The position numbers and the translations under genes were made by a program. The notes under the pieces were generated by a model. It ran no database searches. It was given only the letters and a program-made list of their open reading frames with translations, and was not told the origin of the DNA. A stretch of 64,000 bases of DNA from Candidatus Woesearchaeota archaeon (GTDB lineage: Archaea > Nanobdellota > Nanobdellia > Pacearchaeales > GW2011-AR1): contig CAZNJU010000001.1 of the NCBI GenBank assembly GCA_964573625.1, positions 513,050-577,049 on the forward strand, written 5' to 3'. Of this stretch, positions 1 to 64,000 are shown in pieces. Numbering within the stretch: the stretch's first letter is position 1; every line of letters starts with the position of its first letter.

Positions 1-655
1 TTCCAAGGGCCTTGATAAGTAATACGGCAGGAATATTCTTCAATCTGCTGAATGTAACGTCCAGAATGCCTTCAGTTGTCTCAGTGATGGTCGTAGGGAT
101 ACGATAGGTCCCGCGTTGCGAGAATAGTCTAACCATCAAGCCATTACGGCCTTCTTCAATAAATGGCTGATTTGATGCAAGATCTTCAGCCATAACCATG
201 ATACGCTCATTACCATTGATAATAAAGTATCCTCCTGGGTCAAGAGGGTCAATATAATGTTCAATAAGCTGATCCTTGCCCATACCATCAGTGCTACATT
301 TAGCGCTTCGAACCATAACGGGAATACGTCCTACTTCAACCTCTCCACTGTCAGTTTGTTCTCCGTACTTAACGGTAAGTTCTACAAATGTAGGAGCAGA
401 GTATGTTAAACTTCGAAGGCGAGCTTCAGTAGGAGTAATAAGACTAACGCTTCCATCAGCTTCAATAACGTCAGGTTTACCGACACGAATTTTTCCAAGA
501 GTCACTTCAACATCCTCTTTGTTAGTAGTCTCGTTCACTTCATTCACAATCTGCTGCATGCGATGGTTAATGAAATCGTTAAAGCTTCGGATGTTCGACT
601 CTACAAGTGAGTGCTGTTCAAGATACTTCTTTACTAGTAGATGTTTTTCCTTCAT
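1..655 (-). CDS. rpoB: DNA-directed RNA polymerase subunit B (N-terminal part; gene runs off the window start)
   Basis: Reverse-strand translation from the ATG at 655..653 gives MKEKHLLVKKYLEQHSLVESNIRSFNDFINHRMQQIV...GRIPVMVRSAKC...GGYFIINGNERIMV, with conserved Rpb2/RpoB N-terminal motifs. Its start codon overlaps the rpoH stop (TAATG). It is not in the ORF track because it is truncated by the window edge. Confidence 0.85.
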   Translation of the reverse strand, partial: MKEKHLLVKKYLEQHSLVESNIRSFNDFINHRMQQIVNEVNETTNKEDVEVTLGKIRVGKPDVIEADGSVSLITPTEARLRSLTYSAPTFVELTVKYGEQTDSGEVEVGRIPVMVRSAKCSTDGMGKDQLIEHYIDPLDPGGYFIINGNERIMVMAEDLASNQPFIEEGRNGLMVRLFSQRGTYRIPTTITETTEGILDVTFSRLKNIPAVLLIKALG

Positions 656-861
656 TAGCTGACAACTCGGTAATATAAGCGAGATTCACCATCCATTGTT
701 CGTTGGATTTTGATAACGTCTCCACGTTGACATCCCTCAGGGACGGACAAATCGGTTGATTTTATTTTAGGCAATTGAGAAACAGATATGTTAAACTCGG
801 TCATTAATGATTTAACCTCTTCTGGTTTTAACTTTGTGTGTTTTGGCTGTAATACGTGCAT
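655..861 (-). CDS. rpoH: DNA-directed RNA polymerase subunit H (Rpb5-like)
   Basis: The 68-aa ORF MHVLQPKHTKLKPEEVKSLMTEFNISVSQLPKIK...GDVIKIQR...YRVV matches the archaeal RpoH pattern (HxLVPKHE...LPKI...GDVVR...YRLV). It sits directly upstream of rpoB, as in the archaeal rpoH-rpoB operon. Confidence 0.85.
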   Translation of the reverse strand: MHVLQPKHTKLKPEEVKSLMTEFNISVSQLPKIKSTDLSVPEGCQRGDVIKIQRTMDGESRLYYRVVS

Positions 862-974
862 GGTGATAGTCGGTAAAACGCTGAACGTGACCGGAGATTA
901 TGAGGAGTATAAAATACCCTTTTTAAATGTTTCGTACAAACCTCTATTCTCTTGTCCTTCAGCAGTTAAACAAA

Positions 975-1049
975 TGGCCCCGACGGGATTTGAACCCGCG
1001 ACACCTGGCTTAAAAGGCCAGTACTCTAACCGGACTGAGCTACGAGGCC
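975..1049 (-). tRNA. tRNA-Lys (anticodon TTT)
   Basis: Reverse complement GGCCTCGTAGCTCAGTCCGGTTAGAGTACTGGCCTTTTAAGCCAGGTGTCGCGGGTTCAAATCCCGTCGGGGCCA folds as a cloverleaf. It has a 7-bp acceptor stem, an anticodon stem CTGGC/GCCAG with loop CTTTTAA (anticodon TTT) and a T-loop TTCAAAT. CCA is not encoded. Confidence 0.85.
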
Positions 1050-1164
1050 GTACAAAACTAGAATCTAGATGATTTTTAAATGCTTTTATCAGCCCGTATG
1101 TGAAAAATTGATAGTTATTTCAAAGGGCAACAATTTTTATAAAGCTCTTACACGCACTGTCAGT

Positions 1165-1584
1165 ATGAGAAAAGGTCTAAGTTATATTCTTTCTACAGGA
1201 ATGCTTGCTTCGACAGCCGGATGTGGAATGTTTGGCGGTAAGAGTGAGATTGCTCATCAATATACCTTTGATACAGATGTAAAGACGAGACGTATAGAAG
1301 TAAGATACGAATCAAAGCAAGCTGAAAATGATATTCAAGTCGGACTCGTATATCGCCACGGTTTAGATGAAGATAAGGGCGCACCTATTACTGATGTAGA
1401 ATCAGACAAGTTTTTCACAGAACATTTTGTCAGAGCAAACACAGATGGTAAATTGTATATTTCAGAAAAGGATGCAGAAAACTTTAGAACAGAATCTTTT
1501 AAGTCATACCAGGAAAAAAGACTTTCTCAGAAAGAATTCAGAAGCATGAATTCAAGATCAAGTGAAGTTATAAGAGATAGATAA
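1165..1584 (+). CDS. putative lipoprotein (signal peptide with lipobox-like LASTAGC)
   Basis: The ORF track lists 1069..1584. An internal Met at 1165 begins MRKGLSYILSTGMLASTAGCG, a signal peptide with a lipobox-like Cys. The rest is hydrophilic. Confidence 0.45.
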   Translation: MRKGLSYILSTGMLASTAGCGMFGGKSEIAHQYTFDTDVKTRRIEVRYESKQAENDIQVGLVYRHGLDEDKGAPITDVESDKFFTEHFVRANTDGKLYISEKDAENFRTESFKSYQEKRLSQKEFRSMNSRSSEVIRDR

Positions 1585-1602
1585 TTTTTATTTTAAACTA
1601 AT

Positions 1603-1917
1603 TTAAGCAAAAGCTTCTTTTGTCTTTTTCTCAATCATCTCAGCGTTCATTGCTCCGGTATGACGATCAACCATTTCGCCATCTTTAAAGAAAATTGTCG
1701 TCGGTATTGACATAACTTCGAACTGACTCGCAAGTTCATATTCTTCATCAACATTTACCTTTGCGAACTTCACACTTGTGGCTTTCTCAGCTGCCTTTTT
1801 GAAATGGGGTTCCATCATTTTACATGGTCCACACCATTCAGCCCAGAAATCAACTACTACATTTCCTTTTGACGTGAATGCTGAGAAGTCCTTTTCTTTT
1901 AACTCTTTTATCGTCAT
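1603..1917 (-). CDS. trxA: thioredoxin
   Basis: 104 aa with a WCGPC active-site motif and a thioredoxin-length fold. Confidence 0.85.
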
Positions 1918-1951
1918 TATGTGAATTATAACGTTTAATTAATAAATGTTT

Positions 1952-3787
1952 TCATATCTTGCCAAGTTTTTTCGCAAGTTTTTCTGCATCGTCGAGTCTT
2001 TTTTCTATTTCTTTCAAGCCTTCCTGCCAAAATTTCTTTTCGTTAATATCAATTCCAACTCTCTTGAATAAATTTTTTGGTGAGTCAGAACAACCAGATG
2101 AAAACACATCTTTAACTTGAGAGATAAATGCCGGGTTTTCAGTAACTCTCTTTTGGAGCGCCTTAGCTATTAGAAGTCCGGAAGCATATGAATAAACATA
2201 GAAGTAGTTGCGTATATGGCTCCAATAAACCCACCAATTTTCTGATCCAGGAGATTGTTCAACAGCATTTCCCATATAGGCTTCCATATTCTTTGTGAAT
2301 ATTTCCCCGATTTCTTTCATAGAGAGATATCCTTTTTCCTTGAAAGTTGAATGTATTTCCTGTTCAAATAAATAACAGGCGACCTGTCTAAATATAGTGC
2401 TTATATCATCTCCAAGTGAAGAAACGAGCAACGCGAGACGCGTATCTTCATCAGATTTTCTTAAAAGTTCATCGAAAACAAAGTCTTCCATAAAAGTACT
2501 AGCCACTTCTGACGTCGATACGGGAGTGTTAAAATTCAGCGCGTTCTGTTTTTTCGATAATTCTGAATTTATTGCATGTCCAAACTCGTGAGCTATTGTC
2601 GTAATATCGCGCAATTTATTAGTATAATTAAGGCAGACATATGTTGGGAAAGCAGGTCCCCACCAAACGCAAAATGCTCCTCCACGCTTTCCTTTCCTTG
2701 GGAACGCGTCTACCTGTCCTTTCTTTAGAAATTCATCAAAAACATTAGAGAAGTAAGGATCAACTTTATTGAAGACATTTCTTACGAGTTCAACAGATTC
2801 TTCAAATGTATACGAGTCATTTATTTTCCCATATTGTACATTGCGTTCATGATATGCAAGTCGCGGGAGTTTCAACAATTTTGCCTTAAATGCATAATAT
2901 TTCTTAGACACGTGAAAGAAATCACTAACACTTTTGACTAACGTGTCAACAACTTCCGTCTCCATATCATCACCTATATGACGATGAGTATCTGGGCGAG
3001 GATAGTTCCGTAAATCGTCATTTATTTTCCTGTTCTCCATAACTGAATTCATCTCAGCCTCGGCAACTTCAACATGTTTTTTCAAAATATCATTGAAAGC
3101 TTGCACTGCAGAATCTCTTATTTTTTTGTTAGAATCGCTCAATAACGTCGTAATCTCAGAAAAGTTTTTATTTTTCATCGTTCCGTCACTATCAAGCACT
3201 GGTCTTTCTTCTTTTGACAAAAATCCAGAAACCATTCGAGTCCAATTCTGATAAGATGTAGAACTCTTCATAGTCATTATTTTTTCTTCATTCTCACTGA
3301 GCGTGTGTTTTCCAACTATGAAAACTCTCTCAAGAAAATGTCGATAATTCACAAGTTGAGAATCTGTAAGAAATATTTTTTGGTAATTTTCTTTAATTTT
3401 AGACAAATTAATTGTGAAAAAATTAATTTCTGTGAATATTTTTTTATACGCTTCTTCAACTTTTTTCCTCTTAGCTTTTAGATCAGTATCCATATCATTT
3501 TCCTGACCTCGCAACCAAAAGTAATATCCTTCTTTTCCACCGTCAGAATAAGCGCGTTCTAGTTTTTCATATTCATCAAGCGCTTCTTTAAGTATACGAG
3601 GATCGCGTAAATAATCGTCTCGAGGTTTCCATTTAGCTATGAACGTTTTAGTGGCTTTCTCAGCTTTCTCACGTTCTTTTTTAATGGAAGAATCATCATC
3701 GCTTTTGAAAAAAGGAGATAAATCCCATTCAGTTTTCACAACCATACGTCGAATAAGGTTAAAACCTTTATAAAGAAACGTATACAA
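1952..3787 (-). CDS. pepF: oligoendopeptidase F (M3B family metallopeptidase)
   Basis: 611 aa with the HEFGH zinc-binding motif (IAHEFGHAINSE) and M3-type architecture. Confidence 0.75.
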   Translation of the reverse strand: MYTFLYKGFNLIRRMVVKTEWDLSPFFKSDDDSSIKKEREKAEKATKTFIAKWKPRDDYLRDPRILKEALDEYEKLERAYSDGGKEGYYFWLRGQENDMDTDLKAKRKKVEEAYKKIFTEINFFTINLSKIKENYQKIFLTDSQLVNYRHFLERVFIVGKHTLSENEEKIMTMKSSTSYQNWTRMVSGFLSKEERPVLDSDGTMKNKNFSEITTLLSDSNKKIRDSAVQAFNDILKKHVEVAEAEMNSVMENRKINDDLRNYPRPDTHRHIGDDMETEVVDTLVKSVSDFFHVSKKYYAFKAKLLKLPRLAYHERNVQYGKINDSYTFEESVELVRNVFNKVDPYFSNVFDEFLKKGQVDAFPRKGKRGGAFCVWWGPAFPTYVCLNYTNKLRDITTIAHEFGHAINSELSKKQNALNFNTPVSTSEVASTFMEDFVFDELLRKSDEDTRLALLVSSLGDDISTIFRQVACYLFEQEIHSTFKEKGYLSMKEIGEIFTKNMEAYMGNAVEQSPGSENWWVYWSHIRNYFYVYSYASGLLIAKALQKRVTENPAFISQVKDVFSSGCSDSPKNLFKRVGIDINEKKFWQEGLKEIEKRLDDAEKLAKKLGKI

Positions 3788-3795
3788 AGAAATAT

Positions 3796-4662
3796 ATGAA
3801 GCGCGTTCTCATCATTATTCTCTCTCTTCTCATAGTAATAGGCGTTGTGCAATTACTGTTCCAAAGCAAACCCTCTTCAGCCCAATCAATCGAACTTTCG
3901 CACGGAGCTATTGCATACGATCAATATGGAAACGGTTCACGAATTATCATACTGATTCATGGAAGTCCTGGCACAAGCAAGGAAGATTTTTCAGTGCTTG
4001 GACCAGCAATATCTCCTAGATATACCGTTTATGCACTCAACATGTACGGATTCGCCAATTCAGCATCATACGTGAGAGACTACAGCATACAATCCTCAGC
4101 AGAAACTGTTCGGGAGTTTATGGATGCAAAAAATATCTCTGAGGCAGTCATACTAGGTTATTCGTGGGGTGGCGGAGTCGCTATAGAATTCGCCCATGCC
4201 TATCCATCCAAAACTGCAGGATTAATTTCTCTTTCGGGCATGGGAATACAAGAAGGAGAAATCACTGGCACGTATTGGGGAGAAAAAATACGCTCTTCAG
4301 TCGCACTACCTTTCGTTTTAATCTATCCAGGAGTATTTGCAGGAAGTTTTGAATCTCGTTATGGTTTTATGCGAAGTTTTCTTGACTCCGATCAACGACC
4401 ATTGCGTGAATATCTTTCAGAAATCGACGTCCCTACGTTGATTCTTCAAGGTGATACTGACTACGTAATCGCGCCATGGGTAGGGGAAGAACATGCTCGT
4501 CTCATTAAAAAAAGCAATCTTGTCTATTATCACGGAAATCATCACACGGTTTACACAAACGTGAGTGAAATTGCGCCAGCCATCAATGAATTTCTTATGC
4601 AACTTGATCGTTCTGAAACTCAAGCTCACGTCAATCTATTCATTGAAGGGAGTTCAGCATGA
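3796..4662 (+). CDS. secreted alpha/beta-fold hydrolase
   Basis: 288 aa with an N-terminal signal/TM segment, the GxSxG nucleophile elbow GYSWGGG, and HGSPG near the N-terminus. Confidence 0.6.
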   Translation: MKRVLIIILSLLIVIGVVQLLFQSKPSSAQSIELSHGAIAYDQYGNGSRIIILIHGSPGTSKEDFSVLGPAISPRYTVYALNMYGFANSASYVRDYSIQSSAETVREFMDAKNISEAVILGYSWGGGVAIEFAHAYPSKTAGLISLSGMGIQEGEITGTYWGEKIRSSVALPFVLIYPGVFAGSFESRYGFMRSFLDSDQRPLREYLSEIDVPTLILQGDTDYVIAPWVGEEHARLIKKSNLVYYHGNHHTVYTNVSEIAPAINEFLMQLDRSETQAHVNLFIEGSSA

Positions 4663-5000
4663 ATCGCTCACATATCGTAAAAGATGTAATCATTGCTCTT
4701 GGAATTTGGTGGGCTCTTGCCATCGGTCTCGGGACGTTGCAATTATACGGTTCATACAGACAAATATACATAATTCCCGTCGGAATAGCACTCATGGCGC
4801 TCGTATTTGTAGCCCACGCAACACTTGCACAATTTTATCCAAAACGAGCAGTCACAAAATATATTCTAGGCGCATATATAGCCACATTCTTCATACCGTT
4901 AGTCATGCAGTTCGTAGGTTTGCGCCAGCCAGGTATCGATACAATCATAGTTGCATTATTCGGATTGTTTTTCTTTATTCTATCCTACGAAGAAAAGTAA
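4659..5000 (+). CDS. small integral membrane protein
   Basis: 113 aa with three predicted TM helices. Its start overlaps the upstream stop (ATGA). Confidence 0.45.
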   Translation: MNRSHIVKDVIIALGIWWALAIGLGTLQLYGSYRQIYIIPVGIALMALVFVAHATLAQFYPKRAVTKYILGAYIATFFIPLVMQFVGLRQPGIDTIIVALFGLFFFILSYEEK

Positions 5001-5705
5001 TCATTTCTTAACAGGTGGAAAACCATTTCGCGCTCCCCATGTAAACGGAGATGTTCGCCAATCAGCAAGCATATCTGCTTGCTCTTGATCAATATATCTT
5101 TTTGATTGAGCGACATCAAGAAGAGTATTATATCCAAGAAGCGAAGTTGGTACACAAGAATGATCTAAACATCGATTTCCATCAAACGGTACTCTGCCTT
5201 CAAACATGTTTCTTGCTTCTACAAATCCGTAATTGAATATAGAAAAACAATTTACAATATTACCTTCAGCATCACGTATGGCTTGCACTGCTTTGACAGA
5301 ACTTCCTCCCGTAGAAACAAGATCTTCAATAAGGGAAACTTGCTTATGTTCAAGCGTTTTATCAGCCGCAATACCCTCAATCTGATTTTTTAGACCATGT
5401 TCCTTCGGCTTATCTCTTACGTAAATCATAGGCAACTTAAGCCTATCAGCGACGAAAGAAGCCCAGGGGATTCCAGCAGTAGATGTTCCAGCGACTACTT
5501 CTGACTTGCTTAAAGATACTTTTTCAACAAGTCGCTTAATAATATGTTCACGTGCATCTTCATGCCCTAAAAATAATCGATTATCATTGTAAATAGGCAT
5601 GTAATATCCTGAAGCCCATAAAAAGGGTTGAAGAGGGTTAACTTTTATTGCTCCAATGCGAAGAGCATGAACTGCCAATTCTTCTGCACATCGTTCTTCA
5701 TTCAT
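5001..5705 (-). CDS. pyrE: orotate phosphoribosyltransferase-like (type I PRTase)
   Basis: 234 aa with a PRPP-binding motif VSLIEDLVSTGGS and an OPRT-like N-terminal region (ASGYYMPIY resembles SGxxSPYYxD). Confidence 0.55.
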   Translation of the reverse strand: MNEERCAEELAVHALRIGAIKVNPLQPFLWASGYYMPIYNDNRLFLGHEDAREHIIKRLVEKVSLSKSEVVAGTSTAGIPWASFVADRLKLPMIYVRDKPKEHGLKNQIEGIAADKTLEHKQVSLIEDLVSTGGSSVKAVQAIRDAEGNIVNCFSIFNYGFVEARNMFEGRVPFDGNRCLDHSCVPTSLLGYNTLLDVAQSKRYIDQEQADMLADWRTSPFTWGARNGFPPVKK

Positions 5706-5729
5706 AATATCTTTCCAACAAAAGAGTAG

Positions 5730-8591
5730 TTATTCCCCGCAACCACTACGAGAGGTGTTATTACAGCTTGTGCACTTAATTGCACAGTTACCAATTCGCT
5801 TTGCTGTTCCACCACAGATAGGGCAGAGAATACCTTCATTACCAAACTCTTTAATTGTCTTCTGCTGATCAAGAGTTGGCTGTTCCAGTGTCTCTATTTC
5901 GAACTCTATCTTTCCTTTACCTTCGCCAAACTGATTAAGCATAAATTGCGAAACATAGTCGACAATGGAGGATGCACTTCGTATCTTAGGAGATAGCTCA
6001 TCAAGTTCTCCCGCATTTGCGTTGCGTACAAATCCAGCAGGTTCAAATTTATGATGTCTGAACTTGTCGAAGAGCACTTCAACAGGGAGACCATACTGGA
6101 GGTTAAGTGAAACGGACATTGCCCACGCATCCATTAAACCTCGGATAGTCGATCCTTGCTTATGCATAGTTACGAATATTTCTCCAGGTTTACCATTATC
6201 ATACAATCCGATGGTCAAGTAACCTTCATGCCCTGCAATATCAAACTTATGCGTAACTGACTTACGTGTCTGAGGGAGTCGCAACCGTTCTCCTGAACGA
6301 GGGGCCTTTTCTTTCTTGACCATTTCTCCTTCAGTCTTCTGTGTATTAAGTGGCTGGCTTCGCTTACTATTTTCACGATAGATAGCTACTGCTTTCAATC
6401 CCTGTTCCCATCCGAATATGTATGTCTCAGCAATCTCACTTGCAGTAGTATGTTCAGGCATATTTACTGTCTTACTGATTGCTCCAGAGATGAACGGTTG
6501 TGAAACGCCCATCATCTTAATATGGCCTTTGTGATGAATGAAGCGCTTTCCTTTAGCAGCCTTAAAGGCACAGTCAAATACAGCTAAATGTTCGTCTTTC
6601 AAACCAGGCGCACCTTCAATGGTATCATTCTTATCGACAAAAGAAATAATCTCTTGAATAGCTGCCTCATCATATCCCAGATTTTTTAGAGCAAGTGGAA
6701 CTGAACGATTAACTATCTTAAGCATTCCTCCACCTGAAAGCACTTTATACTTGACAAGAGCAATATCCGGTTCAATACCTGTGGTATCACAATCCATCAT
6801 AAACGCAATCGTTCCGGTAGGTGCAAGAACAGTAGCTTGGGAATTTCGATATCCATGTTTCTCTCCAAGATCGACAGCCTCACTCCAACAATCCCATGCA
6901 TCATTAGCAAGGTATCGTAAATCATTAGGCATCTTGTTGACTTCTATTTTCTTCACAGAATCTCGATGCATGCGCATAACTTCAAGCATTGATTCTTTGT
7001 TCTGAGCATATCCTGGGAACGGACCGACTGCACGAGCTATTTCAGCGGACGCTCTGTACGCCTCACCACACATAATCGCGGTAATTGCGGCAGCAACTGC
7101 TCGTCCTTCATCAGAGTCGTACGGCAATCCAATGCTCATAAGCAATGCACCTAAATTAGCATATCCTAGTCCAAGTGGTCGATAGTCATGAGAATTGCGG
7201 GCAATTTTCTGTGTTGGGTAGCTAGAACCATCTACAGCCAGATCCATAGCGATAATGAACGAGCGGACGACTTTCTTGAATCGTTCAACATCAAATTTAC
7301 CTTCATCAGTTCTAAATTTCATCAGATTGATTGAAGCAAGGTTACACGCACTATCATCCAAGAACATATACTCACTACATGGGTTGGACGCGTTAATTCT
7401 TCCTGAAGCCTTACATGTGTGCCATTTATTGATAATAGTATCAAATTGCATTCCAGGATCTCCGCAAATGTGTGTACCTTCAGCTATCTTGTTAAGTACC
7501 TCTCGCGCCTTAAGCGTCTGACATATTTCTTTCGTAGAAACCATGTGCGTTTGCCATTCACCATCGCGTTTTACAGATTCCATAAATTCATCAGGAACTC
7601 GAACTGACATATTACAATTCTGGAAGAAGATACTTCCATAAGCCTCTCCATTCATACCGCCCTGGTACCCTTGCTCAATAAGTGCCCATGCCTTCTTCTC
7701 TTCTTTCTGCTTTGATTCTATAAATTCAACAATATCAGGGTGATCGACGTTCAATATTTCCATCTTAGCAGCACGTCTTGTCTTTCCGCCTGATTTTATA
7801 ATTCCCGCGTAGGCATCGTATCCTCGCATGAAAGATACCGGTCCAGAAGGTCTTCCTCCTCCTGTCAATCGCTCATGAGTGCTACGTAAGGGAGAACGAT
7901 TAGTACCTGTACCTGATCCTGCTTTGAACAAAAGCGCTTCGGCAAGTTGTACCTGAAGAATAGATTCCATATTATCTTCAATACTTTGAATGAAACACGC
8001 AGAACACTGAGGCCTATCATCAGTCTTATCAGTGTGTATTACCGTGTCTGTTGCCGCATCCCATTTCCAGGCAGATACTCCGCCCGCATTACGATCATAC
8101 TCTTGAATGCCTGCATTAAACCAGACAGGTGAATTAAACACACATAACTGATTAAGACAAATAGAAGCAATTTCATCACGTAGAATCGCGCTACGTTCAG
8201 CATCCATATACCCTTGCTTGAGTGCCTGACGTCCAATAAATCGAGCTACACGTCCTACAAGCTGTTCTATTGAGCTTTCACGTTCGCCTTTAGCTTGATT
8301 ACCCCAGAAATATTTACTTGCAACAACTTTGATAGCAAGAGGTGACCAGAATTCGGGTCGTCGGACATTTGGCTGGACGAAAATGACCTTGCCCATGTCA
8401 TCACTCACTTTAACTTCCTCGCTCACCCAGCGGATAGGATTTCCATATATATCAAACTCAAATGGGCTCTTACCTTTCTGTGTAAAGAAATGATCCATGT
8501 TCAGACCAGACATAGGGAGAATATGTTTAGAATCAAATGTTCCACCAGCGGTAATATCGTCCTGTGCTCTTTTTGGTGTTTCCTTTTCCAT
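5730..8591 (-). CDS. nrdJ: ribonucleoside-triphosphate/diphosphate reductase, class II (adenosylcobalamin-dependent)
   Basis: 953 aa with class II RNR length and catalytic-core motifs, and a C-terminal Cys-rich zinc-ribbon tail (CPICGG...CTSCNN). It is translationally coupled to nrdR (shared base at 8591). Confidence 0.85.
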   Translation of the reverse strand: MEKETPKRAQDDITAGGTFDSKHILPMSGLNMDHFFTQKGKSPFEFDIYGNPIRWVSEEVKVSDDMGKVIFVQPNVRRPEFWSPLAIKVVASKYFWGNQAKGERESSIEQLVGRVARFIGRQALKQGYMDAERSAILRDEIASICLNQLCVFNSPVWFNAGIQEYDRNAGGVSAWKWDAATDTVIHTDKTDDRPQCSACFIQSIEDNMESILQVQLAEALLFKAGSGTGTNRSPLRSTHERLTGGGRPSGPVSFMRGYDAYAGIIKSGGKTRRAAKMEILNVDHPDIVEFIESKQKEEKKAWALIEQGYQGGMNGEAYGSIFFQNCNMSVRVPDEFMESVKRDGEWQTHMVSTKEICQTLKAREVLNKIAEGTHICGDPGMQFDTIINKWHTCKASGRINASNPCSEYMFLDDSACNLASINLMKFRTDEGKFDVERFKKVVRSFIIAMDLAVDGSSYPTQKIARNSHDYRPLGLGYANLGALLMSIGLPYDSDEGRAVAAAITAIMCGEAYRASAEIARAVGPFPGYAQNKESMLEVMRMHRDSVKKIEVNKMPNDLRYLANDAWDCWSEAVDLGEKHGYRNSQATVLAPTGTIAFMMDCDTTGIEPDIALVKYKVLSGGGMLKIVNRSVPLALKNLGYDEAAIQEIISFVDKNDTIEGAPGLKDEHLAVFDCAFKAAKGKRFIHHKGHIKMMGVSQPFISGAISKTVNMPEHTTASEIAETYIFGWEQGLKAVAIYRENSKRSQPLNTQKTEGEMVKKEKAPRSGERLRLPQTRKSVTHKFDIAGHEGYLTIGLYDNGKPGEIFVTMHKQGSTIRGLMDAWAMSVSLNLQYGLPVEVLFDKFRHHKFEPAGFVRNANAGELDELSPKIRSASSIVDYVSQFMLNQFGEGKGKIEFEIETLEQPTLDQQKTIKEFGNEGILCPICGGTAKRIGNCAIKCTSCNNTSRSGCGE

Positions 8592-9031
8592 TATCTTAGT
8601 AACTCCTTTATCTCCTTCTTGAAGTCAGATATGTCCGTGAAGTCACGATACACGGATGCAAACCTGATGTATGCTACTTTATCAATCTTTTTAAGTTCAT
8701 TAGATACTAAACCACCTATATCAGAAGTATTAATCTCTTTCCCCTTTTTTCTTATCTTTTCTTCAATGCGTGTTATCATCTTTTCGATTTGTTCATCACT
8801 AACAGGTCGTTTTTCACATGCCTTAACTATTCCTGTTTTGACTTTATTCCTATCAAAAGGTTCTCTGCGACCGTTTTTCTTCACAACTTTGATTTCGCTC
8901 CACTCCACAGTTTCGCGAGTTGAAAATCTCTTACCGCACTTCAGGCATTCACGCCTTCTTCGGGTGATTCCATCAGCGTCTCTCTTATCATTCACCTTTG
9001 TATCGGTGGAAAGACAAAACGGGCAGTGCAT
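8591..9031 (-). CDS. nrdR: transcriptional repressor NrdR
   Basis: 146 aa. The N-terminal zinc ribbon MHCPFCLSTDTKVNDKRDADGITRRRRECLKCGKRFSTRE is followed by an ATP-cone region. It lies upstream of, and overlaps, the RNR gene. Confidence 0.85.
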   Translation of the reverse strand: MHCPFCLSTDTKVNDKRDADGITRRRRECLKCGKRFSTRETVEWSEIKVVKKNGRREPFDRNKVKTGIVKACEKRPVSDEQIEKMITRIEEKIRKKGKEINTSDIGGLVSNELKKIDKVAYIRFASVYRDFTDISDFKKEIKELLR

Positions 9032-9049
9032 GTAACCTCTTTGGAATTA

Positions 9050-9065
9050 CCACAACATCTTGTGT
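9050..9065. promoter_or_regulatory. NrdR box 1 (16-bp palindromic operator)
   Basis: cCACAACATCTTGTGt is an inverted repeat CACAA-N4-TTGTG matching the NrdR-box consensus acaCwAtATaTwGtgt. It lies 19 bp upstream of the nrdR start. Confidence 0.6.
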
Positions 9066-9080
9066 TTCTCTTGCGAAACA

Positions 9081-9096
9081 ACACAACATCTTGTGG
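9081..9096. promoter_or_regulatory. NrdR box 2
   Basis: ACACAACATCTTGTGg is a second near-identical copy. Its centre is 31 bp from box 1 (about three helical turns), as in canonical tandem NrdR operators. Confidence 0.6.
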
Positions 9097-9258
9097 TTAT
9101 TAGTATCTATATTTTCTCTGAGTATTTAAATATTTATGTAATTTTTTGGATAATATTTTTTATTTATAAATAGAAAATAAAATTGTAGGAAATTTTTTTA
9201 TTAAAGAGAACTTTAACACAATCATAACCTTTAATAAAGAAACATTCTCTTAATAGAT

Positions 9259-9516
9259 ATGGCAGATACTCTTACAACACTCGCTGCATCATTTGGCATT
9301 CCGCTCTGGCTTCTAGTGATTGTTTTTGCTTGGACTCTGTTCTGGAAAGGTCTTGCTCTCTGGAAATCAGCACGAAATAATCATTCCGTATGGTTTGTCA
9401 TCCTGCTTGTTGTTCAAACATTCGGTATTGTTGAAATTCTCTACGTGTTTCTCTTCTCGAAAATTTCTTTCAAGGAATTTGAGTCTACCTCTAAAAGTAA
9501 AAAGAGAAAGAGATAA
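9259..9516 (+). CDS. small membrane protein
   Basis: 85 aa with two TM helices and a Lys-rich C-terminus. It is divergent from nrdR across an AT-rich intergenic region. Confidence 0.45.
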   Translation: MADTLTTLAASFGIPLWLLVIVFAWTLFWKGLALWKSARNNHSVWFVILLVVQTFGIVEILYVFLFSKISFKEFESTSKSKKRKR

Positions 9517-9743
9517 TGCAAACTCAATTCAAACGACATCAATCAGTACGTTTACTCGCTGACCCTCGTGAAGAGGACGTAGAATTTTACATAGATCCTC
9601 CTGTACCCATTACAAAGGGAACTATCGGGACGGTAAATATAATCCTTCCAAATGGGCGATACCATATCCGTATTTCTGACAAAAAAGGAAATGAAATAGC
9701 ATACGTTGCTATGGATGAAGAACAACTAGAACCTGTTAATTAG
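9516..9743 (+). CDS. hypothetical protein
   Basis: 75-aa ORF translationally coupled (ATGA-type overlap) to the upstream ORF. Confidence 0.4.
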   Translation: MQTQFKRHQSVRLLADPREEDVEFYIDPPVPITKGTIGTVNIILPNGRYHIRISDKKGNEIAYVAMDEEQLEPVN

Positions 9744-10857
9744 ATTTTGACTTCACAAGTGCCGCTTCCAATGCGCGAGCGAAAACACGTGCATCAGAAG
9801 ATTTGATTTTTTCATCAATGCTTATTCGTATAGATCCTTTCTGAAGTTCTCGCGACATTCTTATCGCCTCAAGAACATGATCTTCCTTTTCTCGACGGGT
9901 TTCACATGCACTTCCTGTCGACACATATATATTTTTATGCGAAAGAAAAGCTACGAGCGTGTTTGCGTCAATCCCATTGAATGAAGCATGTAGTATATGG
10001 GGCATGTGTTCACGTGAACCGTTAATGCTTCCCCCCAGCTTTTCAATTTCTTTTACAAATGAAGCACGTGTTTTTTCAACACCTTTGAACGTTTTACGAG
10101 ATAACTCAATCGCTTTCGCAAAACCGACGATGCTTGCAACATTTTCTGTTCCTCCACGCATTCCTCGTTCTTGACCGCCCCCTACAATCAATGGCTTAAA
10201 GGGCGTATTTTCTTTTACGAACAAAAATCCTACTCCTTTTGGTCCTCCAATTTTATGTGCCGAAGCAGAAAGTAAGTCAATCTGCATGGCTCGCACGTCT
10301 ATCTTTAATTTTCCAAACGTTTGAGCAGCATCAGTATGGAATAAAATTCCTCTTTCTCTACAAAAACGCGCAATTTCAGCAACAGGTTGTATTGTCCCCA
10401 ATACGTTGTTAGCATGCATCACAGAAACAAGAGAAGCTCCGACGATCAAATCAGCAAGTTCATCAACTCTAACAAGGCCTTCTTTTGTCACAGGAATTCG
10501 TTTTATACGCTGGGCTCTCTTTTCAAGTTCATTGCACATCTCATTAATCGAGGCATGTTCAATAGCACTTATCACAATAGGTTTTGCATTATGCACTGAC
10601 GCAGAAAGAGCCCAATTGTTTGCTTCAGTCACACCAGATGTAAAGAAAATCTCCCACGGTTTAGCATTAATCTCTCGAGCAATAGAATTTCGCGCAGACT
10701 CTACTGCTTTTCGCGCATTCTCTCCCAGTAAGTGTGAAGAGCTCGGATTGCCATACGAATCAGTGTAATAAGGCATCATCGCTTTTAGGACTTCCTTTCG
10801 CACAGGAGTCGTAGCGGCAGAGTCAAGATAAAGTGGTTTCATTGCACACTCTCGCAT
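9736..10857 (-). CDS. iscS: cysteine desulfurase (NifS/IscS family, PLP-dependent)
   Basis: 373 aa with the PLP-lysine motif SASAHKIGGPKG and class V aminotransferase architecture. Confidence 0.85.
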   Translation of the reverse strand: MRECAMKPLYLDSAATTPVRKEVLKAMMPYYTDSYGNPSSSHLLGENARKAVESARNSIAREINAKPWEIFFTSGVTEANNWALSASVHNAKPIVISAIEHASINEMCNELEKRAQRIKRIPVTKEGLVRVDELADLIVGASLVSVMHANNVLGTIQPVAEIARFCRERGILFHTDAAQTFGKLKIDVRAMQIDLLSASAHKIGGPKGVGFLFVKENTPFKPLIVGGGQERGMRGGTENVASIVGFAKAIELSRKTFKGVEKTRASFVKEIEKLGGSINGSREHMPHILHASFNGIDANTLVAFLSHKNIYVSTGSACETRREKEDHVLEAIRMSRELQKGSIRISIDEKIKSSDARVFARALEAALVKSKSN

Positions 10858-11213
10858 CCAGCGATAGTCTTCAACTCTTCAAGCGTCTTATTTCCATAGT
10901 AGAATTGTCCGTTAATCTCCCAAGCCGGGAAACTTCGTATGCCTAAACAAGTGCTACCGGTGCATTCCTGAGTATCAAGAAGTGAGAGCGCACGACCTCC
11001 AAGAAGTTTCTCTTGATAATAGCAATCGACGCAGTTTTCTTGCGTGTACAAAACGGTTCCCTTCTCCTTAAGGCATTTTGCCAGTTCCACTTCCTGGCTG
11101 TTTCCAAGAATATATCCCGTTACTTTTGAAAACCAGTCTGAAAAAACATACATTCCTGCAATAAGTCCAAACAAAATAAACATGGTAATAAAAACGCGCG
11201 TTCGTGCTTCCAT
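10839..11213 (-). CDS. membrane-anchored thioredoxin-fold protein (CxxC)
   Basis: 124 aa with an N-terminal TM helix, a CVDC motif, a second Cys pair, and a cis-Pro-like FPAWEING segment. It overlaps the cysteine desulfurase start. Confidence 0.45.
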   Translation of the reverse strand: MEARTRVFITMFILFGLIAGMYVFSDWFSKVTGYILGNSQEVELAKCLKEKGTVLYTQENCVDCYYQEKLLGGRALSLLDTQECTGSTCLGIRSFPAWEINGQFYYGNKTLEELKTIAGCESVQ

Positions 11214-11261
11214 AGAAGCTTATCACATAACGTTTATAAAAATGTTATTCTTTTACATTGG

Positions 11262-12089
11262 ATGTTCAGATGGTATGGATTAGCCGGTATGCTCCTCATT
11301 ATTCTGGCTGAAATTAACTTTATTGCTAAAATACAGCCTTTCGCAGACTGGTACTTTCCTATTGTCTGGTTTGGATATATTCTAGTTATCGATTCTCTCG
11401 TTTACAAACTCAAGAAAGACTCGCTAATAACAAACAGATTTTATGCATTTATCGGGATGCTCATACTCTCAGCTCTCTTCTGGTGGCTTTTCGAGATTAC
11501 CAATATCTCGTTAAACAACTGGTCATATCATGGTGGAGAGGCAATCTCGACGGTAGGAAAGACCATTTTCAAGTTTCTTTCATTTTCAACCGTACTCCCT
11601 GCCTTTTTCGAAACAGCCGAGCTTTTCAGATCTATTCATCTATTTGATCACGCGGTGCTCAAGAAGAAACATCATATTACTAAACGCTTTTTGCATACGA
11701 TGATGGTTTTAGGTTGTATTTGTTTTTTCCTTGCGATCTTCTTCCCGCTTTTCGCATTCCCTCTCATTTGGCTTAGCTTTTTCCTCTTTCTTGATCCTAT
11801 AAATTATCTTCACAAACAACCAAGCGTGGTTGGGCATTTAAAAGATAGAAAGCTCGCAATTCCTCTTTCCCTTCTGGCGGCAGGAATTGTTATGGGTGTA
11901 CTCTGGGAGTTCTGGAATTATTGGGCGCTTCATAAGTGGACATATTCGATACCCTATGTCGGATTTTTCAAGATATTTGAGATGCCTATTTTAGGGTACC
12001 TAGGTTATTTCCCATTCGCGCTAGAATTGTATGCTATGTATTGGTTTACTCGTAGTCTTTTCACACATAAGGAACATTTATTGGAATAA
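11262..12089 (+). CDS. polytopic integral membrane protein
   Basis: 275 aa with at least seven hydrophobic segments. No recognisable family. Confidence 0.5.
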   Translation: MFRWYGLAGMLLIILAEINFIAKIQPFADWYFPIVWFGYILVIDSLVYKLKKDSLITNRFYAFIGMLILSALFWWLFEITNISLNNWSYHGGEAISTVGKTIFKFLSFSTVLPAFFETAELFRSIHLFDHAVLKKKHHITKRFLHTMMVLGCICFFLAIFFPLFAFPLIWLSFFLFLDPINYLHKQPSVVGHLKDRKLAIPLSLLAAGIVMGVLWEFWNYWALHKWTYSIPYVGFFKIFEMPILGYLGYFPFALELYAMYWFTRSLFTHKEHLLE

Positions 12090-12131
12090 CGAGTGATTTT
12101 TAATAACCTTTAAATAGTTCTTCGCGATACT

Positions 12132-12692
12132 ATGAATATGGCAGCCCTTTTATGGATTATCATCGGTATTATAGCGCTTATAGCTATAATTTTCATATAT
12201 TATTTCAATAGGCTTGTAACACTCTCTAATCGTATTGACAATTCTCTTTCTCAAATAGACGTTCAACTCAAGAAACGAGCAGATCTTGTTCCTAACCTGA
12301 TTGAAACAGTCAAAGGTTACGCTAAACACGAGAAATCAATCATGACACAAGTCACTGAAGCTCGTAAGGCCCTCGTTTCAGCAGGCACATTGGACAAGCG
12401 CATGAAAGCAGGCGCTGAACTTCAATCAGCACTCAAATCTGTCTTTGCGATTGCTGAGAATTATCCGCAGTTGAAGGCAAATGAAAACTTTCTCCAGTTA
12501 CAACAGGAGCTTGCAGCAATTGAGGATAAAGTAGCCTATGCTCGTCAATATTATAACGATTCAACACTCGACTATAACAATCTCGTAACAACTTTCCCCG
12601 GCACGTTCTTTGCTTCAATATATGGCAAGAAAAAGCGCGAGTTCTTCGATATGCCTGCTGAGGAAAAGGCAGTTCCAAAGGTGAGTTTCTAG
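12132..12692 (+). CDS. lemA: LemA family protein
   Basis: 186 aa with an N-terminal TM helix and conserved LemA core (NRL...[28 protein letters not shown]...EAR). Confidence 0.75.
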   Translation: [186 protein letters not shown]

Positions 12693-13226
12693 ATGGGTCA
12701 CTTGAATGTAGAATTCAAGGCACGATGTCACAATCCACATTTTATTAGACAGATACTTGCTTCATTAAACGCGAATCTTAAAGGAGTCGATCATCAAATC
12801 GATACCTATTTTAACACGTCTCGCGGACGCCTTAAACTACGTGAAGGCATCATAGAAAACAACCTTATTTATTACGAACGCTCAGACACGCAAGGCTCAA
12901 AGGAATCTCATGTGATATTATTTGAGACCGAGCCTCGCTCAATTCTTAAAGAAATGCTTGCTAATTCATTTGGTGTACTTGCAGTAGTCGATAAAAAGCG
13001 TGAAATTTACTTTGTAGAAAACGTTAAGATCCATATTGATAATGTTGAGACGCTCGGTTCCTTTGTAGAAGTCGAAGCAATTGATATGGATGGTTCAATC
13101 GGCAAGCCAAAACTTGAGTCGCAGTGTGCTCACTTTCTAGACATATTTAAGATTGCTCAGGAGGACCTTATCGCAACATCGTACAGCGATCTTATTCTAA
13201 ACCCTAATATAGTTCAAAAAGTCTAG
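12693..13226 (+). CDS. CYTH-domain protein (class IV adenylyl cyclase / triphosphate tunnel metalloenzyme family)
   Basis: 177 aa with an N-terminal ExExK-type motif (NVEFKARC) and CyaB-like length. It immediately follows the LemA stop. Confidence 0.6.
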   Translation: MGHLNVEFKARCHNPHFIRQILASLNANLKGVDHQIDTYFNTSRGRLKLREGIIENNLIYYERSDTQGSKESHVILFETEPRSILKEMLANSFGVLAVVDKKREIYFVENVKIHIDNVETLGSFVEVEAIDMDGSIGKPKLESQCAHFLDIFKIAQEDLIATSYSDLILNPNIVQKV

Positions 13227-13228
13227 AG

Positions 13229-14140
13229 TTGTATATTCACATGGCCGAGCGCATATCATTTTATAATGAAATTCAATCGAACAAGCTGAAGTCGTTCGTC
13301 TTAATGGCTATTATTGTAGTTTTCTTTGTCATGTTAGGGTATTTCGTTTCCGTTTTCTTCGATCCTTCTTATTTCTTCGTCATTATGATTTTTTCAATAA
13401 TCATCTCGCTCACGTATACGTTAGTAAGCTATTACAACTCAGATAAAATAGCGCTTGCATCAGTTAATGCGAAACCTGCTTCGCGTACAGAGCATCGTAT
13501 ATTCTTTGATGCTGTAGAAAGCATGTCCTTAGCTTCAGGACTTCCTATGCCGAGACTATATGTAATGAACTCATCAGAAATTAACGCTTTTGCTTCTGGT
13601 CGAGACCCCAAACATGCGGTTATCTGTGTTACCAGCGGCACGTTAGCAAAACTCACTCGGCAAGAACTCGAAGGAGTAATTGCACATGAAATGTCACACG
13701 TCGCTAATTATGACATCCGCTTCATGACTCTTGCCACAGTCATGATAGGAATGATTTCAATAGCCGCAGAAATGTTTCTTAGAAGCCTCTGGTTCTCAGG
13801 CCACGATGACCGCGATTCAAAAGCAGGTGCATTCATCATTATCTTCGGCATTCTCTTCGCAATTCTTGCACCCCTTGCGGCACAACTTGTCCAACTCGCG
13901 ATATCAAGAAAACGCGAGTTCCTTGCTGACTCCACTGCTGTCAAGCTCACGAGAAGCCCAACAGGTCTCATCAACGCTCTAAAAAAGATTCGTGATGAGC
14001 ACGTTCCACGAGAGGAAACAAAGCGCTATTCAAAAGCCACCGCGCCTCTCTTCATTGCAGACCCGTTCAAGAAAGCATCAAATCTCTTCCAAACGCATCC
14101 CGAGCTCAACGAGAGAATAAAACGACTTGAGAGAATGTGA
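13229..14140 (+). CDS. htpX: HtpX-like M48 zinc metalloprotease
   Basis: 303 aa with TM helices, the HExxH motif AHEMSHV, and the C-terminal conserved PELNERI. Confidence 0.8.
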   Translation: MYIHMAERISFYNEIQSNKLKSFVLMAIIVVFFVMLGYFVSVFFDPSYFFVIMIFSIIISLTYTLVSYYNSDKIALASVNAKPASRTEHRIFFDAVESMSLASGLPMPRLYVMNSSEINAFASGRDPKHAVICVTSGTLAKLTRQELEGVIAHEMSHVANYDIRFMTLATVMIGMISIAAEMFLRSLWFSGHDDRDSKAGAFIIIFGILFAILAPLAAQLVQLAISRKREFLADSTAVKLTRSPTGLINALKKIRDEHVPREETKRYSKATAPLFIADPFKKASNLFQTHPELNERIKRLERM

Positions 14141-14159
14141 ATCTAGTCTAAGAATGCAA

Positions 14160-16085
14160 CTAATTCTTATTTCTTCCTAAGAAACCTTTCAAGAACGATT
14201 CGTGTTTTGCTCTATCAAGAATGGCATTGAGCTTATATGCGCCGAGCGTGTTAATCTTTTCAGCTTTGACGACATTCATAATAGGCCGGTGTGTTGTTGG
14301 CGATAAAAGTACGTTGCCTTCTGATAATGTTGCAAGGCGCTTAGCTCCAGGTATGAGTGTGCCCACGGCGGTAAACTCAAACTTTCCTTGCTTCATTTCA
14401 GAGATAATTGAACCACTTACAGCGCCAATACCAAATTGCACGGTATTTCTCCCGCGGGAATTATGTTCTTTCATTGCACTTTCAACTTCCTGCGCACACT
14501 TAGCCGCAAGCAATTCATGATTCTGTTTCTTCGTAAGTGAAGGTGAGAATAGAAGTAACTTGTATTCTTCATCATTGTATACTTTTACTCCTTCACGACG
14601 TGCATGTTCTAATACGTCCTGCGCTTTAGGAGGTATAACTCCATTAGGTGTCTTGAATGCAACAACACTTGCAGGTTCTTTTTTGCCTTCAGAAGTCGTA
14701 AGGGCAGACATTTTCATTGTCCCACCAGATGTTTTTCCAGCAGGGGATTCTTTTGACATTTTCATTGTCCCCTTCATTGAACCACGCCTTCTGACATAAA
14801 AGTTCATGAACAATACAAGCGCAACAAGCACAAGTAAAAATATAGTGGCATAACTTGCCTTGAAGTATCCTTCACGCACTTCACCGAGATTAATAGCACG
14901 ACCTGTAAGAGGAATATTATCAAATGAACTTGCATCCTCTCCGCCTTTTACACTGACAGAATACGTAGAATCCTCTCCGTATAATTTATATTTCTTAACT
15001 TGCCCTACTCCGAGGTCAAGATCACGAACATACGTCGTATTCCCAATAATTATTTCAATAGGCTGCGTATATCGCACGTTTCCAATATTGGTAATGATTA
15101 GCGTAGTATTAACAATTTCAAATCGTATGTGTGCATTTTCAGGAACATAGAACAACTTCTTGCGTATCATTCCTTCCGTTTCGGCCTGCACCTTCCAATA
15201 TCCCGGAGAGGCATTCTGATTCAAGGTAAACGCTTGTTCAGTTCCTGTGCGTACAAGCTTAGAAATGAATGACACGTCCTGTGGTGAGAAAAGCGTGACT
15301 TTGGTATCTTTATCAAGCACGTTTGCAGCTTGATCATATGCATTTACGGCAAACGTTATGGAATCGCCCGCGGCAATGGATTGATTATTAAGAGTTATTT
15401 CCAAATTTCTTAAGACAACACGGACAGAAAATGACGTCTCATGCGCTCCTTCGTTTGCAACCTGATTTGCGCTATCTCGTTCTACTGCACTCACGCGCAT
15501 GACTAACTGTCCTGGCGCAAAATCTTCAGGTAACGTAAGATTCAATGAAAATATTCCGTTTGAGGCAACGCCTGAAACGCTTCTATTTCGTCCAGTGATT
15601 TGAGCATCAATAGGTCCTGAAAACTGCTGGCCATTTGCTTTTTTTGCAGTGCCTGTAATACGTACACTTTCCCCGGGATTGTAAGACGTAGCGCTGAGTG
15701 AGAAATCAACATCAATTACATTAGAAAGTTGAAATTGAGCACTATTTCTTGTATCTCCGTCAAGGCTTGCTTGCAGCGTGCATGTGCCTTTGAGATCAGC
15801 GATGATGTTATGATTAAGTTGAGTCGTAATAGCGACGTCTTTACTTGCGCCCGCTGTCAGATGAATTGCGCTTCTATAGAGTTCTATCTCATTTCCATCA
15901 CAGACAATTTTAACACTTAAGAAATCATTCACTGCATTTGTAGCATGTACTGTTACAATCATATTCAACTCATCACCTAAATTATAGAGCGGTTGAGGCT
16001 GATTGAATAACAATTCTCCAGAAGCAAGCGGAAGAATCGCGATAAATAACATCACCCAAATATATTTCATACTTTTCCAATGCAA
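14160..16085 (-). CDS. large surface protein with C-terminal TM anchor and cytoplasmic tail
   Basis: 641 aa. A signal peptide is followed by ~430 aa of Thr/Ser/Asn-rich beta-type extracellular domains and a TM helix (FLLVLVALVLF). The ~200-aa cytoplasmic tail contains a segment resembling a class III nucleotidyl-cyclase homology domain (FGIGAVSGSII...FTAVGTLIPGAKRLATL). Confidence 0.6.
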   Translation of the reverse strand: MHWKSMKYIWVMLFIAILPLASGELLFNQPQPLYNLGDELNMIVTVHATNAVNDFLSVKIVCDGNEIELYRSAIHLTAGASKDVAITTQLNHNIIADLKGTCTLQASLDGDTRNSAQFQLSNVIDVDFSLSATSYNPGESVRITGTAKKANGQQFSGPIDAQITGRNRSVSGVASNGIFSLNLTLPEDFAPGQLVMRVSAVERDSANQVANEGAHETSFSVRVVLRNLEITLNNQSIAAGDSITFAVNAYDQAANVLDKDTKVTLFSPQDVSFISKLVRTGTEQAFTLNQNASPGYWKVQAETEGMIRKKLFYVPENAHIRFEIVNTTLIITNIGNVRYTQPIEIIIGNTTYVRDLDLGVGQVKKYKLYGEDSTYSVSVKGGEDASSFDNIPLTGRAINLGEVREGYFKASYATIFLLVLVALVLFMNFYVRRRGSMKGTMKMSKESPAGKTSGGTMKMSALTTSEGKKEPASVVAFKTPNGVIPPKAQDVLEHARREGVKVYNDEEYKLLLFSPSLTKKQNHELLAAKCAQEVESAMKEHNSRGRNTVQFGIGAVSGSIISEMKQGKFEFTAVGTLIPGAKRLATLSEGNVLLSPTTHRPIMNVVKAEKINTLGAYKLNAILDRAKHESFLKGFLGRNKN

Positions 16086-16144
16086 TTTTTATATATAAAG
16101 ATGGTGGTCATCATTTTTATAAACCTCTCTAGCGTTAAAACCAC

Positions 16145-17269
16145 ATGAAAAAGAGTCAGGTTACGCCTTGGGATGTTTCAGGCTCAGTTGACTATGAAAA
16201 CATTATAAAAGAGTTCGGTGTTGAAAGAATAACTCCTGAACTTTTGAAAAGAATTGAGAAACTAGCTGGCGAAGCTCACTTCATGTTAAAAAGAGGAATA
16301 TTCTTCGCACATCGAGACCTTAAATGGTTGCTTGATCAGTACGATGCAAAAAATAATTTCTTCCTATACACGGGTCGCGCACCATCAGGACAAGTTCACC
16401 TAGGACATCTTTTACCCTGGGTGTTTACCAAATGGCTTCAAGACGTATTCAACGTTGAACTCTGGTTTCAATTTCCTGATGAAGAAAAGTTTCTTTTTAA
16501 GCAAGAAATGACTTTTGATGAAACGCAGAAATATTTACAGGAGAATATGCTAGACGTTATCGCTCTTGGGTTCAATCCTAAAAAAACGTTTTTCCTTATT
16601 GACACGAAACACGCAAGTTTAATGTACAAAGAGGCATGTAAAGTCGCGAAGAAAATTACTTTTTCTCAAGTTAAATCATCATTTGGAATGACTGATCAGA
16701 ATAATATCGGTTCTATTTTCTATACGGCTATGCAGGCAGTTCCTGCGTTTCTTCCTTCGGTCATTCAGAAAAAAGAAATTCCGTGCCTCATTCCACATGC
16801 TATTGATCAGGATCCACACTTCCGATTAACAAGAGATATTCTTCCTAAGCTCGGACATCACAAACCTGCTTCGATTCAGTGTTTGTTCCTTCCACCATTA
16901 ACAGGTGATGGAAAGATGTCTTCTTCGCAAGAATCGTCTGCAATTTACACGACTGATACCCCTGAAATGGTAAAGAAGAAGATAAACAAGTACGCATTTT
17001 CAGGCGGTAAAGACACGCTAGAAGAGCATAGAAAACACGGAGGCAATCCGGACATAGACATATCATTCCAGTATTTGCGAATGTTTCTCGAACCAGACGA
17101 CAAAAAACTCGCTAAGATTGAAAAAGAGTATCGTTCAGGCAAGCTTCTTTCGGGAGAGTTAAAAGCAATTGCAATAGATAAGATAAATGATTTTCTTAAA
17201 GACCATCAGAAAAAAAGAGAAGCCGCAAAGAAGAAAGTAGACGACTATATCTTAAATGTTAAGTTCTAA
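16145..17269 (+). CDS. trpS: tryptophan--tRNA ligase (archaeal/eukaryotic type)
   Basis: 374 aa with the HIGH-type motif GQVHLGHLLPW and the KMSKS-type motif KMSSSQ. Confidence 0.9.
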   Translation: MKKSQVTPWDVSGSVDYENIIKEFGVERITPELLKRIEKLAGEAHFMLKRGIFFAHRDLKWLLDQYDAKNNFFLYTGRAPSGQVHLGHLLPWVFTKWLQDVFNVELWFQFPDEEKFLFKQEMTFDETQKYLQENMLDVIALGFNPKKTFFLIDTKHASLMYKEACKVAKKITFSQVKSSFGMTDQNNIGSIFYTAMQAVPAFLPSVIQKKEIPCLIPHAIDQDPHFRLTRDILPKLGHHKPASIQCLFLPPLTGDGKMSSSQESSAIYTTDTPEMVKKKINKYAFSGGKDTLEEHRKHGGNPDIDISFQYLRMFLEPDDKKLAKIEKEYRSGKLLSGELKAIAIDKINDFLKDHQKKREAAKKKVDDYILNVKF

Positions 17270-17789
17270 GAACGTCTTTTACAATTAAACGAGGACTCAT
17301 TCCTCTCTTGCGCATTTCTCGTTCACAATCTATTGTTCTATCATTAATTACTTGGTGTCCGAACTGAAGATAATTTTCAGTATCTTCTCCTAGAAAACAA
17401 GTAGCATGCGTATATCTAACAGGGTTTTGTGCCCGGTCTTTCTGCTTACCGTTTAGGGTGCTTTGAGAGTTATGAAACATGACAAGATCTCCAGGTACAA
17501 GTAGTTCAGACGCATATAAATCTCGTAAAGTTTCAAATCTTTCTGGACCTACAACGGGAATAGATTCATACCAAAAGGGAAGATTCCACGCTTCACGATA
17601 ACCTTCAGGAGCATCATAGTGTCTCCCAAAAAAACTGTTTGAGACACGACGCGCATATCCTGCACAGTTTCCAGCAGGAACTCCGCCATCTTTCCAGTCA
17701 TTTAAAGAAAATTTAGGAAATGTGACAAATTTGCCATCAGCATTTTCGAATACCTCCCACCCATCAACACATAATCTTTGAGAACTCAT
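17259..17789 (-). CDS. CHAP/NlpC-P60-like cysteine peptidase domain protein (paralog 1)
   Basis: 176 aa. It shares a Cys motif (NCAGYARRV) and a downstream His motif (YTHATCFLG) with the adjacent paralog. It is the last gene of a four-gene coupled operon. Confidence 0.45.
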   Translation of the reverse strand: MSSQRLCVDGWEVFENADGKFVTFPKFSLNDWKDGGVPAGNCAGYARRVSNSFFGRHYDAPEGYREAWNLPFWYESIPVVGPERFETLRDLYASELLVPGDLVMFHNSQSTLNGKQKDRAQNPVRYTHATCFLGEDTENYLQFGHQVINDRTIDCEREMRKRGMSPRLIVKDVLRT

Positions 17790-17795
17790 AGTACC

Positions 17796-18446
17796 TTATT
17801 TCTTTTTAGAAGTAATTACTTCAACTGGCTTAAGACCTGTTTTCTCCATAGCTTCTAGAGAAATTCGTGGTCTTGTTTTTGATCCAAATTTATCGGCGAA
17901 GAAAAGAGTGTTTCCTTCCTTACCTAGATAGAGAGCCATGTGAGTATATCCTGCTTTCTTTGCTCCTTTATCATAATTATATTCGCTTCGAGGATAGTAC
18001 ATTCCTACCGCATCACCGGGTACCAGGCTTCCTTCGTTAGCTAACTGTTCAAGAGTCTTATTGTTAAGAGGAATTATTTTTACAGAAGAATTTTCACGAA
18101 AATCCCATACATTAGCGTAAGGATAATTTCTATTAAACAATTCTTTTGCAGCAACACGTACGTATCGAGCGCAATAACCATTAGGAACGCCTTTCTCCTG
18201 ATTTTCAGAATATACTGGTCCTTTAAGCGGAAGACTGCTTGGCAAAGGTGCTTCATAATTAAAAGAATTAAGAGGGGTGTTAACAGGTTCAAGCGAGCGT
18301 GTTACTATCGGATATTGAGAAGGTTTAGTTCCAGGCTCAGGACTTATTCCGCGAGAAACATATAATGGAATAAGAGTTGCAAGACCCATAAGCCCAGCTA
18401 GAGGAATATATTTTGTATTTCTTTTGTAAGTACATTTCTTGTCCAT
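17796..18446 (-). CDS. secreted CHAP/NlpC-P60-like cysteine peptidase domain protein (paralog 2)
   Basis: 216 aa with an N-terminal signal/TM segment, GYCARYVRV and YTHMALYLG motifs, and LVPGD shared with paralog 1. Confidence 0.45.
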   Translation of the reverse strand: MDKKCTYKRNTKYIPLAGLMGLATLIPLYVSRGISPEPGTKPSQYPIVTRSLEPVNTPLNSFNYEAPLPSSLPLKGPVYSENQEKGVPNGYCARYVRVAAKELFNRNYPYANVWDFRENSSVKIIPLNNKTLEQLANEGSLVPGDAVGMYYPRSEYNYDKGAKKAGYTHMALYLGKEGNTLFFADKFGSKTRPRISLEAMEKTGLKPVEVITSKKK

Positions 18447-18811
18447 TATGCTGCTTTACCCCTAATATGTTCGTATTCACGAACGTGGAACTGGAAATCA
18501 CCAACATCAATATTTAAACCTTCGCCTAATTTGAGCGCAATAACATGTCTTTCTGGGAAAGATTGCATAAATCCGATGCCTCTGACAAGGTTTTGATACG
18601 TTTTCTCTGAAATAGTACCTTCTGGTGAAGCTTGAACTGCAATCGTCACAGGACGTCTGTAAACCTGCTCAATAGCTCTATCAATTGTCAATTCGTTATC
18701 TGAGACACGTCCATCATACATCTGATTACCCGAAACATATTCACGAGCACTCTCTGCAAATCTGGCAAGCATTCCAGGCTCTTTCACCAATCTAACGATA
18801 TTTTGTTCCAT
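18446..18811 (-). CDS. hypothetical protein
   Basis: 121 aa. Its start/stop is coupled with both flanking genes on the same strand. Confidence 0.4.
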   Translation of the reverse strand: MEQNIVRLVKEPGMLARFAESAREYVSGNQMYDGRVSDNELTIDRAIEQVYRRPVTIAVQASPEGTISEKTYQNLVRGIGFMQSFPERHVIALKLGEGLNIDVGDFQFHVREYEHIRGKAA

Positions 18812-19074
18812 TAGCTTCCATCTCCCCTTAGAGGAACAGTAAGAAACCTATTATTCCGCGGATCCGCAATAAATGAGCTTATTTCAGAAGTTATTCTTTC
18901 AAGAAGTGCTTCTCCGCTTCCATTAAGGTCTTCACCACGCGTAACTCGAGCATACACGTTTGCAGGGCAAATGTTTCTTAGGATTGGAACGGCCATAACA
19001 GGATTACCTGCCTTGCTAATAGTAAGATAACCTGTCTTAGTACATGCTCGAACGTCATACATATCGTTTGTCAT
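18811..19074 (-). CDS. hypothetical protein
   Basis: 87 aa. It is the first gene of the coupled minus-strand cluster 19074->17259. Confidence 0.4.
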   Translation of the reverse strand: MTNDMYDVRACTKTGYLTISKAGNPVMAVPILRNICPANVYARVTRGEDLNGSGEALLERITSEISSFIADPRNNRFLTVPLRGDGS

Positions 19075-19175
19075 GTAAATTAGTCAAAAACTCACTATAT
19101 AAAGCTTTCTCCTATAGTTCCTAAGTAGTAGTAACAAATAGTAATCTTTATATATAGCTTATTTGTGCTTTCAGT

Positions 19176-19598
19176 ATGAAAAATAGAAGCGATTTAAAGA
19201 GCTATTTGGAAGAAAGCCTAGCTTTGCAAACATACGTCCCCGGAGAAGAATTAGACCCCTTAGTCGCTCTTTCTCAAATGGCTGGTCTCGATACACTCGT
19301 TTCTCATCTTGACGCTGAACAATGCAATTGGGAAACTATCGAGTATTTCGGAATCAAACCTCATAATTCAGAGCCCTCTCCTGAAGCTGTTTTTAATCGT
19401 AGCAAATCTTTCTATCTCTCTAATGGACTAAAACACACAGGATGTATAGATCATGACGCAGACGATAAGGGCTCACTAGAACAGTATGCTACCAGTTTTA
19501 CAGAACCATCAGGACGAGCTCTCTATTTGCGCGTTGTCAAGACAGGAAAACCACACCCTTCTTTTTCTGTAACTTCTTCCTATTATGTTGGCGAATAG
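19176..19598 (+). CDS. hypothetical protein
   Basis: 140-aa ORF with no recognisable motif. Confidence 0.4.
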   Translation: MKNRSDLKSYLEESLALQTYVPGEELDPLVALSQMAGLDTLVSHLDAEQCNWETIEYFGIKPHNSEPSPEAVFNRSKSFYLSNGLKHTGCIDHDADDKGSLEQYATSFTEPSGRALYLRVVKTGKPHPSFSVTSSYYVGE

Positions 19599-19632
19599 AC
19601 ATTCTTAAAAACCTTCTTTTCTACATACCTGT

Positions 19633-21354
19633 ATGAAAATACTTACGTTGCATTGTGACTACATCAAGTTTCAAGCGCTCAAAAAAGCGGTAAAGGATGT
19701 TCCCGAAGTCGAAAAAGGCGAGCATGAGGTGAAAGAATGTCTTGTTGTTATGACTGCAGTCGAAAAAGGCGATTCTCAACAGGAATTAAACGAAATGCTT
19801 GAAGCCGTGAAGAAAACGGCTCATGAAGTCAAAGCTAAAAATGTCGTCTTATATCCGTATGCACATCTCTCTTCTAACTTATCAGCTCCTAAAATTGCAT
19901 TAGAGATGTTGGAGAAAGCAGAAATCATCTTAAAAAAAGATTTTTCAGTGACGCGAGCACCGTTTGGATATTACAAGACGTTCGAGCTTAAATGCAAAGG
20001 TCACCCGCTTTCAGAATTAAGCAAGACTTTTGGAAGTACATTAACAACGGTAACGAAGAAACTCCCTGAAGTTGAGCTTACAGCAGAAGATATCAAGCGT
20101 CTTCTTAGGGAAATGAATCCTACTAGACTTGATACCTCTAAACTCAAAGATAACGATCATCGTATTTTAGGTCAACGGCTTGAACTGTTTGGATTCAACG
20201 AGGTATCTCCAGGAGCAGCATTCTGGTATCCGGCAGGATTGCATATTTACAATAAGTTAGTCGAACTTGCTCGTAATGTACAAAACCTACATGGATATCA
20301 AGAGATTGCTACCCCTCAAATTCTCGGTACGTCGCTCTGGAAAGTTTCAGGACATTGGAATCATTACAAAGATAACATGTTCCTAACGTCGTATGAAGAG
20401 AGAGATTTTGGAGTCAAACCAATGAATTGTCCAGGCGCAATGCTTATGTTCAGATCAAAAACGCGAAGTTACAAAGATCTTCCGTTGCGATTTGCAGAAT
20501 TTGGCGTTGTCCATAGACAAGAGCTCTCAGGAGTACTTGCAGGATTGTTTAGAGTTGTTCGTTTCACGCAAGATGATACACATATTTTCTGTGCACCAGA
20601 ACATATTGAATCTGAAATCCATCAATTACTGAAATTGATTGAGTTCTATTATAAGAAAACGTTTGGCTTTGAATATCGTGTAGAACTTTCAACAAGACCA
20701 GAGAAGTCAATGGGAACTAAAGAACAGTGGGATCAGTCGGAAAAAGCTTTAGAAAACGCTCTAAAAAAGGCTAAAACGGCATATAAAATCAATAAGGGAG
20801 ATGGCGCTTTTTACGGCCCTAAAATAGATATTCACATCAAGGACTCCTTGGGAAGAAGCTGGCAGTGCGGAACAATACAACTTGACATGCAAATACCTGC
20901 TCGCTTTGAATGTACGTATACCGGAGCAGACAACAAAGAATACACTCCATGGGTTATCCATCGCGCTCTATTCGGATCAATGGAACGCATTATTGGAATT
21001 CTGCTAGAGCACGTCAACGGAAATCTCCCACTCTGGCTCTCGCCTCGTCAAGTACGAGTGATTAACTTTACCGATCGTAATGCAAAAGCCGCTGAGAAAC
21101 TTGTAGAAGAGCTACGAGAAGCCATTCCTTCCCTCAAGGTAGATATCGATCTCCGTACCGACACAGTGCAATCAAAAGTTCGTGATGCTGAATTACTCAA
21201 AGTAAACTATATCATCGTTGTAGGTGACAAGGAAGAGGAATCAAAGACATTGGCAGTCAGACCACGAGGTCAAAAACCTAAGTTCGGGGTCAAAAAAACA
21301 ACCTTCATTGAAGATTTGCAAAAAGAGATTGCAGAGCCATATAAATCTTTATAA
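19633..21354 (+). CDS. thrS: threonine--tRNA ligase (archaeal type with N-terminal editing domain)
   Basis: 573 aa. The archaeal-type N-terminal editing domain is followed by a class II catalytic core (FRVVRFTQDDTHIF motif-2-like) and an anticodon-binding domain. Confidence 0.9.
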   Translation: MKILTLHCDYIKFQALKKAVKDVPEVEKGEHEVKECLVVMTAVEKGDSQQELNEMLEAVKKTAHEVKAKNVVLYPYAHLSSNLSAPKIALEMLEKAEIILKKDFSVTRAPFGYYKTFELKCKGHPLSELSKTFGSTLTTVTKKLPEVELTAEDIKRLLREMNPTRLDTSKLKDNDHRILGQRLELFGFNEVSPGAAFWYPAGLHIYNKLVELARNVQNLHGYQEIATPQILGTSLWKVSGHWNHYKDNMFLTSYEERDFGVKPMNCPGAMLMFRSKTRSYKDLPLRFAEFGVVHRQELSGVLAGLFRVVRFTQDDTHIFCAPEHIESEIHQLLKLIEFYYKKTFGFEYRVELSTRPEKSMGTKEQWDQSEKALENALKKAKTAYKINKGDGAFYGPKIDIHIKDSLGRSWQCGTIQLDMQIPARFECTYTGADNKEYTPWVIHRALFGSMERIIGILLEHVNGNLPLWLSPRQVRVINFTDRNAKAAEKLVEELREAIPSLKVDIDLRTDTVQSKVRDAELLKVNYIIVVGDKEEESKTLAVRPRGQKPKFGVKKTTFIEDLQKEIAEPYKSL

Positions 21355-21382
21355 ACCTCTCTGCGTTACTACATAAAAGAGC

Positions 21383-22054
21383 ATGAAAATTCAGCCATAC
21401 ATTCAAAAATTACACAATTCTTCTGAATATAAGGAATTCGAGCAGAAATACAAAAACTCGTTCCTTATAGCCGGTTTTTTCGTTATTGATTTTGAGACAG
21501 GTAATAATGTGCACCAAATCGACTATTATGTTCCTTCAGTAAAGAAGGTAGCCGCATTTACTCTTGATAAAAATATCCAAGTCCAACTTCTTAACACGCT
21601 TGACAAGAGAGTGCCTAAAGAACTAGATATTCAAACAAGGATCGATCTAGAGGCTCTTAAAGGCATTATTCAAGATGAAATGAAGAACAGAAGCATCACT
21701 TCAGAGATAAAGAAAATGATTGCAGTTATTCAGAATATTGAAGGCAAGAAAATCTGGAATGTCAATTGTGTACTCAGCGGACTTGATATTCTCAAAGTTC
21801 ACGTTGATGATGACTCAGAAACAATACTTAAGATGGAGAAATCGTCCATTATGGATTATATCCAACGTATGCCTGGCAAAGCACAGGCGCAGATGGCTGC
21901 AGCAACAGGTCAACAACAGCCTACTAAGAAAGATATAGAGGCAAAAATAGCTCAACTTGATAAGCTTAAAGATGCTCTAAAGCAAGAAGAAGTTAAGCTT
22001 GAAAAGGAAGACAAGGAAAGTTCTCCTAAGAAAGCTAAGGCAAAGAAGAAGTAA
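21383..22054 (+). CDS. hypothetical protein with Lys/Glu-rich coiled-coil C-terminus
   Basis: 223-aa ORF whose C-terminus ends KKAKAKKK. Confidence 0.45.
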   Translation: MKIQPYIQKLHNSSEYKEFEQKYKNSFLIAGFFVIDFETGNNVHQIDYYVPSVKKVAAFTLDKNIQVQLLNTLDKRVPKELDIQTRIDLEALKGIIQDEMKNRSITSEIKKMIAVIQNIEGKKIWNVNCVLSGLDILKVHVDDDSETILKMEKSSIMDYIQRMPGKAQAQMAAATGQQQPTKKDIEAKIAQLDKLKDALKQEEVKLEKEDKESSPKKAKAKKK

Positions 22055-22187
22055 TTCTATATTCTCTATAAACAAATTCTAGTCGATCAAGCGTATTTCT
22101 ATTACTCGATATTATTTCTTGAAAATTAACTATTATAAAAAACCCAAAGAATGATGAACTAAAACTATGAATTAAAAAAATAAAAAT

Positions 22188-22646
22188 TTAAGCAGTGCAG
22201 GTTATTACCTTTGTACTTGGATTACAGGTCTTAAGACCATCAGCGCTCTGAACAACTGCTGCAACCGTTAAAGTATCTCCAGCAACTGCAGGAACATTCA
22301 ATCCATTAGCTCCAGTGTTAGCGAAAGTTAAAGTACCCAATTCACTTAATGCTGTAGCATTAGCGCTCTTTGGAAGATCCTGAACAGTAGCTCCACCCTT
22401 AAGAATTATCTTAAGACCTTGAAGCGAACCCTGTCCTGTATTTCTCTTAACAACAATATTTCCAGCAGCTGAACAGCTTACAGGTTGAACATCAATTGTC
22501 AAACAATCAGTAGAACCCTGAACATTACCTACACTGTTAACCGTAGGTCTCAAGAATAACCAGATAATTCCAACAGCAACTAAAACGAGAAGAATGATAA
22601 GAACATTTGTAACAATGTCACTTAACCCCTTTTTTGTCATTATCAT
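22188..22646 (-). CDS. archaeal type IV pilin-like protein (class III signal peptide)
   Basis: 152 aa. A positively charged N-terminus MIMTKKGLSDIVTNVLIILLVLVAVGIIW (prepilin-peptidase-type signal plus hydrophobic helix) is followed by a Thr/Ala/Gly-rich beta-rich domain. Confidence 0.6.
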   Translation of the reverse strand: MIMTKKGLSDIVTNVLIILLVLVAVGIIWLFLRPTVNSVGNVQGSTDCLTIDVQPVSCSAAGNIVVKRNTGQGSLQGLKIILKGGATVQDLPKSANATALSELGTLTFANTGANGLNVPAVAGDTLTVAAVVQSADGLKTCNPSTKVITCTA

Positions 22647-22733
22647 ACCCTATATAAATACGTGCCCTTTATAAATCTTTCGTTTTTTTGACAAAAAAGA
22701 AATATTTTAATAGGCATTTCATGAATCAAATAC

Positions 22734-23000
22734 ATGAGTGAACAAAATCAACGAACCACTTCCAAGAATAACTTGAAAAATCTCGTAAGTAGCACTCAAG
22801 ATAATGCGACTGTCAGACGTGCTTTGGAAACGACTGCGCGGATGCAGCAAGCATACGAATCAAAGCAAGGTTCATCGATCACGTATCTCGGAAGAAATAA
22901 TTCTACCTCAAGTGCGCATGATCCATCGTTGTATGATCCTGCACTTCTTGCAAAAGTAAAAGAAAAATACGCAGGATTTCCCAACGAGCTTCTTGGGTAA
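22734..23000 (+). CDS. hypothetical protein
   Basis: 88-aa hydrophilic ORF between the two pilin-like genes. Confidence 0.3.
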   Translation: MSEQNQRTTSKNNLKNLVSSTQDNATVRRALETTARMQQAYESKQGSSITYLGRNNSTSSAHDPSLYDPALLAKVKEKYAGFPNELLG

Positions 23001-23049
23001 TTTTTTCAAATCTATTTTTATCTAAGATTAATTGTCCAAAACCGTTTTT

Positions 23050-23811
23050 TTAGGGATTGCCATTACAAATATTATTCCCCGGTGCGCTTTGGCAGCTACT
23101 GCAATCTCGCGCGTTCCAAGCAATACAGTAAGCCATATGATCAAGTCCGTTAAAGACAGAGTCGCCGTTGAAATCACCATAATCTGTTCTTGCAGCATAT
23201 TCGTTTATAAAACATTGAAAATCATTGCCATTAAGATAACGTTCCGGAGGCGAGAACGTGCGTTGATCGCATTCAGCACAACGGTTTGCAGGTCTCAGTG
23301 CACTCTCGCACTTGATTGGTTTAGTAATAGGAGGACATACTGTTTTATCTTTTCCAGATCCTACGATAGGAGTAACTGTCAAAGTATCAGGAACAAAATC
23401 AAGAAGATCAGGGGTCAGAAGGATAGGGATTCCTTTCAATTGGTAGGTATTTGGCTGAGGAAGCGGTAAGCTGAACAAAGGGTTCACAGATCGAGTATGA
23501 TCTGCAGTGATAGATCTCCCTTGTTGATCGCTTATAACATATCTAATATCTGAGATAGAGACATTCGCTGCATTGCGTTTCATATTAAGTGCAATCCAAT
23601 AACTTGGTTGCGCCTGAAGTGTACTGCAATCAGCATAAGCACATTCAATAGGCTCTATTTGTACCTTGAGGCAGGCAGCAGCGGGATCAAGTTGTTTTCC
23701 GCCTTGAGAAACAGATGGTGAAATAAAATAATAAAGAACAGCAATAAGAGACAAAATTAGTAATATGAACAAGACTAACGAAATAATTTCATTAAGCCCC
23801 TTTTTATTCAT
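23050..23811 (-). CDS. pilin-like protein with Cys-rich C-terminal domain (class III signal peptide)
   Basis: 253 aa with an N-terminus MNKKGLNEIISLVLFILLILSLIAVLYYF and many Cys in the C-terminal half. Confidence 0.55.
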   Translation of the reverse strand: MNKKGLNEIISLVLFILLILSLIAVLYYFISPSVSQGGKQLDPAAACLKVQIEPIECAYADCSTLQAQPSYWIALNMKRNAANVSISDIRYVISDQQGRSITADHTRSVNPLFSLPLPQPNTYQLKGIPILLTPDLLDFVPDTLTVTPIVGSGKDKTVCPPITKPIKCESALRPANRCAECDQRTFSPPERYLNGNDFQCFINEYAARTDYGDFNGDSVFNGLDHMAYCIAWNARDCSSCQSAPGNNICNGNP

Positions 23812-23845
23812 GCTGCTATTCCGTGTAAAGAGTATATAATTCTTA

Positions 23846-25525
23846 CTAGCGATGGGCGAACCAGAAAATCGCTTTCCCGTCGACTACTCCGTGGAAGCAA
23901 ACAAATCCAACACGCTCAAACTGTACTACTGCGCCAAGAACTAATGTTTCGACAGCTGCATCAGCGATTCCTTCCTTCCATGTTCCATCAGGCATAAGTA
24001 TTTTCGCAGGAACATGTTTACCAACCCATTGTATTTTAGGAATTTTTGCAACGTTATCGAATGAAGTGATATGCGGCTTATCGCCTAGCTTAATATTACA
24101 CAAGTGTATAAGTCTCACTTCTTTTCCATTATGGCTCTGGAAGTCCTGCTCGGAAATATATATTGCATTATCAATAGCGATCTCACGTGTTTTATCAGGT
24201 ATATCAGGATGTAACGCGACACGAACATTTTTTGGCAGCTTATCATTAGCGATGAGAAACTCATGAGGTTGTTCAACAAACGAATATCGTGCTGTCACAG
24301 CATCAATTATTCGTCGATTAGCTGCGTATAATGATTCAATCGGCACGGTAATGTCTTGTCGATTTAAGCCTATCTCTTTCACAAATTCACGAATTGATTC
24401 TTTTGTAATTCCTCTCTTTATCAAACTTTGAATGCTCCACGTTCGGGGATCATCCCATCCGGTAAATGTGCCCTCGCGAATTTCCTTCTGATTTTTGGAC
24501 TTAGAAATTTTCGCACCCATTCCTTCTATTTTTATCAGTCCCGTATGTATAGTCACAGGGTGTTTCCACTTGAATATATCCCACATATATTTCTCCATGT
24601 CTGTTTCAATCATCAATTCATTTCCACGAATAATGTGCGTTATTCCAAGAAGGTGGTCATCAACGCCCCAGGTCATCTCAAGTGTCGGCCAGACACGATA
24701 TTTTTTACCGACACGTGGATGTTCTCTATCAGATATTCTAAACAAAACGCGATCACGAAATGCAGGATTAGGATGTTGCATATCCGTCTTTATACGGAGC
24801 GCAGCTGCTCCTTCTTTCGCATTAAACATATTTTTCCATCGTTCAAGTTGCATTTTTACAGGGAATTGTCGGCAACCGCATTCAATTCCTTTCGCACGAT
24901 TATCTCGAAGTACATTTTGTACACAATGGCAAACGTACGCTTTTCCTTTCTCGATCATTTCCTTAGCATAGTCATAATATATATGCAAGCGATCCGATTT
25001 GTAGATAATTGGTTTTTTGTAATTAATTCCTAGAAGTTGACATGCTTCCTCAATGAGTCCGTATGCTTCTTTGATAGGTTGTTTCTCCTCGCTACCGATA
25101 GTATCATCAATAACAAGTAGAATTTCTCCATTATATTTTTCAGCATACAGTGCGTTGAGTAAAGCAGTCTTCGCATTTCCAATGTGTAGCGCACCGGAAG
25201 GAAAAGGCGCCATGCGGAAAACCATTTTTTTCTTCACTTCAGGCAGTTCAGGTAGAACACGCACTTTCTCTTCATGTTTCTTAACAACATCTTTGAGGAT
25301 TTCAAAAGCATCCACACATTCCTTAGCAGAAAGTTTGTTAACCTCACGCACAATTTTCTGAACGTCGACCATCACTGTTTTTATGTCTTCTTTCTTGAGA
25401 CCATGTTGAAACAGTTTAGGAAGAATCTTGGATACATCTGCAGATCCAAACTCAATAGCATTTTGCAAGGCGTATGCACGAATTTCTCGTGAAAAGTCGA
25501 TCATGTTTGACGTACGACTATTCAT
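23846..25525 (-). CDS. gltX: glutamate--tRNA ligase (archaeal class I)
   Basis: 559 aa with the HIGH motif PSGALHIGNAKTA and the KMSKS-type motif KISKSK. Confidence 0.9.
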   Translation of the reverse strand: MNSRTSNMIDFSREIRAYALQNAIEFGSADVSKILPKLFQHGLKKEDIKTVMVDVQKIVREVNKLSAKECVDAFEILKDVVKKHEEKVRVLPELPEVKKKMVFRMAPFPSGALHIGNAKTALLNALYAEKYNGEILLVIDDTIGSEEKQPIKEAYGLIEEACQLLGINYKKPIIYKSDRLHIYYDYAKEMIEKGKAYVCHCVQNVLRDNRAKGIECGCRQFPVKMQLERWKNMFNAKEGAAALRIKTDMQHPNPAFRDRVLFRISDREHPRVGKKYRVWPTLEMTWGVDDHLLGITHIIRGNELMIETDMEKYMWDIFKWKHPVTIHTGLIKIEGMGAKISKSKNQKEIREGTFTGWDDPRTWSIQSLIKRGITKESIREFVKEIGLNRQDITVPIESLYAANRRIIDAVTARYSFVEQPHEFLIANDKLPKNVRVALHPDIPDKTREIAIDNAIYISEQDFQSHNGKEVRLIHLCNIKLGDKPHITSFDNVAKIPKIQWVGKHVPAKILMPDGTWKEGIADAAVETLVLGAVVQFERVGFVCFHGVVDGKAIFWFAHR

Positions 25526-25543
25526 TATATAAAACTAACTTTA

Positions 25544-25894
25544 CTATCGTGAACGTAGACGTGCCTCAATTTCTCCAATTCGATAGAAAATGTTGTCCAT
25601 ATTTGTTACCAGTTTATCCATGCTTGATTGAATTAAGGCAAGTTTATCATGCAGACTATTCATATCTGGAGAAAATGTTTGTTGTACGGCCGGGGTCGGA
25701 GCAGATGCAGATGCAAAACTCTCAAGAAAGTCAAATGGCGAAGATTGTGTTGTGGCAGGCATCACATTGTTAGCCTGAGAAATAGTCTGTGCAGAAAGAT
25801 CAAGCACGTCCCCTTTCATCTGGAATTGCTTCACAGGTTCTGAAGGTTTCTTGAGAAGTCCTCTCTTTTGCAACTGAGTAAAGTCAATTTCCAT
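25544..25894 (-). CDS. hypothetical protein (C-terminal coiled coil)
   Basis: 116-aa ORF. Confidence 0.4.
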   Translation of the reverse strand: MEIDFTQLQKRGLLKKPSEPVKQFQMKGDVLDLSAQTISQANNVMPATTQSSPFDFLESFASASAPTPAVQQTFSPDMNSLHDKLALIQSSMDKLVTNMDNIFYRIGEIEARLRSR

Positions 25895-25953
25895 TAACGA
25901 ATAGATACGAACCTTTAAATAAACTTTTTGCCTCGAAGATAAAAGAGGGTTTC

Positions 25954-27522
25954 ATGGCAGATATTAACAAATTAGTCGCAGCAATCAGTCCAGATGTATA
26001 TTGCGATCCGTCAGTGCGTGCGGATGTAAAGAAGAAGCTCAAAGAATTGGGTCCTGAAAAAGGGTATCAAGAGGCAGCAAAAATTGCAAAATTTGTTTCA
26101 AATGATGAACTTTTCAATATAGATAATGCGAAAATGATGCCTCTCGCGACTCCAGGATTAAAAGCTCCGTTTGAACAGCACAAACTCGTTTATGATTCAC
26201 CCAGCGAAACACTTGAACCTCTTTACTTCTGGATACTTGATTTTATGAACGGTATGTTCAGAAATAAGGTCACAAAAATAACGGATAATTTTTTCTCAAG
26301 TCCCGGATCGGGACATTTCTCTGAATTAGGTACAAAAATGACCAAGATGCAAGATGAAGCAATGCGTATGCTTGCAGGCGTAAATCAAGTTCTAAAATCC
26401 ATTCTAAACATCGTATATGATTTGAAGGAGTTCAAGATGCGTCTGAAAGAATATGACTTGTATCGTAATTCAAAAAACCCTGCAGAAAGAAGCGCCGCTT
26501 TACTTGCCCTTAAGCAAATATGGCTTGATAATGTGGACATTAAACGAGGCACAACATCCATAAAAGGGATGGCCCAACAGTTCGATTACGTTACACTAAT
26601 TGATGCATTTATGGCCACATCTTCACTTGAACAACTAAGCAAGCCTGCTAACGAGAGCGGAGCTCTAGACTTGAATGACCGCGTACGCAGACTTCTTGAG
26701 CAACGAGTCGGAGAATTTTTCATTTGGCTTACAGAATCGGAAAAAGAGCTGAGAAAAAGATTTGAAATTGAAAAACATTATCTGAGAAGTCAGTATAGCA
26801 CCATTCAGTTGTATTCGAGATGGATAAAACCGTATCTAAAAGCAGCACGCAGTCTTGAGCAAAATCAAAATCTTTCAACAAACGCTGCATTAGTAACTAC
26901 TTTCAACACCATTCTTCTTGAACTAATGATCATGGGCGAAGCCGAATATGATGCTGCGGACGACGTTCAAAAGGGAGATCTTCCGGAACTGTTCAAATAT
27001 ACCAAAGGGAGAAAGTATTCGGCTATTCTTGTTGTAGATCTTAAGTTCAGAGGGATTCCACAACGTGTTGCCCAAGGATACGCGTTCGGCGGTCGTACAG
27101 AAGCAACATTTACAGCATACGCGCTTAATGATGAAGAACTCAAAATACTAAAAAAAGAACTCGATAAAGACTCATTCAATGATGTGCTTTCATTGATTGA
27201 AGGAGCTACAACGCAAAGTCTGGATGAAATAAAGAAAGATATTGAGTCTTTCATCAATGAGGAAAAAGACGAAAAAGAAAAGAAAGAAGCCGAAGAGAAG
27301 AAAAAACAGGAAAGCGAAGATATCAATCCATTCTCAAGTCTTTTCAGTCCTTTCTTTTCAAAAAAGAAACCAAAAGAAGAAGAGAAAAAAAGCATGTCAG
27401 TACCTAAATCAGATGATCAATACGAAAGAGTTTTTCGATCACAGGCAATTGTAGATGCTCGTGAGCGATGTAAGACCTTATTTGAAACCTATAAAAAAGC
27501 GCATCAGATGCCTGCCTTCTAG
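25954..27522 (+). CDS. large hypothetical protein with K/E-rich C-terminal tail
   Basis: 522 aa with no recognised domain. The C-terminal ~100 aa are extremely Lys/Glu-rich. It is the first gene of a three-gene plus-strand operon. Confidence 0.5.
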   Translation: MADINKLVAAISPDVYCDPSVRADVKKKLKELGPEKGYQEAAKIAKFVSNDELFNIDNAKMMPLATPGLKAPFEQHKLVYDSPSETLEPLYFWILDFMNGMFRNKVTKITDNFFSSPGSGHFSELGTKMTKMQDEAMRMLAGVNQVLKSILNIVYDLKEFKMRLKEYDLYRNSKNPAERSAALLALKQIWLDNVDIKRGTTSIKGMAQQFDYVTLIDAFMATSSLEQLSKPANESGALDLNDRVRRLLEQRVGEFFIWLTESEKELRKRFEIEKHYLRSQYSTIQLYSRWIKPYLKAARSLEQNQNLSTNAALVTTFNTILLELMIMGEAEYDAADDVQKGDLPELFKYTKGRKYSAILVVDLKFRGIPQRVAQGYAFGGRTEATFTAYALNDEELKILKKELDKDSFNDVLSLIEGATTQSLDEIKKDIESFINEEKDEKEKKEAEEKKKQESEDINPFSSLFSPFFSKKKPKEEEKKSMSVPKSDDQYERVFRSQAIVDARERCKTLFETYKKAHQMPAF

Positions 27523-27523
27523 T

Positions 27524-28048
27524 ATGAAAAAAACTACTGTTAAAGAAATTCCTTCAAAAATAAAGGAGATTAAGAAGCCCGCCGTAGTTGATAAAAAAAT
27601 CGAAGAAATAAAAGAAGAACACCTGGCAGAGGAAGCATCACACACCCACGTTCCAGTATTGCATCGTACACGCACACTCGAAGAAGATGCTCTACCAGAA
27701 TCATCAAATGTTCAATCCCGAGCACCTCGCGAAGTTTCTAAACCATTATATGAAGGTTCTCGTCGCTCGTACACACTTTCTTCAAACCCTGCAGCAGCAC
27801 CCGAACAAAACGTAATCTATGAAGATCCTATGGTTGCCTCAGCGCGACGCACAGGAACAGTCGAAAAACCAACAGCTCTATTACGCCAAGAATTTCTCAG
27901 AACAGAAGAAGACGCTTTAGGAACACGCCCGACTGTCAGTCAAAATCCATTACACCCGCGCCAGCAGTTAAGGCGCGAAGATACCTATACGGTTGAGCAA
28001 GAACGTGCTAAATCAGATAAAAAACGACGATATCCATGGGAAGCGTAG
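27524..28048 (+). CDS. intrinsically disordered basic protein
   Basis: The track ORF is 27455..28048. The ATG at 27524 begins 1 nt after the upstream stop (MKKTTVKEI...). The sequence is Pro/Arg/Glu/Lys-rich and low-complexity. Confidence 0.4.
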   Translation: MKKTTVKEIPSKIKEIKKPAVVDKKIEEIKEEHLAEEASHTHVPVLHRTRTLEEDALPESSNVQSRAPREVSKPLYEGSRRSYTLSSNPAAAPEQNVIYEDPMVASARRTGTVEKPTALLRQEFLRTEEDALGTRPTVSQNPLHPRQQLRREDTYTVEQERAKSDKKRRYPWEA

Positions 28049-28078
28049 GTTTAAATAAAATTGTTCTTACAATAACAA

Positions 28079-29920
28079 ATGGGTGATGAAAATTTCTATC
28101 AGGGCTCAAAAATCTCTGAACCGATTTATTCAGTGAAAGAGAACTATGGAGGTTTCATAGGATACCGCGCGAATGCAAGCACGTTCGGAATGGCTCTAGA
28201 TCCGCGAACCGCAAACCAACTTCAAGAAGTTTCGAACAAGCTTAACACGGGCGCAAAAACAATCGAAGTTCAAGGTGTTCAGGCAAACGTTCTGGAGGCA
28301 ATTCCTGAGCAACATCTCGAGGAAATCAATCGTCTCAAAAAACTTGCTGGAATCGACTTAACATTCCATGGTCCTATCGTGGAACCATCAGGGTTTAACG
28401 GACGTGAAGGCTGGAGCGAGGAAAATCGTGCACAAGCAGAGCGTCAGATGCTCAGCGCAGTTACCCGCGCCCATAAACTCGATCCAAGCGGAAACATCGT
28501 CGTTACATTCCACACAACGGCAGGTCTACCTGAAATGATGGAACGCATTAAAACGAAAGAAGGAGAGGTTACTACTGAAATGCTTGTGTATGATGAATCA
28601 ACAGGTCAAGCTCAGCGCATCGAGCGCAAAGAAGATTATCTTATGAAAGAAGGGAAAAAAACCGATGTAAAGGAACGCCTGAAAGAAATGAATAAAGAAA
28701 GCTGGGAACGCGCTTTAACAACCGTCGGCTTCCACGCACATCAAGGTGAAGAAACAATACGCAGAAGTGTACGCCCACTTACTGAAGAGGGAATGCCTGA
28801 CGATTTAAAACAGTCATCTGTTCTCGATATTTACAACATTATGAAAAATAATCCCAAAGAGGGACAAGAACTTGTCTCACGCCTACCTCAGCAAACACAG
28901 CAGTTTGTAAAAGAAGCTATGGGGAATATTAATTATGGGGAAATCCATGTAAAAGACGCATATAATGAAATGAAAACATTATATGACAAGGCTTACAAAG
29001 CAGCAATTCGTACAGATAATAAAGAAGATATTGCAAAGCTCAACGAATACGGTGCTGAGTTACGTGCTAATTTCAAGAAATATGCAGACCCTAAAAATTT
29101 ACCTCAATTTGCAGAAGAAATAACAAAGGGAGTTCAAATTCTTAGTGCACTCAAGTCAAACCCTGAAGTGTTTCGTCCGCTAAACGATTTCGTTCTTGAC
29201 AAGTCAGGCGAAACATTTGGGAACATAGCCTATAAAGCATACAACGAATTCAAAAAAGACAAAACTGCTCCTATTATCAGTATAGAGAACCCTCCAGCAG
29301 GAGGCGGTTTAAGTCGTGGAGAGGATTTAAGAAAACTTGTAGAAATTTCCCGTAACAAATTCGTCGAAAAAGCAGTCGCTGACGGCATGGATAAAGAAAA
29401 AGCAGTTGAAGCAGCAAATAATCATATCGGAGTTACTTGGGATGTCGGACACATCAACATGATACGTAAGTTCGGATATGATCAGTCAGACGTCGTTAAA
29501 GAAACCAAGAAAGTGGCTGATATGGTAAAGCACGTGCACCTCTCAGATAATTTCGGATTCGAACATACTGAATTGCCTATGGGTATGGGAAATGTTCCAA
29601 CAAAAGAACATCTTGAGGCAATCGGTGAAAAAGTTAAGAAGATGAAAAAAATTGTTGAAACAGGAGATTGGTATCAGCATTTTAAAACCTCTCCATTTGC
29701 ACAGACGCTCGAGGCGTTTGGTTCACCGATATATGCGATGAAAATGGCGCCCTACTGGAATCAGGCAAGAGGTATGACGCAAGGTTATTTCTCAGGGTAC
29801 GGACGTATGTTACCTGATCAGCATTTCTCAGTATATGGTGCAGGGTTCTCTTCACTTCCTACCGAGCTCGGCGGGCAGATCACGGGCAGAAGTAGGCTTT
29901 CAGGAACACCCACCGAGTAG
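28079..29920 (+). CDS. xylose-isomerase-like / endonuclease-IV-like TIM-barrel protein with a large internal insertion
   Basis: 613 aa. N-terminal barrel strands (TFHGPIVEP...IVVTFHTTAG) are separated by a ~250-aa K/E-rich insertion from the C-terminal barrel motifs HIGVTWDVGHINM and HVHLSDNFGFEHTELPMGMGNVP (HxHxxDN...E...G.G pattern of the AP-endonuclease-2 fold). The tail is Gly/Tyr-rich. Confidence 0.5.
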   Translation: MGDENFYQGSKISEPIYSVKENYGGFIGYRANASTFGMALDPRTANQLQEVSNKLNTGAKTIEVQGVQANVLEAIPEQHLEEINRLKKLAGIDLTFHGPIVEPSGFNGREGWSEENRAQAERQMLSAVTRAHKLDPSGNIVVTFHTTAGLPEMMERIKTKEGEVTTEMLVYDESTGQAQRIERKEDYLMKEGKKTDVKERLKEMNKESWERALTTVGFHAHQGEETIRRSVRPLTEEGMPDDLKQSSVLDIYNIMKNNPKEGQELVSRLPQQTQQFVKEAMGNINYGEIHVKDAYNEMKTLYDKAYKAAIRTDNKEDIAKLNEYGAELRANFKKYADPKNLPQFAEEITKGVQILSALKSNPEVFRPLNDFVLDKSGETFGNIAYKAYNEFKKDKTAPIISIENPPAGGGLSRGEDLRKLVEISRNKFVEKAVADGMDKEKAVEAANNHIGVTWDVGHINMIRKFGYDQSDVVKETKKVADMVKHVHLSDNFGFEHTELPMGMGNVPTKEHLEAIGEKVKKMKKIVETGDWYQHFKTSPFAQTLEAFGSPIYAMKMAPYWNQARGMTQGYFSGYGRMLPDQHFSVYGAGFSSLPTELGGQITGRSRLSGTPTE

Positions 29921-29966
29921 TAAAGATTTAAAAAGAATTGTCACTTCAACTTGAAAAGACGGGATC

Positions 29967-30911
29967 ATGAAGAAATCTAAAAAGAGTTCTAAGCCTAAAG
30001 CGCATGCGCACCATGCTCATCATGTACGCATCGTCGAAGTTTCTGATGCTGCTACTCCTGAACCTCCTGTAATTCCTCAAGTCCAAGAGAAGAAAATCAC
30101 TCCTATATCTATCAGTCCTGAAAGCCAACGCGAGGTTGCAATGGAATTCGCCGCACTTATTCACAAGAAATTCGATTCTCTCATTAAGGCAACGGTGTTA
30201 TTCGGTTCACAAGCAAAAAATACCTCAACCTCTTCAAGTGACATAGACATCGTGGTTATTGTTGACGATGCCTCAGTAAGCTGGGACGACGAATTAATTG
30301 CATGGTATCGTCAGGAACTCGGTAAACTTTTGTCCAGTGTCGCTCGTGAGAAAGAATTGCATGTTAACACGATAAAACTCACAACTTGGTGGCAGGATTT
30401 GCTCTATGGTGATCCAGTCGTTCTCAATATAATACGTTATGGCGAGCCGCTTATTGATATTGCCGGATTTTTCAAACCAATTAAATCACTTCTTATTCAA
30501 GGAAAGATACATTCAACCCCTGAAGCAGTTTACGCTGCCTTGCAACGTGCACCATCGCACCTTGCTCGAAGCCATGCTTCTGAGATGGGTGCAATAGAAG
30601 GCGTTTACTGGACAATGGTTGATTCAGCGCAAGCAGCACTTATTACAGCAGGTCAACTTCCTCCATCTCCTGAACACATTCCAGGATTACTCAAAGAAGC
30701 ATTCGTTGATAAAAATTACTTGAAGATGGAGATTGTCAATTGGTATCGCGAATTATACAATTTACATAAGGGAATTGTTCACGGCACTATCGTTTCCATA
30801 AAAGGAGCTCAAATAGATGTATGGCAACAGCGCGCACAAATTTTCTTACGAAAAATGACTGAGTTAATCGATATGCTTATTGAATCTGGTAAGAACCAAG
30901 CTTCTTCTTAA
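29967..30911 (+). CDS. nucleotidyltransferase-domain protein with His-rich N-terminus
   Basis: 314 aa with KPKAHAHHAHH at the N-terminus, the minimal-NTase motif LFGSQAKNTSTSSSDIDIVVIVDD (GS...D.D), and a helical C-terminal domain. Confidence 0.55.
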   Translation: MKKSKKSSKPKAHAHHAHHVRIVEVSDAATPEPPVIPQVQEKKITPISISPESQREVAMEFAALIHKKFDSLIKATVLFGSQAKNTSTSSSDIDIVVIVDDASVSWDDELIAWYRQELGKLLSSVAREKELHVNTIKLTTWWQDLLYGDPVVLNIIRYGEPLIDIAGFFKPIKSLLIQGKIHSTPEAVYAALQRAPSHLARSHASEMGAIEGVYWTMVDSAQAALITAGQLPPSPEHIPGLLKEAFVDKNYLKMEIVNWYRELYNLHKGIVHGTIVSIKGAQIDVWQQRAQIFLRKMTELIDMLIESGKNQASS

Positions 30912-30914
30912 AAC

Positions 30915-31742
30915 TTAAGCAGCAACTCTATAGACAAATTCGCGTCCTTTCGCAAATTCATCTACATTCGAACTTTTCGCAAGTTTCTTTATTCCTGCGA
31001 GGACATAACTTCTAGCGTTCTTTTTTTCCTTAGTTTCAAATTCGGTAAGTTTCTTCTTAATTTCGTCAAATTGTTCTTTTGCCCCTTTAACTTCAGCGTC
31101 CTTATCTCGGTATCCTCTAAGTGAAGCCTCATATACGACGTTGTACATAGCTCTCTGAATTTCTAAGCCCTTATCTTTGAACTTACCGCTAATTTCCTTA
31201 GCAGCAGCACGAGCAATAGGTTCTCGAAGTGCGCGAATCTGTTCAGGATCAAGACTTTTTGATTTGGCACGATTATGGAGCTCTTCAGCAACTTCATATG
31301 CTTGCTTCAATGCACCCCATGAAGCATACTCCTTTCCAACAGCAGCAGCAATAGCATTTCTATCGTCTTCGTTTGCAAGTATTCCTTCTAATTTCTTAGG
31401 GTCTGCTTCCTTGAGAATTTCGTCAAGATTTCGTTGAATTCGATTTGATGCACTAGCGTCTAAAATTGCTTTCTCCATTTGAGCATATCTTCTGGCTTCT
31501 TCAGGATCGAGTTCATCAGCTTCCTTTCCAACGCGTTTCTTAACAGAAGGATCAATTATTTTCTGACTAACTGCAAACTTATATCCTCGATCTTCAATAG
31601 ATTTAGCAGCCTTATCTTTAACATCTGCTCTGCTATCTTTTTGAATCTTATAGAATGATTCACCTATCTCTTGTACTTGATTAAGTTCTCTTACGAACTC
31701 TTCGCGAGCGCTTGGTTTTACTTCAGCCATATTTTGCATCAA
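30915..31742 (-). CDS. hypothetical alpha-helical K/E/A-rich protein
   Basis: 275-aa ORF. Confidence 0.4.
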   Translation of the reverse strand: MMQNMAEVKPSAREEFVRELNQVQEIGESFYKIQKDSRADVKDKAAKSIEDRGYKFAVSQKIIDPSVKKRVGKEADELDPEEARRYAQMEKAILDASASNRIQRNLDEILKEADPKKLEGILANEDDRNAIAAAVGKEYASWGALKQAYEVAEELHNRAKSKSLDPEQIRALREPIARAAAKEISGKFKDKGLEIQRAMYNVVYEASLRGYRDKDAEVKGAKEQFDEIKKKLTEFETKEKKNARSYVLAGIKKLAKSSNVDEFAKGREFVYRVAA

Positions 31743-31811
31743 TTACAGGAATATTTAAACCTTTCTATTGTTGTATCTTAGTAGGAGTAACATAAACTGC
31801 TCTATAGAGCA

Positions 31812-34319
31812 CTAGAACATACTGACAGTTTCATCTTCCTGTTTATCTTCAAAATGGTCTGACTCAATAGGTATTGCATCATTAAGTGCAGGAATATCAT
31901 CTCCCTTCGTAAACCCCGGAGCATAATCGTTAGGGGTGCTTTCAAGAGCCTTTAGAATTATTTGTTCCTCAAGCGTACTTTTGATAGGTTCAGCAGAAAA
32001 CGATACGTTATTTTCTTTCTTACGAGGCATTGTAGAATGTTCTTGAGGACTCGAAACGTTCTTTTCTATCTCCGCAACTACCTTAGAAACAGCCTCAGCA
32101 GCATCTGCATTCACTGAAAGACTATCTATCCCTTCCTGTATAAGGAAACGAGCCATATCTTCCCGGCTGGCTGCCTGTCCGCAGACAGACGTTTCAACAC
32201 CATATTTCTTGCATCGTCGTATAACATATTGAATTGAATGCATAACTGCTGGGTGCATTTCATTATACAATTCCTGAACATCGGGATTGTTTCTGTCAAT
32301 CGCTAACGTGTATTGTGTTAAGTCATTCGTTCCAAAACTTACAAATGAAATTCCTTCTTCACACAGCTCGTTAATTATCTGAACAGCAGCAGGAGTCTCC
32401 ACCATAATTCCCAAACGTACATTTTCAGGGAGGTTCATGCCCTGCGCAATCTTCTTTGCTAACTTTACTTCATCTACCGATATTACTTGCGGCATCATAA
32501 CTCCTATTTTTTTATCCGGAAATTCATCGGCAATTTCTTTGATAGCCGTAAATTCAGCTTCAAGAAGATCGACATTGCGCAAACTGAATCGTATTCCGTG
32601 ATTTCCAAGCATAGGATTCCCTTCAATCATTTGTGGTGCTCCCTCTAAATGTCTAAACTCATCACTACGAATATCTGACGTGCGTACCCAAATCTCCTTG
32701 AAAGGTAAAGCTATTTTTCTTAAACCTCCAGAAACAAGCGTAATGTATTCCTTGATTTTATCATTTTTAACATACCATACAGGATGCTTACTTGATGTAG
32801 CAATAATCCCTTCAAGTCGAACAAGTCCAACTCCCTGTGCCCCAGAGAGAGCAGCACGCTGTGCGTAATCAGGCAAATCAACAATCACTTTGATATCAGT
32901 TCGTGTAGGGACTATCGGTTTAATTTCAACGCGTTTTTCCTCAGCCTTCCCATCAATAACACGACCTGTCGAGCCATCAACTGTAACGACCTGCCCTTCC
33001 GTGAGCGATTGCGTGGCAGTGCGCGTTCCAACAACACACGGAATGCCCATCTCACGTGAAATAATCGCCGCGTGACTCGTAATTCCGCCCTCGTCAGTAA
33101 TTATTCCTGCAGCGCGTTGCATGGTGACAACCATATCAGGATTAGTCATCATCGTCACAAGTACATCCCCTTTCTGTATTTTCGAAAGTTCGTTAAGTGA
33201 ATGAACTATTTTAACCGTACCAGAAGAGACGCCCGGAGACGCGCCTAATCCAGAAAGTAACACGTTTCCTGTGACCTCTCCACTCATGACTTGCGGTTTT
33301 GTAGTGATAGGTCTGCTCTGAACAATGTACACCTCTTGCGAAATTGCAAATTCAATATCTTGCGGTTTTCCATAGTGTTGTTCAAGATCTAGAGCGTACT
33401 GGGCAAGGCGTTTAAGCTCGTATCCCGTCAAGACTTGCTGGTTTGAACGTTCACTCGTCAACTTAGCAGTTTGTAGCGAGCCAGACGAACTTCTAACGAT
33501 AGCAATTTTTTTATCAGACACTTTCATTTCCTGTACTTCTAAATCGCGATTCAGCGTGTAATGATCTGGAACAATCTGTCCAGATACAATTCCTTCACCA
33601 AGTCCCCAAACAGCCTCAACAACAATAGAATCGTCATCTTTCAATGGATTACGTGAGAACATGACTCCTGACTTTTGCGAATCAACCATTCGTTGAATAA
33701 CTACTGCAAGTAAAGCCTTCTCATACGCAAATCCTTTTTTCTGTCGATAATAAATAGCGCGTGCAGTAAACAGTGAAGAAAAGCATTTCTTAATGTTCTC
33801 AAGTAGTGCTGCGTGACCTTTTATGTTCAAGAATGAATCCTGTTGTCCCGCAAAACTTGCATCAGCCAGGTCTTCAGTAGTAGCGCTTGAACGTACAGCC
33901 ACAAAAGGCGGCTCATGTGAGTTTTTCAAAATATCAAGTGCAGTGGATTTAGCTTGATGCATATTTTGACGTGAGGTATCCAAAATATCGTACGCCTCAA
34001 CAATTTCCTGTTCCAGTTCCGGAGGCATAGGTGAGCTCTCAATAAGTTCACGTATTTTTCGCGAAGCGTCCTGCAAAGATTCAGTGTTTTCAGTATTCAG
34101 TCGCGCAAGTATCGGTCGTATTTTTTCATCAAGTTTAGAAGAGGCAATAAAATAAGCGTATGCTTGAGCAGTCACCACAAACCCGGGAGGAATAGGAAAT
34201 CCATTAATATACATCTCAGCAAGACTCGCACCTTTACCTCCTGCAACAGGCACATCTTTATTGTTTAATTCAGAAAACCACTTCACGTATCCTGTATCAG
34301 GAGCCTCTTTTTTCACCAT
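31812..34319 (-). CDS. ppsA: phosphoenolpyruvate synthase (pyruvate, water dikinase)
   Basis: 835 aa. An N-terminal ATP-grasp region is followed by the phospho-His motif GGITSHAAIISREMGIPCVVG and a C-terminal PEP-utilising TIM domain, with an acidic C-terminal extension. Confidence 0.85.
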   Translation of the reverse strand: MVKKEAPDTGYVKWFSELNNKDVPVAGGKGASLAEMYINGFPIPPGFVVTAQAYAYFIASSKLDEKIRPILARLNTENTESLQDASRKIRELIESSPMPPELEQEIVEAYDILDTSRQNMHQAKSTALDILKNSHEPPFVAVRSSATTEDLADASFAGQQDSFLNIKGHAALLENIKKCFSSLFTARAIYYRQKKGFAYEKALLAVVIQRMVDSQKSGVMFSRNPLKDDDSIVVEAVWGLGEGIVSGQIVPDHYTLNRDLEVQEMKVSDKKIAIVRSSSGSLQTAKLTSERSNQQVLTGYELKRLAQYALDLEQHYGKPQDIEFAISQEVYIVQSRPITTKPQVMSGEVTGNVLLSGLGASPGVSSGTVKIVHSLNELSKIQKGDVLVTMMTNPDMVVTMQRAAGIITDEGGITSHAAIISREMGIPCVVGTRTATQSLTEGQVVTVDGSTGRVIDGKAEEKRVEIKPIVPTRTDIKVIVDLPDYAQRAALSGAQGVGLVRLEGIIATSSKHPVWYVKNDKIKEYITLVSGGLRKIALPFKEIWVRTSDIRSDEFRHLEGAPQMIEGNPMLGNHGIRFSLRNVDLLEAEFTAIKEIADEFPDKKIGVMMPQVISVDEVKLAKKIAQGMNLPENVRLGIMVETPAAVQIINELCEEGISFVSFGTNDLTQYTLAIDRNNPDVQELYNEMHPAVMHSIQYVIRRCKKYGVETSVCGQAASREDMARFLIQEGIDSLSVNADAAEAVSKVVAEIEKNVSSPQEHSTMPRKKENNVSFSAEPIKSTLEEQIILKALESTPNDYAPGFTKGDDIPALNDAIPIESDHFEDKQEDETVSMF

Positions 34320-34365
34320 AACGCCTTAAAATATGCTTAATTAATAAATCAATCGGTAGATAAAA

Positions 34366-34914
34366 TTACGCTTTGACTGGAAGAAGTTTCTCAGTTCTAA
34401 CATTTACTCTTCCAGGTATTTTAGACTTGATCATTCCCATTGCTTCACGCGCAACACGCGCAGCATTCTCATCTGCACACCAGACTACAAATATATCTGA
34501 TCCACTACGTACAATTGCTGCACGACCTTCAATGTTTCCAAAGGAACGGCTCATACCACTCGATAATCTGTCAGCTCCTGCTTGGGCAGCCATCTTATTA
34601 TTGCGAAGAAGGTGATGCGGATGTACTTTTACTTGTAGGTAGTATGTGTTTGGAAGTTTTTCATCTAGAACTTTAGTAAGAAACTGTCTTGAAGCCTCAA
34701 TTGCATTGTCTCGTATTTGTACTGATTGACCTACAATCATACGCATTGCTATAGGGTATTTGCCTTCATGAAATGCTTTTTGGTTACCTGCAGTATATTT
34801 GACTACTTTATTCTGAGGGACTACTTTAATGTAAGATTTTCCCTTGGCTCGTGATACACGAGTGTATGGTCGAGCATATTTCTTTGAATACGTAAGTGCT
34901 TTTCGTAGGGCCAT
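34366..34914 (-). CDS. rpl10e: 50S ribosomal protein L10e (uL16, archaeal/eukaryotic form)
   Basis: 182 aa. MALRKALTYSKKYARPYTRVS...VQIRDNAIEASRQ...KVHPHHLLRNNKMAAQAGADRLSSGM matches the archaeal L10e consensus. Confidence 0.9.
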   Translation of the reverse strand: MALRKALTYSKKYARPYTRVSRAKGKSYIKVVPQNKVVKYTAGNQKAFHEGKYPIAMRMIVGQSVQIRDNAIEASRQFLTKVLDEKLPNTYYLQVKVHPHHLLRNNKMAAQAGADRLSSGMSRSFGNIEGRAAIVRSGSDIFVVWCADENAARVAREAMGMIKSKIPGRVNVRTEKLLPVKA

Positions 34915-35307
34915 TTATTCTCCTTCTGCAAGGCTCTCAAGAATTTTTCTTCTTTTTCCTGCCTTGTCTGTTTTTATCTTATCAGCCTTAGGAGTACCTG
35001 TATATCTAACAGGTTCTACCACGATAACTTGCTTATTAGTTAGTCGTCCTAAATGCATTTTAACTTCTGCATGACTCATGGTCGCTTTATTTCCTGTAGC
35101 CACATAGCCATCCTCTTTAACATCATAGACAATTCCCGCATAATGTCTTTTTTGAGGCAAACTAAAAGTGCGGATTCCAATAGCTCGACTTGGTTCAGTT
35201 GCTCTTTTTGATATTAGTAATCGCGATTCAGGATGGTATTTTAACTCACCTATACCTAAGGCATTAAGATATTTCTCTGCATTTCGTCTTCTTCCTTCGT
35301 AGTCCAT
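34915..35307 (-). CDS. hypothetical protein between L35Ae and L10e (possibly RNA-associated)
   Basis: 130 aa, basic, and translationally coupled on both sides within a ribosomal-protein operon. No family assigned. Confidence 0.4.
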   Translation of the reverse strand: MDYEGRRRNAEKYLNALGIGELKYHPESRLLISKRATEPSRAIGIRTFSLPQKRHYAGIVYDVKEDGYVATGNKATMSHAEVKMHLGRLTNKQVIVVEPVRYTGTPKADKIKTDKAGKRRKILESLAEGE

Positions 35308-35600
35308 TATTTCTTCGCTCCCTTTTTCTCAGTTGGCGTAACAGCATCTAATACTTCAATATTAGTAGTAATAGCCTGTCCTGGTAGACCTTTTTCAAAG
35401 ATAGCTCTAACAATTCCTTTGTTACCGTGAGCATCAGAAACGACTCCTTTGATTTCCTTGCCAGCAGGACTCTTCCAGACAACATGTTTGCCTGCAAGTT
35501 TCTTAGCTTCCTCTCGGGAAGTTGCACCTAAATCAAGAAGATAATGTCTTTCATTAATGCGATGTCTTCCGCGTCGAAATTGTACAACGATACCTTTCAT
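35307..35600 (-). CDS. rpl35ae: 50S ribosomal protein L35Ae
   Basis: 97 aa. GKEIKGVVSDAHGNKGIVRAIFEKGLPGQAI matches the L35Ae core (GKI.G.V...HG..G.VRA.F..GLPGQA). Confidence 0.8.
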   Translation of the reverse strand: MKGIVVQFRRGRHRINERHYLLDLGATSREEAKKLAGKHVVWKSPAGKEIKGVVSDAHGNKGIVRAIFEKGLPGQAITTNIEVLDAVTPTEKKGAKK

Positions 35601-35628
35601 GTTATGTGGTGACGGATAGAAATCGGGG

Positions 35629-35636
35629 TTTTTAAA
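35629..35636 (-). promoter_or_regulatory. putative archaeal TATA box for the L35Ae operon
   Basis: TTTTAAAG is centred ~30 bp upstream of the L35Ae start at 35600 (minus strand). An imperfect second copy of the same 18-mer lies at 35683..35700. Confidence 0.35.
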
Positions 35637-35640
35637 GCTT

Positions 35641-35658
35641 TACGAATCCTCAGATTCG
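35641..35658 (-). terminator. hairpin plus oligo-T downstream of the 591-aa gene
   Basis: ACGAATC-CTCA-GATTCGT is a perfect 7-bp inverted repeat. The minus-strand transcript has a T-run (revcomp of cttttttagggcc) between the stop at 35698 and the hairpin. Confidence 0.35.
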
Positions 35659-35697
35659 TGAGGCCCTAAAAAAGTATTCTTTTTTAAAGCTTTACGA

Positions 35698-37473
35698 TTA
35701 AACAAAAATGTCAAATTCTCCACGTTCTTTACGGACAGTTTCAAGCGCTTTATGACTTAGTTTTAGTTTAGTTCTATCTTTCGTCTTAGTAAGTGCTTCC
35801 TCAAGCTTTCTCTGTTCAACTTCTTCAAGTTTAGCCCCTATCTTGTAGACTTTGCCTGCCTCAACAAAGAACGTTCCTTCATCAGTCAACACGAGTTCAG
35901 CTACCTTCCCATTATACCCTATCTGTACAATTCCACGCTCGACAAGTGCAATTTCCTTGCGTTGAGAGTATTCAATAAGAACATTCATCAAATCGCTCGC
36001 ATTGCGACGTACTTCATCAAGATCATTTTGAGTAAACTTCTTGGAGCGAGCTTTTTTCCTGATTTCACTAACACTCTTAAGTATCGGACTATATCTAGGG
36101 GAAATCTTTCCTTCCTTCACAAGTTTCTTTTCAAACAATTTCATTAATGCGTCTTGCGGATGATTTCCCAGAATATTCTTTAAGATAGAAAACATCTCTT
36201 CATACATTGCATCAGCAGAGTGTTGCGCAACACGTGATTCAAGTTTTTGTCGCAAGACTTTCAATTTTTTATCATACTCGCCAGCTTCTTTAAGCAAGGT
36301 ATCAATTTCCTCACCCGTAATAGAAGTTAACTTTCCGTGTTCATAGTCTTTGTACAACTTAACCGTCTTTTCAAGTATCTTGAGCTCTTTAAGACCCATA
36401 ATTTTCTCTTTATGAACGAATTCCTTCTTAACGTCTTCCACAATAGTCTTAGGAACAGGTGGTGCTTGACCAGCAAGCATCATTAATGCTTGCGTAGGTG
36501 TAACAACTCCCCAATAAATATCAATCATTGCATCCATCAGTCTCCGTTTAACAAGTGTATCATTCTGGTCGCCATACTTCATGAACGTATCAACTGCTTC
36601 TGGACTTGGTTTAATTTTACCCATTTTAAGCAAGAGTTTCCATGGTAAGAATGTCCCTCTATCATACATTGGAATACCATCACGAATAAACGTAAAGATA
36701 ACTGGAGTCGCATCCTTAACAGATTGCCAGAAGTCAGTCAGTAAATATACCTGCACGTTGAGCACGTTCTTAACACCTGCAAGTGCTGTCGCTTCTTTTA
36801 TGTAATCATAAATATATCCTCGCAATCTTTCAAGAAGCTGCAAACGAGGCATCTTCTTTACGTCAGTGTCATCAATAACTACGAACGTATCTACATCGCT
36901 ATCTTTGTCTGCAGTACCTCGGACAAGACTTCCACCAACGGCATACGTCGCAACATATTTCTCGAATTTTCTCAATACTAATGTTTTATGAATATTCGCA
37001 AGTCGCAACGTCCCTAAAAATCCTTTATCATGTAGAGGGTAGCTAGCGGCAATCGCATCTAAGAATTCAAATTTACTATCCATCCCATAATTCCAAACAT
37101 CAACTGGTGTTTTAATGTGCACCCAAACGTTGTGCTTTCCTTCCTTCACAAGTTCAAGAATACCTGGCTTTATTTTCTTTGCAATGTTCTTGTATTCATC
37201 TTCCGGAATGATGAACATCACATGCAACGGCTTACGAGCAATTTCTTCAGCGAGTAATCCTTCGTCTTCCTCAAAAGCCTTAAATGAAGGAGCAGGAAGT
37301 ATAGAAAGTGCAAGTGCAAATGGAAATTTCTTAACCAGTTTTTTCTTAAACTCTTCAAGCTCACCTTTCAGCTTGTCAAATTCTTCATTACCTTCTGAAG
37401 TTTGAATAGGTGGTTGAACCGCGTATTTATCGGCTGAAGAAATATGGTTTCCAAGGGTGTGCTTCTCTTCCAT
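35698..37473 (-). CDS. large nucleotidyltransferase-domain protein
   Basis: 591 aa with a central minimal-NTase motif VGGSLVRGTADKDSDVDTFVVIDD and long helical flanking regions. Confidence 0.5.
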   Translation of the reverse strand: MEEKHTLGNHISSADKYAVQPPIQTSEGNEEFDKLKGELEEFKKKLVKKFPFALALSILPAPSFKAFEEDEGLLAEEIARKPLHVMFIIPEDEYKNIAKKIKPGILELVKEGKHNVWVHIKTPVDVWNYGMDSKFEFLDAIAASYPLHDKGFLGTLRLANIHKTLVLRKFEKYVATYAVGGSLVRGTADKDSDVDTFVVIDDTDVKKMPRLQLLERLRGYIYDYIKEATALAGVKNVLNVQVYLLTDFWQSVKDATPVIFTFIRDGIPMYDRGTFLPWKLLLKMGKIKPSPEAVDTFMKYGDQNDTLVKRRLMDAMIDIYWGVVTPTQALMMLAGQAPPVPKTIVEDVKKEFVHKEKIMGLKELKILEKTVKLYKDYEHGKLTSITGEEIDTLLKEAGEYDKKLKVLRQKLESRVAQHSADAMYEEMFSILKNILGNHPQDALMKLFEKKLVKEGKISPRYSPILKSVSEIRKKARSKKFTQNDLDEVRRNASDLMNVLIEYSQRKEIALVERGIVQIGYNGKVAELVLTDEGTFFVEAGKVYKIGAKLEEVEQRKLEEALTKTKDRTKLKLSHKALETVRKERGEFDIFV

Positions 37474-37545
37474 ATCAAAAATACTCAGGAGACGTATTTA
37501 AAACTATCCTGTTGAGATTTATATACTCGTGAACGATATCTGTTT

Positions 37546-38082
37546 GTGAAAAGAGAGCAATTCGATCGCAAGTATTTGGGCGAGTTCGTATATGGGGGAA
37601 TTGATGGGACAGTCACTACTTTTGCAGTCGTTGCAGGTTCAATGGGTGCATCACTAAATGCAGCAATTATTCTTATTCTAGGTTTTGCAAATTTGTTTGC
37701 AGACGGCTTCTCAATGGCTGTCTCAAACTATCTATCAGTTAAATCACAATTCGAACTTAAACGAGGGAAGAAAGACACGACCATTGATGAAGAGGCAAAA
37801 CACCCGATAAAAACCGCCCTAGCAACATTTTTTTCATTCCTTATAATTGGCTTTATCCCTCTGAGCTCATATGTGGCTGCTCTCTTTATTCCTTCCATTA
37901 ATGCCCATAAAGAAGTATACTCTATCGCATGTACTGCACTTGCACTTCTTATCGTTGGCGCCGTTAAGGGCCGTGTTGTCAAGAAGCATGTCGTGCGTTC
38001 AGCCCTTGAAACGCTTCTCATCGGAGGAATCGCAGCGGCAGTTGCCTTCGGCGTAGGCTATTTCTTGAAAGGACTTGTGTAA
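37546..38082 (+). CDS. VIT1/CCC1-family membrane protein (short form)
   Basis: 178 aa. [19 protein letters not shown] is the VIT-family signature; 4-5 TM helices. Confidence 0.65.
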
Positions 38083-38232
38083 ATGGCTGAACAGTTAATC
38101 ACTTGCGATCTACAGACAGAAGGTGAAAACATGTATATCTGTGAAGCGTGTGGTTCACGTTTGCAAGCTGAAAAATGTAAGCTCATGTGTAAGCGTTGCG
38201 GGTACTTTCGCTCATGTAGTGATTTATTTTAA
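38083..38232 (+). CDS. small zinc-ribbon protein (not in ORF track, <60 aa)
   Basis: The ATG at 38083 is 1 nt after the VIT-gene stop. Translation MAEQLITCDLQTEGENMYICEACGSRLQAEKCKLMCKRCGYFRSCSDLF has CxxC...CxxC pairs. Confidence 0.4.
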   Translation: MAEQLITCDLQTEGENMYICEACGSRLQAEKCKLMCKRCGYFRSCSDLF

Positions 38233-38483
38233 TCTCTAGAGAAGTCAGGATTTTTATGAAAAATACATTTGTCACATCTCTGTATATCCAGACACCACAA
38301 CTGCAACGAGTATGTATCACAAACCATTCGTCTTGATTCACTTGGTGCAGCTTCTCCTGAAAGACTATTACTGCAATAAGGACCAACGTGATCCTCTCTC
38401 AAGTACGGACATCGTTCCTCACGAGAGGTTGCTTGTATAAGGTGAATAGCTAATTTTTCGCCAGAGTTACTTGTTCGAACCAT
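38229..38483 (-). CDS. Cys-rich small protein (uncertain)
   Basis: 84-aa ORF with 7 Cys. It overlaps the 3' end of the small zinc-ribbon ORF on the opposite strand. Confidence 0.3.
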   Translation of the reverse strand: MVRTSNSGEKLAIHLIQATSREERCPYLREDHVGPYCSNSLSGEAAPSESRRMVCDTYSLQLWCLDIQRCDKCIFHKNPDFSRD

Positions 38484-38557
38484 ACCAATTTAGAATGTAG
38501 GGGCTTTAAAAATCTACTCGTGAAAAAGATTAAAAAGCACATCGCGTTAGAAAAAGA

Positions 38558-38833
38558 ATGTCTCAAGAAAACCCTCGTAATAATGCTGGAGGTCTTGAAA
38601 TAATTGTTCTAGCAGTCATTGGCACCCCATTTATGGTATTAGGGGCACTTGTTGAAGCTCCACGATATCTGCGTATTTTAGGAAGTCGTGCCGCAGCATC
38701 AATATACAATCCTACTCTTGGTCGCCTTACAGAAACCAAATATACTCCCGCTAAAATATTTCCCGTTGAAGATAATGAATTCTCACCTAGCGACAACGAT
38801 TATTTAGTCAAAGGATATATCTCTAAGAAGTAA
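38558..38833 (+). CDS. small membrane protein
   Basis: 91 aa with one TM helix (LEIIVLAVIGTPFMVLGALV). Confidence 0.35.
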   Translation: MSQENPRNNAGGLEIIVLAVIGTPFMVLGALVEAPRYLRILGSRAAASIYNPTLGRLTETKYTPAKIFPVEDNEFSPSDNDYLVKGYISKK

Positions 38834-39197
38834 CTGAATAGTTATTCACAAGTGTGGATAATGCTTGATCCTCATGTCCATCAGTTGCAATCGGTTTGAG
38901 GTTAACTTCCCGTAGGAATAATCCGAGCGCTTCTTCAACTAATCCATCTGTCTGAGAAGGTTTTTGTCGAACGTCTATTCGAACATAGAATCCATGAGGG
39001 TTAGTTGATCCGCTAAATGCAGCTCGCTCGCCACCCGTTGCACGGTCTAAGTTTGCACCTATCAAGATATTTGATCGAGAATACTTTTCCTGAGCGATAT
39101 GTTGAGCCGCCCCAATTTTATCTAATAGTCCTGAAGTTGCAGAAAGATTTGAAGAGTCATTTATTCTATATCCAAATTGAACATATCTCTCATCCAT
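38823..39197 (-). CDS. hypothetical protein
   Basis: 124-aa ORF. Confidence 0.4.
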   Translation of the reverse strand: MDERYVQFGYRINDSSNLSATSGLLDKIGAAQHIAQEKYSRSNILIGANLDRATGGERAAFSGSTNPHGFYVRIDVRQKPSQTDGLVEEALGLFLREVNLKPIATDGHEDQALSTLVNNYSVTS

Positions 39198-39345
39198 AAA
39201 TCAAGACGCGTTATCCCACTTATAAATTTAATTATGTTTGAGCAGCTAGAATGCAGTTACCTGGCTCTCAAAGAAGAGTATCTCTTGCACATGAGATCTA
39301 TATGTTAAAGCATACATTTTTAAGCTAATTCTAAATTTTTAGTAT

Positions 39346-39873
39346 ATGCATTTATATCATTGGGTGCCTGAAAAGATGATTGGAGATGTACTCCAGCCGC
39401 TCAATACACTTAGAGAAACTCGCCCGGAGCTATATGCAGAATATGTCAAAAAGTATCAGGGACGTGAAGAATTGCTCAAAGCAAGAGTCCCGATTTTAGG
39501 GTGTTTATGGAATGATGTATTGCATCTGACTCCGGTTAATCCGCAAGAGGTGATGAAAGTATACCGAGATACTGGTCTGAAAGCCCGAACAACTCGTTTC
39601 TTCAAAATATCTGATTCTTCTTTGAAAAGAGACGAATTAGTCATTTACAAACACACCAAGATAGCCAATGGTGATTGGAGTATTGATCCGAGCGAAGTAT
39701 TAAGATATAGTCCTGCTACAGCAAAAAAATTCTCGCATTTCCCTGATGCGGCAAGACAATATTTCGAACGAGAAAAATCAGCAGGCAGAAGACCATTATT
39801 ATTTGGATTCGTTCCGCATGTTTTATACAGAGGAGAAATAGATATTTCTAAATGTGAAGTTATTGAAGCTTAA
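39346..39873 (+). CDS. hypothetical protein
   Basis: 175-aa ORF. Confidence 0.4.
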   Translation: MHLYHWVPEKMIGDVLQPLNTLRETRPELYAEYVKKYQGREELLKARVPILGCLWNDVLHLTPVNPQEVMKVYRDTGLKARTTRFFKISDSSLKRDELVIYKHTKIANGDWSIDPSEVLRYSPATAKKFSHFPDAARQYFEREKSAGRRPLLFGFVPHVLYRGEIDISKCEVIEA

Positions 39874-39912
39874 CTCGCTCTCAAGCGCATTAAGCGTTTC
39901 CGTTCTGCAGAG

Positions 39913-40509
39913 CTATTCAGATGTTTCTTCATCTCTTGATATGTGACCCGCAACTTGCTCTAATTCAGGCATAGACTGCAGTATCACATCGTAGAGTCTT
40001 TGAGAAGTACTGGACATACGTACATAATCCTCATATTCAGGTTCTTCTTTAAATGGTTTACCTCTAAGAAGGATTCCATCTTTATAATTGGCTCGAGCTT
40101 TATCAAATAGGTACAAATCTAATTTTTTACTGAAATCCTCGAGATGTGCAGTTTCTAGTCCTAACTCTCTCTCCAGTCCAACACGAGTTCGAGCAAGAGC
40201 CTCCCGTTTTAAAAGTATTTCCGGACTCATTCCTAACAAGTTCGACCACTCCTCTACTGAAGCTTTAGCTGCAGAATCAAAGATTTCACTTCGCTCTACA
40301 TATATTTCTCTATAGCGTTCTCTAAGTGGAACGTGTTGCTGTAAGAGCGCTCTTACAGAACGTTCTATTTCCCGCACATCTTTCCCGAAGGGAGCAAGAT
40401 GCTTCAAGCCATCACTTACAAAGTTATCTCGATTATATCGTAAACCGTATTCTAAGTCAGCAAAACTTTCAAGTTGATCTTCCGTTATCCCGTAGAAGTT
40501 ATAATCCAT
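39913..40509 (-). CDS. hypothetical protein
   Basis: 198-aa hydrophilic ORF ending 35 bp from the tRNA-like fragment. Confidence 0.4.
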   Translation of the reverse strand: MDYNFYGITEDQLESFADLEYGLRYNRDNFVSDGLKHLAPFGKDVREIERSVRALLQQHVPLRERYREIYVERSEIFDSAAKASVEEWSNLLGMSPEILLKREALARTRVGLERELGLETAHLEDFSKKLDLYLFDKARANYKDGILLRGKPFKEEPEYEDYVRMSSTSQRLYDVILQSMPELEQVAGHISRDEETSE

Positions 40510-40543
40510 AGAAAATCAATAAATTAGTCCTATAAAAAGTTAG

Positions 40544-40590
40544 TGGCCCTGAAGAGAATCGAACTCCTGACTCCTCGGTGTAAACGAGTA
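40544..40590 (-). other. tRNA 3'-half-like fragment (putative integration att core)
   Basis: Reverse complement ...CGTTTACACCGAGGAGTCAGGAGTTCGATTCTCTTCAGGGCCA has a T-stem AGGAG/CTCTT, a T-loop TTCGATT and a 3' acceptor strand CAGGGCC plus discriminator A. No complementary 5' acceptor strand (GGCCCTG) lies within 120 bp. Confidence 0.4.
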
Positions 40591-40645
40591 TAATAAAAAG
40601 CTTACTACTCGTTAAATATATAAACTAGACTCTCGTCGATAAGGA

Positions 40646-41887
40646 ATGTATCAAGAAAGATATGAAAGAAAGAAGAAACTTCTGCTAGTAGATAAAAAAA
40701 TCAATGAGAAAAATCGTAGAATAATGGGACGATTTCTTGAACATCAAGAATACAGGCTGAAAAGAAGGAACGGATTACCGCAAGTAGATGAAAGAAGCTA
40801 CAAAACACTTGATTATTTCTTAGGACGACTACGAAATCTTAATACGTGGTTCAAAAATAAAGAGTGGTCCTCTCTAAAGAAGGCAGATATCAAACAAGTA
40901 ATTGATGATTTAGAAGATGGAGTTATCAAAACAGCTAAAGGTGAGCGGTTCAAAGACCGCAGTTTGTATTATCAGATGATGCAAGGCAAGCTATTCGCTT
41001 TGATAGGCAAAGATAAAGATGCGCGAGACTTCATCAAAGAACATGAAATTATTGGCCGTAAGAATGATAATCAAGTCCGATTTATCTCTGAAGAAGATTT
41101 CAGGAAAATTGTTGATTGTGCTATAACTCCTGAACAGCGTTGTCTTTTGTGGCTTGCTTTTGATATAGGGGAAAATATCGGTTCTTTGCTCGAACTTGAA
41201 AAGCATGACTTTAAACGACAGACCAATGAAAATACCCGAGAACCGGAGTACCTGGTAATCTTGAGCAAAGATAAGCTAAAAAGAAGTAGGACTCCAAGAA
41301 GCGAGACAACCAACTATACAGAAACCGTGCGGTATCTTGATATCGTCTTAGGAAATCTGAAACCTTCTGAAAAAGTAATTTCTAATCGATTTATGAAAAA
41401 TAAGAACTTAAGTGAACTTCACAATTCAGATAAGCTCTTTAAATTTAGTGAAACTGCTGCCACGCTCTTTCAAAGGAGAGCTGTTGAACGATCTGGAGTC
41501 CGATGCCAGCCAGAAGGTCAGAAAGTCACGTGGAAAGACCTACGTAGCTCTATGAGTTGTGACTTACTTAAGAAAGGGTGGACACGTGACGAAGTAAATG
41601 CTAGACTAGGCCATAAACCAAGTTCTCGTATTATTGATCGTTATATCAATTTTTTAGCTTTAGATCGTAATAGACCTAAGCAAAAGGTGCATGAAAGCAA
41701 CCTTCGTAAACTTGAAAGCGAGCTTGAAAACACTAAAGACTTAAGTAAATTACAAGCTCTTCGTATCGCCAAACAACAAGAAGAGCTAGATCATCTTAGA
41801 ATACTCTACGATAAGAAGTTAGAGGACATTGCGGAAGAGTTGAGCGCTATAAGCAAGAGTGCACAAAAGGTAGCAGTCAAGAATTAG
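40646..41887 (+). CDS. int: tyrosine-type site-specific integrase
   Basis: 413 aa with the C-terminal catalytic signature RLGHKPSSRIIDRYINF (H-x-x-R ... Y) and an N-terminal SAM-like region. Confidence 0.7.
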   Translation: MYQERYERKKKLLLVDKKINEKNRRIMGRFLEHQEYRLKRRNGLPQVDERSYKTLDYFLGRLRNLNTWFKNKEWSSLKKADIKQVIDDLEDGVIKTAKGERFKDRSLYYQMMQGKLFALIGKDKDARDFIKEHEIIGRKNDNQVRFISEEDFRKIVDCAITPEQRCLLWLAFDIGENIGSLLELEKHDFKRQTNENTREPEYLVILSKDKLKRSRTPRSETTNYTETVRYLDIVLGNLKPSEKVISNRFMKNKNLSELHNSDKLFKFSETAATLFQRRAVERSGVRCQPEGQKVTWKDLRSSMSCDLLKKGWTRDEVNARLGHKPSSRIIDRYINFLALDRNRPKQKVHESNLRKLESELENTKDLSKLQALRIAKQQEELDHLRILYDKKLEDIAEELSAISKSAQKVAVKN

Positions 41888-41966
41888 ACAATTTTGAGGC
41901 TATTTAGTCTGCTCTCTTATCTCCTATACAATTTAAGCAATTTCTATTCAGCAGTACATATACCCC

Positions 41967-42161
41967 TCAATCCCAATCAATAACTTTTTCGTCTTTAATT
42001 TCTCTTATGGATCGTATTATGTCTGATTCTGGAATATCGTCTTCCCCATCTACAATAGCAATAGTACAACCATTCAAATAATCTCCAGTAAATATTTTAT
42101 TGATTAACTTTTTTCCGTATTTATGTTCCAATTCTTTCCTTTTCATATCAACTCTCCACAA
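41967..42161 (-). CDS. small hypothetical protein
   Basis: 64-aa ORF coupled to the HEPN gene (14-bp overlap). Confidence 0.3.
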   Translation of the reverse strand: MWRVDMKRKELEHKYGKKLINKIFTGDYLNGCTIAIVDGEDDIPESDIIRSIREIKDEKVIDWD

Positions 42162-42654
42162 TAACCTTTGTTTCAGAAATTACTTTCTGCGCAAGTTTCA
42201 CTAATTGAGTATAGAGATTGTCATTAAGGGATAAGCTTGTTCCATACTGATACTTTTCGCGTATCTTAACGCTTGTTTCAGAATCATCCGTGATGCCTAA
42301 CGCTGCAATTTTATCAAGTGTATCTTGTGTGAGGTTAATTTTCTTTTCCTCAATAAGAGAGGCAATCAAGGCAAACGTGCATTCTTGATTATGTGATTCA
42401 TAGCCAAACTTGGAAGCAATGGCCAGTAAGCTATGATACATGGCATAAAAAACCGTACTTGCGCTAATATCTGAGAAATTTCCATCTTTCAAATACATAG
42501 TAGCTTTCAAAAAATGCTCTGCCTTTTTCACATGTTCGGTAGATTGCTCTTTATTTGGCTTTATCTTGCGCAGACCTCTATGCATGCTTCCTTCTTTGAG
42601 CTCTTTCTCAGCTTTCCTCAAACACCAATCTAATTTGTTTTTTGCGTGACTCAT
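42148..42654 (-). CDS. HEPN-domain protein (toxin-like)
   Basis: 168 aa, helical, with HEPN-like conserved positions. It overlaps the upstream NTase gene by ATGA. Confidence 0.6.
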   Translation of the reverse strand: MSHAKNKLDWCLRKAEKELKEGSMHRGLRKIKPNKEQSTEHVKKAEHFLKATMYLKDGNFSDISASTVFYAMYHSLLAIASKFGYESHNQECTFALIASLIEEKKINLTQDTLDKIAALGITDDSETSVKIREKYQYGTSLSLNDNLYTQLVKLAQKVISETKVIVES

Positions 42655-43232
42655 GTTAGTACCTCAATTAGCGTATCGTGTCCCGATACAACCAAGCCTT
42701 TGATCGCATTGAGTACAACCTTATCAGGTTTAGCGACGTTCTTCTTTAAATCTTCTTTGGTTTGATAGACCGGATGAATTTTTTTATCGTTTATGGAGTT
42801 AATCTCTTCAATTCCTTTCTTAATCGCATTAAAATTCTTATCATTAGAAACAATGAGGGCATCAATATCGCCTGCCTCTTCATGTTTTTTTAAAACTGAC
42901 CCAAAGAGAATAACCAGTTCAGCATGTTTGATTTTTTTCAATTCGGTGATCCAACGTTTCAGGTACGGATGCGCACTTTCTGCTTCCTTGGCAAGAACAA
43001 ATCGCACATAATTGCGCACATAGTCATTTGAGAGATTAAGCTTGAAAATATGGGCGTTCCCGATCTCTTCAACGCTAAGGATATCTTCTTTCTGAAGCTT
43101 TTGTGCTATTTTCCATGCTCCCATGGGGCTTATATCTAGAAACTTGGCAATCGTGTTCGCATTGTAGTGGACTTCGGGACTTTTCAGTATCGTTGCAATC
43201 ATTCGCATCTCATTATCCGTTACGTTTCTCAT
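42651..43232 (-). CDS. winged-helix + minimal nucleotidyltransferase (MNT, antitoxin-like)
   Basis: The track ORF is 42651..43352. The likely start is the Met at 43232 (MRNVTDNEMRMI...). An N-terminal wHTH (ANTIAKFLDISPMGAWKIAQKL) is followed by the NTase motif LVILFGSVLKKHEEAGDIDALIV. Confidence 0.6.
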   Translation of the reverse strand: MRNVTDNEMRMIATILKSPEVHYNANTIAKFLDISPMGAWKIAQKLQKEDILSVEEIGNAHIFKLNLSNDYVRNYVRFVLAKEAESAHPYLKRWITELKKIKHAELVILFGSVLKKHEEAGDIDALIVSNDKNFNAIKKGIEEINSINDKKIHPVYQTKEDLKKNVAKPDKVVLNAIKGLVVSGHDTLIEVLT

Positions 43233-43360
43233 ATAAACTCCTAGTATATAGTTATAAACTAGCGATATATAAGCTTTATGGTTTACTTGAGTATTCATCT
43301 TTGTATTTATGATTAGAAAAGAATAAATAGACAGGATGAGTAAGAAACGCATAGCGTTTC

Positions 43361-43678
43361 TTAGTTGTTAGGTTCTTTGTTTTCTTTCCCAATCATAAAT
43401 ATCATGGGAATCATTCCCGAATCTTTCTCCATCTGCTCAACTTCTTTCTTCAGATCCTTATGAGAGGTATAGACTTTCATACAATACACAAAACTACCTT
43501 GTTTATCTTTAAGATAAGGGAATTTCTTAAGAATATCTTTCTTTAAGCGCAAGGTCGTCCACGCTTGATCTCCTTCGCTATAAGATAATTTGCCTTTGAC
43601 CTCTAAATTTTCATGCAGCGGGCTAAGGAACATCACCTCCGACTCTTCTTTATGGAGCGGATGCTTATTTGTAGCCAT
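43361..43678 (-). CDS. hypothetical protein
   Basis: 105-aa ORF. Confidence 0.4.
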   Translation of the reverse strand: MATNKHPLHKEESEVMFLSPLHENLEVKGKLSYSEGDQAWTTLRLKKDILKKFPYLKDKQGSFVYCMKVYTSHKDLKKEVEQMEKDSGMIPMIFMIGKENKEPNN

Positions 43679-43775
43679 CTACCTAATTTCTAGTTAGATG
43701 ATTCTATATAAAGGTTTCGCTTGGATTCGCTCTAGCAACCAAGATTGCCTAACGAAACCTTTTAATACCTTAGAG

Positions 43776-43979
43776 ATGATAACTCCCGTTATGGGAAGAC
43801 GTTATAAGCACACTATCACGGTTCGAGTACCTGATTCAGTCTATGAAGCAGTCATGAAACGTGTTAAGCATAAGCGACTCAAGTATCCTTCTTATAGCGA
43901 CGCCGAAGTCATCCGCAAGGCTTTAGTCAAGCATCTTAAGGAAAAGGGATTGTTGGATAAAGATAAGACTTATCTCTAG
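43776..43979 (+). CDS. ribbon-helix-helix (CopG-like) DNA-binding protein
   Basis: The track ORF is 43698..43979. The internal Met at 43776 begins MITPVMGRRYKHTITVRVPDSVYEAVMK...SDAEVIRKAL, i.e. a beta-strand followed by two helices in an RHH pattern. Confidence 0.45.
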   Translation: MITPVMGRRYKHTITVRVPDSVYEAVMKRVKHKRLKYPSYSDAEVIRKALVKHLKEKGLLDKDKTYL

Positions 43980-44041
43980 ATGGAAATGGTCTGTAGAGCA
44001 TTAACAACAACTTATTTATACAGACATTTTCCTTTAAAACC

Positions 44042-45016
44042 ATGTCTCCAGGGCTCAAGTGTAAAGTTCAAGCCTATAATATTAATGTGCGAGTAAAGCG
44101 CCACCGAGATCTAGAAGGTGCGGATGTTTTATATCATGTCCTAAAAGAAATTAATGGATTCACCTACACTTCAACCGACTCTAGGCAGAATATACGAAGA
44201 AAGATAGGTGAGTTTGATTATGCGATGGAGTTTATAAATTTCCCAGATAAGGAAGATAATTTGACTAGAATAGACTTTAAATTTGGAAGGGAAACAAGAG
44301 AGTCATTTAGCTTAAAAGACAAAAATGGGCAAGCGTCGGTTTTAAAGCTTCCAGATGACTCAAATATTTGTTTTGATACGCATGGCTCGTTTATCTTGAG
44401 AAGATTAAAAAATCATTGGTGTTGTGTTTTATTACTCGAAAAACGCCATCATACAACGACTGGTTTGGCGAAGGTTATTGAATACATCGAGAAGGTTAAG
44501 GAAAAATATAGCCTTGAAGCTGACGCAATAGCACAGGAAGCAGATGTTATTAGAAAGATAAAGAGTACTAAAGATGTAAATGCTGCCATAATAAAAAATC
44601 AAAAACTTGATTTAGAAAAAGAGGATGGAAGCGGCACGATACTTGTAAAAAATCGAGAACGAAAGAAATATGAGGCAACTAGTGTGCGTATAAGACTTTC
44701 TGAAGGCAATAGCACTTGGGAAAGATTTGTTAATTTCGCGAAGGATTATCTAAGCATTAAAAGAGAACCTACAAATCAGGAGATACGTGCACTAATTGAT
44801 GACACAGAATTGGTACTTTTAAAAAAGACCATGGCGGATTCTGGAGAGTCTAATAAAATAGATTTATTTAAGGATTTGGTGCTCTTTAAGATGGATGTGC
44901 AACAGCGTCATTCTAGAGAATTAGATTCGGACGACTTTTTTAATAAGTTGTTCACTTTAGTAGATACCAAGACGCTAGATTCCATCTTTGATCTTTCAAG
45001 AAAGCTCTATGATTAA
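44042..45016 (+). CDS. hypothetical protein (island cargo)
   Basis: 324-aa ORF with no recognisable domain. Confidence 0.45.
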   Translation: MSPGLKCKVQAYNINVRVKRHRDLEGADVLYHVLKEINGFTYTSTDSRQNIRRKIGEFDYAMEFINFPDKEDNLTRIDFKFGRETRESFSLKDKNGQASVLKLPDDSNICFDTHGSFILRRLKNHWCCVLLLEKRHHTTTGLAKVIEYIEKVKEKYSLEADAIAQEADVIRKIKSTKDVNAAIIKNQKLDLEKEDGSGTILVKNRERKKYEATSVRIRLSEGNSTWERFVNFAKDYLSIKREPTNQEIRALIDDTELVLLKKTMADSGESNKIDLFKDLVLFKMDVQQRHSRELDSDDFFNKLFTLVDTKTLDSIFDLSRKLYD

Positions 45017-45454
45017 AAATAGATAAAATATACATTTAAAGATTCTGAGCATAGTGAATAGAATTAAAGCGAATAAAAACCAATATATCCAGACATGAGT
45101 TCCATTCGCAAGTGTGAAGATTAAGAGGCTTACAGTTAGAAGGAGGGTTATAAATGCCGTAGAAATTAAAGCATATAACATGTTTTTGTATTCTTTATGT
45201 TTTCTTAGTCTTGTTAATTCTTCTGAGTGCTCAGGATTGTATAGGAAAAGAAGTGAGAACGTTGTTAAGAGAAAACCTATCAAAATTCCTAAGAAACTTA
45301 TTGTTGATTCGTTTATATTGGCGAGAAGAGTTCCTACAAACCCGAATGAATTTCCAAATAAGACAAGGATCACAACAACGGCTATAGAAAAGATTAAATC
45401 AGCCAAATAAGTGGCATCCCCGTATTTTTTAATGAACCAATTAATTAAACTCAT
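44996..45454 (-). CDS. integral membrane protein
   Basis: 152 aa with four TM helices. Confidence 0.45.
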   Translation of the reverse strand: MSLINWFIKKYGDATYLADLIFSIAVVVILVLFGNSFGFVGTLLANINESTISFLGILIGFLLTTFSLLFLYNPEHSEELTRLRKHKEYKNMLYALISTAFITLLLTVSLLIFTLANGTHVWIYWFLFALILFTMLRIFKCIFYLFLIIELS

Positions 45455-45512
45455 ATTTTATTGAAATGTGCTTCCTATATATTAATTGTTATTCTACGAG
45501 ATATTTTGTTAA

Positions 45513-47081
45513 TTAGACCCAAATATACCTCTTCTGTATGTCCATAATAATCTGACCATTTGTATGCATCCAGTCAACGAGATGTTGCAGGTCGTAAAGG
45601 TCGGAGAAAAGCCCCGATCCGCTGACTGCCTCATAAATTTCTCTTAACGTCGGATTTTTAAGATTTCTTATGGCTTCTTGGACTACTGCAAATCGAGCAT
45701 CTGATTTAGTCCTCTTAAGTCTTGTCCAGGTTTCTTCGAACCTGTTATTTTCGATGAGCCCCGTAAAGTTATCTAAGATAATACCTCGTGCGCCTTCAAG
45801 ATCACTTTTGTCAACTCCTATCTTATTTGTTGCTCGCGCTAATGACTGCGCAAGTCGCTTTAAATTTTCTTGAGTTCGTGAAAGCATCCATCCAACCGTA
45901 GACTTTCGCTCATCTTCGTTTTTTATTAAGTCAGATAACACTACGTCGAAATCTTGGGCAATTTTCTGCGTAGTTCCTATATAATCTGTATTGCTTTCCG
46001 CAACGCTTGGATTTAACTGATGGGCATGCACGATTTGAATCCATAAGTCCTCATTCATGTCTTGTTTTACTCTTGCAAGATCAAGATCGTGTTGTTTTAG
46101 AGAGTCAATATTTTCTGGAAGAGTAACTTCTGTTGCCGTAAAGTTTTGAGCTAACTCTTTTAATATCTCTCGCGGTGTGCGGAGGGGAGTACTTAACGTT
46201 GAAAAGATAGAATATTCTCCTCCGAATCTCTTTCTATTTTCTAACTCATGAGCAAGGTAGCTATAAGCTGAATCATAAAAACTATTGAAATAGGTGTTCT
46301 GATTTTGAGGGCGTTCGGCTAACTGGAACTTTATTCCATCAAGGTAAGAGAAACTTGACCCAACAAAAGCTCTTTCAGGCGGAGTTATTGCTCGGTATTC
46401 AGGGGGAGCCATTAACTGTAGAGTCCTTACAAATTCTTGTGCAAAAAGGGTGTTATTTGCAAAAGAAGAGACTGAAATGCCTCCGACTGATCTCTGAACA
46501 TAGGGTGCACTGATTAAAGGACTTTGTAGGGAAAGAGCAAGAGATTTATCAATAGAAAAATAACGACTTAATATTTTCTGAGCAACGTTCTTCTCATAGT
46601 CTACATCAACGTATAGGAAGTCTGACTTCATTTCTTCCCAATCTTCAATGACGAGTGCTTTTACCACCATATTTTGACGCTCATTGGTGACGGTTATCTT
46701 TTTTGATTTTAGAATTCTGATTAAAGAGTACTCTTTTGGTTGTTTTTTCATATCATAAGAGAAGAGGCCTAAAACCAATGTAGAAGGGGCGTTTTGAATT
46801 GCTGAAAGACCAAAATAGTTATAATTTCCATAAATAGCAATCGCGCTTTGCCACTGTGGAGACAATTCAGATGGCAAGACATAGAGTTCTATTTCATTAA
46901 CAGATCCACCATCTCTAGCTTTAGAAAAAGTATCATGATACCAGGTTTCTACTTTCTTCATGTGCTTCTTCTCGTGTTTCAAAAAATCAATATTAACGTG
47001 CTCTCTTTGCCAGGGAAGAATTTTTCTTGTTTTTCTCCATGGATAGTACTCAGTCAGAGAAAGGTTAGGAAGTTTAGGCAT
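45513..47081 (-). CDS. large hypothetical protein (island cargo)
   Basis: 522-aa ORF with no recognisable domain. Confidence 0.5.
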   Translation of the reverse strand: MPKLPNLSLTEYYPWRKTRKILPWQREHVNIDFLKHEKKHMKKVETWYHDTFSKARDGGSVNEIELYVLPSELSPQWQSAIAIYGNYNYFGLSAIQNAPSTLVLGLFSYDMKKQPKEYSLIRILKSKKITVTNERQNMVVKALVIEDWEEMKSDFLYVDVDYEKNVAQKILSRYFSIDKSLALSLQSPLISAPYVQRSVGGISVSSFANNTLFAQEFVRTLQLMAPPEYRAITPPERAFVGSSFSYLDGIKFQLAERPQNQNTYFNSFYDSAYSYLAHELENRKRFGGEYSIFSTLSTPLRTPREILKELAQNFTATEVTLPENIDSLKQHDLDLARVKQDMNEDLWIQIVHAHQLNPSVAESNTDYIGTTQKIAQDFDVVLSDLIKNEDERKSTVGWMLSRTQENLKRLAQSLARATNKIGVDKSDLEGARGIILDNFTGLIENNRFEETWTRLKRTKSDARFAVVQEAIRNLKNPTLREIYEAVSGSGLFSDLYDLQHLVDWMHTNGQIIMDIQKRYIWV

Positions 47082-47155
47082 AAAACAAGGGAAGAGAGAT
47101 ACTTAATAAGAATTGTTATACTCTTTATTAGGCTGTACCGATAACTTTTCTAAAA

Positions 47156-47503
47156 TTATCGTTGAGATGCTCCCCAACTAAATATGAATAGCCCTGGTAT
47201 CCCTGCTGTGAAGCCGAAATTTTTCTTAAACTTATCCTTATTTTCTATAACATCTATTCCATCAGGGTTTATGTCTCTTATTAGAATGAAAGCTGTTTTT
47301 GTTGTACCCATTTGACCACTTACTTGTCCGTTTAATAGATTTTTACGAATTAGATACTCTAATGCAAAATGCACTCTGTCTCTTTGCCAGCCAGTTATTC
47401 TTTCTATGTCTTCAGTATGCAACTGTTCTTTTCCCTCGATTTTATTTTGATATATCCAAGCGAGAAGTTCGCCTGCATCTTTTTGTATTACCACAAAAAT
47501 CAA
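47156..47503 (-). CDS. hypothetical protein (possible winged-helix)
   Basis: 115-aa ORF. RDRVHFALEYLIRKNLL is recognition-helix-like. Confidence 0.35.
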   Translation of the reverse strand: MIFVVIQKDAGELLAWIYQNKIEGKEQLHTEDIERITGWQRDRVHFALEYLIRKNLLNGQVSGQMGTTKTAFILIRDINPDGIDVIENKDKFKKNFGFTAGIPGLFIFSWGASQR

Positions 47504-48303
47504 CTCAGAATTATATATTTAAGTCTTACTCAGCTAGCAGCTTTTCGGGCTAAACCGGTTAACAGAGGTCTTGAACGCATATTTGCTGATAGCCTTCCCG
47601 ATTGGTATTCAGATGCCCAAGATTCAGCGTACGTCCTACGTTGATCAGGAGTTAAGTCTTTAGGCATTGTATCATAAGCAGTTCTTAGAAAGGACTCAAC
47701 AGCTCTATCTTTTACGTCTATCCTCCCTACTTGTGCTTTAATGACAGAACAAAACCCTCGATAATCCATTTTGAATAGAACAAATTAGATAATTTAAGTC
47801 TTGTGGCTATGTCAAAAAATTTATTAACTGCAACTTCTCCACATTCTGATGTCTTCCGTAACTCTAGATGAAAATGCATTAGAGTCGCTCGTAAAATTAG
47901 TAACTGTAAAAAATCGTTTAGCTTCAGCACTAGTTTCGGCTCCGCACTCAATGGGAAATCGAATTGCTGAGGCTCGAGAAACTTATTCTGCAGGAATTGA
48001 GCAAAGTCTCGCACCTTACCGTAGTATCTCCGTTATCGATCAAGTAATACGAGAATATGAATCATTAGCAAATATGTCTGATAAAGCAATAATATCTACT
48101 TTCGGAGAGATATGCCTCACGGATTCAAATCACTAGATTTCTATCTCACGGGCATTGTTTTTTTTTGATCTTTAGTTAAACGTTAAGTATTTCAACCTTA
48201 AGCGATAGAATTATACATGGTAGAAGAAAGACAATCGTTAGAGTTGAAACTTTAACCAAATAATCACCACAAGATATATTAACAACTCCTGCTATGAATT
48301 GAC

Positions 48304-48618
48304 ATGAAACTCGGCGTAATTTGGGGTGTAGCAATTATTGTGTTGCTTCTAGCAGGTGTTTTTCTTATCTTGCGTCTGCCTCATGGACAAAATTTCATAC
48401 TATCGCAATCTCCTACTGATAACTCTGTCGCCAGTGATACGCGCGGCGCAGGATGGTGTCCATCCCGTCTACCTGTATGTTGTAAGTGTGTAGTATCTGG
48501 TGCGGAAGGATTCGGATGCTATAAAGCGGGAACCGTGTGCAGCAATCTTGTAGGACATGGTGTGTGTGAATCTTTCTCAGGCAACAATGGTGCGTGTATT
48601 CGAACATCCTCACAATAA
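48304..48618 (+). CDS. secreted cysteine-rich small protein (class III signal-like N-terminus)
   Basis: 104 aa with an N-terminus MKLGVIWGVAIIVLLLAGVFLIL, followed by a domain with 8 Cys and many Gly. Confidence 0.45.
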   Translation: MKLGVIWGVAIIVLLLAGVFLILRLPHGQNFILSQSPTDNSVASDTRGAGWCPSRLPVCCKCVVSGAEGFGCYKAGTVCSNLVGHGVCESFSGNNGACIRTSSQ

Positions 48619-48918
48619 ATAAGTTAGTCGTATAATATTTAAGCGCGCAAGCACTTCTGGGCATATACTTAAATTTTAGTGTTGGATGTTGCGGTGTCGA
48701 TAATTCTTACTTCTTTTTTATTATTCTCAGGTTGATGAGTCTGAACTCCCTTAGTGACGACGAAACGGGTAAGGGTGCCATCGTTTCTGCCTTATCCATT
48801 CGGCTCTGATTTTCTCTCGGAGCAAATAAAGCCGACAATCCATTTATGTCAGATAAAATTGGCAAAGTTAACGTTGCCCCCAATATTGCTGCAGGTACAG
48901 AGTATTGTCTTAGTTTAT

Positions 48919-49296
48919 TTATCGGTTTATTTTTAGAGACGCTAGATATTGTTTATAAAGATTATATCTCTCCGAAATTATTCCCTGGCTATAAGCTTTT
49001 TCTAATTTTTCAGAGGCTTTTATAACACTTCTTGCACTATGCGGATTAAACGAATAAAGTTCTTCATCATTATCTGCAATAATTACAAGGCGTTGCAAAC
49101 CCAAAAACTTCTTTATTTTATCTAGGGAGGTCTCTGAAACCATCTCAGCTGCACGTCTGCCATAAAACTCTAAATCAAGGTTTCTCGCTATTCCTCTTAA
49201 TTCAGCAGCTTCTCTATCATTTATTTGTCCACTAGCGCGACCTTCTTCGATAAGTTCAAGTCCTCCACCAATTTCATCTAATTTCGGTTTTGTCAT
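48919..49296 (-). CDS. hypothetical protein
   Basis: 125-aa ORF. Confidence 0.4.
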   Translation of the reverse strand: MTKPKLDEIGGGLELIEEGRASGQINDREAAELRGIARNLDLEFYGRRAAEMVSETSLDKIKKFLGLQRLVIIADNDEELYSFNPHSARSVIKASEKLEKAYSQGIISERYNLYKQYLASLKINR

Positions 49297-49388
49297 ATTT
49301 TTTATAGAAGCGACATGTATTTAAACCTTACTATATGTTACCACTTAACAGATACATATATTTATAAAAGGTAGGAAAAGATGATTTT

Positions 49389-50138
49389 ATGGCTAAAGTT
49401 GAAAAGAGCCCAGAAGAGTATGGTTATCGATTTGTTAAGTGCGAACCCCCTATAAGGACCGGAAAAGAAAGTAACGCTCTTGCTCAGCGATGGTTAGAGA
49501 CTCAGGATCCTGCTCTGAAAGAACGGCTGGTGATAGGAAATCGTCGCTTTGTAGGTGCGCTAAGTGCACGATTTACATGCTTTCCGCCTATAATGCGTAG
49601 AGATTTAATCGGGGAAGGGTACGTTGGTCTTGTCAAAGCAATAAACAATTATGACGAAGGAGGATCATTTTCAAGTTATGCATTTAAACACATATTCGGA
49701 GGAATGATGGGGTATCTTGCTGCCAATAGAAGGCTGATTAATATTCCGTATCAATTTATTAAAGAAGCACGAGAGACAGGGAAATCTGCTGAAGAAATTG
49801 AGGATCTCGTTCTTAAGCAGGCTAAGAAAACAGATGAGGCACAATATTTCCTTATTGATGAAGTTAAACATACTCTTAGAGCTCCACAGGACTCAGAGGG
49901 AGAGAGACGCGAGCAGTTAGATTTTCTAAGAGAGGCATTCAGTGTTTTATCCCTAAACAAGAATGAACGATTTGTGATTCAAACCAGATATCTTCAAAAT
50001 CGACACGAGGTTCCTACCTTTAGACAGTTAGGAAAAGCAATGAGATTAACAGGAGGACGAGTACAGCAAATACATGCAAGAGCTCTTCGTAAAATAAGAT
50101 GGTATATGGAGAAAAAAAGATATTGCGAAGCTAGCTAG
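49389..50138 (+). CDS. sigma-70 family-like protein (regions 2 and 4)
   Basis: 249 aa. DLIGEGYVGLVKAINNYDEGGSFSSYAFKHIFGGMMGYLAANRRLINIP aligns to sigma-70 region 2.1-2.4 (DLIQEGNIGLMKAVEKFD...FSTYATWWIRQAI...IRIP). The C-terminal FRQLGKAMRLTGGRVQQIHARALRKIR aligns to the region 4.2 HTH (LEEVG..[20 protein letters not shown]). Confidence 0.65.
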   Translation: MAKVEKSPEEYGYRFVKCEPPIRTGKESNALAQRWLETQDPALKERLVIGNRRFVGALSARFTCFPPIMRRDLIGEGYVGLVKAINNYDEGGSFSSYAFKHIFGGMMGYLAANRRLINIPYQFIKEARETGKSAEEIEDLVLKQAKKTDEAQYFLIDEVKHTLRAPQDSEGERREQLDFLREAFSVLSLNKNERFVIQTRYLQNRHEVPTFRQLGKAMRLTGGRVQQIHARALRKIRWYMEKKRYCEAS

Positions 50139-50149
50139 TTAATTAGAGT

Positions 50150-50692
50150 TTATTGACTTAATGTCTTTAGAACATCGGCTTTCGTAATAACTCCCTTGAG
50201 CTTACCTAGAGAACTAACCAATACAAGAGGATAAAATTTGAGTAAAGAAACAATAGCAGATAGCTCTGTAGTGTCTGCAATAATAGGGGGGCTTTCGACC
50301 ATTATATCGAAGGCCTTTTTTGAGCGTGCTGAATCCACGTTTTGCTCTAATATAGCAGACTCGGTAATGAGTCCTAAGACACTATAGTTTTCAATAACGG
50401 GGGCTTGAGAAATGTTATGTTTAGTAAGAAGTTCAATTATTTTTTGTAATGGTGAGTTTCTCGGTATATAGATGATCCCTTCATGCATAATATCTTTAGC
50501 TTTCTTTTCTTCATGTTTCGCTAGATTAGTGATTGCTTCTTCTATTTTTTTAACATAAGAATAGGTAGGGTCAAGCTTGCCCGCCTCTATTTTAGCTATC
50601 ATAGACTGGCTTATGCCTGCTCTTTTGGCAAATTCGTGCTGCGTTAAGTCAAGTTGTTTACGTATTTTCTTTAGATGAGTTATATCAAACAT
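50150..50692 (-). CDS. XRE-family HTH + tandem CBS-domain transcriptional regulator
   Basis: 180 aa. An N-terminal HTH (LTQHEFAKRAGISQSMIAKIEAG) is followed by two CBS repeats. It is divergent from the downstream plus-strand operon. Confidence 0.75.
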   Translation of the reverse strand: MFDITHLKKIRKQLDLTQHEFAKRAGISQSMIAKIEAGKLDPTYSYVKKIEEAITNLAKHEEKKAKDIMHEGIIYIPRNSPLQKIIELLTKHNISQAPVIENYSVLGLITESAILEQNVDSARSKKAFDIMVESPPIIADTTELSAIVSLLKFYPLVLVSSLGKLKGVITKADVLKTLSQ

Positions 50693-50780
50693 AATTATTT
50701 TAAAAAAAGCACCTATATAAATATTCCTATAAGAATAAATTAATCAAGATATTATTTATACATCTGCCCCATATAAGGAT

Positions 50781-51122
50781 ATGGAATTGTTTAAGGATAT
50801 ATCCCCTCTGCCAATTATAAAGGGGCGGCAAGGAAATATTGTAGCAATGGAAATTCGAACTCGCTCGGGGGCAGAGACTCTCTTATTTCAAGAACTAACT
50901 TCAAAAGAGCGTTTAGGAAGAAAATTAATAGGTACGCCTGTTGGAAAAAATCTTGAACATTGTGTCTATCTGGGATTGAAATATCATCCAGGTTTTCCAG
51001 AACAAGCGGCTGCTTTTTATATTGACCAGACACCCGATCCTCTTTTAGAGCAATTAAGGCAGTTTCAACCAGGATCTGTAAAAATTGAATTTTATGCGAG
51101 GGTGGCATCAAAATATGAATAA
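50781..51122 (+). CDS. hypothetical protein (operon gene 1)
   Basis: 113-aa ORF. Confidence 0.45.
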   Translation: MELFKDISPLPIIKGRQGNIVAMEIRTRSGAETLLFQELTSKERLGRKLIGTPVGKNLEHCVYLGLKYHPGFPEQAAAFYIDQTPDPLLEQLRQFQPGSVKIEFYARVASKYE

Positions 51123-51462
51123 TAGAGAATTAAGCGAAAAGGTTTATTTATTTGGTCAAGAAGCTAAAAAGAAAAATTCTTTCTTGGGAGCGCGCATTAT
51201 GGATTCGGTTTCTCGATTACTTGCATATCCCGGTCAACTTGAAGGACTTATTGAGCCTGAAGTAGCTCAGATACGTGGCTTACGGTCAGTTGCCCCATAC
51301 ATCACGAGAGTTATGCAAGGAGAGTCGTATGAATCTATTCTACAGGATATCCCTGCACGTTCTAGACCAACAAGACGAACCTACTCTCATGAAAGAAATG
51401 ACCAAAAAGAATGGGACGGATCCTGGGACAATAGTGTTCGAATCAGAGAAGAGGAGAGCTAA
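51115..51462 (+). CDS. hypothetical protein (operon gene 2)
   Basis: The track ORF is 51085..51462. The likely start is the Met at 51115 (MNNRELSEK...), which overlaps the upstream stop by 8 nt (ATGAATAA). Confidence 0.4.
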   Translation: MNNRELSEKVYLFGQEAKKKNSFLGARIMDSVSRLLAYPGQLEGLIEPEVAQIRGLRSVAPYITRVMQGESYESILQDIPARSRPTRRTYSHERNDQKEWDGSWDNSVRIREEES

Positions 51463-51549
51463 ATCTTACCTCGAGAGCAAAAAGTTATCCCTTAAAAGAA
51501 GCAAAAACTTAAAAAGGCCAATGAGGGGGTTTTATAAGGAAGCACTAAA

Positions 51550-52377
51550 ATGGAAAATACAATTAGCGAACTAAATGATCGTAAAGATAGTCTAGCTCTT
51601 TCTAACTATTCTTCATGGGCAAGTACTAGAGATATAGCGCGTGATCATAAGTTGCGGGACGAAATTGCTGATTTAGCAGAAAAAGGAAGGAATCGAAAAA
51701 ATCGTTTTAAAAAATTACAGGGGTTAAAACTTAGAGACTATAAATATTACAATGAGATAATTTCTTTTATTAAAGAGACTCGACATAAGTATGATCAAAT
51801 AGGAGACGAAAAGTCACTTGAAGGCTTAAAAAGTAACGGTCTTTCTTTTGTGAATCGTTTTAGAGCCAATAAAAAAGAACTTCTAGCAAGAGGCATGGAG
51901 TCGAAAAAAGAATTACAATATTGTAAAAGCTATGTAGAATGGGGATATTTCTTAGGTAGCCTTTATGGAAGTAAATTCATTCCCATGAATATTGGCGATT
52001 TCTTAAATGTTATTGGGCCTGAAGGTATTCTGAGCCCTAGAAAAATGAGTGAACGACTCAATCAAGATCGGGCACTATTTGAAATTAAGAAAAAAGAAAT
52101 TAGAGTTTCGTTCGAGTCACGTTTCGACGATTATATCGAGTACATGATGAGTATAAATCCTCAAGGAAAATCTCCTATAGCGCGAGTCAGCGCATATAAT
52201 GCGTTAGAAGAGGCGGTTACTAAATATCAAATTAACTCTTCTAACTTAGATTCTCATCTTAAAATTGCTTTGCAACATATTGATTGGGGATTGCGTGAAG
52301 GGTATAAATCATTACAGCCGAGGTCAATAAATGAAGTAAAAACTCGTGAAATAATTAGGGGAGAACTTATAGCATAA
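51550..52377 (+). CDS. hypothetical protein (operon gene 3)
   Basis: 275-aa ORF. Confidence 0.45.
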   Translation: MENTISELNDRKDSLALSNYSSWASTRDIARDHKLRDEIADLAEKGRNRKNRFKKLQGLKLRDYKYYNEIISFIKETRHKYDQIGDEKSLEGLKSNGLSFVNRFRANKKELLARGMESKKELQYCKSYVEWGYFLGSLYGSKFIPMNIGDFLNVIGPEGILSPRKMSERLNQDRALFEIKKKEIRVSFESRFDDYIEYMMSINPQGKSPIARVSAYNALEEAVTKYQINSSNLDSHLKIALQHIDWGLREGYKSLQPRSINEVKTREIIRGELIA

Positions 52378-52814
52378 TGGTAAATCAACAAAATTTTAGA
52401 AAAAACGTCTTGACCGTAGCTCAAAGACACTTGTCATATATACTAACAGACGAAAAACTCGGCCTTAATTCAAGAAATTATAATAAAAAGAGAGCCTTAG
52501 AGTTTTACGCCTCCGCTTTAACTGCTGCAGGGATGCCTGAGGCGATTCAGGACTTATACGATTTGGAAAGTAAGGCAAAAGTTAGTGTCGCCTCCTCAAA
52601 ATATAAATTGCAGAATGTCTTTCATGTTCTAGGCATTAAAGATAATGTGACTATTTTTGAAGTTCTTGAATTTACCTCAAGTCAAGTAGAAAGAAGAAAT
52701 TCTCCTCGAGGAATGGAATTTATGGTAAACGAAAATGCAGTAGAAAAGATTATCGATTTTCTTAATAAAAAATCTAAAATGGACTATACAAATTTAGGAG
52801 GTAGTGGAAAATGA
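52377..52814 (+). CDS. hypothetical protein (operon gene 4)
   Basis: 145-aa ORF with a TAATG overlap to the upstream gene. Confidence 0.45.
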   Translation: MVNQQNFRKNVLTVAQRHLSYILTDEKLGLNSRNYNKKRALEFYASALTAAGMPEAIQDLYDLESKAKVSVASSKYKLQNVFHVLGIKDNVTIFEVLEFTSSQVERRNSPRGMEFMVNENAVEKIIDFLNKKSKMDYTNLGGSGK

Positions 52815-53623
52815 TTCATGGAAATATTTTAGATATGTTTTCTCCAGAAGATTTGACTGATAAGTCTCAGGGTAAAAATGCTAATGAAAGATTAGCTCCC
52901 CGTTATCGACGTAGTTACTCGGCAAGTCCAGTGAATATTCTTATTAGGGCAGAAGAAAGTGATCATTTGAGGAACTTAACTGTAAATCTTAGAGACTTCT
53001 TGCGTGAAAACATGAATATGGCCCAATATGGATTTCTACATAAATTACTCGGCAAGAATTGGAGCGAGAGATTACGCCTTCCCCTAGAATTTAGGGATAT
53101 GGCTTGTGAGGAATTTATGGTTTTTATCAATGAACGCTTGGGGGAAATACAGGAAAAAGTTGAAATCTTACGCGAACATTACGATAATACTGGATTTGAC
53201 GGGCGTTCAGTCCCAATACAGGAATTCATTCAAGTTCCGTTTAATATGGCTTCGAGGGATAAAATTCTCAAAACCTATGAAGACGTTCGCCAGGGAAAGA
53301 CGTCACGATACCCTTATGCTTTCTTCCACCCTAGAAATACAAGAGTGCCAAAGATTCTTACCCGCCATTTAGTCGATGATATCTTAGGTTTACCTCATAC
53401 GGAATCCCTTCCAGACAAGTTAAGACCCTCTCACTTTAGTGAATATCAATTAGGAGGAATGCTAGGGCAGTATTTTCGCGGTAATATCGAAAGAGCATTA
53501 CAACACGCGTACAGTCTAGAAGAATTCCCTCAATTGTATAGAAGAGGATATCAAACAAGGGATGTGCTGCACGAGGTATTCCAAGGCCTCAATAATAAAC
53601 TACGGGAAAAAAAGAATGAATAA
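52811..53623 (+). CDS. hypothetical protein (operon gene 5)
   Basis: 270-aa ORF with an ATGA overlap to the upstream gene. Confidence 0.45.
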   Translation: MIHGNILDMFSPEDLTDKSQGKNANERLAPRYRRSYSASPVNILIRAEESDHLRNLTVNLRDFLRENMNMAQYGFLHKLLGKNWSERLRLPLEFRDMACEEFMVFINERLGEIQEKVEILREHYDNTGFDGRSVPIQEFIQVPFNMASRDKILKTYEDVRQGKTSRYPYAFFHPRNTRVPKILTRHLVDDILGLPHTESLPDKLRPSHFSEYQLGGMLGQYFRGNIERALQHAYSLEEFPQLYRRGYQTRDVLHEVFQGLNNKLREKKNE

Positions 53624-56600
53624 TCAACAACTACTTGCTCGATTTACAATTCCTGAGCTTAAAGCAGCAGCAGACCTAAAGAAATATACAGTTAACTTGA
53701 AGAAAAAATTTAAGAGGGCTGAAAAGAAAAACTCAACAAAGCTTAGAGAAATAGCTACGCTGGAAATTGAAGAAGAAATAAAAAGAAGGAAAAGCGAACC
53801 GGATTATAATCCTTTTTTTGACGATGTATCTACCACAGAGATAATTTCAGAATTAGAAGAAAGACTTCTTAAGCCAGATTCTGTAACGGGTAGACTTAAT
53901 TTGAAGGCAATTCACTCTTTCATCCAAGGGTCATATTATGAAGGCAAAATTTCCCCCAAATTGGAACATCATCACCCTCGCTCAGAATATAGGGCCAAGT
54001 CTAAATCTCTTGTTTCTAGTAATGCAGTAGAAGATGATTTACAAAAAGTGATAGATGAACAGAGAAAAGATGCTCGGTTAGCGAACAATCCTTTTTTAGC
54101 TTATTTTATCGCCAGGGATGTCCAAGGATCAAATATATGGAATAAATTTGGTTTAAGGGGTTTGTTGAGAGAAGTCAAAGAGCGCACAGGATTGGCACCA
54201 GTCTCTTGGAAAGGGGGGGCCATGTCCTATGACGGATTTTTTACGCTTCAAGAGATCTTAACTAAAGACATAAAATCTGGAGAATTCAAGTATTTTGTTC
54301 CTCAAGGAGTTTATTTGATGGCGCAAGACTTACAAAAAAGAGGAACAAAACTTAATGTTTCTGTAACCTCTTTCAATTTAAATTCAAGGAAAAAACTAGC
54401 TGCTCTTTTAGAAGAAGATGAGTCTAAGATAAAAAGAGATTGGAAACCGCACAGATTTGACATGACTTTAGACGCAATAGAAACTTCTCTTGATTTTATG
54501 AGGAGGAAATATCAAGAGAATCCAGATGCATTTTTCGAAAGATACGGCTCTCCTCAAGGAACTAATAATCTAGTTGAGGATATGAAGCCAGAACGCGAAT
54601 TTAAAACTAATCTTAGAAAAGTTCATACTCTGCTTGGAGATGGCGAATCTCTTTCCAAAATGCTTGACATAGAAGATGAGCGATTTAAGACGAAATGGAA
54701 CCCTTCGGTAATCCAGATATCTCCTTCTGAGCTAGAGGTTGTAAGGGATATTTTGCATCGTTCATTGAATGAGGATAAAAATAAATTTTATGCCGTTTAT
54801 GGTTCTGCTTTCGGCACTGTTATTCTCAGTAAGGAGCTTGCAACAAAGGGATTGGATATCAGTCCCGCAAGATTATCTTCTGTTTTGGTTAATACGGATA
54901 AAGCTTCAAGCATTCTTGGAATTAGGGATGATGAATTTGAAAAAAGGTGGAATGTCAAAGAGTTTAGCGATGAATATCCTATTTTCGATACCACAATGAA
55001 AAGACTTAAAGAGGCTTATAATAAAGATCCCGATACATTCTTTTCTCGTTATGGTTGTGATATAGGGGCCTTCAATGTCGCTCAAGACCTCAAAGGGCAA
55101 GGGGGTGAAAAGTCAATTAAAATGCAAGTTGTTTCCAGAATTATAAGGGAAGGACAACTTATTTCACGTATTTTAGACATTAATGATGATCGGTTCAAGA
55201 CTCACTGGCACCCATCACAAATAGTTCCAGATTACGATGATGCCGAAAAAGTATTAGAATTTATGCGCGCCAAGCACAAAAAAAACCCAGATGCGTTTTT
55301 TGGAAGGTATGGTTCTAAACTCGGGCTCTATTATTTGATGAAAGATTTAAGCGACGTACCTGAATTGAGAACGAAACCAGATCAAAATTTAAAAGGTATT
55401 GCTTATTCCGGAGAAAGATTGTCCCGTTTACTTGGAATTAAAGATACAAGATTTTCAAGCGCATGGCATCCTCGAAGTCTAACGCTTAATTCACAGCAAG
55501 TCGATCAAGTTGGAGAATTTCTTAAGGACAAATATGATTCTAATCCTAAATCTTTCTTTAAACGATACGGAGCAGAAGACGGGCTTTTACAACTATCGCG
55601 AGATTTGGAAGAAGAGCAAGGCGTTAGATTATCTTCAAGTAGGTTAGGAAATATACTTATGGATGTCGAGGCTACACAACAGCTAATCGGAATAAATGAC
55701 CCTAATTTTGATAGTAAATGGAATATTCGTTCAATTCAGGTTAAAAACGGTATCCCCGATCAAGTTGGAGAATTTCTGAGAACTCAGTATGATCAAGATC
55801 CAACACGCTTCTTTGTGCGCTATGGTGGAAAGACTGGCCAAGTTTTAATGTTAGAAGATCTTCGTAAAACTGGCATTAAAATCCCCCTTATGCAATTAGG
55901 GTCACTAATTGGAAAGTCAAGTCTTGTTTCTAGATTAACTGGCATCCCCGAGTCTGAATTTGAAGGACGTTGGAGAAGCAGGCATGTTGGAATGAAAAGA
56001 ACTCATATTTCAAGAATTACAGATATATTAACAAATGCTTATCACGAAGATCCAGAGTTGTTTTTCGAAAGATACGGTGGGAAAGAAGGAATAGTCAACT
56101 TAGCCGAGCGGCTCAAAGAAGACGATGTTCATCCCAATTTACACTTCATATCAAATCTCATTGGAGATCCAGAGACCGTACAGGAGTTAATGAAGGTTGA
56201 AGATGATAGATTCCTTGGTGAATGGGCTCCTAGGAAGGTCAGTATATCTTCGCGACAATTAAGACCTACTATTGATTTCTTACGACGTTCCTATTTCGCT
56301 GACAGTAAAAGATTCTTTGATCGATACGGGTCTAGGGCAGGAATCTATAATTTGGCAATTGATTTAAATGAAGGGGGCATGTTGGCAAGTGGAGATATGG
56401 AGAGAATATACGATTTAGTTGCTCGGCCTTCCATTCAAGAAGTTTTAGGTATTCGCGATCCGAAATTTGGTGAAAAGTGGAATCCTGCTAACATTCCTCT
56501 CAATCTCAATGAGTTCCGTGCTATTTCTACTCATCTTAAGGAGCAATTCGATAAAAATCCAGATACCTTTTTCGATTATTATAGAAAGCCTTTAAGATCG

Positions 56601-57440
56601 ATTATATTAGGTAAGGAAGCTGAAGCCTTAGGTATCAATGAGAATCCTCCTGTTTTTTCAGTAATTTTAAATGATGGTAAATTTGTTGGAGAATTAGTGG
56701 GATCTGCTGATAAACGATTTGCAGACACCTGGCCTCGTAAAGCTTATGTAATGCTACAGGGAGCTTATCCGACCATGAAGAATATGGAGCAATCTATTGG
56801 CCAAGGATTAGAAAGGATGGCTGAAAGTTGCAGTTTACCTTCTATGGGTAGTCCATTAGGTAAAGATGAAAGAGAATATCTCGCTTTACGATATGGTCTA
56901 CGCATGGTTAATGAGAACACAGCACACCATGTTGTTGAATTGTATGCAGGTGCCAAACAAAAAGCAATTAAGAAAAATATTAAAGAAATACTTACACAAG
57001 ACGCCAAAGATATGAGAGAGTTATCTTCTATTAAAAACTTCAAAGAAGTTTCAGAATTTGGTGATGAGGCATTTACTAATTTAGCAGGACATTTGCTTTA
57101 TAGTTTTGACCCGTCTATTAGAGCAGCTGCAGGACATAAAATTCTTGAACTATATACTCCTACCTTTCAACGAATAATTGCTAATCGCAACATTCCAGAT
57201 ATCTCAAAAGGATATGATACGTTTAGTAAATACTGTGAAAACTTTGATATGTATGCTATTAAGTTTGGAGGGCTAAAGGAGAGAAAGCAGGTATGCCCCG
57301 TACCCTTGCCTGGTAGAGTATACAGTATTATTCAATCTATTGGAAGTGGTCGCTACTATGATTGGAGCGATAATGTGATGAGATCTCTAGATGTTAACGA
57401 TGATAAAGAAGGAGGTTATCTTCACGAAATAATTAGTTAA
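53616..57440 (+). CDS. giant tandem-repeat protein (about ten ~85-aa repeats + unique C-terminal domain)
   Basis: The track ORF is 53562..57440 (1292 aa). The likely start is the Met at 53616 (MNNQQLL...), an ATGAATAA overlap like gene 2. Repeats recur with the core pattern [LI]G[IV]xDxxFxxxWxP ...(~40 aa)... NPDxFFxRYGxxxG. Confidence 0.6.
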   Translation: MNNQQLLARFTIPELKAAADLKKYTVNLKKKFKRAEKKNSTKLREIATLEIEEEIKRRKSEPDYNPFFDDVSTTEIISELEERLLKPDSVTGRLNLKAIHSFIQGSYYEGKISPKLEHHHPRSEYRAKSKSLVSSNAVEDDLQKVIDEQRKDARLANNPFLAYFIARDVQGSNIWNKFGLRGLLREVKERTGLAPVSWKGGAMSYDGFFTLQEILTKDIKSGEFKYFVPQGVYLMAQDLQKRGTKLNVSVTSFNLNSRKKLAALLEEDESKIKRDWKPHRFDMTLDAIETSLDFMRRKYQENPDAFFERYGSPQGTNNLVEDMKPEREFKTNLRKVHTLLGDGESLSKMLDIEDERFKTKWNPSVIQISPSELEVVRDILHRSLNEDKNKFYAVYGSAFGTVILSKELATKGLDISPARLSSVLVNTDKASSILGIRDDEFEKRWNVKEFSDEYPIFDTTMKRLKEAYNKDPDTFFSRYGCDIGAFNVAQDLKGQGGEKSIKMQVVSRIIREGQLISRILDINDDRFKTHWHPSQIVPDYDDAEKVLEFMRAKHKKNPDAFFGRYGSKLGLYYLMKDLSDVPELRTKPDQNLKGIAYSGERLSRLLGIKDTRFSSAWHPRSLTLNSQQVDQVGEFLKDKYDSNPKSFFKRYGAEDGLLQLSRDLEEEQGVRLSSSRLGNILMDVEATQQLIGINDPNFDSKWNIRSIQVKNGIPDQVGEFLRTQYDQDPTRFFVRYGGKTGQVLMLEDLRKTGIKIPLMQLGSLIGKSSLVSRLTGIPESEFEGRWRSRHVGMKRTHISRITDILTNAYHEDPELFFERYGGKEGIVNLAERLKEDDVHPNLHFISNLIGDPETVQELMKVEDDRFLGEWAPRKVSISSRQLRPTIDFLRRSYFADSKRFFDRYGSRAGIYNLAIDLNEGGMLASGDMERIYDLVARPSIQEVLGIRDPKFGEKWNPANIPLNLNEFRAISTHLKEQFDKNPDTFFDYYRKPLRSIILGKEAEALGINENPPVFSVILNDGKFVGELVGSADKRFADTWPRKAYVMLQGAYPTMKNMEQSIGQGLERMAESCSLPSMGSPLGKDEREYLALRYGLRMVNENTAHHVVELYAGAKQKAIKKNIKEILTQDAKDMRELSSIKNFKEVSEFGDEAFTNLAGHLLYSFDPSIRAAAGHKILELYTPTFQRIIANRNIPDISKGYDTFSKYCENFDMYAIKFGGLKERKQVCPVPLPGRVYSIIQSIGSGRYYDWSDNVMRSLDVNDDKEGGYLHEIIS
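54430..56950 (+). repeat. intragenic tandem repeat array (~255-bp period, ~10 copies, diverged)
   Basis: The protein-level repeats (e.g. LDIEDERFKTKWNP, LGIRDDEFEKRWN, LDINDDRFKTHWHP, LGIKDTRFSSAWHP, IGINDPNFDSKWN, TGIPESEFEGRWR, MKVEDDRFLGEWAP, LGIRDPKFGEKWNP, VGSADKRFADTWP) map at ~250-260-bp spacing. They are diverged at the DNA level. Confidence 0.6.
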
Positions 57441-57441
57441 T

Positions 57442-57972
57442 ATGTCAAAAAAACCTAAAAGTCTTAGACGTCAAGTGGTTGAACAATATTTTTCTTACAT
57501 TGAAGGAGACCAGACGTTACAACAAGGAGCATTTAATAAAGCGATTGCTGAAGGCGCAACTCTATTCCTTGAAATAGGAAGTTTATACAGAGATTCCTCT
57601 CTAGCAGAATATATCATGGGAAGACGTCCAATGGAAACGACTGCGAATCAATCGTATTCGCCGACCCCCGATGCGGCAATAGGGCAGGAGTCAAGGCAAG
57701 TCGTTTCAAGAAAGAAGCCTCCTCGAACTCACACTGCAAAAAAAGTATGGGTCGAGGTTGTGCAAGAAAAGGAACTATTAGCTGAGCCAGGATTTAATTC
57801 ACTGGAAGGAGTTATGAAAAGACTGGGAATAGATAGAAAAATACTGACACGAATTCTTGAAGAAACTCATTTCTGCATTGAACAACGCACATACGGTGGA
57901 AGACAACTTGAAGGTATTTCCGACTCAACGTATGAACAAGTCAGGAAATATGTAAGAAGAACACGCTCGTAA
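57442..57972 (+). CDS. hypothetical protein (operon gene 7)
   Basis: 176-aa ORF starting 1 nt after the giant gene stop. Confidence 0.45.
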   Translation: MSKKPKSLRRQVVEQYFSYIEGDQTLQQGAFNKAIAEGATLFLEIGSLYRDSSLAEYIMGRRPMETTANQSYSPTPDAAIGQESRQVVSRKKPPRTHTAKKVWVEVVQEKELLAEPGFNSLEGVMKRLGIDRKILTRILEETHFCIEQRTYGGRQLEGISDSTYEQVRKYVRRTRS

Positions 57973-58170
57973 AGTTAATATTGGCCATGTTATTGAGGCA
58001 CTGGAAATCCAATATACTGGGGATTATTAATGCCTTTAAATTTACTATCCTTAAGAATTCGATCTATCGCCTCTACTTTCTAAGTCTTGACTTTCAATTT
58101 CTCTAGCTTGCTGAGCATATTTTCATACTACTCCCAACTATTATTTAAGGCTATTGTACTGGCTTTTTGA

Positions 58171-58575
58171 TCAGGGCAGGTCTCCATTATAAGATATAAG
58201 CTCCTCGAGTTTTAAGAAAGCTTTCAATAAACCTTCCCTAATGTGTTTTGGCAAACCGGTGCTTTTTTCCACATACCTTTTGTTCTGAGCCATAGCAATA
58301 ATCGCTCTTCGGTCGCCTTGTTCACCCTTACCTTCCTTCCAAACATATATGTCCCTATAGCTTTCTAGACTATAAACCGATAGATAACTTCCATCCATAT
58401 AAAAACGTAAAGCTTTATCGTTTTGAAATTCATAAGCTAACTCTTCTGAGTCTCCAAAGAGCGGATGCTGAGTTATTTTAATGGTTACTTCTGGAAGTTG
58501 GTGTGAGAACGTTTGTATTCTTTTATCAGATGTTGAATCATCTTTATTTTCGGTCCAACGGTAAGAATTTTCCAT
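58171..58575 (-). CDS. hypothetical protein
   Basis: 134-aa ORF. Confidence 0.4.
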   Translation of the reverse strand: MENSYRWTENKDDSTSDKRIQTFSHQLPEVTIKITQHPLFGDSEELAYEFQNDKALRFYMDGSYLSVYSLESYRDIYVWKEGKGEQGDRRAIIAMAQNKRYVEKSTGLPKHIREGLLKAFLKLEELISYNGDLP

Positions 58576-58585
58576 AGAAGGTTAC

Positions 58586-59326
58586 TTAACGAGAACCTCG
58601 CAAAACACCTTCCATTAAAACAAAATAATCTTCATATCCTTCTGCTGATTTAGCAAAGAGTGCTTTCGCCTCTCCTAAGGCACCATAGACTTGTTCTTGG
58701 GCAAGTCTTCCATGAAAAGGCTCTAATCTCCAAGACTTAAATCTGTCTAGACCCAGAGGTCCTGTAAAGTCTTGTTGAAAAGGCCTTACATATTTTCCCA
58801 ACCTTCCCAGAGAATCAACCTCTTTAACAATCTCCCTCTCTTCGTTCGCAATAAATCTTGAAAGAGAAAAATAAGCGGAGTCCCCATTATTCCTAAAAAG
58901 ATGCTTTTGTTGGAAAACCTCAGCATCTATTAATACATTATCTGCTAAAGAGAGCTTATCACGATTCAGCCAGAATCTGCAGAAAATCCTCTGTTCAAGG
59001 CTGGAAATAGTGGATGGGTTGACTTTTTCATTTTTATCCCCCTCATAAAAAGTCATTTCGTTTAACCGCCTCTTTTCCTTTCCGTCAATTAAAACACAAG
59101 GATTAACCATCTCAGGAAGATAAATGGTTAAATTTCCATAAAGCTTAGAATGAGTATCAAACTCCGCGGAGATGTTCCATTTTTGTTTTTCTGCAACATC
59201 GAAGAAAGTCCCAATTCTTAATTCTTCCAGCGCATTTTTAAGCAAACGTTCCTCTTCAAAGGTTTTAGTATCTTTCTCTAAATGAGCAGGATTTTTTCTT
59301 TTGAAGATGGCAATTCTTTCTTCCAT
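58586..59326 (-). CDS. hypothetical protein
   Basis: 246-aa ORF. Confidence 0.4.
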   Translation of the reverse strand: MEERIAIFKRKNPAHLEKDTKTFEEERLLKNALEELRIGTFFDVAEKQKWNISAEFDTHSKLYGNLTIYLPEMVNPCVLIDGKEKRRLNEMTFYEGDKNEKVNPSTISSLEQRIFCRFWLNRDKLSLADNVLIDAEVFQQKHLFRNNGDSAYFSLSRFIANEEREIVKEVDSLGRLGKYVRPFQQDFTGPLGLDRFKSWRLEPFHGRLAQEQVYGALGEAKALFAKSAEGYEDYFVLMEGVLRGSR

Positions 59327-59713
59327 AGAAAGACGAAGATTAATTCTTTTTAAGTATTATTGTAAAAACTGAGCAAGCAGCCTAACTTCTTTTATTTTTA
59401 GATATCATCTCAGTAAGCGAGTTAATTAATTGCAGAAAATCAGAGAGTTCAGGCGAGAATGGGATACGTAGCCCACATAAACAACGCACAATTATCGTCT
59501 GCGATTTCATGGATAGGAAATTGTTGAATCGTTTCAATCGGATTGGCAGGATTGACGATTTATTTTAGAAAAAGATAAAAAAATAACTAAAGATGAAGCA
59601 TTAGATTTATTGTCTTTAGGCCTTGCGCCAAGGGAAATCAACGAAACTTATCCAACTTCTTTTACCGTAGGCCAACTTGCTGCGTTTAAAGCTTGGCAGA
59701 CCATGCGAGCTCG

Positions 59714-60286
59714 TTAATTTAACGTCCTAATCACTTTCTCTACCGCATCCAAATATACCTTAGACTCAAGCTTGTGTCGAGCGTTAATGACAACGAGTTC
59801 ACTATTCTTAATTTGCTTATGAGCTTCTTGTGCTCTCCGCATGCTATCTCCGCCTTCTTTTACTCCCACGATGATAATTGTTTTATCAGCACGCACTTTT
59901 TTCGCTAATTCATTAAAAGAAAGTTTGTTAAGAACGCTCATTCGCTTCTTCCCGATAAACATCTTATAGGATGCGGGAATATAGTCAAGATCCTCCTTAA
60001 AGTACGGAGATAGCGAGCACAGAAACAGCGTTTTTACCTTTATTTGAGTAGAGGCCATAAACGCAGTCATGGCTCCAAAGGAAAAACCAAATAAATATAC
60101 TTCTTCATTCGGGGTATGGTGATTAAAGAAATCGTTAAGATAATCGTCATGCGTTCTGTACGTCCATCTAATTTTAACAAATTTAGGAGTAATGCCTTTC
60201 TTTTCGAACCACGATTCTATTTTCTTCAAAACTTTATGCTTTTCAGAACCGCCATAGCCTGGAATGATATATACAACTCTTTTCAT
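59714..60286 (-). CDS. alpha/beta hydrolase (YqiA/UPF0227-like esterase)
   Basis: 190 aa with the nucleophile elbow GFSFG (GxSxG) and a short alpha/beta fold. Confidence 0.55.
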   Translation of the reverse strand: MKRVVYIIPGYGGSEKHKVLKKIESWFEKKGITPKFVKIRWTYRTHDDYLNDFFNHHTPNEEVYLFGFSFGAMTAFMASTQIKVKTLFLCSLSPYFKEDLDYIPASYKMFIGKKRMSVLNKLSFNELAKKVRADKTIIIVGVKEGGDSMRRAQEAHKQIKNSELVVINARHKLESKVYLDAVEKVIRTLN

Positions 60287-60319
60287 ATAGGAATATGGCG
60301 CAGACGTATAAAAAAGTAG

Positions 60320-60763
60320 CTATTCATTCAAGTATTTGTAGAAAAACCTATGGGGGCCGGTAGTTCCTGTAACATACCCTCTTCTTGTATAAAATTCTTT
60401 CAGGTCGTCTTCACTATCGCGAACCATAAGCATTACTTGTCGATGCCCCCTAGACTTCAATTTTTGCTCAGCCGCTTCTAAAAGTGCTCCGCCAATTCCC
60501 TTTCCCTGATGCTCTTTTTGCACGGCTAGCCTAAAGATGAGCGAATTCCATCCATCCTCAAGAAAGAAAACATTGCCAACGACTTTTCCACCTATTTCAG
60601 CTACTAAGATGGATTCCGGATCACGTGCAATCTTTGCGGTGAGTCTTTCTTTAGTATCTACATCTTCGTCAGTAAGTTTAGTGGTATCTAGATTATGTCG
60701 TACCGCTTGATAGTCAGCGCTTTGGTAAGGTCTTATTTGCATCAAAATCACATTTAAACTCAA
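60320..60763 (-). CDS. GNAT-family N-acetyltransferase
   Basis: 147 aa with the acetyl-CoA-binding motif HQGKGIGGALLE. Confidence 0.7.
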   Translation of the reverse strand: MSLNVILMQIRPYQSADYQAVRHNLDTTKLTDEDVDTKERLTAKIARDPESILVAEIGGKVVGNVFFLEDGWNSLIFRLAVQKEHQGKGIGGALLEAAEQKLKSRGHRQVMLMVRDSEDDLKEFYTRRGYVTGTTGPHRFFYKYLNE

Positions 60764-60842
60764 TATTTAAGTATTGCTAAAGCGAGGGTACAAAAATTGA
60801 GTTTAGAAAAATTAGCTCTCCTTTTTAGAGCATCAAAGATAG

Positions 60843-61718
60843 TTATTTGTTTTTCAGAGCAAGTTCAACTAGCTTAATTGCTCCTTCCTTAGAAGACGCA
60901 ATAGCAACAAACAATTTATTATGACAAAACTTAGCATCACTCACGCCCGTGACTCTTTGTAATTCTTCTCCTGCAAGGCCTGCCCAACTTTTTGGAAGAT
61001 CTTTTCTATTCTCAAAACTGCCTAATGCAACAGGGACTGCAAGAACGCACCAATGTTTCTCTATCGAGTCGGGAAAAACGATAAATTTTAGGTTCGATTC
61101 TTTTACAAGCGTCTCTCTCCAGGGTAGATATTCTTCTAAAACAAGATATTCTCCTTTAGCTTTCTTCAATTTCTCTCTGAGTACTCTCTTTCCCGTTACT
61201 AATCCTTCCGCAGCCTCAATTTCTCTATTGAGCAACTTCGAGATTATAGAAACTGCTTCCTCAAAATGATGATCAAACAGCTTTTCTGATTCATCGGGCC
61301 AATGTGGGTTTAGACCATTGATGAACTCTGCTATAGTATATGGGTCTAACTTCTTTATCTCGTACGTGTCTACACCGGTATCGTTTGCATCAACGTATTG
61401 AATAATCTTTTCGTCAATATGCTCAAAAACTTCATCAGAGTTAGTCAGTTTTCTTCCATAATGTTTCCAAATCAGTCCTGCAGAAGCGTAAGGAATACCG
61501 TTCTTTCTTTCTCCAGCACCGCCTTTTTGATGGTGGTCGAAATCATTAGTTGCAGAGTCATATTTTCTTCCCACATCTATTCGAGCGTCTACTTCTTTTA
61601 GCTTATTTTCATCTCTAGTGCGAATTACTCTAAGTTTTGGGTAAATCAATCGTAATATTGAAACCGCAAAAACATCATCTGCATGAAAATCTCGATTGTG
61701 CACTGCAACTACTTTCAT
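60843..61718 (-). CDS. MYG1/UPF0160-family metal-dependent hydrolase
   Basis: 291 aa. The N-terminus VAVHNRDFHADDVFAVSIL matches the MYG1 signature (THxGxFHxDE), and DFDHHQ supplies a further His cluster. Confidence 0.6.
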   Translation of the reverse strand: MKVVAVHNRDFHADDVFAVSILRLIYPKLRVIRTRDENKLKEVDARIDVGRKYDSATNDFDHHQKGGAGERKNGIPYASAGLIWKHYGRKLTNSDEVFEHIDEKIIQYVDANDTGVDTYEIKKLDPYTIAEFINGLNPHWPDESEKLFDHHFEEAVSIISKLLNREIEAAEGLVTGKRVLREKLKKAKGEYLVLEEYLPWRETLVKESNLKFIVFPDSIEKHWCVLAVPVALGSFENRKDLPKSWAGLAGEELQRVTGVSDAKFCHNKLFVAIASSKEGAIKLVELALKNK

Positions 61719-61868
61719 AACTATGAAGAGTGTTAAGCATATAAAAAATCTACTAAGGACTAATTAGTGGGCTGTCTCGAAACAAATAAAGCGCATACAA
61801 TATCGTCTATAAATAAGTAGAAAACCGCTAAAATACATGAAAAATCGACTGTCTTCAACACCGGGTTT

Positions 61869-63941
61869 TTAGTCTTTTTTGAATAAGTGCGTGATTGCAT
61901 CTGCCACACTCCTTTTCGTATAGGTTATACCTAATTCATTATAGTACGGAGATAAGTTCCTATCTGTTACCACGAAAAACCAGTTTTTACTATAACCTTT
62001 GTTAAGATTTCTTATTTTCTCCATTAATTTTTTCCTGTCTTTACTGTAAACTTTACCTGTTTCAACTTCAATTGCGTATTGCTGGCCGCCGGCTTCAAAA
62101 ACAATGTCTGGTTTTACCGTTTCATATAAAGATATCTTGTTTGTGAAATTCTTTAGATATTCTACTAACTCATACGTAAGAAAGCAATGACTCTCAGACT
62201 CATTTCTTCGCGGTTTGATCAGGTAACGTGCTTTTTTATTATTAAGATCAAAGAATGTTCTTTCTTGATATCCCTTTGAGCGCAAGTATTTGATTTCGTC
62301 CAGATTAAGAGAGCTGACTACATGGTGGCGTCTTGACTCATCAATAGCGATGTTCACTTTTCGTTGAATGGCTTTCTTTGTTTCGGTAGGTTGTCGCAAG
62401 AGCTCATCAGGTTTGGTAGTAATGTATTCATGTTCTTCATCTGATGCCACAATACGCAGCTCTGAATGTTCATCATCCATAAGCAGAATGCCTTCACCTA
62501 CGGCAGCAGTAAGCAAAAATGCCCGTTCAGTCTCGCTCAAGGAGAATGTTTCTTTGATGTTTCTAATAACGGCTGGTTTTTGTCTTAGAAGAATGGTATA
62601 AGAACTATTGGCTAAGACAGATTTACCTGCTTCGGTTCCCAACATGCCTTCGACTTCCTGATTAATCAAAAACAGTGCTAAATTGAATTTTCTACACGTT
62701 TTAACGATCTCAAATATGTACGAAGCGTCTTCAGCCCGACTAAGGAGCGACCACGCTTCATCAATGACGAGAAACTTACGCTCTAACGTGCTTTTCATTT
62801 TCATATATACATAATCTAATACGAGAAACATCATAACAGGCTTCACTTGCTTAGGCATATTGCCGATATCAAAGGAAACGAGCGGATTGTCAAAATTGAT
62901 GTTAGTATGCGTATTGAGAAAAGAGAAAACACCTGTAGTGTACAGTGAAAGACGATTAATGAGACTGCGTATGGTGGGTTTTTCGATAGTCGTTGCTTTT
63001 CGTTCTAAGGATTCTAAGGAATACAGTATATCTTCCATAATCGGCGGCTCATTATTCCAGCTTTCAGGATCATTAACAAAGATGCCTTTCTTTTCATACG
63101 CCGTTGTTAGAGCACGATCGATAAACGTCTTCTGGGGTTCAGTAAGCTCACCAAGCATGAGCGGCATCAAATCCATCAAGGCAAGACGTTTTTCAGGATA
63201 TTCGTGACCCATTAAGTCCAGAGGATTGATAATAGTCTCAGAAGTTCGACTCAAATCAATACGTTGCCCTTTAAACTGCTTTACCAGCGCGTTATACTCT
63301 CCTTGCGGATCAATAACCATTACTTTTGTACCATTCAACAGATGCCGAGCAATCATGAGCTTTGACAGATAGCTTTTACCGGAGCCAGAGCTAGCCAAAC
63401 ACAGACCGTTCGGATTACTGAGGGAAAAAATGTCTTTAATAATCGGAATGTTATTTTTGTTAAGGCCGAACCAAATACCGGATAGATCTGCTGATAAGAA
63501 GGAAGAGGTAAAGGGAAAGAACGCCGATAACGCGTTCGTAGGCACGTTTCTACGCATTTTAAGATGGTTCATGGCTAATGGAGCACAGGACTTAAGAGCT
63601 TGTAACATTCTGAATGAAGGACGTCTCGGAATAATCAGAAGCGAATTCAGTTCTGATTCTACTTTTCGTGTTAGAAGATCCAATTCTGCTTTCGTTGTGG
63701 CTCTGCAATTAATATAGAGACTTACATTGAAGAGCTTCTCTACACCTTTCTGAAGGTTGGTAAGCACTCCTTTGGTGTCTTTGTATTTGATTTCTAAACT
63801 CGGATTAAGTATTCCTTTGGATTTAGCAGAATACAAATCTGCACGTTGTTTTTGAAGTTCTTTGTTAATATCCACCATCATCGTTTCAATATCATATGGC
63901 TCAATATGAATCGAAAGATCAAAATTACCTGAGCTACTCAC
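61869..63941 (-). CDS. VirB4/TraC/CedB-like ATPase fused to a C-terminal PD-(D/E)xK nuclease-like domain
   Basis: 690 aa with Walker A LASSGSGKSY, Walker B KFLVIDEAWSLL, and the VirB4-type C-terminal motif QEVEGML. The last ~110 aa carry PDIVFE...AIEVETGK (D...E.K nuclease-like). The start codon appears to be GTG. Confidence 0.55.
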   Translation of the reverse strand: MSSSGNFDLSIHIEPYDIETMMVDINKELQKQRADLYSAKSKGILNPSLEIKYKDTKGVLTNLQKGVEKLFNVSLYINCRATTKAELDLLTRKVESELNSLLIIPRRPSFRMLQALKSCAPLAMNHLKMRRNVPTNALSAFFPFTSSFLSADLSGIWFGLNKNNIPIIKDIFSLSNPNGLCLASSGSGKSYLSKLMIARHLLNGTKVMVIDPQGEYNALVKQFKGQRIDLSRTSETIINPLDLMGHEYPEKRLALMDLMPLMLGELTEPQKTFIDRALTTAYEKKGIFVNDPESWNNEPPIMEDILYSLESLERKATTIEKPTIRSLINRLSLYTTGVFSFLNTHTNINFDNPLVSFDIGNMPKQVKPVMMFLVLDYVYMKMKSTLERKFLVIDEAWSLLSRAEDASYIFEIVKTCRKFNLALFLINQEVEGMLGTEAGKSVLANSSYTILLRQKPAVIRNIKETFSLSETERAFLLTAAVGEGILLMDDEHSELRIVASDEEHEYITTKPDELLRQPTETKKAIQRKVNIAIDESRRHHVVSSLNLDEIKYLRSKGYQERTFFDLNNKKARYLIKPRRNESESHCFLTYELVEYLKNFTNKISLYETVKPDIVFEAGGQQYAIEVETGKVYSKDRKKLMEKIRNLNKGYSKNWFFVVTDRNLSPYYNELGITYTKRSVADAITHLFKKD

Positions 63942-64000
63942 GATCTTATCGAGAAATCCTGCTTCTACGGTTCGCGGATAGCCATAGGCGACAATCGTTC

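Follow-up and report, generated by a model that had tools for sequence, protein, structure and literature searches.

The Ced and Ted systems of archaea (CedA, CedA1, CedA2, CedB; TedC pilus) consist of a minimal set, a VirB4-like ATPase with a VirB2-like pilin and a polytopic membrane protein, and have no relaxase (PMC9905601). Archaea have no known relaxase, and the origin of the single-stranded DNA used by Ced and Ted is a stated open question (PMC9905601; PMC12857230). The VirB4/TraC ATPases of monoderm MPF-FATA systems, such as CD1110 of Clostridioides ICEs and the Mycoplasma ICE Mbov_0397 family, carry a PrgI/VirB3-like hairpin and work beside a VirB2-like pilin and a VirB6-like protein. 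In the MOBC class (TraX of pAD1/pTEF1, MobC of CloDF13; Replic_Relax, PF13814), the relaxases are PD-(D/E)xK enzymes, TraX having an N-terminal winged helix, and ribbon-helix-helix (RHH) proteins usually serve as auxiliaries of the relaxosome (PMC12857230). Our literature search found no account of a VirB4 fused to a nuclease; the SPEARE proteins of nanohaloarchaea are a separate case, and their claimed restriction domain is disputed (PMC10266531).

Here we describe a gene at the end of a 64,000-nucleotide stretch (the window) from a DPANN archaeon of the Woese-/Pacearchaeota group. The product of the locus is the ATPase motor that drives a minimal type IV secretion/mating-pilus apparatus of the conjugation type (MPF-FATA-like). 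Its minus-strand reading frame is uninterrupted and, upstream of the supposed GTG start at 63941, which is preceded by TIVAYGYPRTVEAGFLDKIV, stays open up to 63998, the last full codon. In the NCBIfam search, the profile alignment of the window protein begins at position 218 of the 752 of the model, and a 982-residue protein (P0042) matches all 709 window codons with 100% identity. Thus, the 690-residue protein proposed in the initial annotation is a truncation and its GTG start an artefact of the window edge: 273 N-terminal residues, with the membrane hairpin and the beginning of the N-terminal domain, lie beyond base 64000, and the window holds the 3' 72% of the gene. A 20-kb Logan contig with the neighbouring MYG1-like gene likewise ends inside VirB4. 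The full protein, of five parts, begins with a VirB3/PrgI-like membrane hairpin followed by the VirB4 ATPase; a flexible linker then leads to a small alpha/beta subdomain and, last, to a PD-(D/E)xK core. The features that fall within the window are the following:

62421 to 63998, minus strand: VirB4-type ATPase portion, residues 274-799 of 982 (NCBIfam conju_CD1110, Pfam P-loop_TraG, identity to P0042)
63369 to 63398, minus strand: Walker A, LASSGSGKSY (G478, G480, K481 and S482 invariant in 56 full-length relatives)
62742 to 62777, minus strand: Walker B, KFLVIDEAWSLL (D686, E687, A688 and W689 invariant in the 56 relatives)
62334 to 62420, minus strand: variable, charged, flexible linker, approximately residues 800-828 (low pLDDT, poor conservation, variable length)
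62217 to 62327, minus strand: small beta-alpha-beta-beta subdomain, winged-helix-like, residues 32-68 of the C-terminal module (AlphaFold (AF2) secondary structure)
61872 to 62204, minus strand: PD-(D/E)xK nuclease-fold core, module residues 73-183
62199-62201 (E74), 62187-62189 (H78), 62106-62108 (D105), 62067-62069 (E118), 62061-62063 (E120) and 62016-62018 (K135), minus strand: putative active-site residues, module numbering
61962 to 61985, minus strand: beta4 strand, NWFFVVTD
61869 to 61871, minus strand: stop codon TAA

The identification of the protein as a VirB4-type ATPase with Walker A and B motifs, already made from the sequence, was borne out. The NCBIfam model of the VirB4-like CD1110 family, conju_CD1110, is matched at E 7e-87 by the window protein, and at E 1e-93 with 315 bits against an equivalog cut-off of 325 bits, a score which makes it a member of the family and not a CD1110 equivalog. 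NF045975 is matched nearly from end to end (residues 5-799, E 1e-90) and NF045971 with 315 bits. Among curated VirB4 models, Pfam P-loop_TraG is well exceeded (E 1e-24; 84.6-87 bits, cut-off 25.8), and both signatures of a P-loop NTPase are present. At the N-terminus of P0042, residues 5-78 score 28.8 bits with PrgI (cut-off 27), corresponding to a VirB3/PrgI-like transmembrane hairpin fused to the ATPase. In contrast, the CedD model NF053655 gives only 43-44 bits against a cut-off of 600, the best matches being bacterial monoderm VirB4 families, and the protein is therefore not an orthologue of CedB, CedD or TedB. In PADLOC and PHROGs, only the ATPase part is matched, by HerA/mad8-like models, and databases label the relatives merely as 'ATP-binding', 'DUF87' or 'TraC'.

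The surroundings of related genes resemble those of MPF-FATA systems. In 24 related loci, the genes directly upstream code for a pilin of the VirB2 type and a polytopic protein resembling VirB6, and the VirB4-nuclease gene comes last in the operon, the order being Zn-ribbon, VirB2-like pilin (PF18895 at 3.5e-14, TrbC at 3e-7), small Cys-rich protein, VirB6-like polytopic protein and VirB4-nuclease. DNA methyltransferases, an RHH protein, a tyrosine integrase and a tRNA gene are often found nearby; genes for RHH proteins and for N6_N4 or MT-A70 methyltransferases adjoin the operon itself (among the roughly 19 relatives whose upstream flank is long enough, about 12 have such a methyltransferase), and in two loci (L018, L033) the order is tRNA-Asp, integrase, RHH/methyltransferase, type IV secretion system (T4SS). 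Unlike in MPF-FATA systems, no coupling protein or relaxase is seen near these operons: no relaxase-like family, coupling ATPase or second large P-loop ATPase recurs in the relatives' loci. The protein differs further from MPF-FATA VirB4 in its archaeal DPANN host, its score below the equivalog cut-off and an additional nuclease-fold module of 183 residues. No nuclease domain has been reported in the Ced and Ted ATPases, and the DPANN clusters differ from those systems in lying in integrase- and tRNA-flanked elements.

The fusion of a VirB4-type ATPase to a C-terminal nuclease-like domain, as initially annotated, is real. In 34 of 44 independent DPANN loci the two parts lie in one stop-to-stop open reading frame of approximately 990-1070 residues, which excludes a frameshift origin, and 120 or more protein clusters (NCBI, JGI, ENA and Logan) show the same fusion, the best 120 of them covering 94-100% of the query. 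That the fusion arose by an assembly or frameshift error, or that the motif is a chance match, could be argued from the cut at the window edge and from the lack of a curated family for the module. We give this explanation virtually no weight, given the collinear fusion in these 34 independent MAG loci and the at least 120 clusters, the confident structure model of the module and its 711 family representatives (50% identity, E <= 1e-3); the same residues are invariant across that family, so the motif is no chance match. The module forms a previously unannotated domain family of about 700 representatives at 50% identity. It diverges much faster than the motor, and does so even between two paralogous systems in one 760-kb genome. 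The two paralogues (P0042, P0044) share 80-100% identity in VirB4 but 30-60% in the module, and identity falls sharply at about residue 800.

The C-terminal module comprises approximately 150-180 residues, counting linker, small subdomain and core, and is thus longer than the 110 residues first assigned to the nuclease domain. Its AF2 model has a pLDDT of 91 and contains the alpha-beta-beta-beta-alpha-beta core of the PD-(D/E)xK superfamily. The small subdomain is modelled with a pLDDT of 94-98 and has the consensus L-x-x-x-E-[IV]-x-Y-L-x-x-x-G-Y, with L46, G50, Y51 and Y66 conserved, while the linker falls below a pLDDT of 50 at residues 801-816 of the full-length model and, in alignments of the relatives, is poorly conserved and of variable length. 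The best structural neighbours found by Foldseek, with modest scores, are almost all restriction-fold nucleases (VC1899/Can2, VRR-NUC, NgoMIV, Hjc/Hje, PspGI, OkrAI and BamHI, and also EndoMS); viral neighbours comprise a 'competence protein', which is the top BFVD match, restriction enzymes and VRR-NUC. Neither Pfam nor NCBIfam has an above-threshold family for the C-terminal 183 residues of the window, PADLOC and PHROGs have none for the module, and phmmer and profile searches of PDB sequences with the module gave nothing meaningful. The sub-threshold Pfam matches of family members (CoiA_nuc, AHJR-like, Replic_Relax, HSDR_N_2, Hjc and ERCC4) are all to PD-(D/E)xK families, the best E-values among 31 members being 1.4e-4 for AHJR-like, 1.5e-3 for CoiA_nuc and 9.5e-3 for Replic_Relax. 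Model, structural neighbours and sub-threshold matches thus agree with the nuclease fold suggested for this region.

The string KPDIVFEAGGQQYAIEVETGK, at 62052-62114, contains the central part of the putative active site. In an alignment of 71 sequences the conserved pattern is E…H…D-x12-E-x-E…K, where D105-x12-E118-x-E120 (D904, E917 and E919 of the full protein) is 100% conserved, K135 97%, and E74 and H78 96% each. D…ExE is also kept in all 145 representative matches examined, at 34-54% identity to the module of the window. The superfamily signature is a D at the start of beta2 followed by (D/E)-x-K in beta3; here, the D is invariant and beta3 reads E-x-E. The D-x(n)-E-x-K arrangement of the initial annotation was therefore misread: the canonical Lys is absent, the Lys of ETGK that follows is present in only 59% of the 71 sequences, and K135 sits in the next helix. 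As E-x-E is a known variant, found in BamHI and the TraX family, the assignment to PD-(D/E)xK at the level of the fold stands. Alignments and model show a restriction-endonuclease-fold core with an invariant acidic site, for which nuclease activity is predicted.

Several described enzymes share part of this architecture. The module and the MOBC relaxases have in common a restriction fold placed after a winged-helix-like part, and an association with T4SSs and RHH proteins. In the TraX family (alignment A3), D152, E170, E172 and K176 are invariant, and K188, V204 and T205 nearly so; D105, E118, E120, K135, V151 and T152 of the module (alignment A1) align in register with this D…E-x-E…K…V-T pattern, a D…E-x-E…K layout thus following an N-terminal small subdomain in the module as it follows a DNA-binding one in MOBC enzymes. 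Membership of the MOBC family was nevertheless not supported. The hhalign comparison of the two alignments gave E 0.014 with a probability of 3% (E 0.045 with larger alignments), PF13814 was matched below threshold by three of the 31 members (E >= 0.0095), and a single TraX sequence gave no match with the module. In view of this weak profile support, we treat MOBC as a functional analogue, with no family assignment. In addition, TraX is a free protein that works with a VirD4-type coupling protein, whereas the module is fused to VirB4 and no such protein is seen.

BamHI and OkrAI, like the module, have the PD-(D/E)xK fold and carry a Glu where the catalytic Lys would otherwise stand. The active site of BamHI consists of E77, D94, E111 and E113. 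In Foldseek, OkrAI ranks 8th and BamHI 49th, with 15-18% identity and non-significant E-values; both are restriction enzymes, and sequence-specific double-strand cleavage by the module has no support. The CoiA nuclease domain (PF06054) is the most frequent sub-threshold Pfam match (7 of 31 members, best E 0.0015, all below threshold). CoiA is an atypical PD-(D/E)xK single-stranded DNA endonuclease that acts on imported DNA (bioRxiv 10.1101/2024.02.06.579203); unlike the module, it is a soluble bacterial Zn-finger protein with no link to T4SSs. In HerA-NurA and viral terminases, a hexameric FtsK/HerA-class ATPase is likewise physically coupled to a nuclease that processes the moved DNA (PMC3326311; PMC9905601), but NurA and terminases are RNase H-like and serve repair or packaging, not membrane transport.

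The module also occurs in other architectures. Stand-alone copies directly follow a tyrosine integrase beside tRNA-Gly or tRNA-Arg (L024, L030; also L023, L038), one protein (P0015) fuses the module to an integrase and a Zn-ribbon, and in another form it is anchored by two transmembrane helices. Within the window there is no second copy of the module, and the integrase at 40646-41887 has no BLASTP match at E 1e-3 to the integrases (F9) that accompany the module elsewhere. Several relatives have perfect palindromes of 18-24 bp immediately before the operon. A conserved 20-bp palindrome, considered as an oriT-like target site, is identical in three loci (L006, L009, L018) whose modules are only 51-55% identical; as it does not co-vary with the module, it was rejected as evidence for nuclease specificity, and it is more likely an operator. 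The upstream regions of relatives yielded no oriT or candidate target site.

We propose that the module acts as a DNA endonuclease tethered to the membrane, processing DNA at the secretion motor, a reading whose substrate and activity are predicted and which we consider about evenly poised between right and wrong. VirB4 would assemble into a hexamer at the channel's cytoplasmic base, so that up to six metal-dependent endonuclease modules could be held on flexible tethers at the channel entrance, where they would nick or cut the DNA moved by the machine. In this way they may supply the DNA-processing and substrate-coupling roles of the bacterial relaxase and VirD4 coupling protein. Stand-alone modules placed after integrases of tRNA-flanked elements might serve smaller integrated elements, which would process their own DNA with them and share the machine, and transfer could run outward, as it does in conjugation, or inward, as in the Ced systems. 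To our knowledge, VirB4 is not the known DNA receptor in bacterial model systems, which counts against this reading. A more specific version, which we put forward tentatively and regard as probably too bold, would make the module the relaxase-equivalent of archaeal conjugation: a MOBC-like nicking enzyme fused to VirB4 and replacing both relaxase and coupling protein. Its integrase-linked stand-alone copies would then be the first recognisable archaeal integrative mobilizable elements using that machine, and its rapid divergence would encode element-specific DNA recognition.

A restriction-like role would suit the frequent DNA methyltransferase neighbours just as well. The tethered nuclease could degrade DNA that enters the apparatus, either as a barrier from which the methyltransferases protect self DNA or to convert DNA of the host to nucleotides for a metabolically reduced epibiont. 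The frequency of methyltransferase genes beside the relatives' operons speaks for such a role, as do the type II restriction enzymes among the closest folds, an ExE site as in BamHI and OkrAI, and a divergence of module over motor that recalls specificity domains. Archaeal Ced systems, moreover, take in DNA (PMC9905601), and the T4SSs of epibiotic Patescibacteria are needed for growth on the host (PMC12857230). We nevertheless judge this role unlikely: neither restriction nor feeding explains the integrase-adjacent stand-alone copies and the integrase fusion, the module matches no PADLOC defence family, and the visible part of the window contains no methyltransferase. Orphan methyltransferases are, in any case, common on conjugative elements. 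The missing canonical Lys and the winged-helix-like subdomain ahead of the core would suit a non-catalytic domain that only recognises DNA or a partner protein, or keeps hold of it, and links it to VirB4 without cleavage. This appears improbable: four acidic or His positions and a Lys are invariant at 34-54% identity to the module of the window, as one typically sees in catalytic sites that bind metal, whereas in inactive homologues such as ERCC1 these residues are gone. Nuclease C-termini are typical of polymorphic toxins, and the sharp break between the paralogues would be expected of a conserved delivery protein with a rapidly diversifying nuclease effector directed against competitors or competing elements. 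All C-termini here, however, belong to one family with one active site, with no interchangeable toxin families; VirB4 is a cytoplasmic motor and not a secreted substrate, and no conserved small 'immunity' gene follows the VirB4-nuclease gene in the relatives' loci. Such an effector function is, in our view, highly improbable.

With the endonuclease at the motor as the preferred reading, the coupling of ATPase and nuclease in a conjugation or DNA-transfer apparatus, suggested at the outset, is supported, although the ExK motif and the protein length that accompanied it were wrong and the nuclease activity is a prediction from conserved residues and modelled fold. In many DPANN archaea, a nuclease-fold domain with an intact acidic site is covalently joined to a secretion motor, and it also accompanies integrases. 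No relaxase is recognisable in archaeal conjugative plasmids, in integrated elements or in the Ced and Ted systems, and the literature explicitly asks how their substrate DNA is cut, rendered single-stranded and passed to the channel (PMC9905601; PMC12857230). The module family offers a concrete candidate for the cutting or processing of archaeal transfer DNA. The DNA-processing enzyme so far missing from archaeal conjugation could be this conserved nuclease-fold tail of the motor, a possibility that bears on how genome-reduced epibiotic archaea may exchange or acquire DNA.

The minus-strand open reading frame ending at position 61869 and the motifs quoted in the initial annotation were both recovered, whereas the complete protein of 690 residues that it described proved to be a fragment. 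The frame is free of stop codons from the supposed GTG start (63941) to the window edge, the preceding codons being TIVAYGYPRTVEAGFLDKIV, and curated VirB4 profiles aligned to the ORF fragment only from model position ~218 onward. An NCBI protein of 982 aa from a 760,348-bp contig, P0042, matches all 709 window codons at 100% identity and provides the 273 N-terminal residues that the window lacks. The anatomy of the full-length VirB4-nuclease protein, which we regard as very likely correct as described, is as follows.

Domain layout of P0042
Residues 5-78: VirB3-like TM hairpin (PrgI; 28.8 bits versus a cut-off of 27)
Up to residue ~799: VirB4 homology (NF045975 aligns over 5-799; NF045971, E 1e-93)
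Residues 466-770: P-loop_TraG match in the profile search
Residues 801-816: predicted disordered linker in the full-length model
Last ~150 residues: folded C-terminal module (pLDDT 91 alone, ~85 in the full-length model)

A scan of species-representative genomes (one genome per species) yielded 44 loci, all from DPANN or likely mis-binned DPANN contigs, and at 34 of these VirB4 and the module lie in a single stop-to-stop ORF, with full lengths of ~990-1070 aa. Query coverage was 94-100% in all of the best 120 clusters from a collection of 5.8 billion proteins. The fusion, for which the initial annotation had advised a frameshift check, is thus real, and its recurrence in both data sets excludes an assembly or frameshift artefact. 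The names attached to the 120 clusters are only 'ATP-binding protein', 'DUF87', 'TraC' or 'VirB4'. A HMMER search against 1.84 billion representatives identified 711 members of the module family (225 below 1e-30). In one clade (loci L006, L008, L009, L012, L014 and L018), VirB4 is split into an ORF of ~260 aa, which carries the VirB3-like hairpin together with the beginning of the N-domain, and a second of ~770 aa with the remainder and the nuclease. This arrangement was seen repeatedly, in MAGs of different studies, and resembles the division of VirB4 N-domain parts between CedB and CedD (PMC11868833).

On its own, the module matched no family in Pfam, NCBIfam, PADLOC or PHROG. Its model displays a small beta-alpha-beta-beta subdomain followed by an alpha-beta-beta-beta-alpha-beta arrangement, and its Foldseek neighbours are almost all restriction-fold nucleases, OkrAI and BamHI among them, with weak E-values (at least 4e-3); a structure search of viral models returned a 'competence protein' as top match, with restriction enzymes and VRR-NUC next. 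In individual scans of 31 family members, the recurring fold-informative sub-threshold Pfam families were all PD-(D/E)xK (CoiA_nuc 7, AHJR-like 6, Replic_Relax 3; also HSDR_N_2, Hjc and ERCC4). The structure model, its neighbours, the sub-threshold families and the conserved residues agree on the C-terminal nuclease fold originally proposed, and the PD-(D/E)xK assignment is sound.

The D-x(n)-E-x-K motif suggested for this domain must be replaced, since the residues conserved in the alignments define an E-D-ExE site. E74 and H78 are located in alpha1, D105 where beta2 begins, E118 and E120 in beta3, and K135 in alpha2, all six being 96-100% conserved in an alignment of 71 sequences; in P0042 numbering, E873, H877, D904, E917, E919 and K934 are invariant among 56 full-length proteins, and D…ExE is kept in 145/145 representative matches examined. 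Precedents for such a site are BamHI, whose active site comprises E77, D94, E111 and E113, and the TraX relaxase family. The acidic site is probably catalytic, which makes the module a putative nuclease.

Motor and module diverge at different rates. Between the window's protein and its relatives, identity is 60-78% in the VirB4 part and 34-54% in the module, and among the relatives the corresponding values are 64-90% and 44-67%. A second VirB4-nuclease of the same genome, P0044, is encoded on the same 760,348-bp contig, outside the window; its motor is 80-100% identical to that of P0042 (~100% over the first 80 residues and residues 281-360), with a sharp fall to 30-60% at residue ~800. Judging from these sequence comparisons, the fast divergence of the module matches what would be expected of a specificity-determining or swappable unit.

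The module also occurs outside VirB4. Stand-alone module genes of 150-240 aa lie directly downstream of a tyrosine integrase at L024, L030, L023 and L038, and the pair adjoins a tRNA gene twice (tRNA-Gly in L024, tRNA-Arg in L030). In P0015, the module is joined to the C-terminus of an integrase via a Zn-ribbon, and in eight proteins (P0205, P0210, P0218, P0238, P0246, P0254, P0292 and P0310) it follows two N-terminal TM helices and a charged, Lys/Glu-rich coiled-coil linker. In all three versions the acidic site is retained; the module thus recurs in association with the DNA transactions of mobile elements and with the cytoplasmic membrane face.

The genes upstream of the window's own fusion lie beyond the window edge; in the relatives, gene order around the fusion is conserved.

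Operon of the relatives, by position
Position 1: Zn-ribbon protein, ~71 aa
Position 2: VirB2-like pilin (PF18895 3.5e-14, TrbC 3e-7)
Position 3: small Cys-rich secreted/TM protein, or a larger one of ~450 aa
Position 4: polytopic VirB6-like protein, 270 aa
Position 5: VirB4-nuclease

The operon is adjoined, usually divergently, by an RHH-like protein of ~65 aa (called by eye from sequence) and by a DNA methyltransferase gene or a pair of them (N6_N4, MT-A70), and Fic genes are common nearby. L018 and L033 show the order tRNA-Asp, tyrosine integrase, RHH/MTase, T4SS, a layout that is ICE-like. Neighbour families that recur in at least three loci, partly profile-scanned, include neither a relaxase-like one nor another large P-loop ATPase of the coupling-protein kind; relaxases that are rare or strongly divergent may be encoded near these operons.

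Perfect palindromes of 20-24 bp, probably operators, immediately precede the Zn-ribbon/pilin operon in five loci. CCATTTAGTCGACTAAATGG is identical at L006 (5778-5797), L009 (5790-5809) and L018 (5795-5814), whose nuclease modules are 51-55% identical, while L002 carries ATAAAAATGTACATTTTTAT and L026 TTGTGTACACAATTGTGTACACAA. The 11-kb contig L002 bears two inverted T4SS operon copies, one truncated (351-2872, minus strand; 5850-10597, plus strand), with two methyltransferase and two RHH genes between them. Giant secreted/surface proteins of 500-1180 aa (families F23, F26 and F27), which could be adhesins that the element carries as cargo, are encoded directly downstream of VirB4 on the opposite strand in L009, L014 and L018, and reverse-transcriptase-like genes (F15, 150-410 aa, motifs by eye) occur near module loci L003, L006, L011, L037 and L042.

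The host is an archaeon: genes of the window specify GluRS, a class II RNR and a ThrRS that carries the archaea-specific editing domain, and the relatives all derive from Woese-, Pace- or Nanoarchaeota MAGs. The window also contains a ~20-kb island of mostly ORFan genes within the archaeal chromosome.

Further genes of the window
40646-41887 (+): 413-aa protein, weak tyrosine-recombinase match (PF00589, 21.7 bits, under cut-off); no BLASTP match to the module-associated F9 integrases at E 1e-3; may mark one end of the island
42148-43352 (-): HEPN gene (168 aa, match slightly under the Pfam cut-off) adjoining a nucleotidyltransferase gene (233 aa, N-terminal wHTH-like part), in the island; looks like a HEPN-MNT toxin-antitoxin pair
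49389-50138 (+): 249-aa protein matching bacterial Sigma-70 regions 2 (26.2 bits) and 4 (33 bits), both above Pfam cut-offs, in the island; odd in a DPANN archaeon
53562-57440 (+): 1292-aa protein with ~12 repeats of ~95 aa and recurring '…FF.RYG…' units, no Pfam match; also on Logan contig L001

We propose that the modules would be placed at the entrance of the VirB4 hexamer, on its cytoplasmic side, and would cut or nick the DNA substrate, which would unite DNA processing and coupling in one polypeptide; we place the chances of such a role at about even. MOBC relaxases are restriction-fold enzymes that form no covalent intermediate, TraX carrying an N-terminal winged helix, and relaxosomes typically include RHH proteins as auxiliaries (PMC12857230). 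HerA-NurA and terminases illustrate a general 'pump plus nuclease' theme (PMC9905601). In the hhalign register, the TraX and module families share a D…ExE…K…VT layout; statistical support is weak (E 0.014 and 0.045), and the MOBC link is therefore one of analogy, not membership. The methyltransferase neighbours and an epibiont lifestyle would favour a rival reading, a restriction-like gatekeeper or DNA-scavenging nuclease acting on imported DNA. Less probably, the module could be a non-catalytic DNA adaptor or a polymorphic toxin-like effector.

Our literature search found no description of a nuclease-fused VirB4; the nearest case, the nanohaloarchaeal SPEARE proteins, differs in architecture, and their 'restriction endonuclease' domain has met with dispute (PMC10266531). 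According to reviews, archaeal conjugative elements have yielded no relaxase so far, and the way in which the substrate of Ced/Ted, the archaeal DNA-import systems, is generated is an open question (PMC9905601, PMC12857230). VirB4-nuclease is therefore a T4SS ATPase bearing a new PD-(D/E)xK family, and gives a concrete handle on the question of how DNA substrates are generated in archaea.
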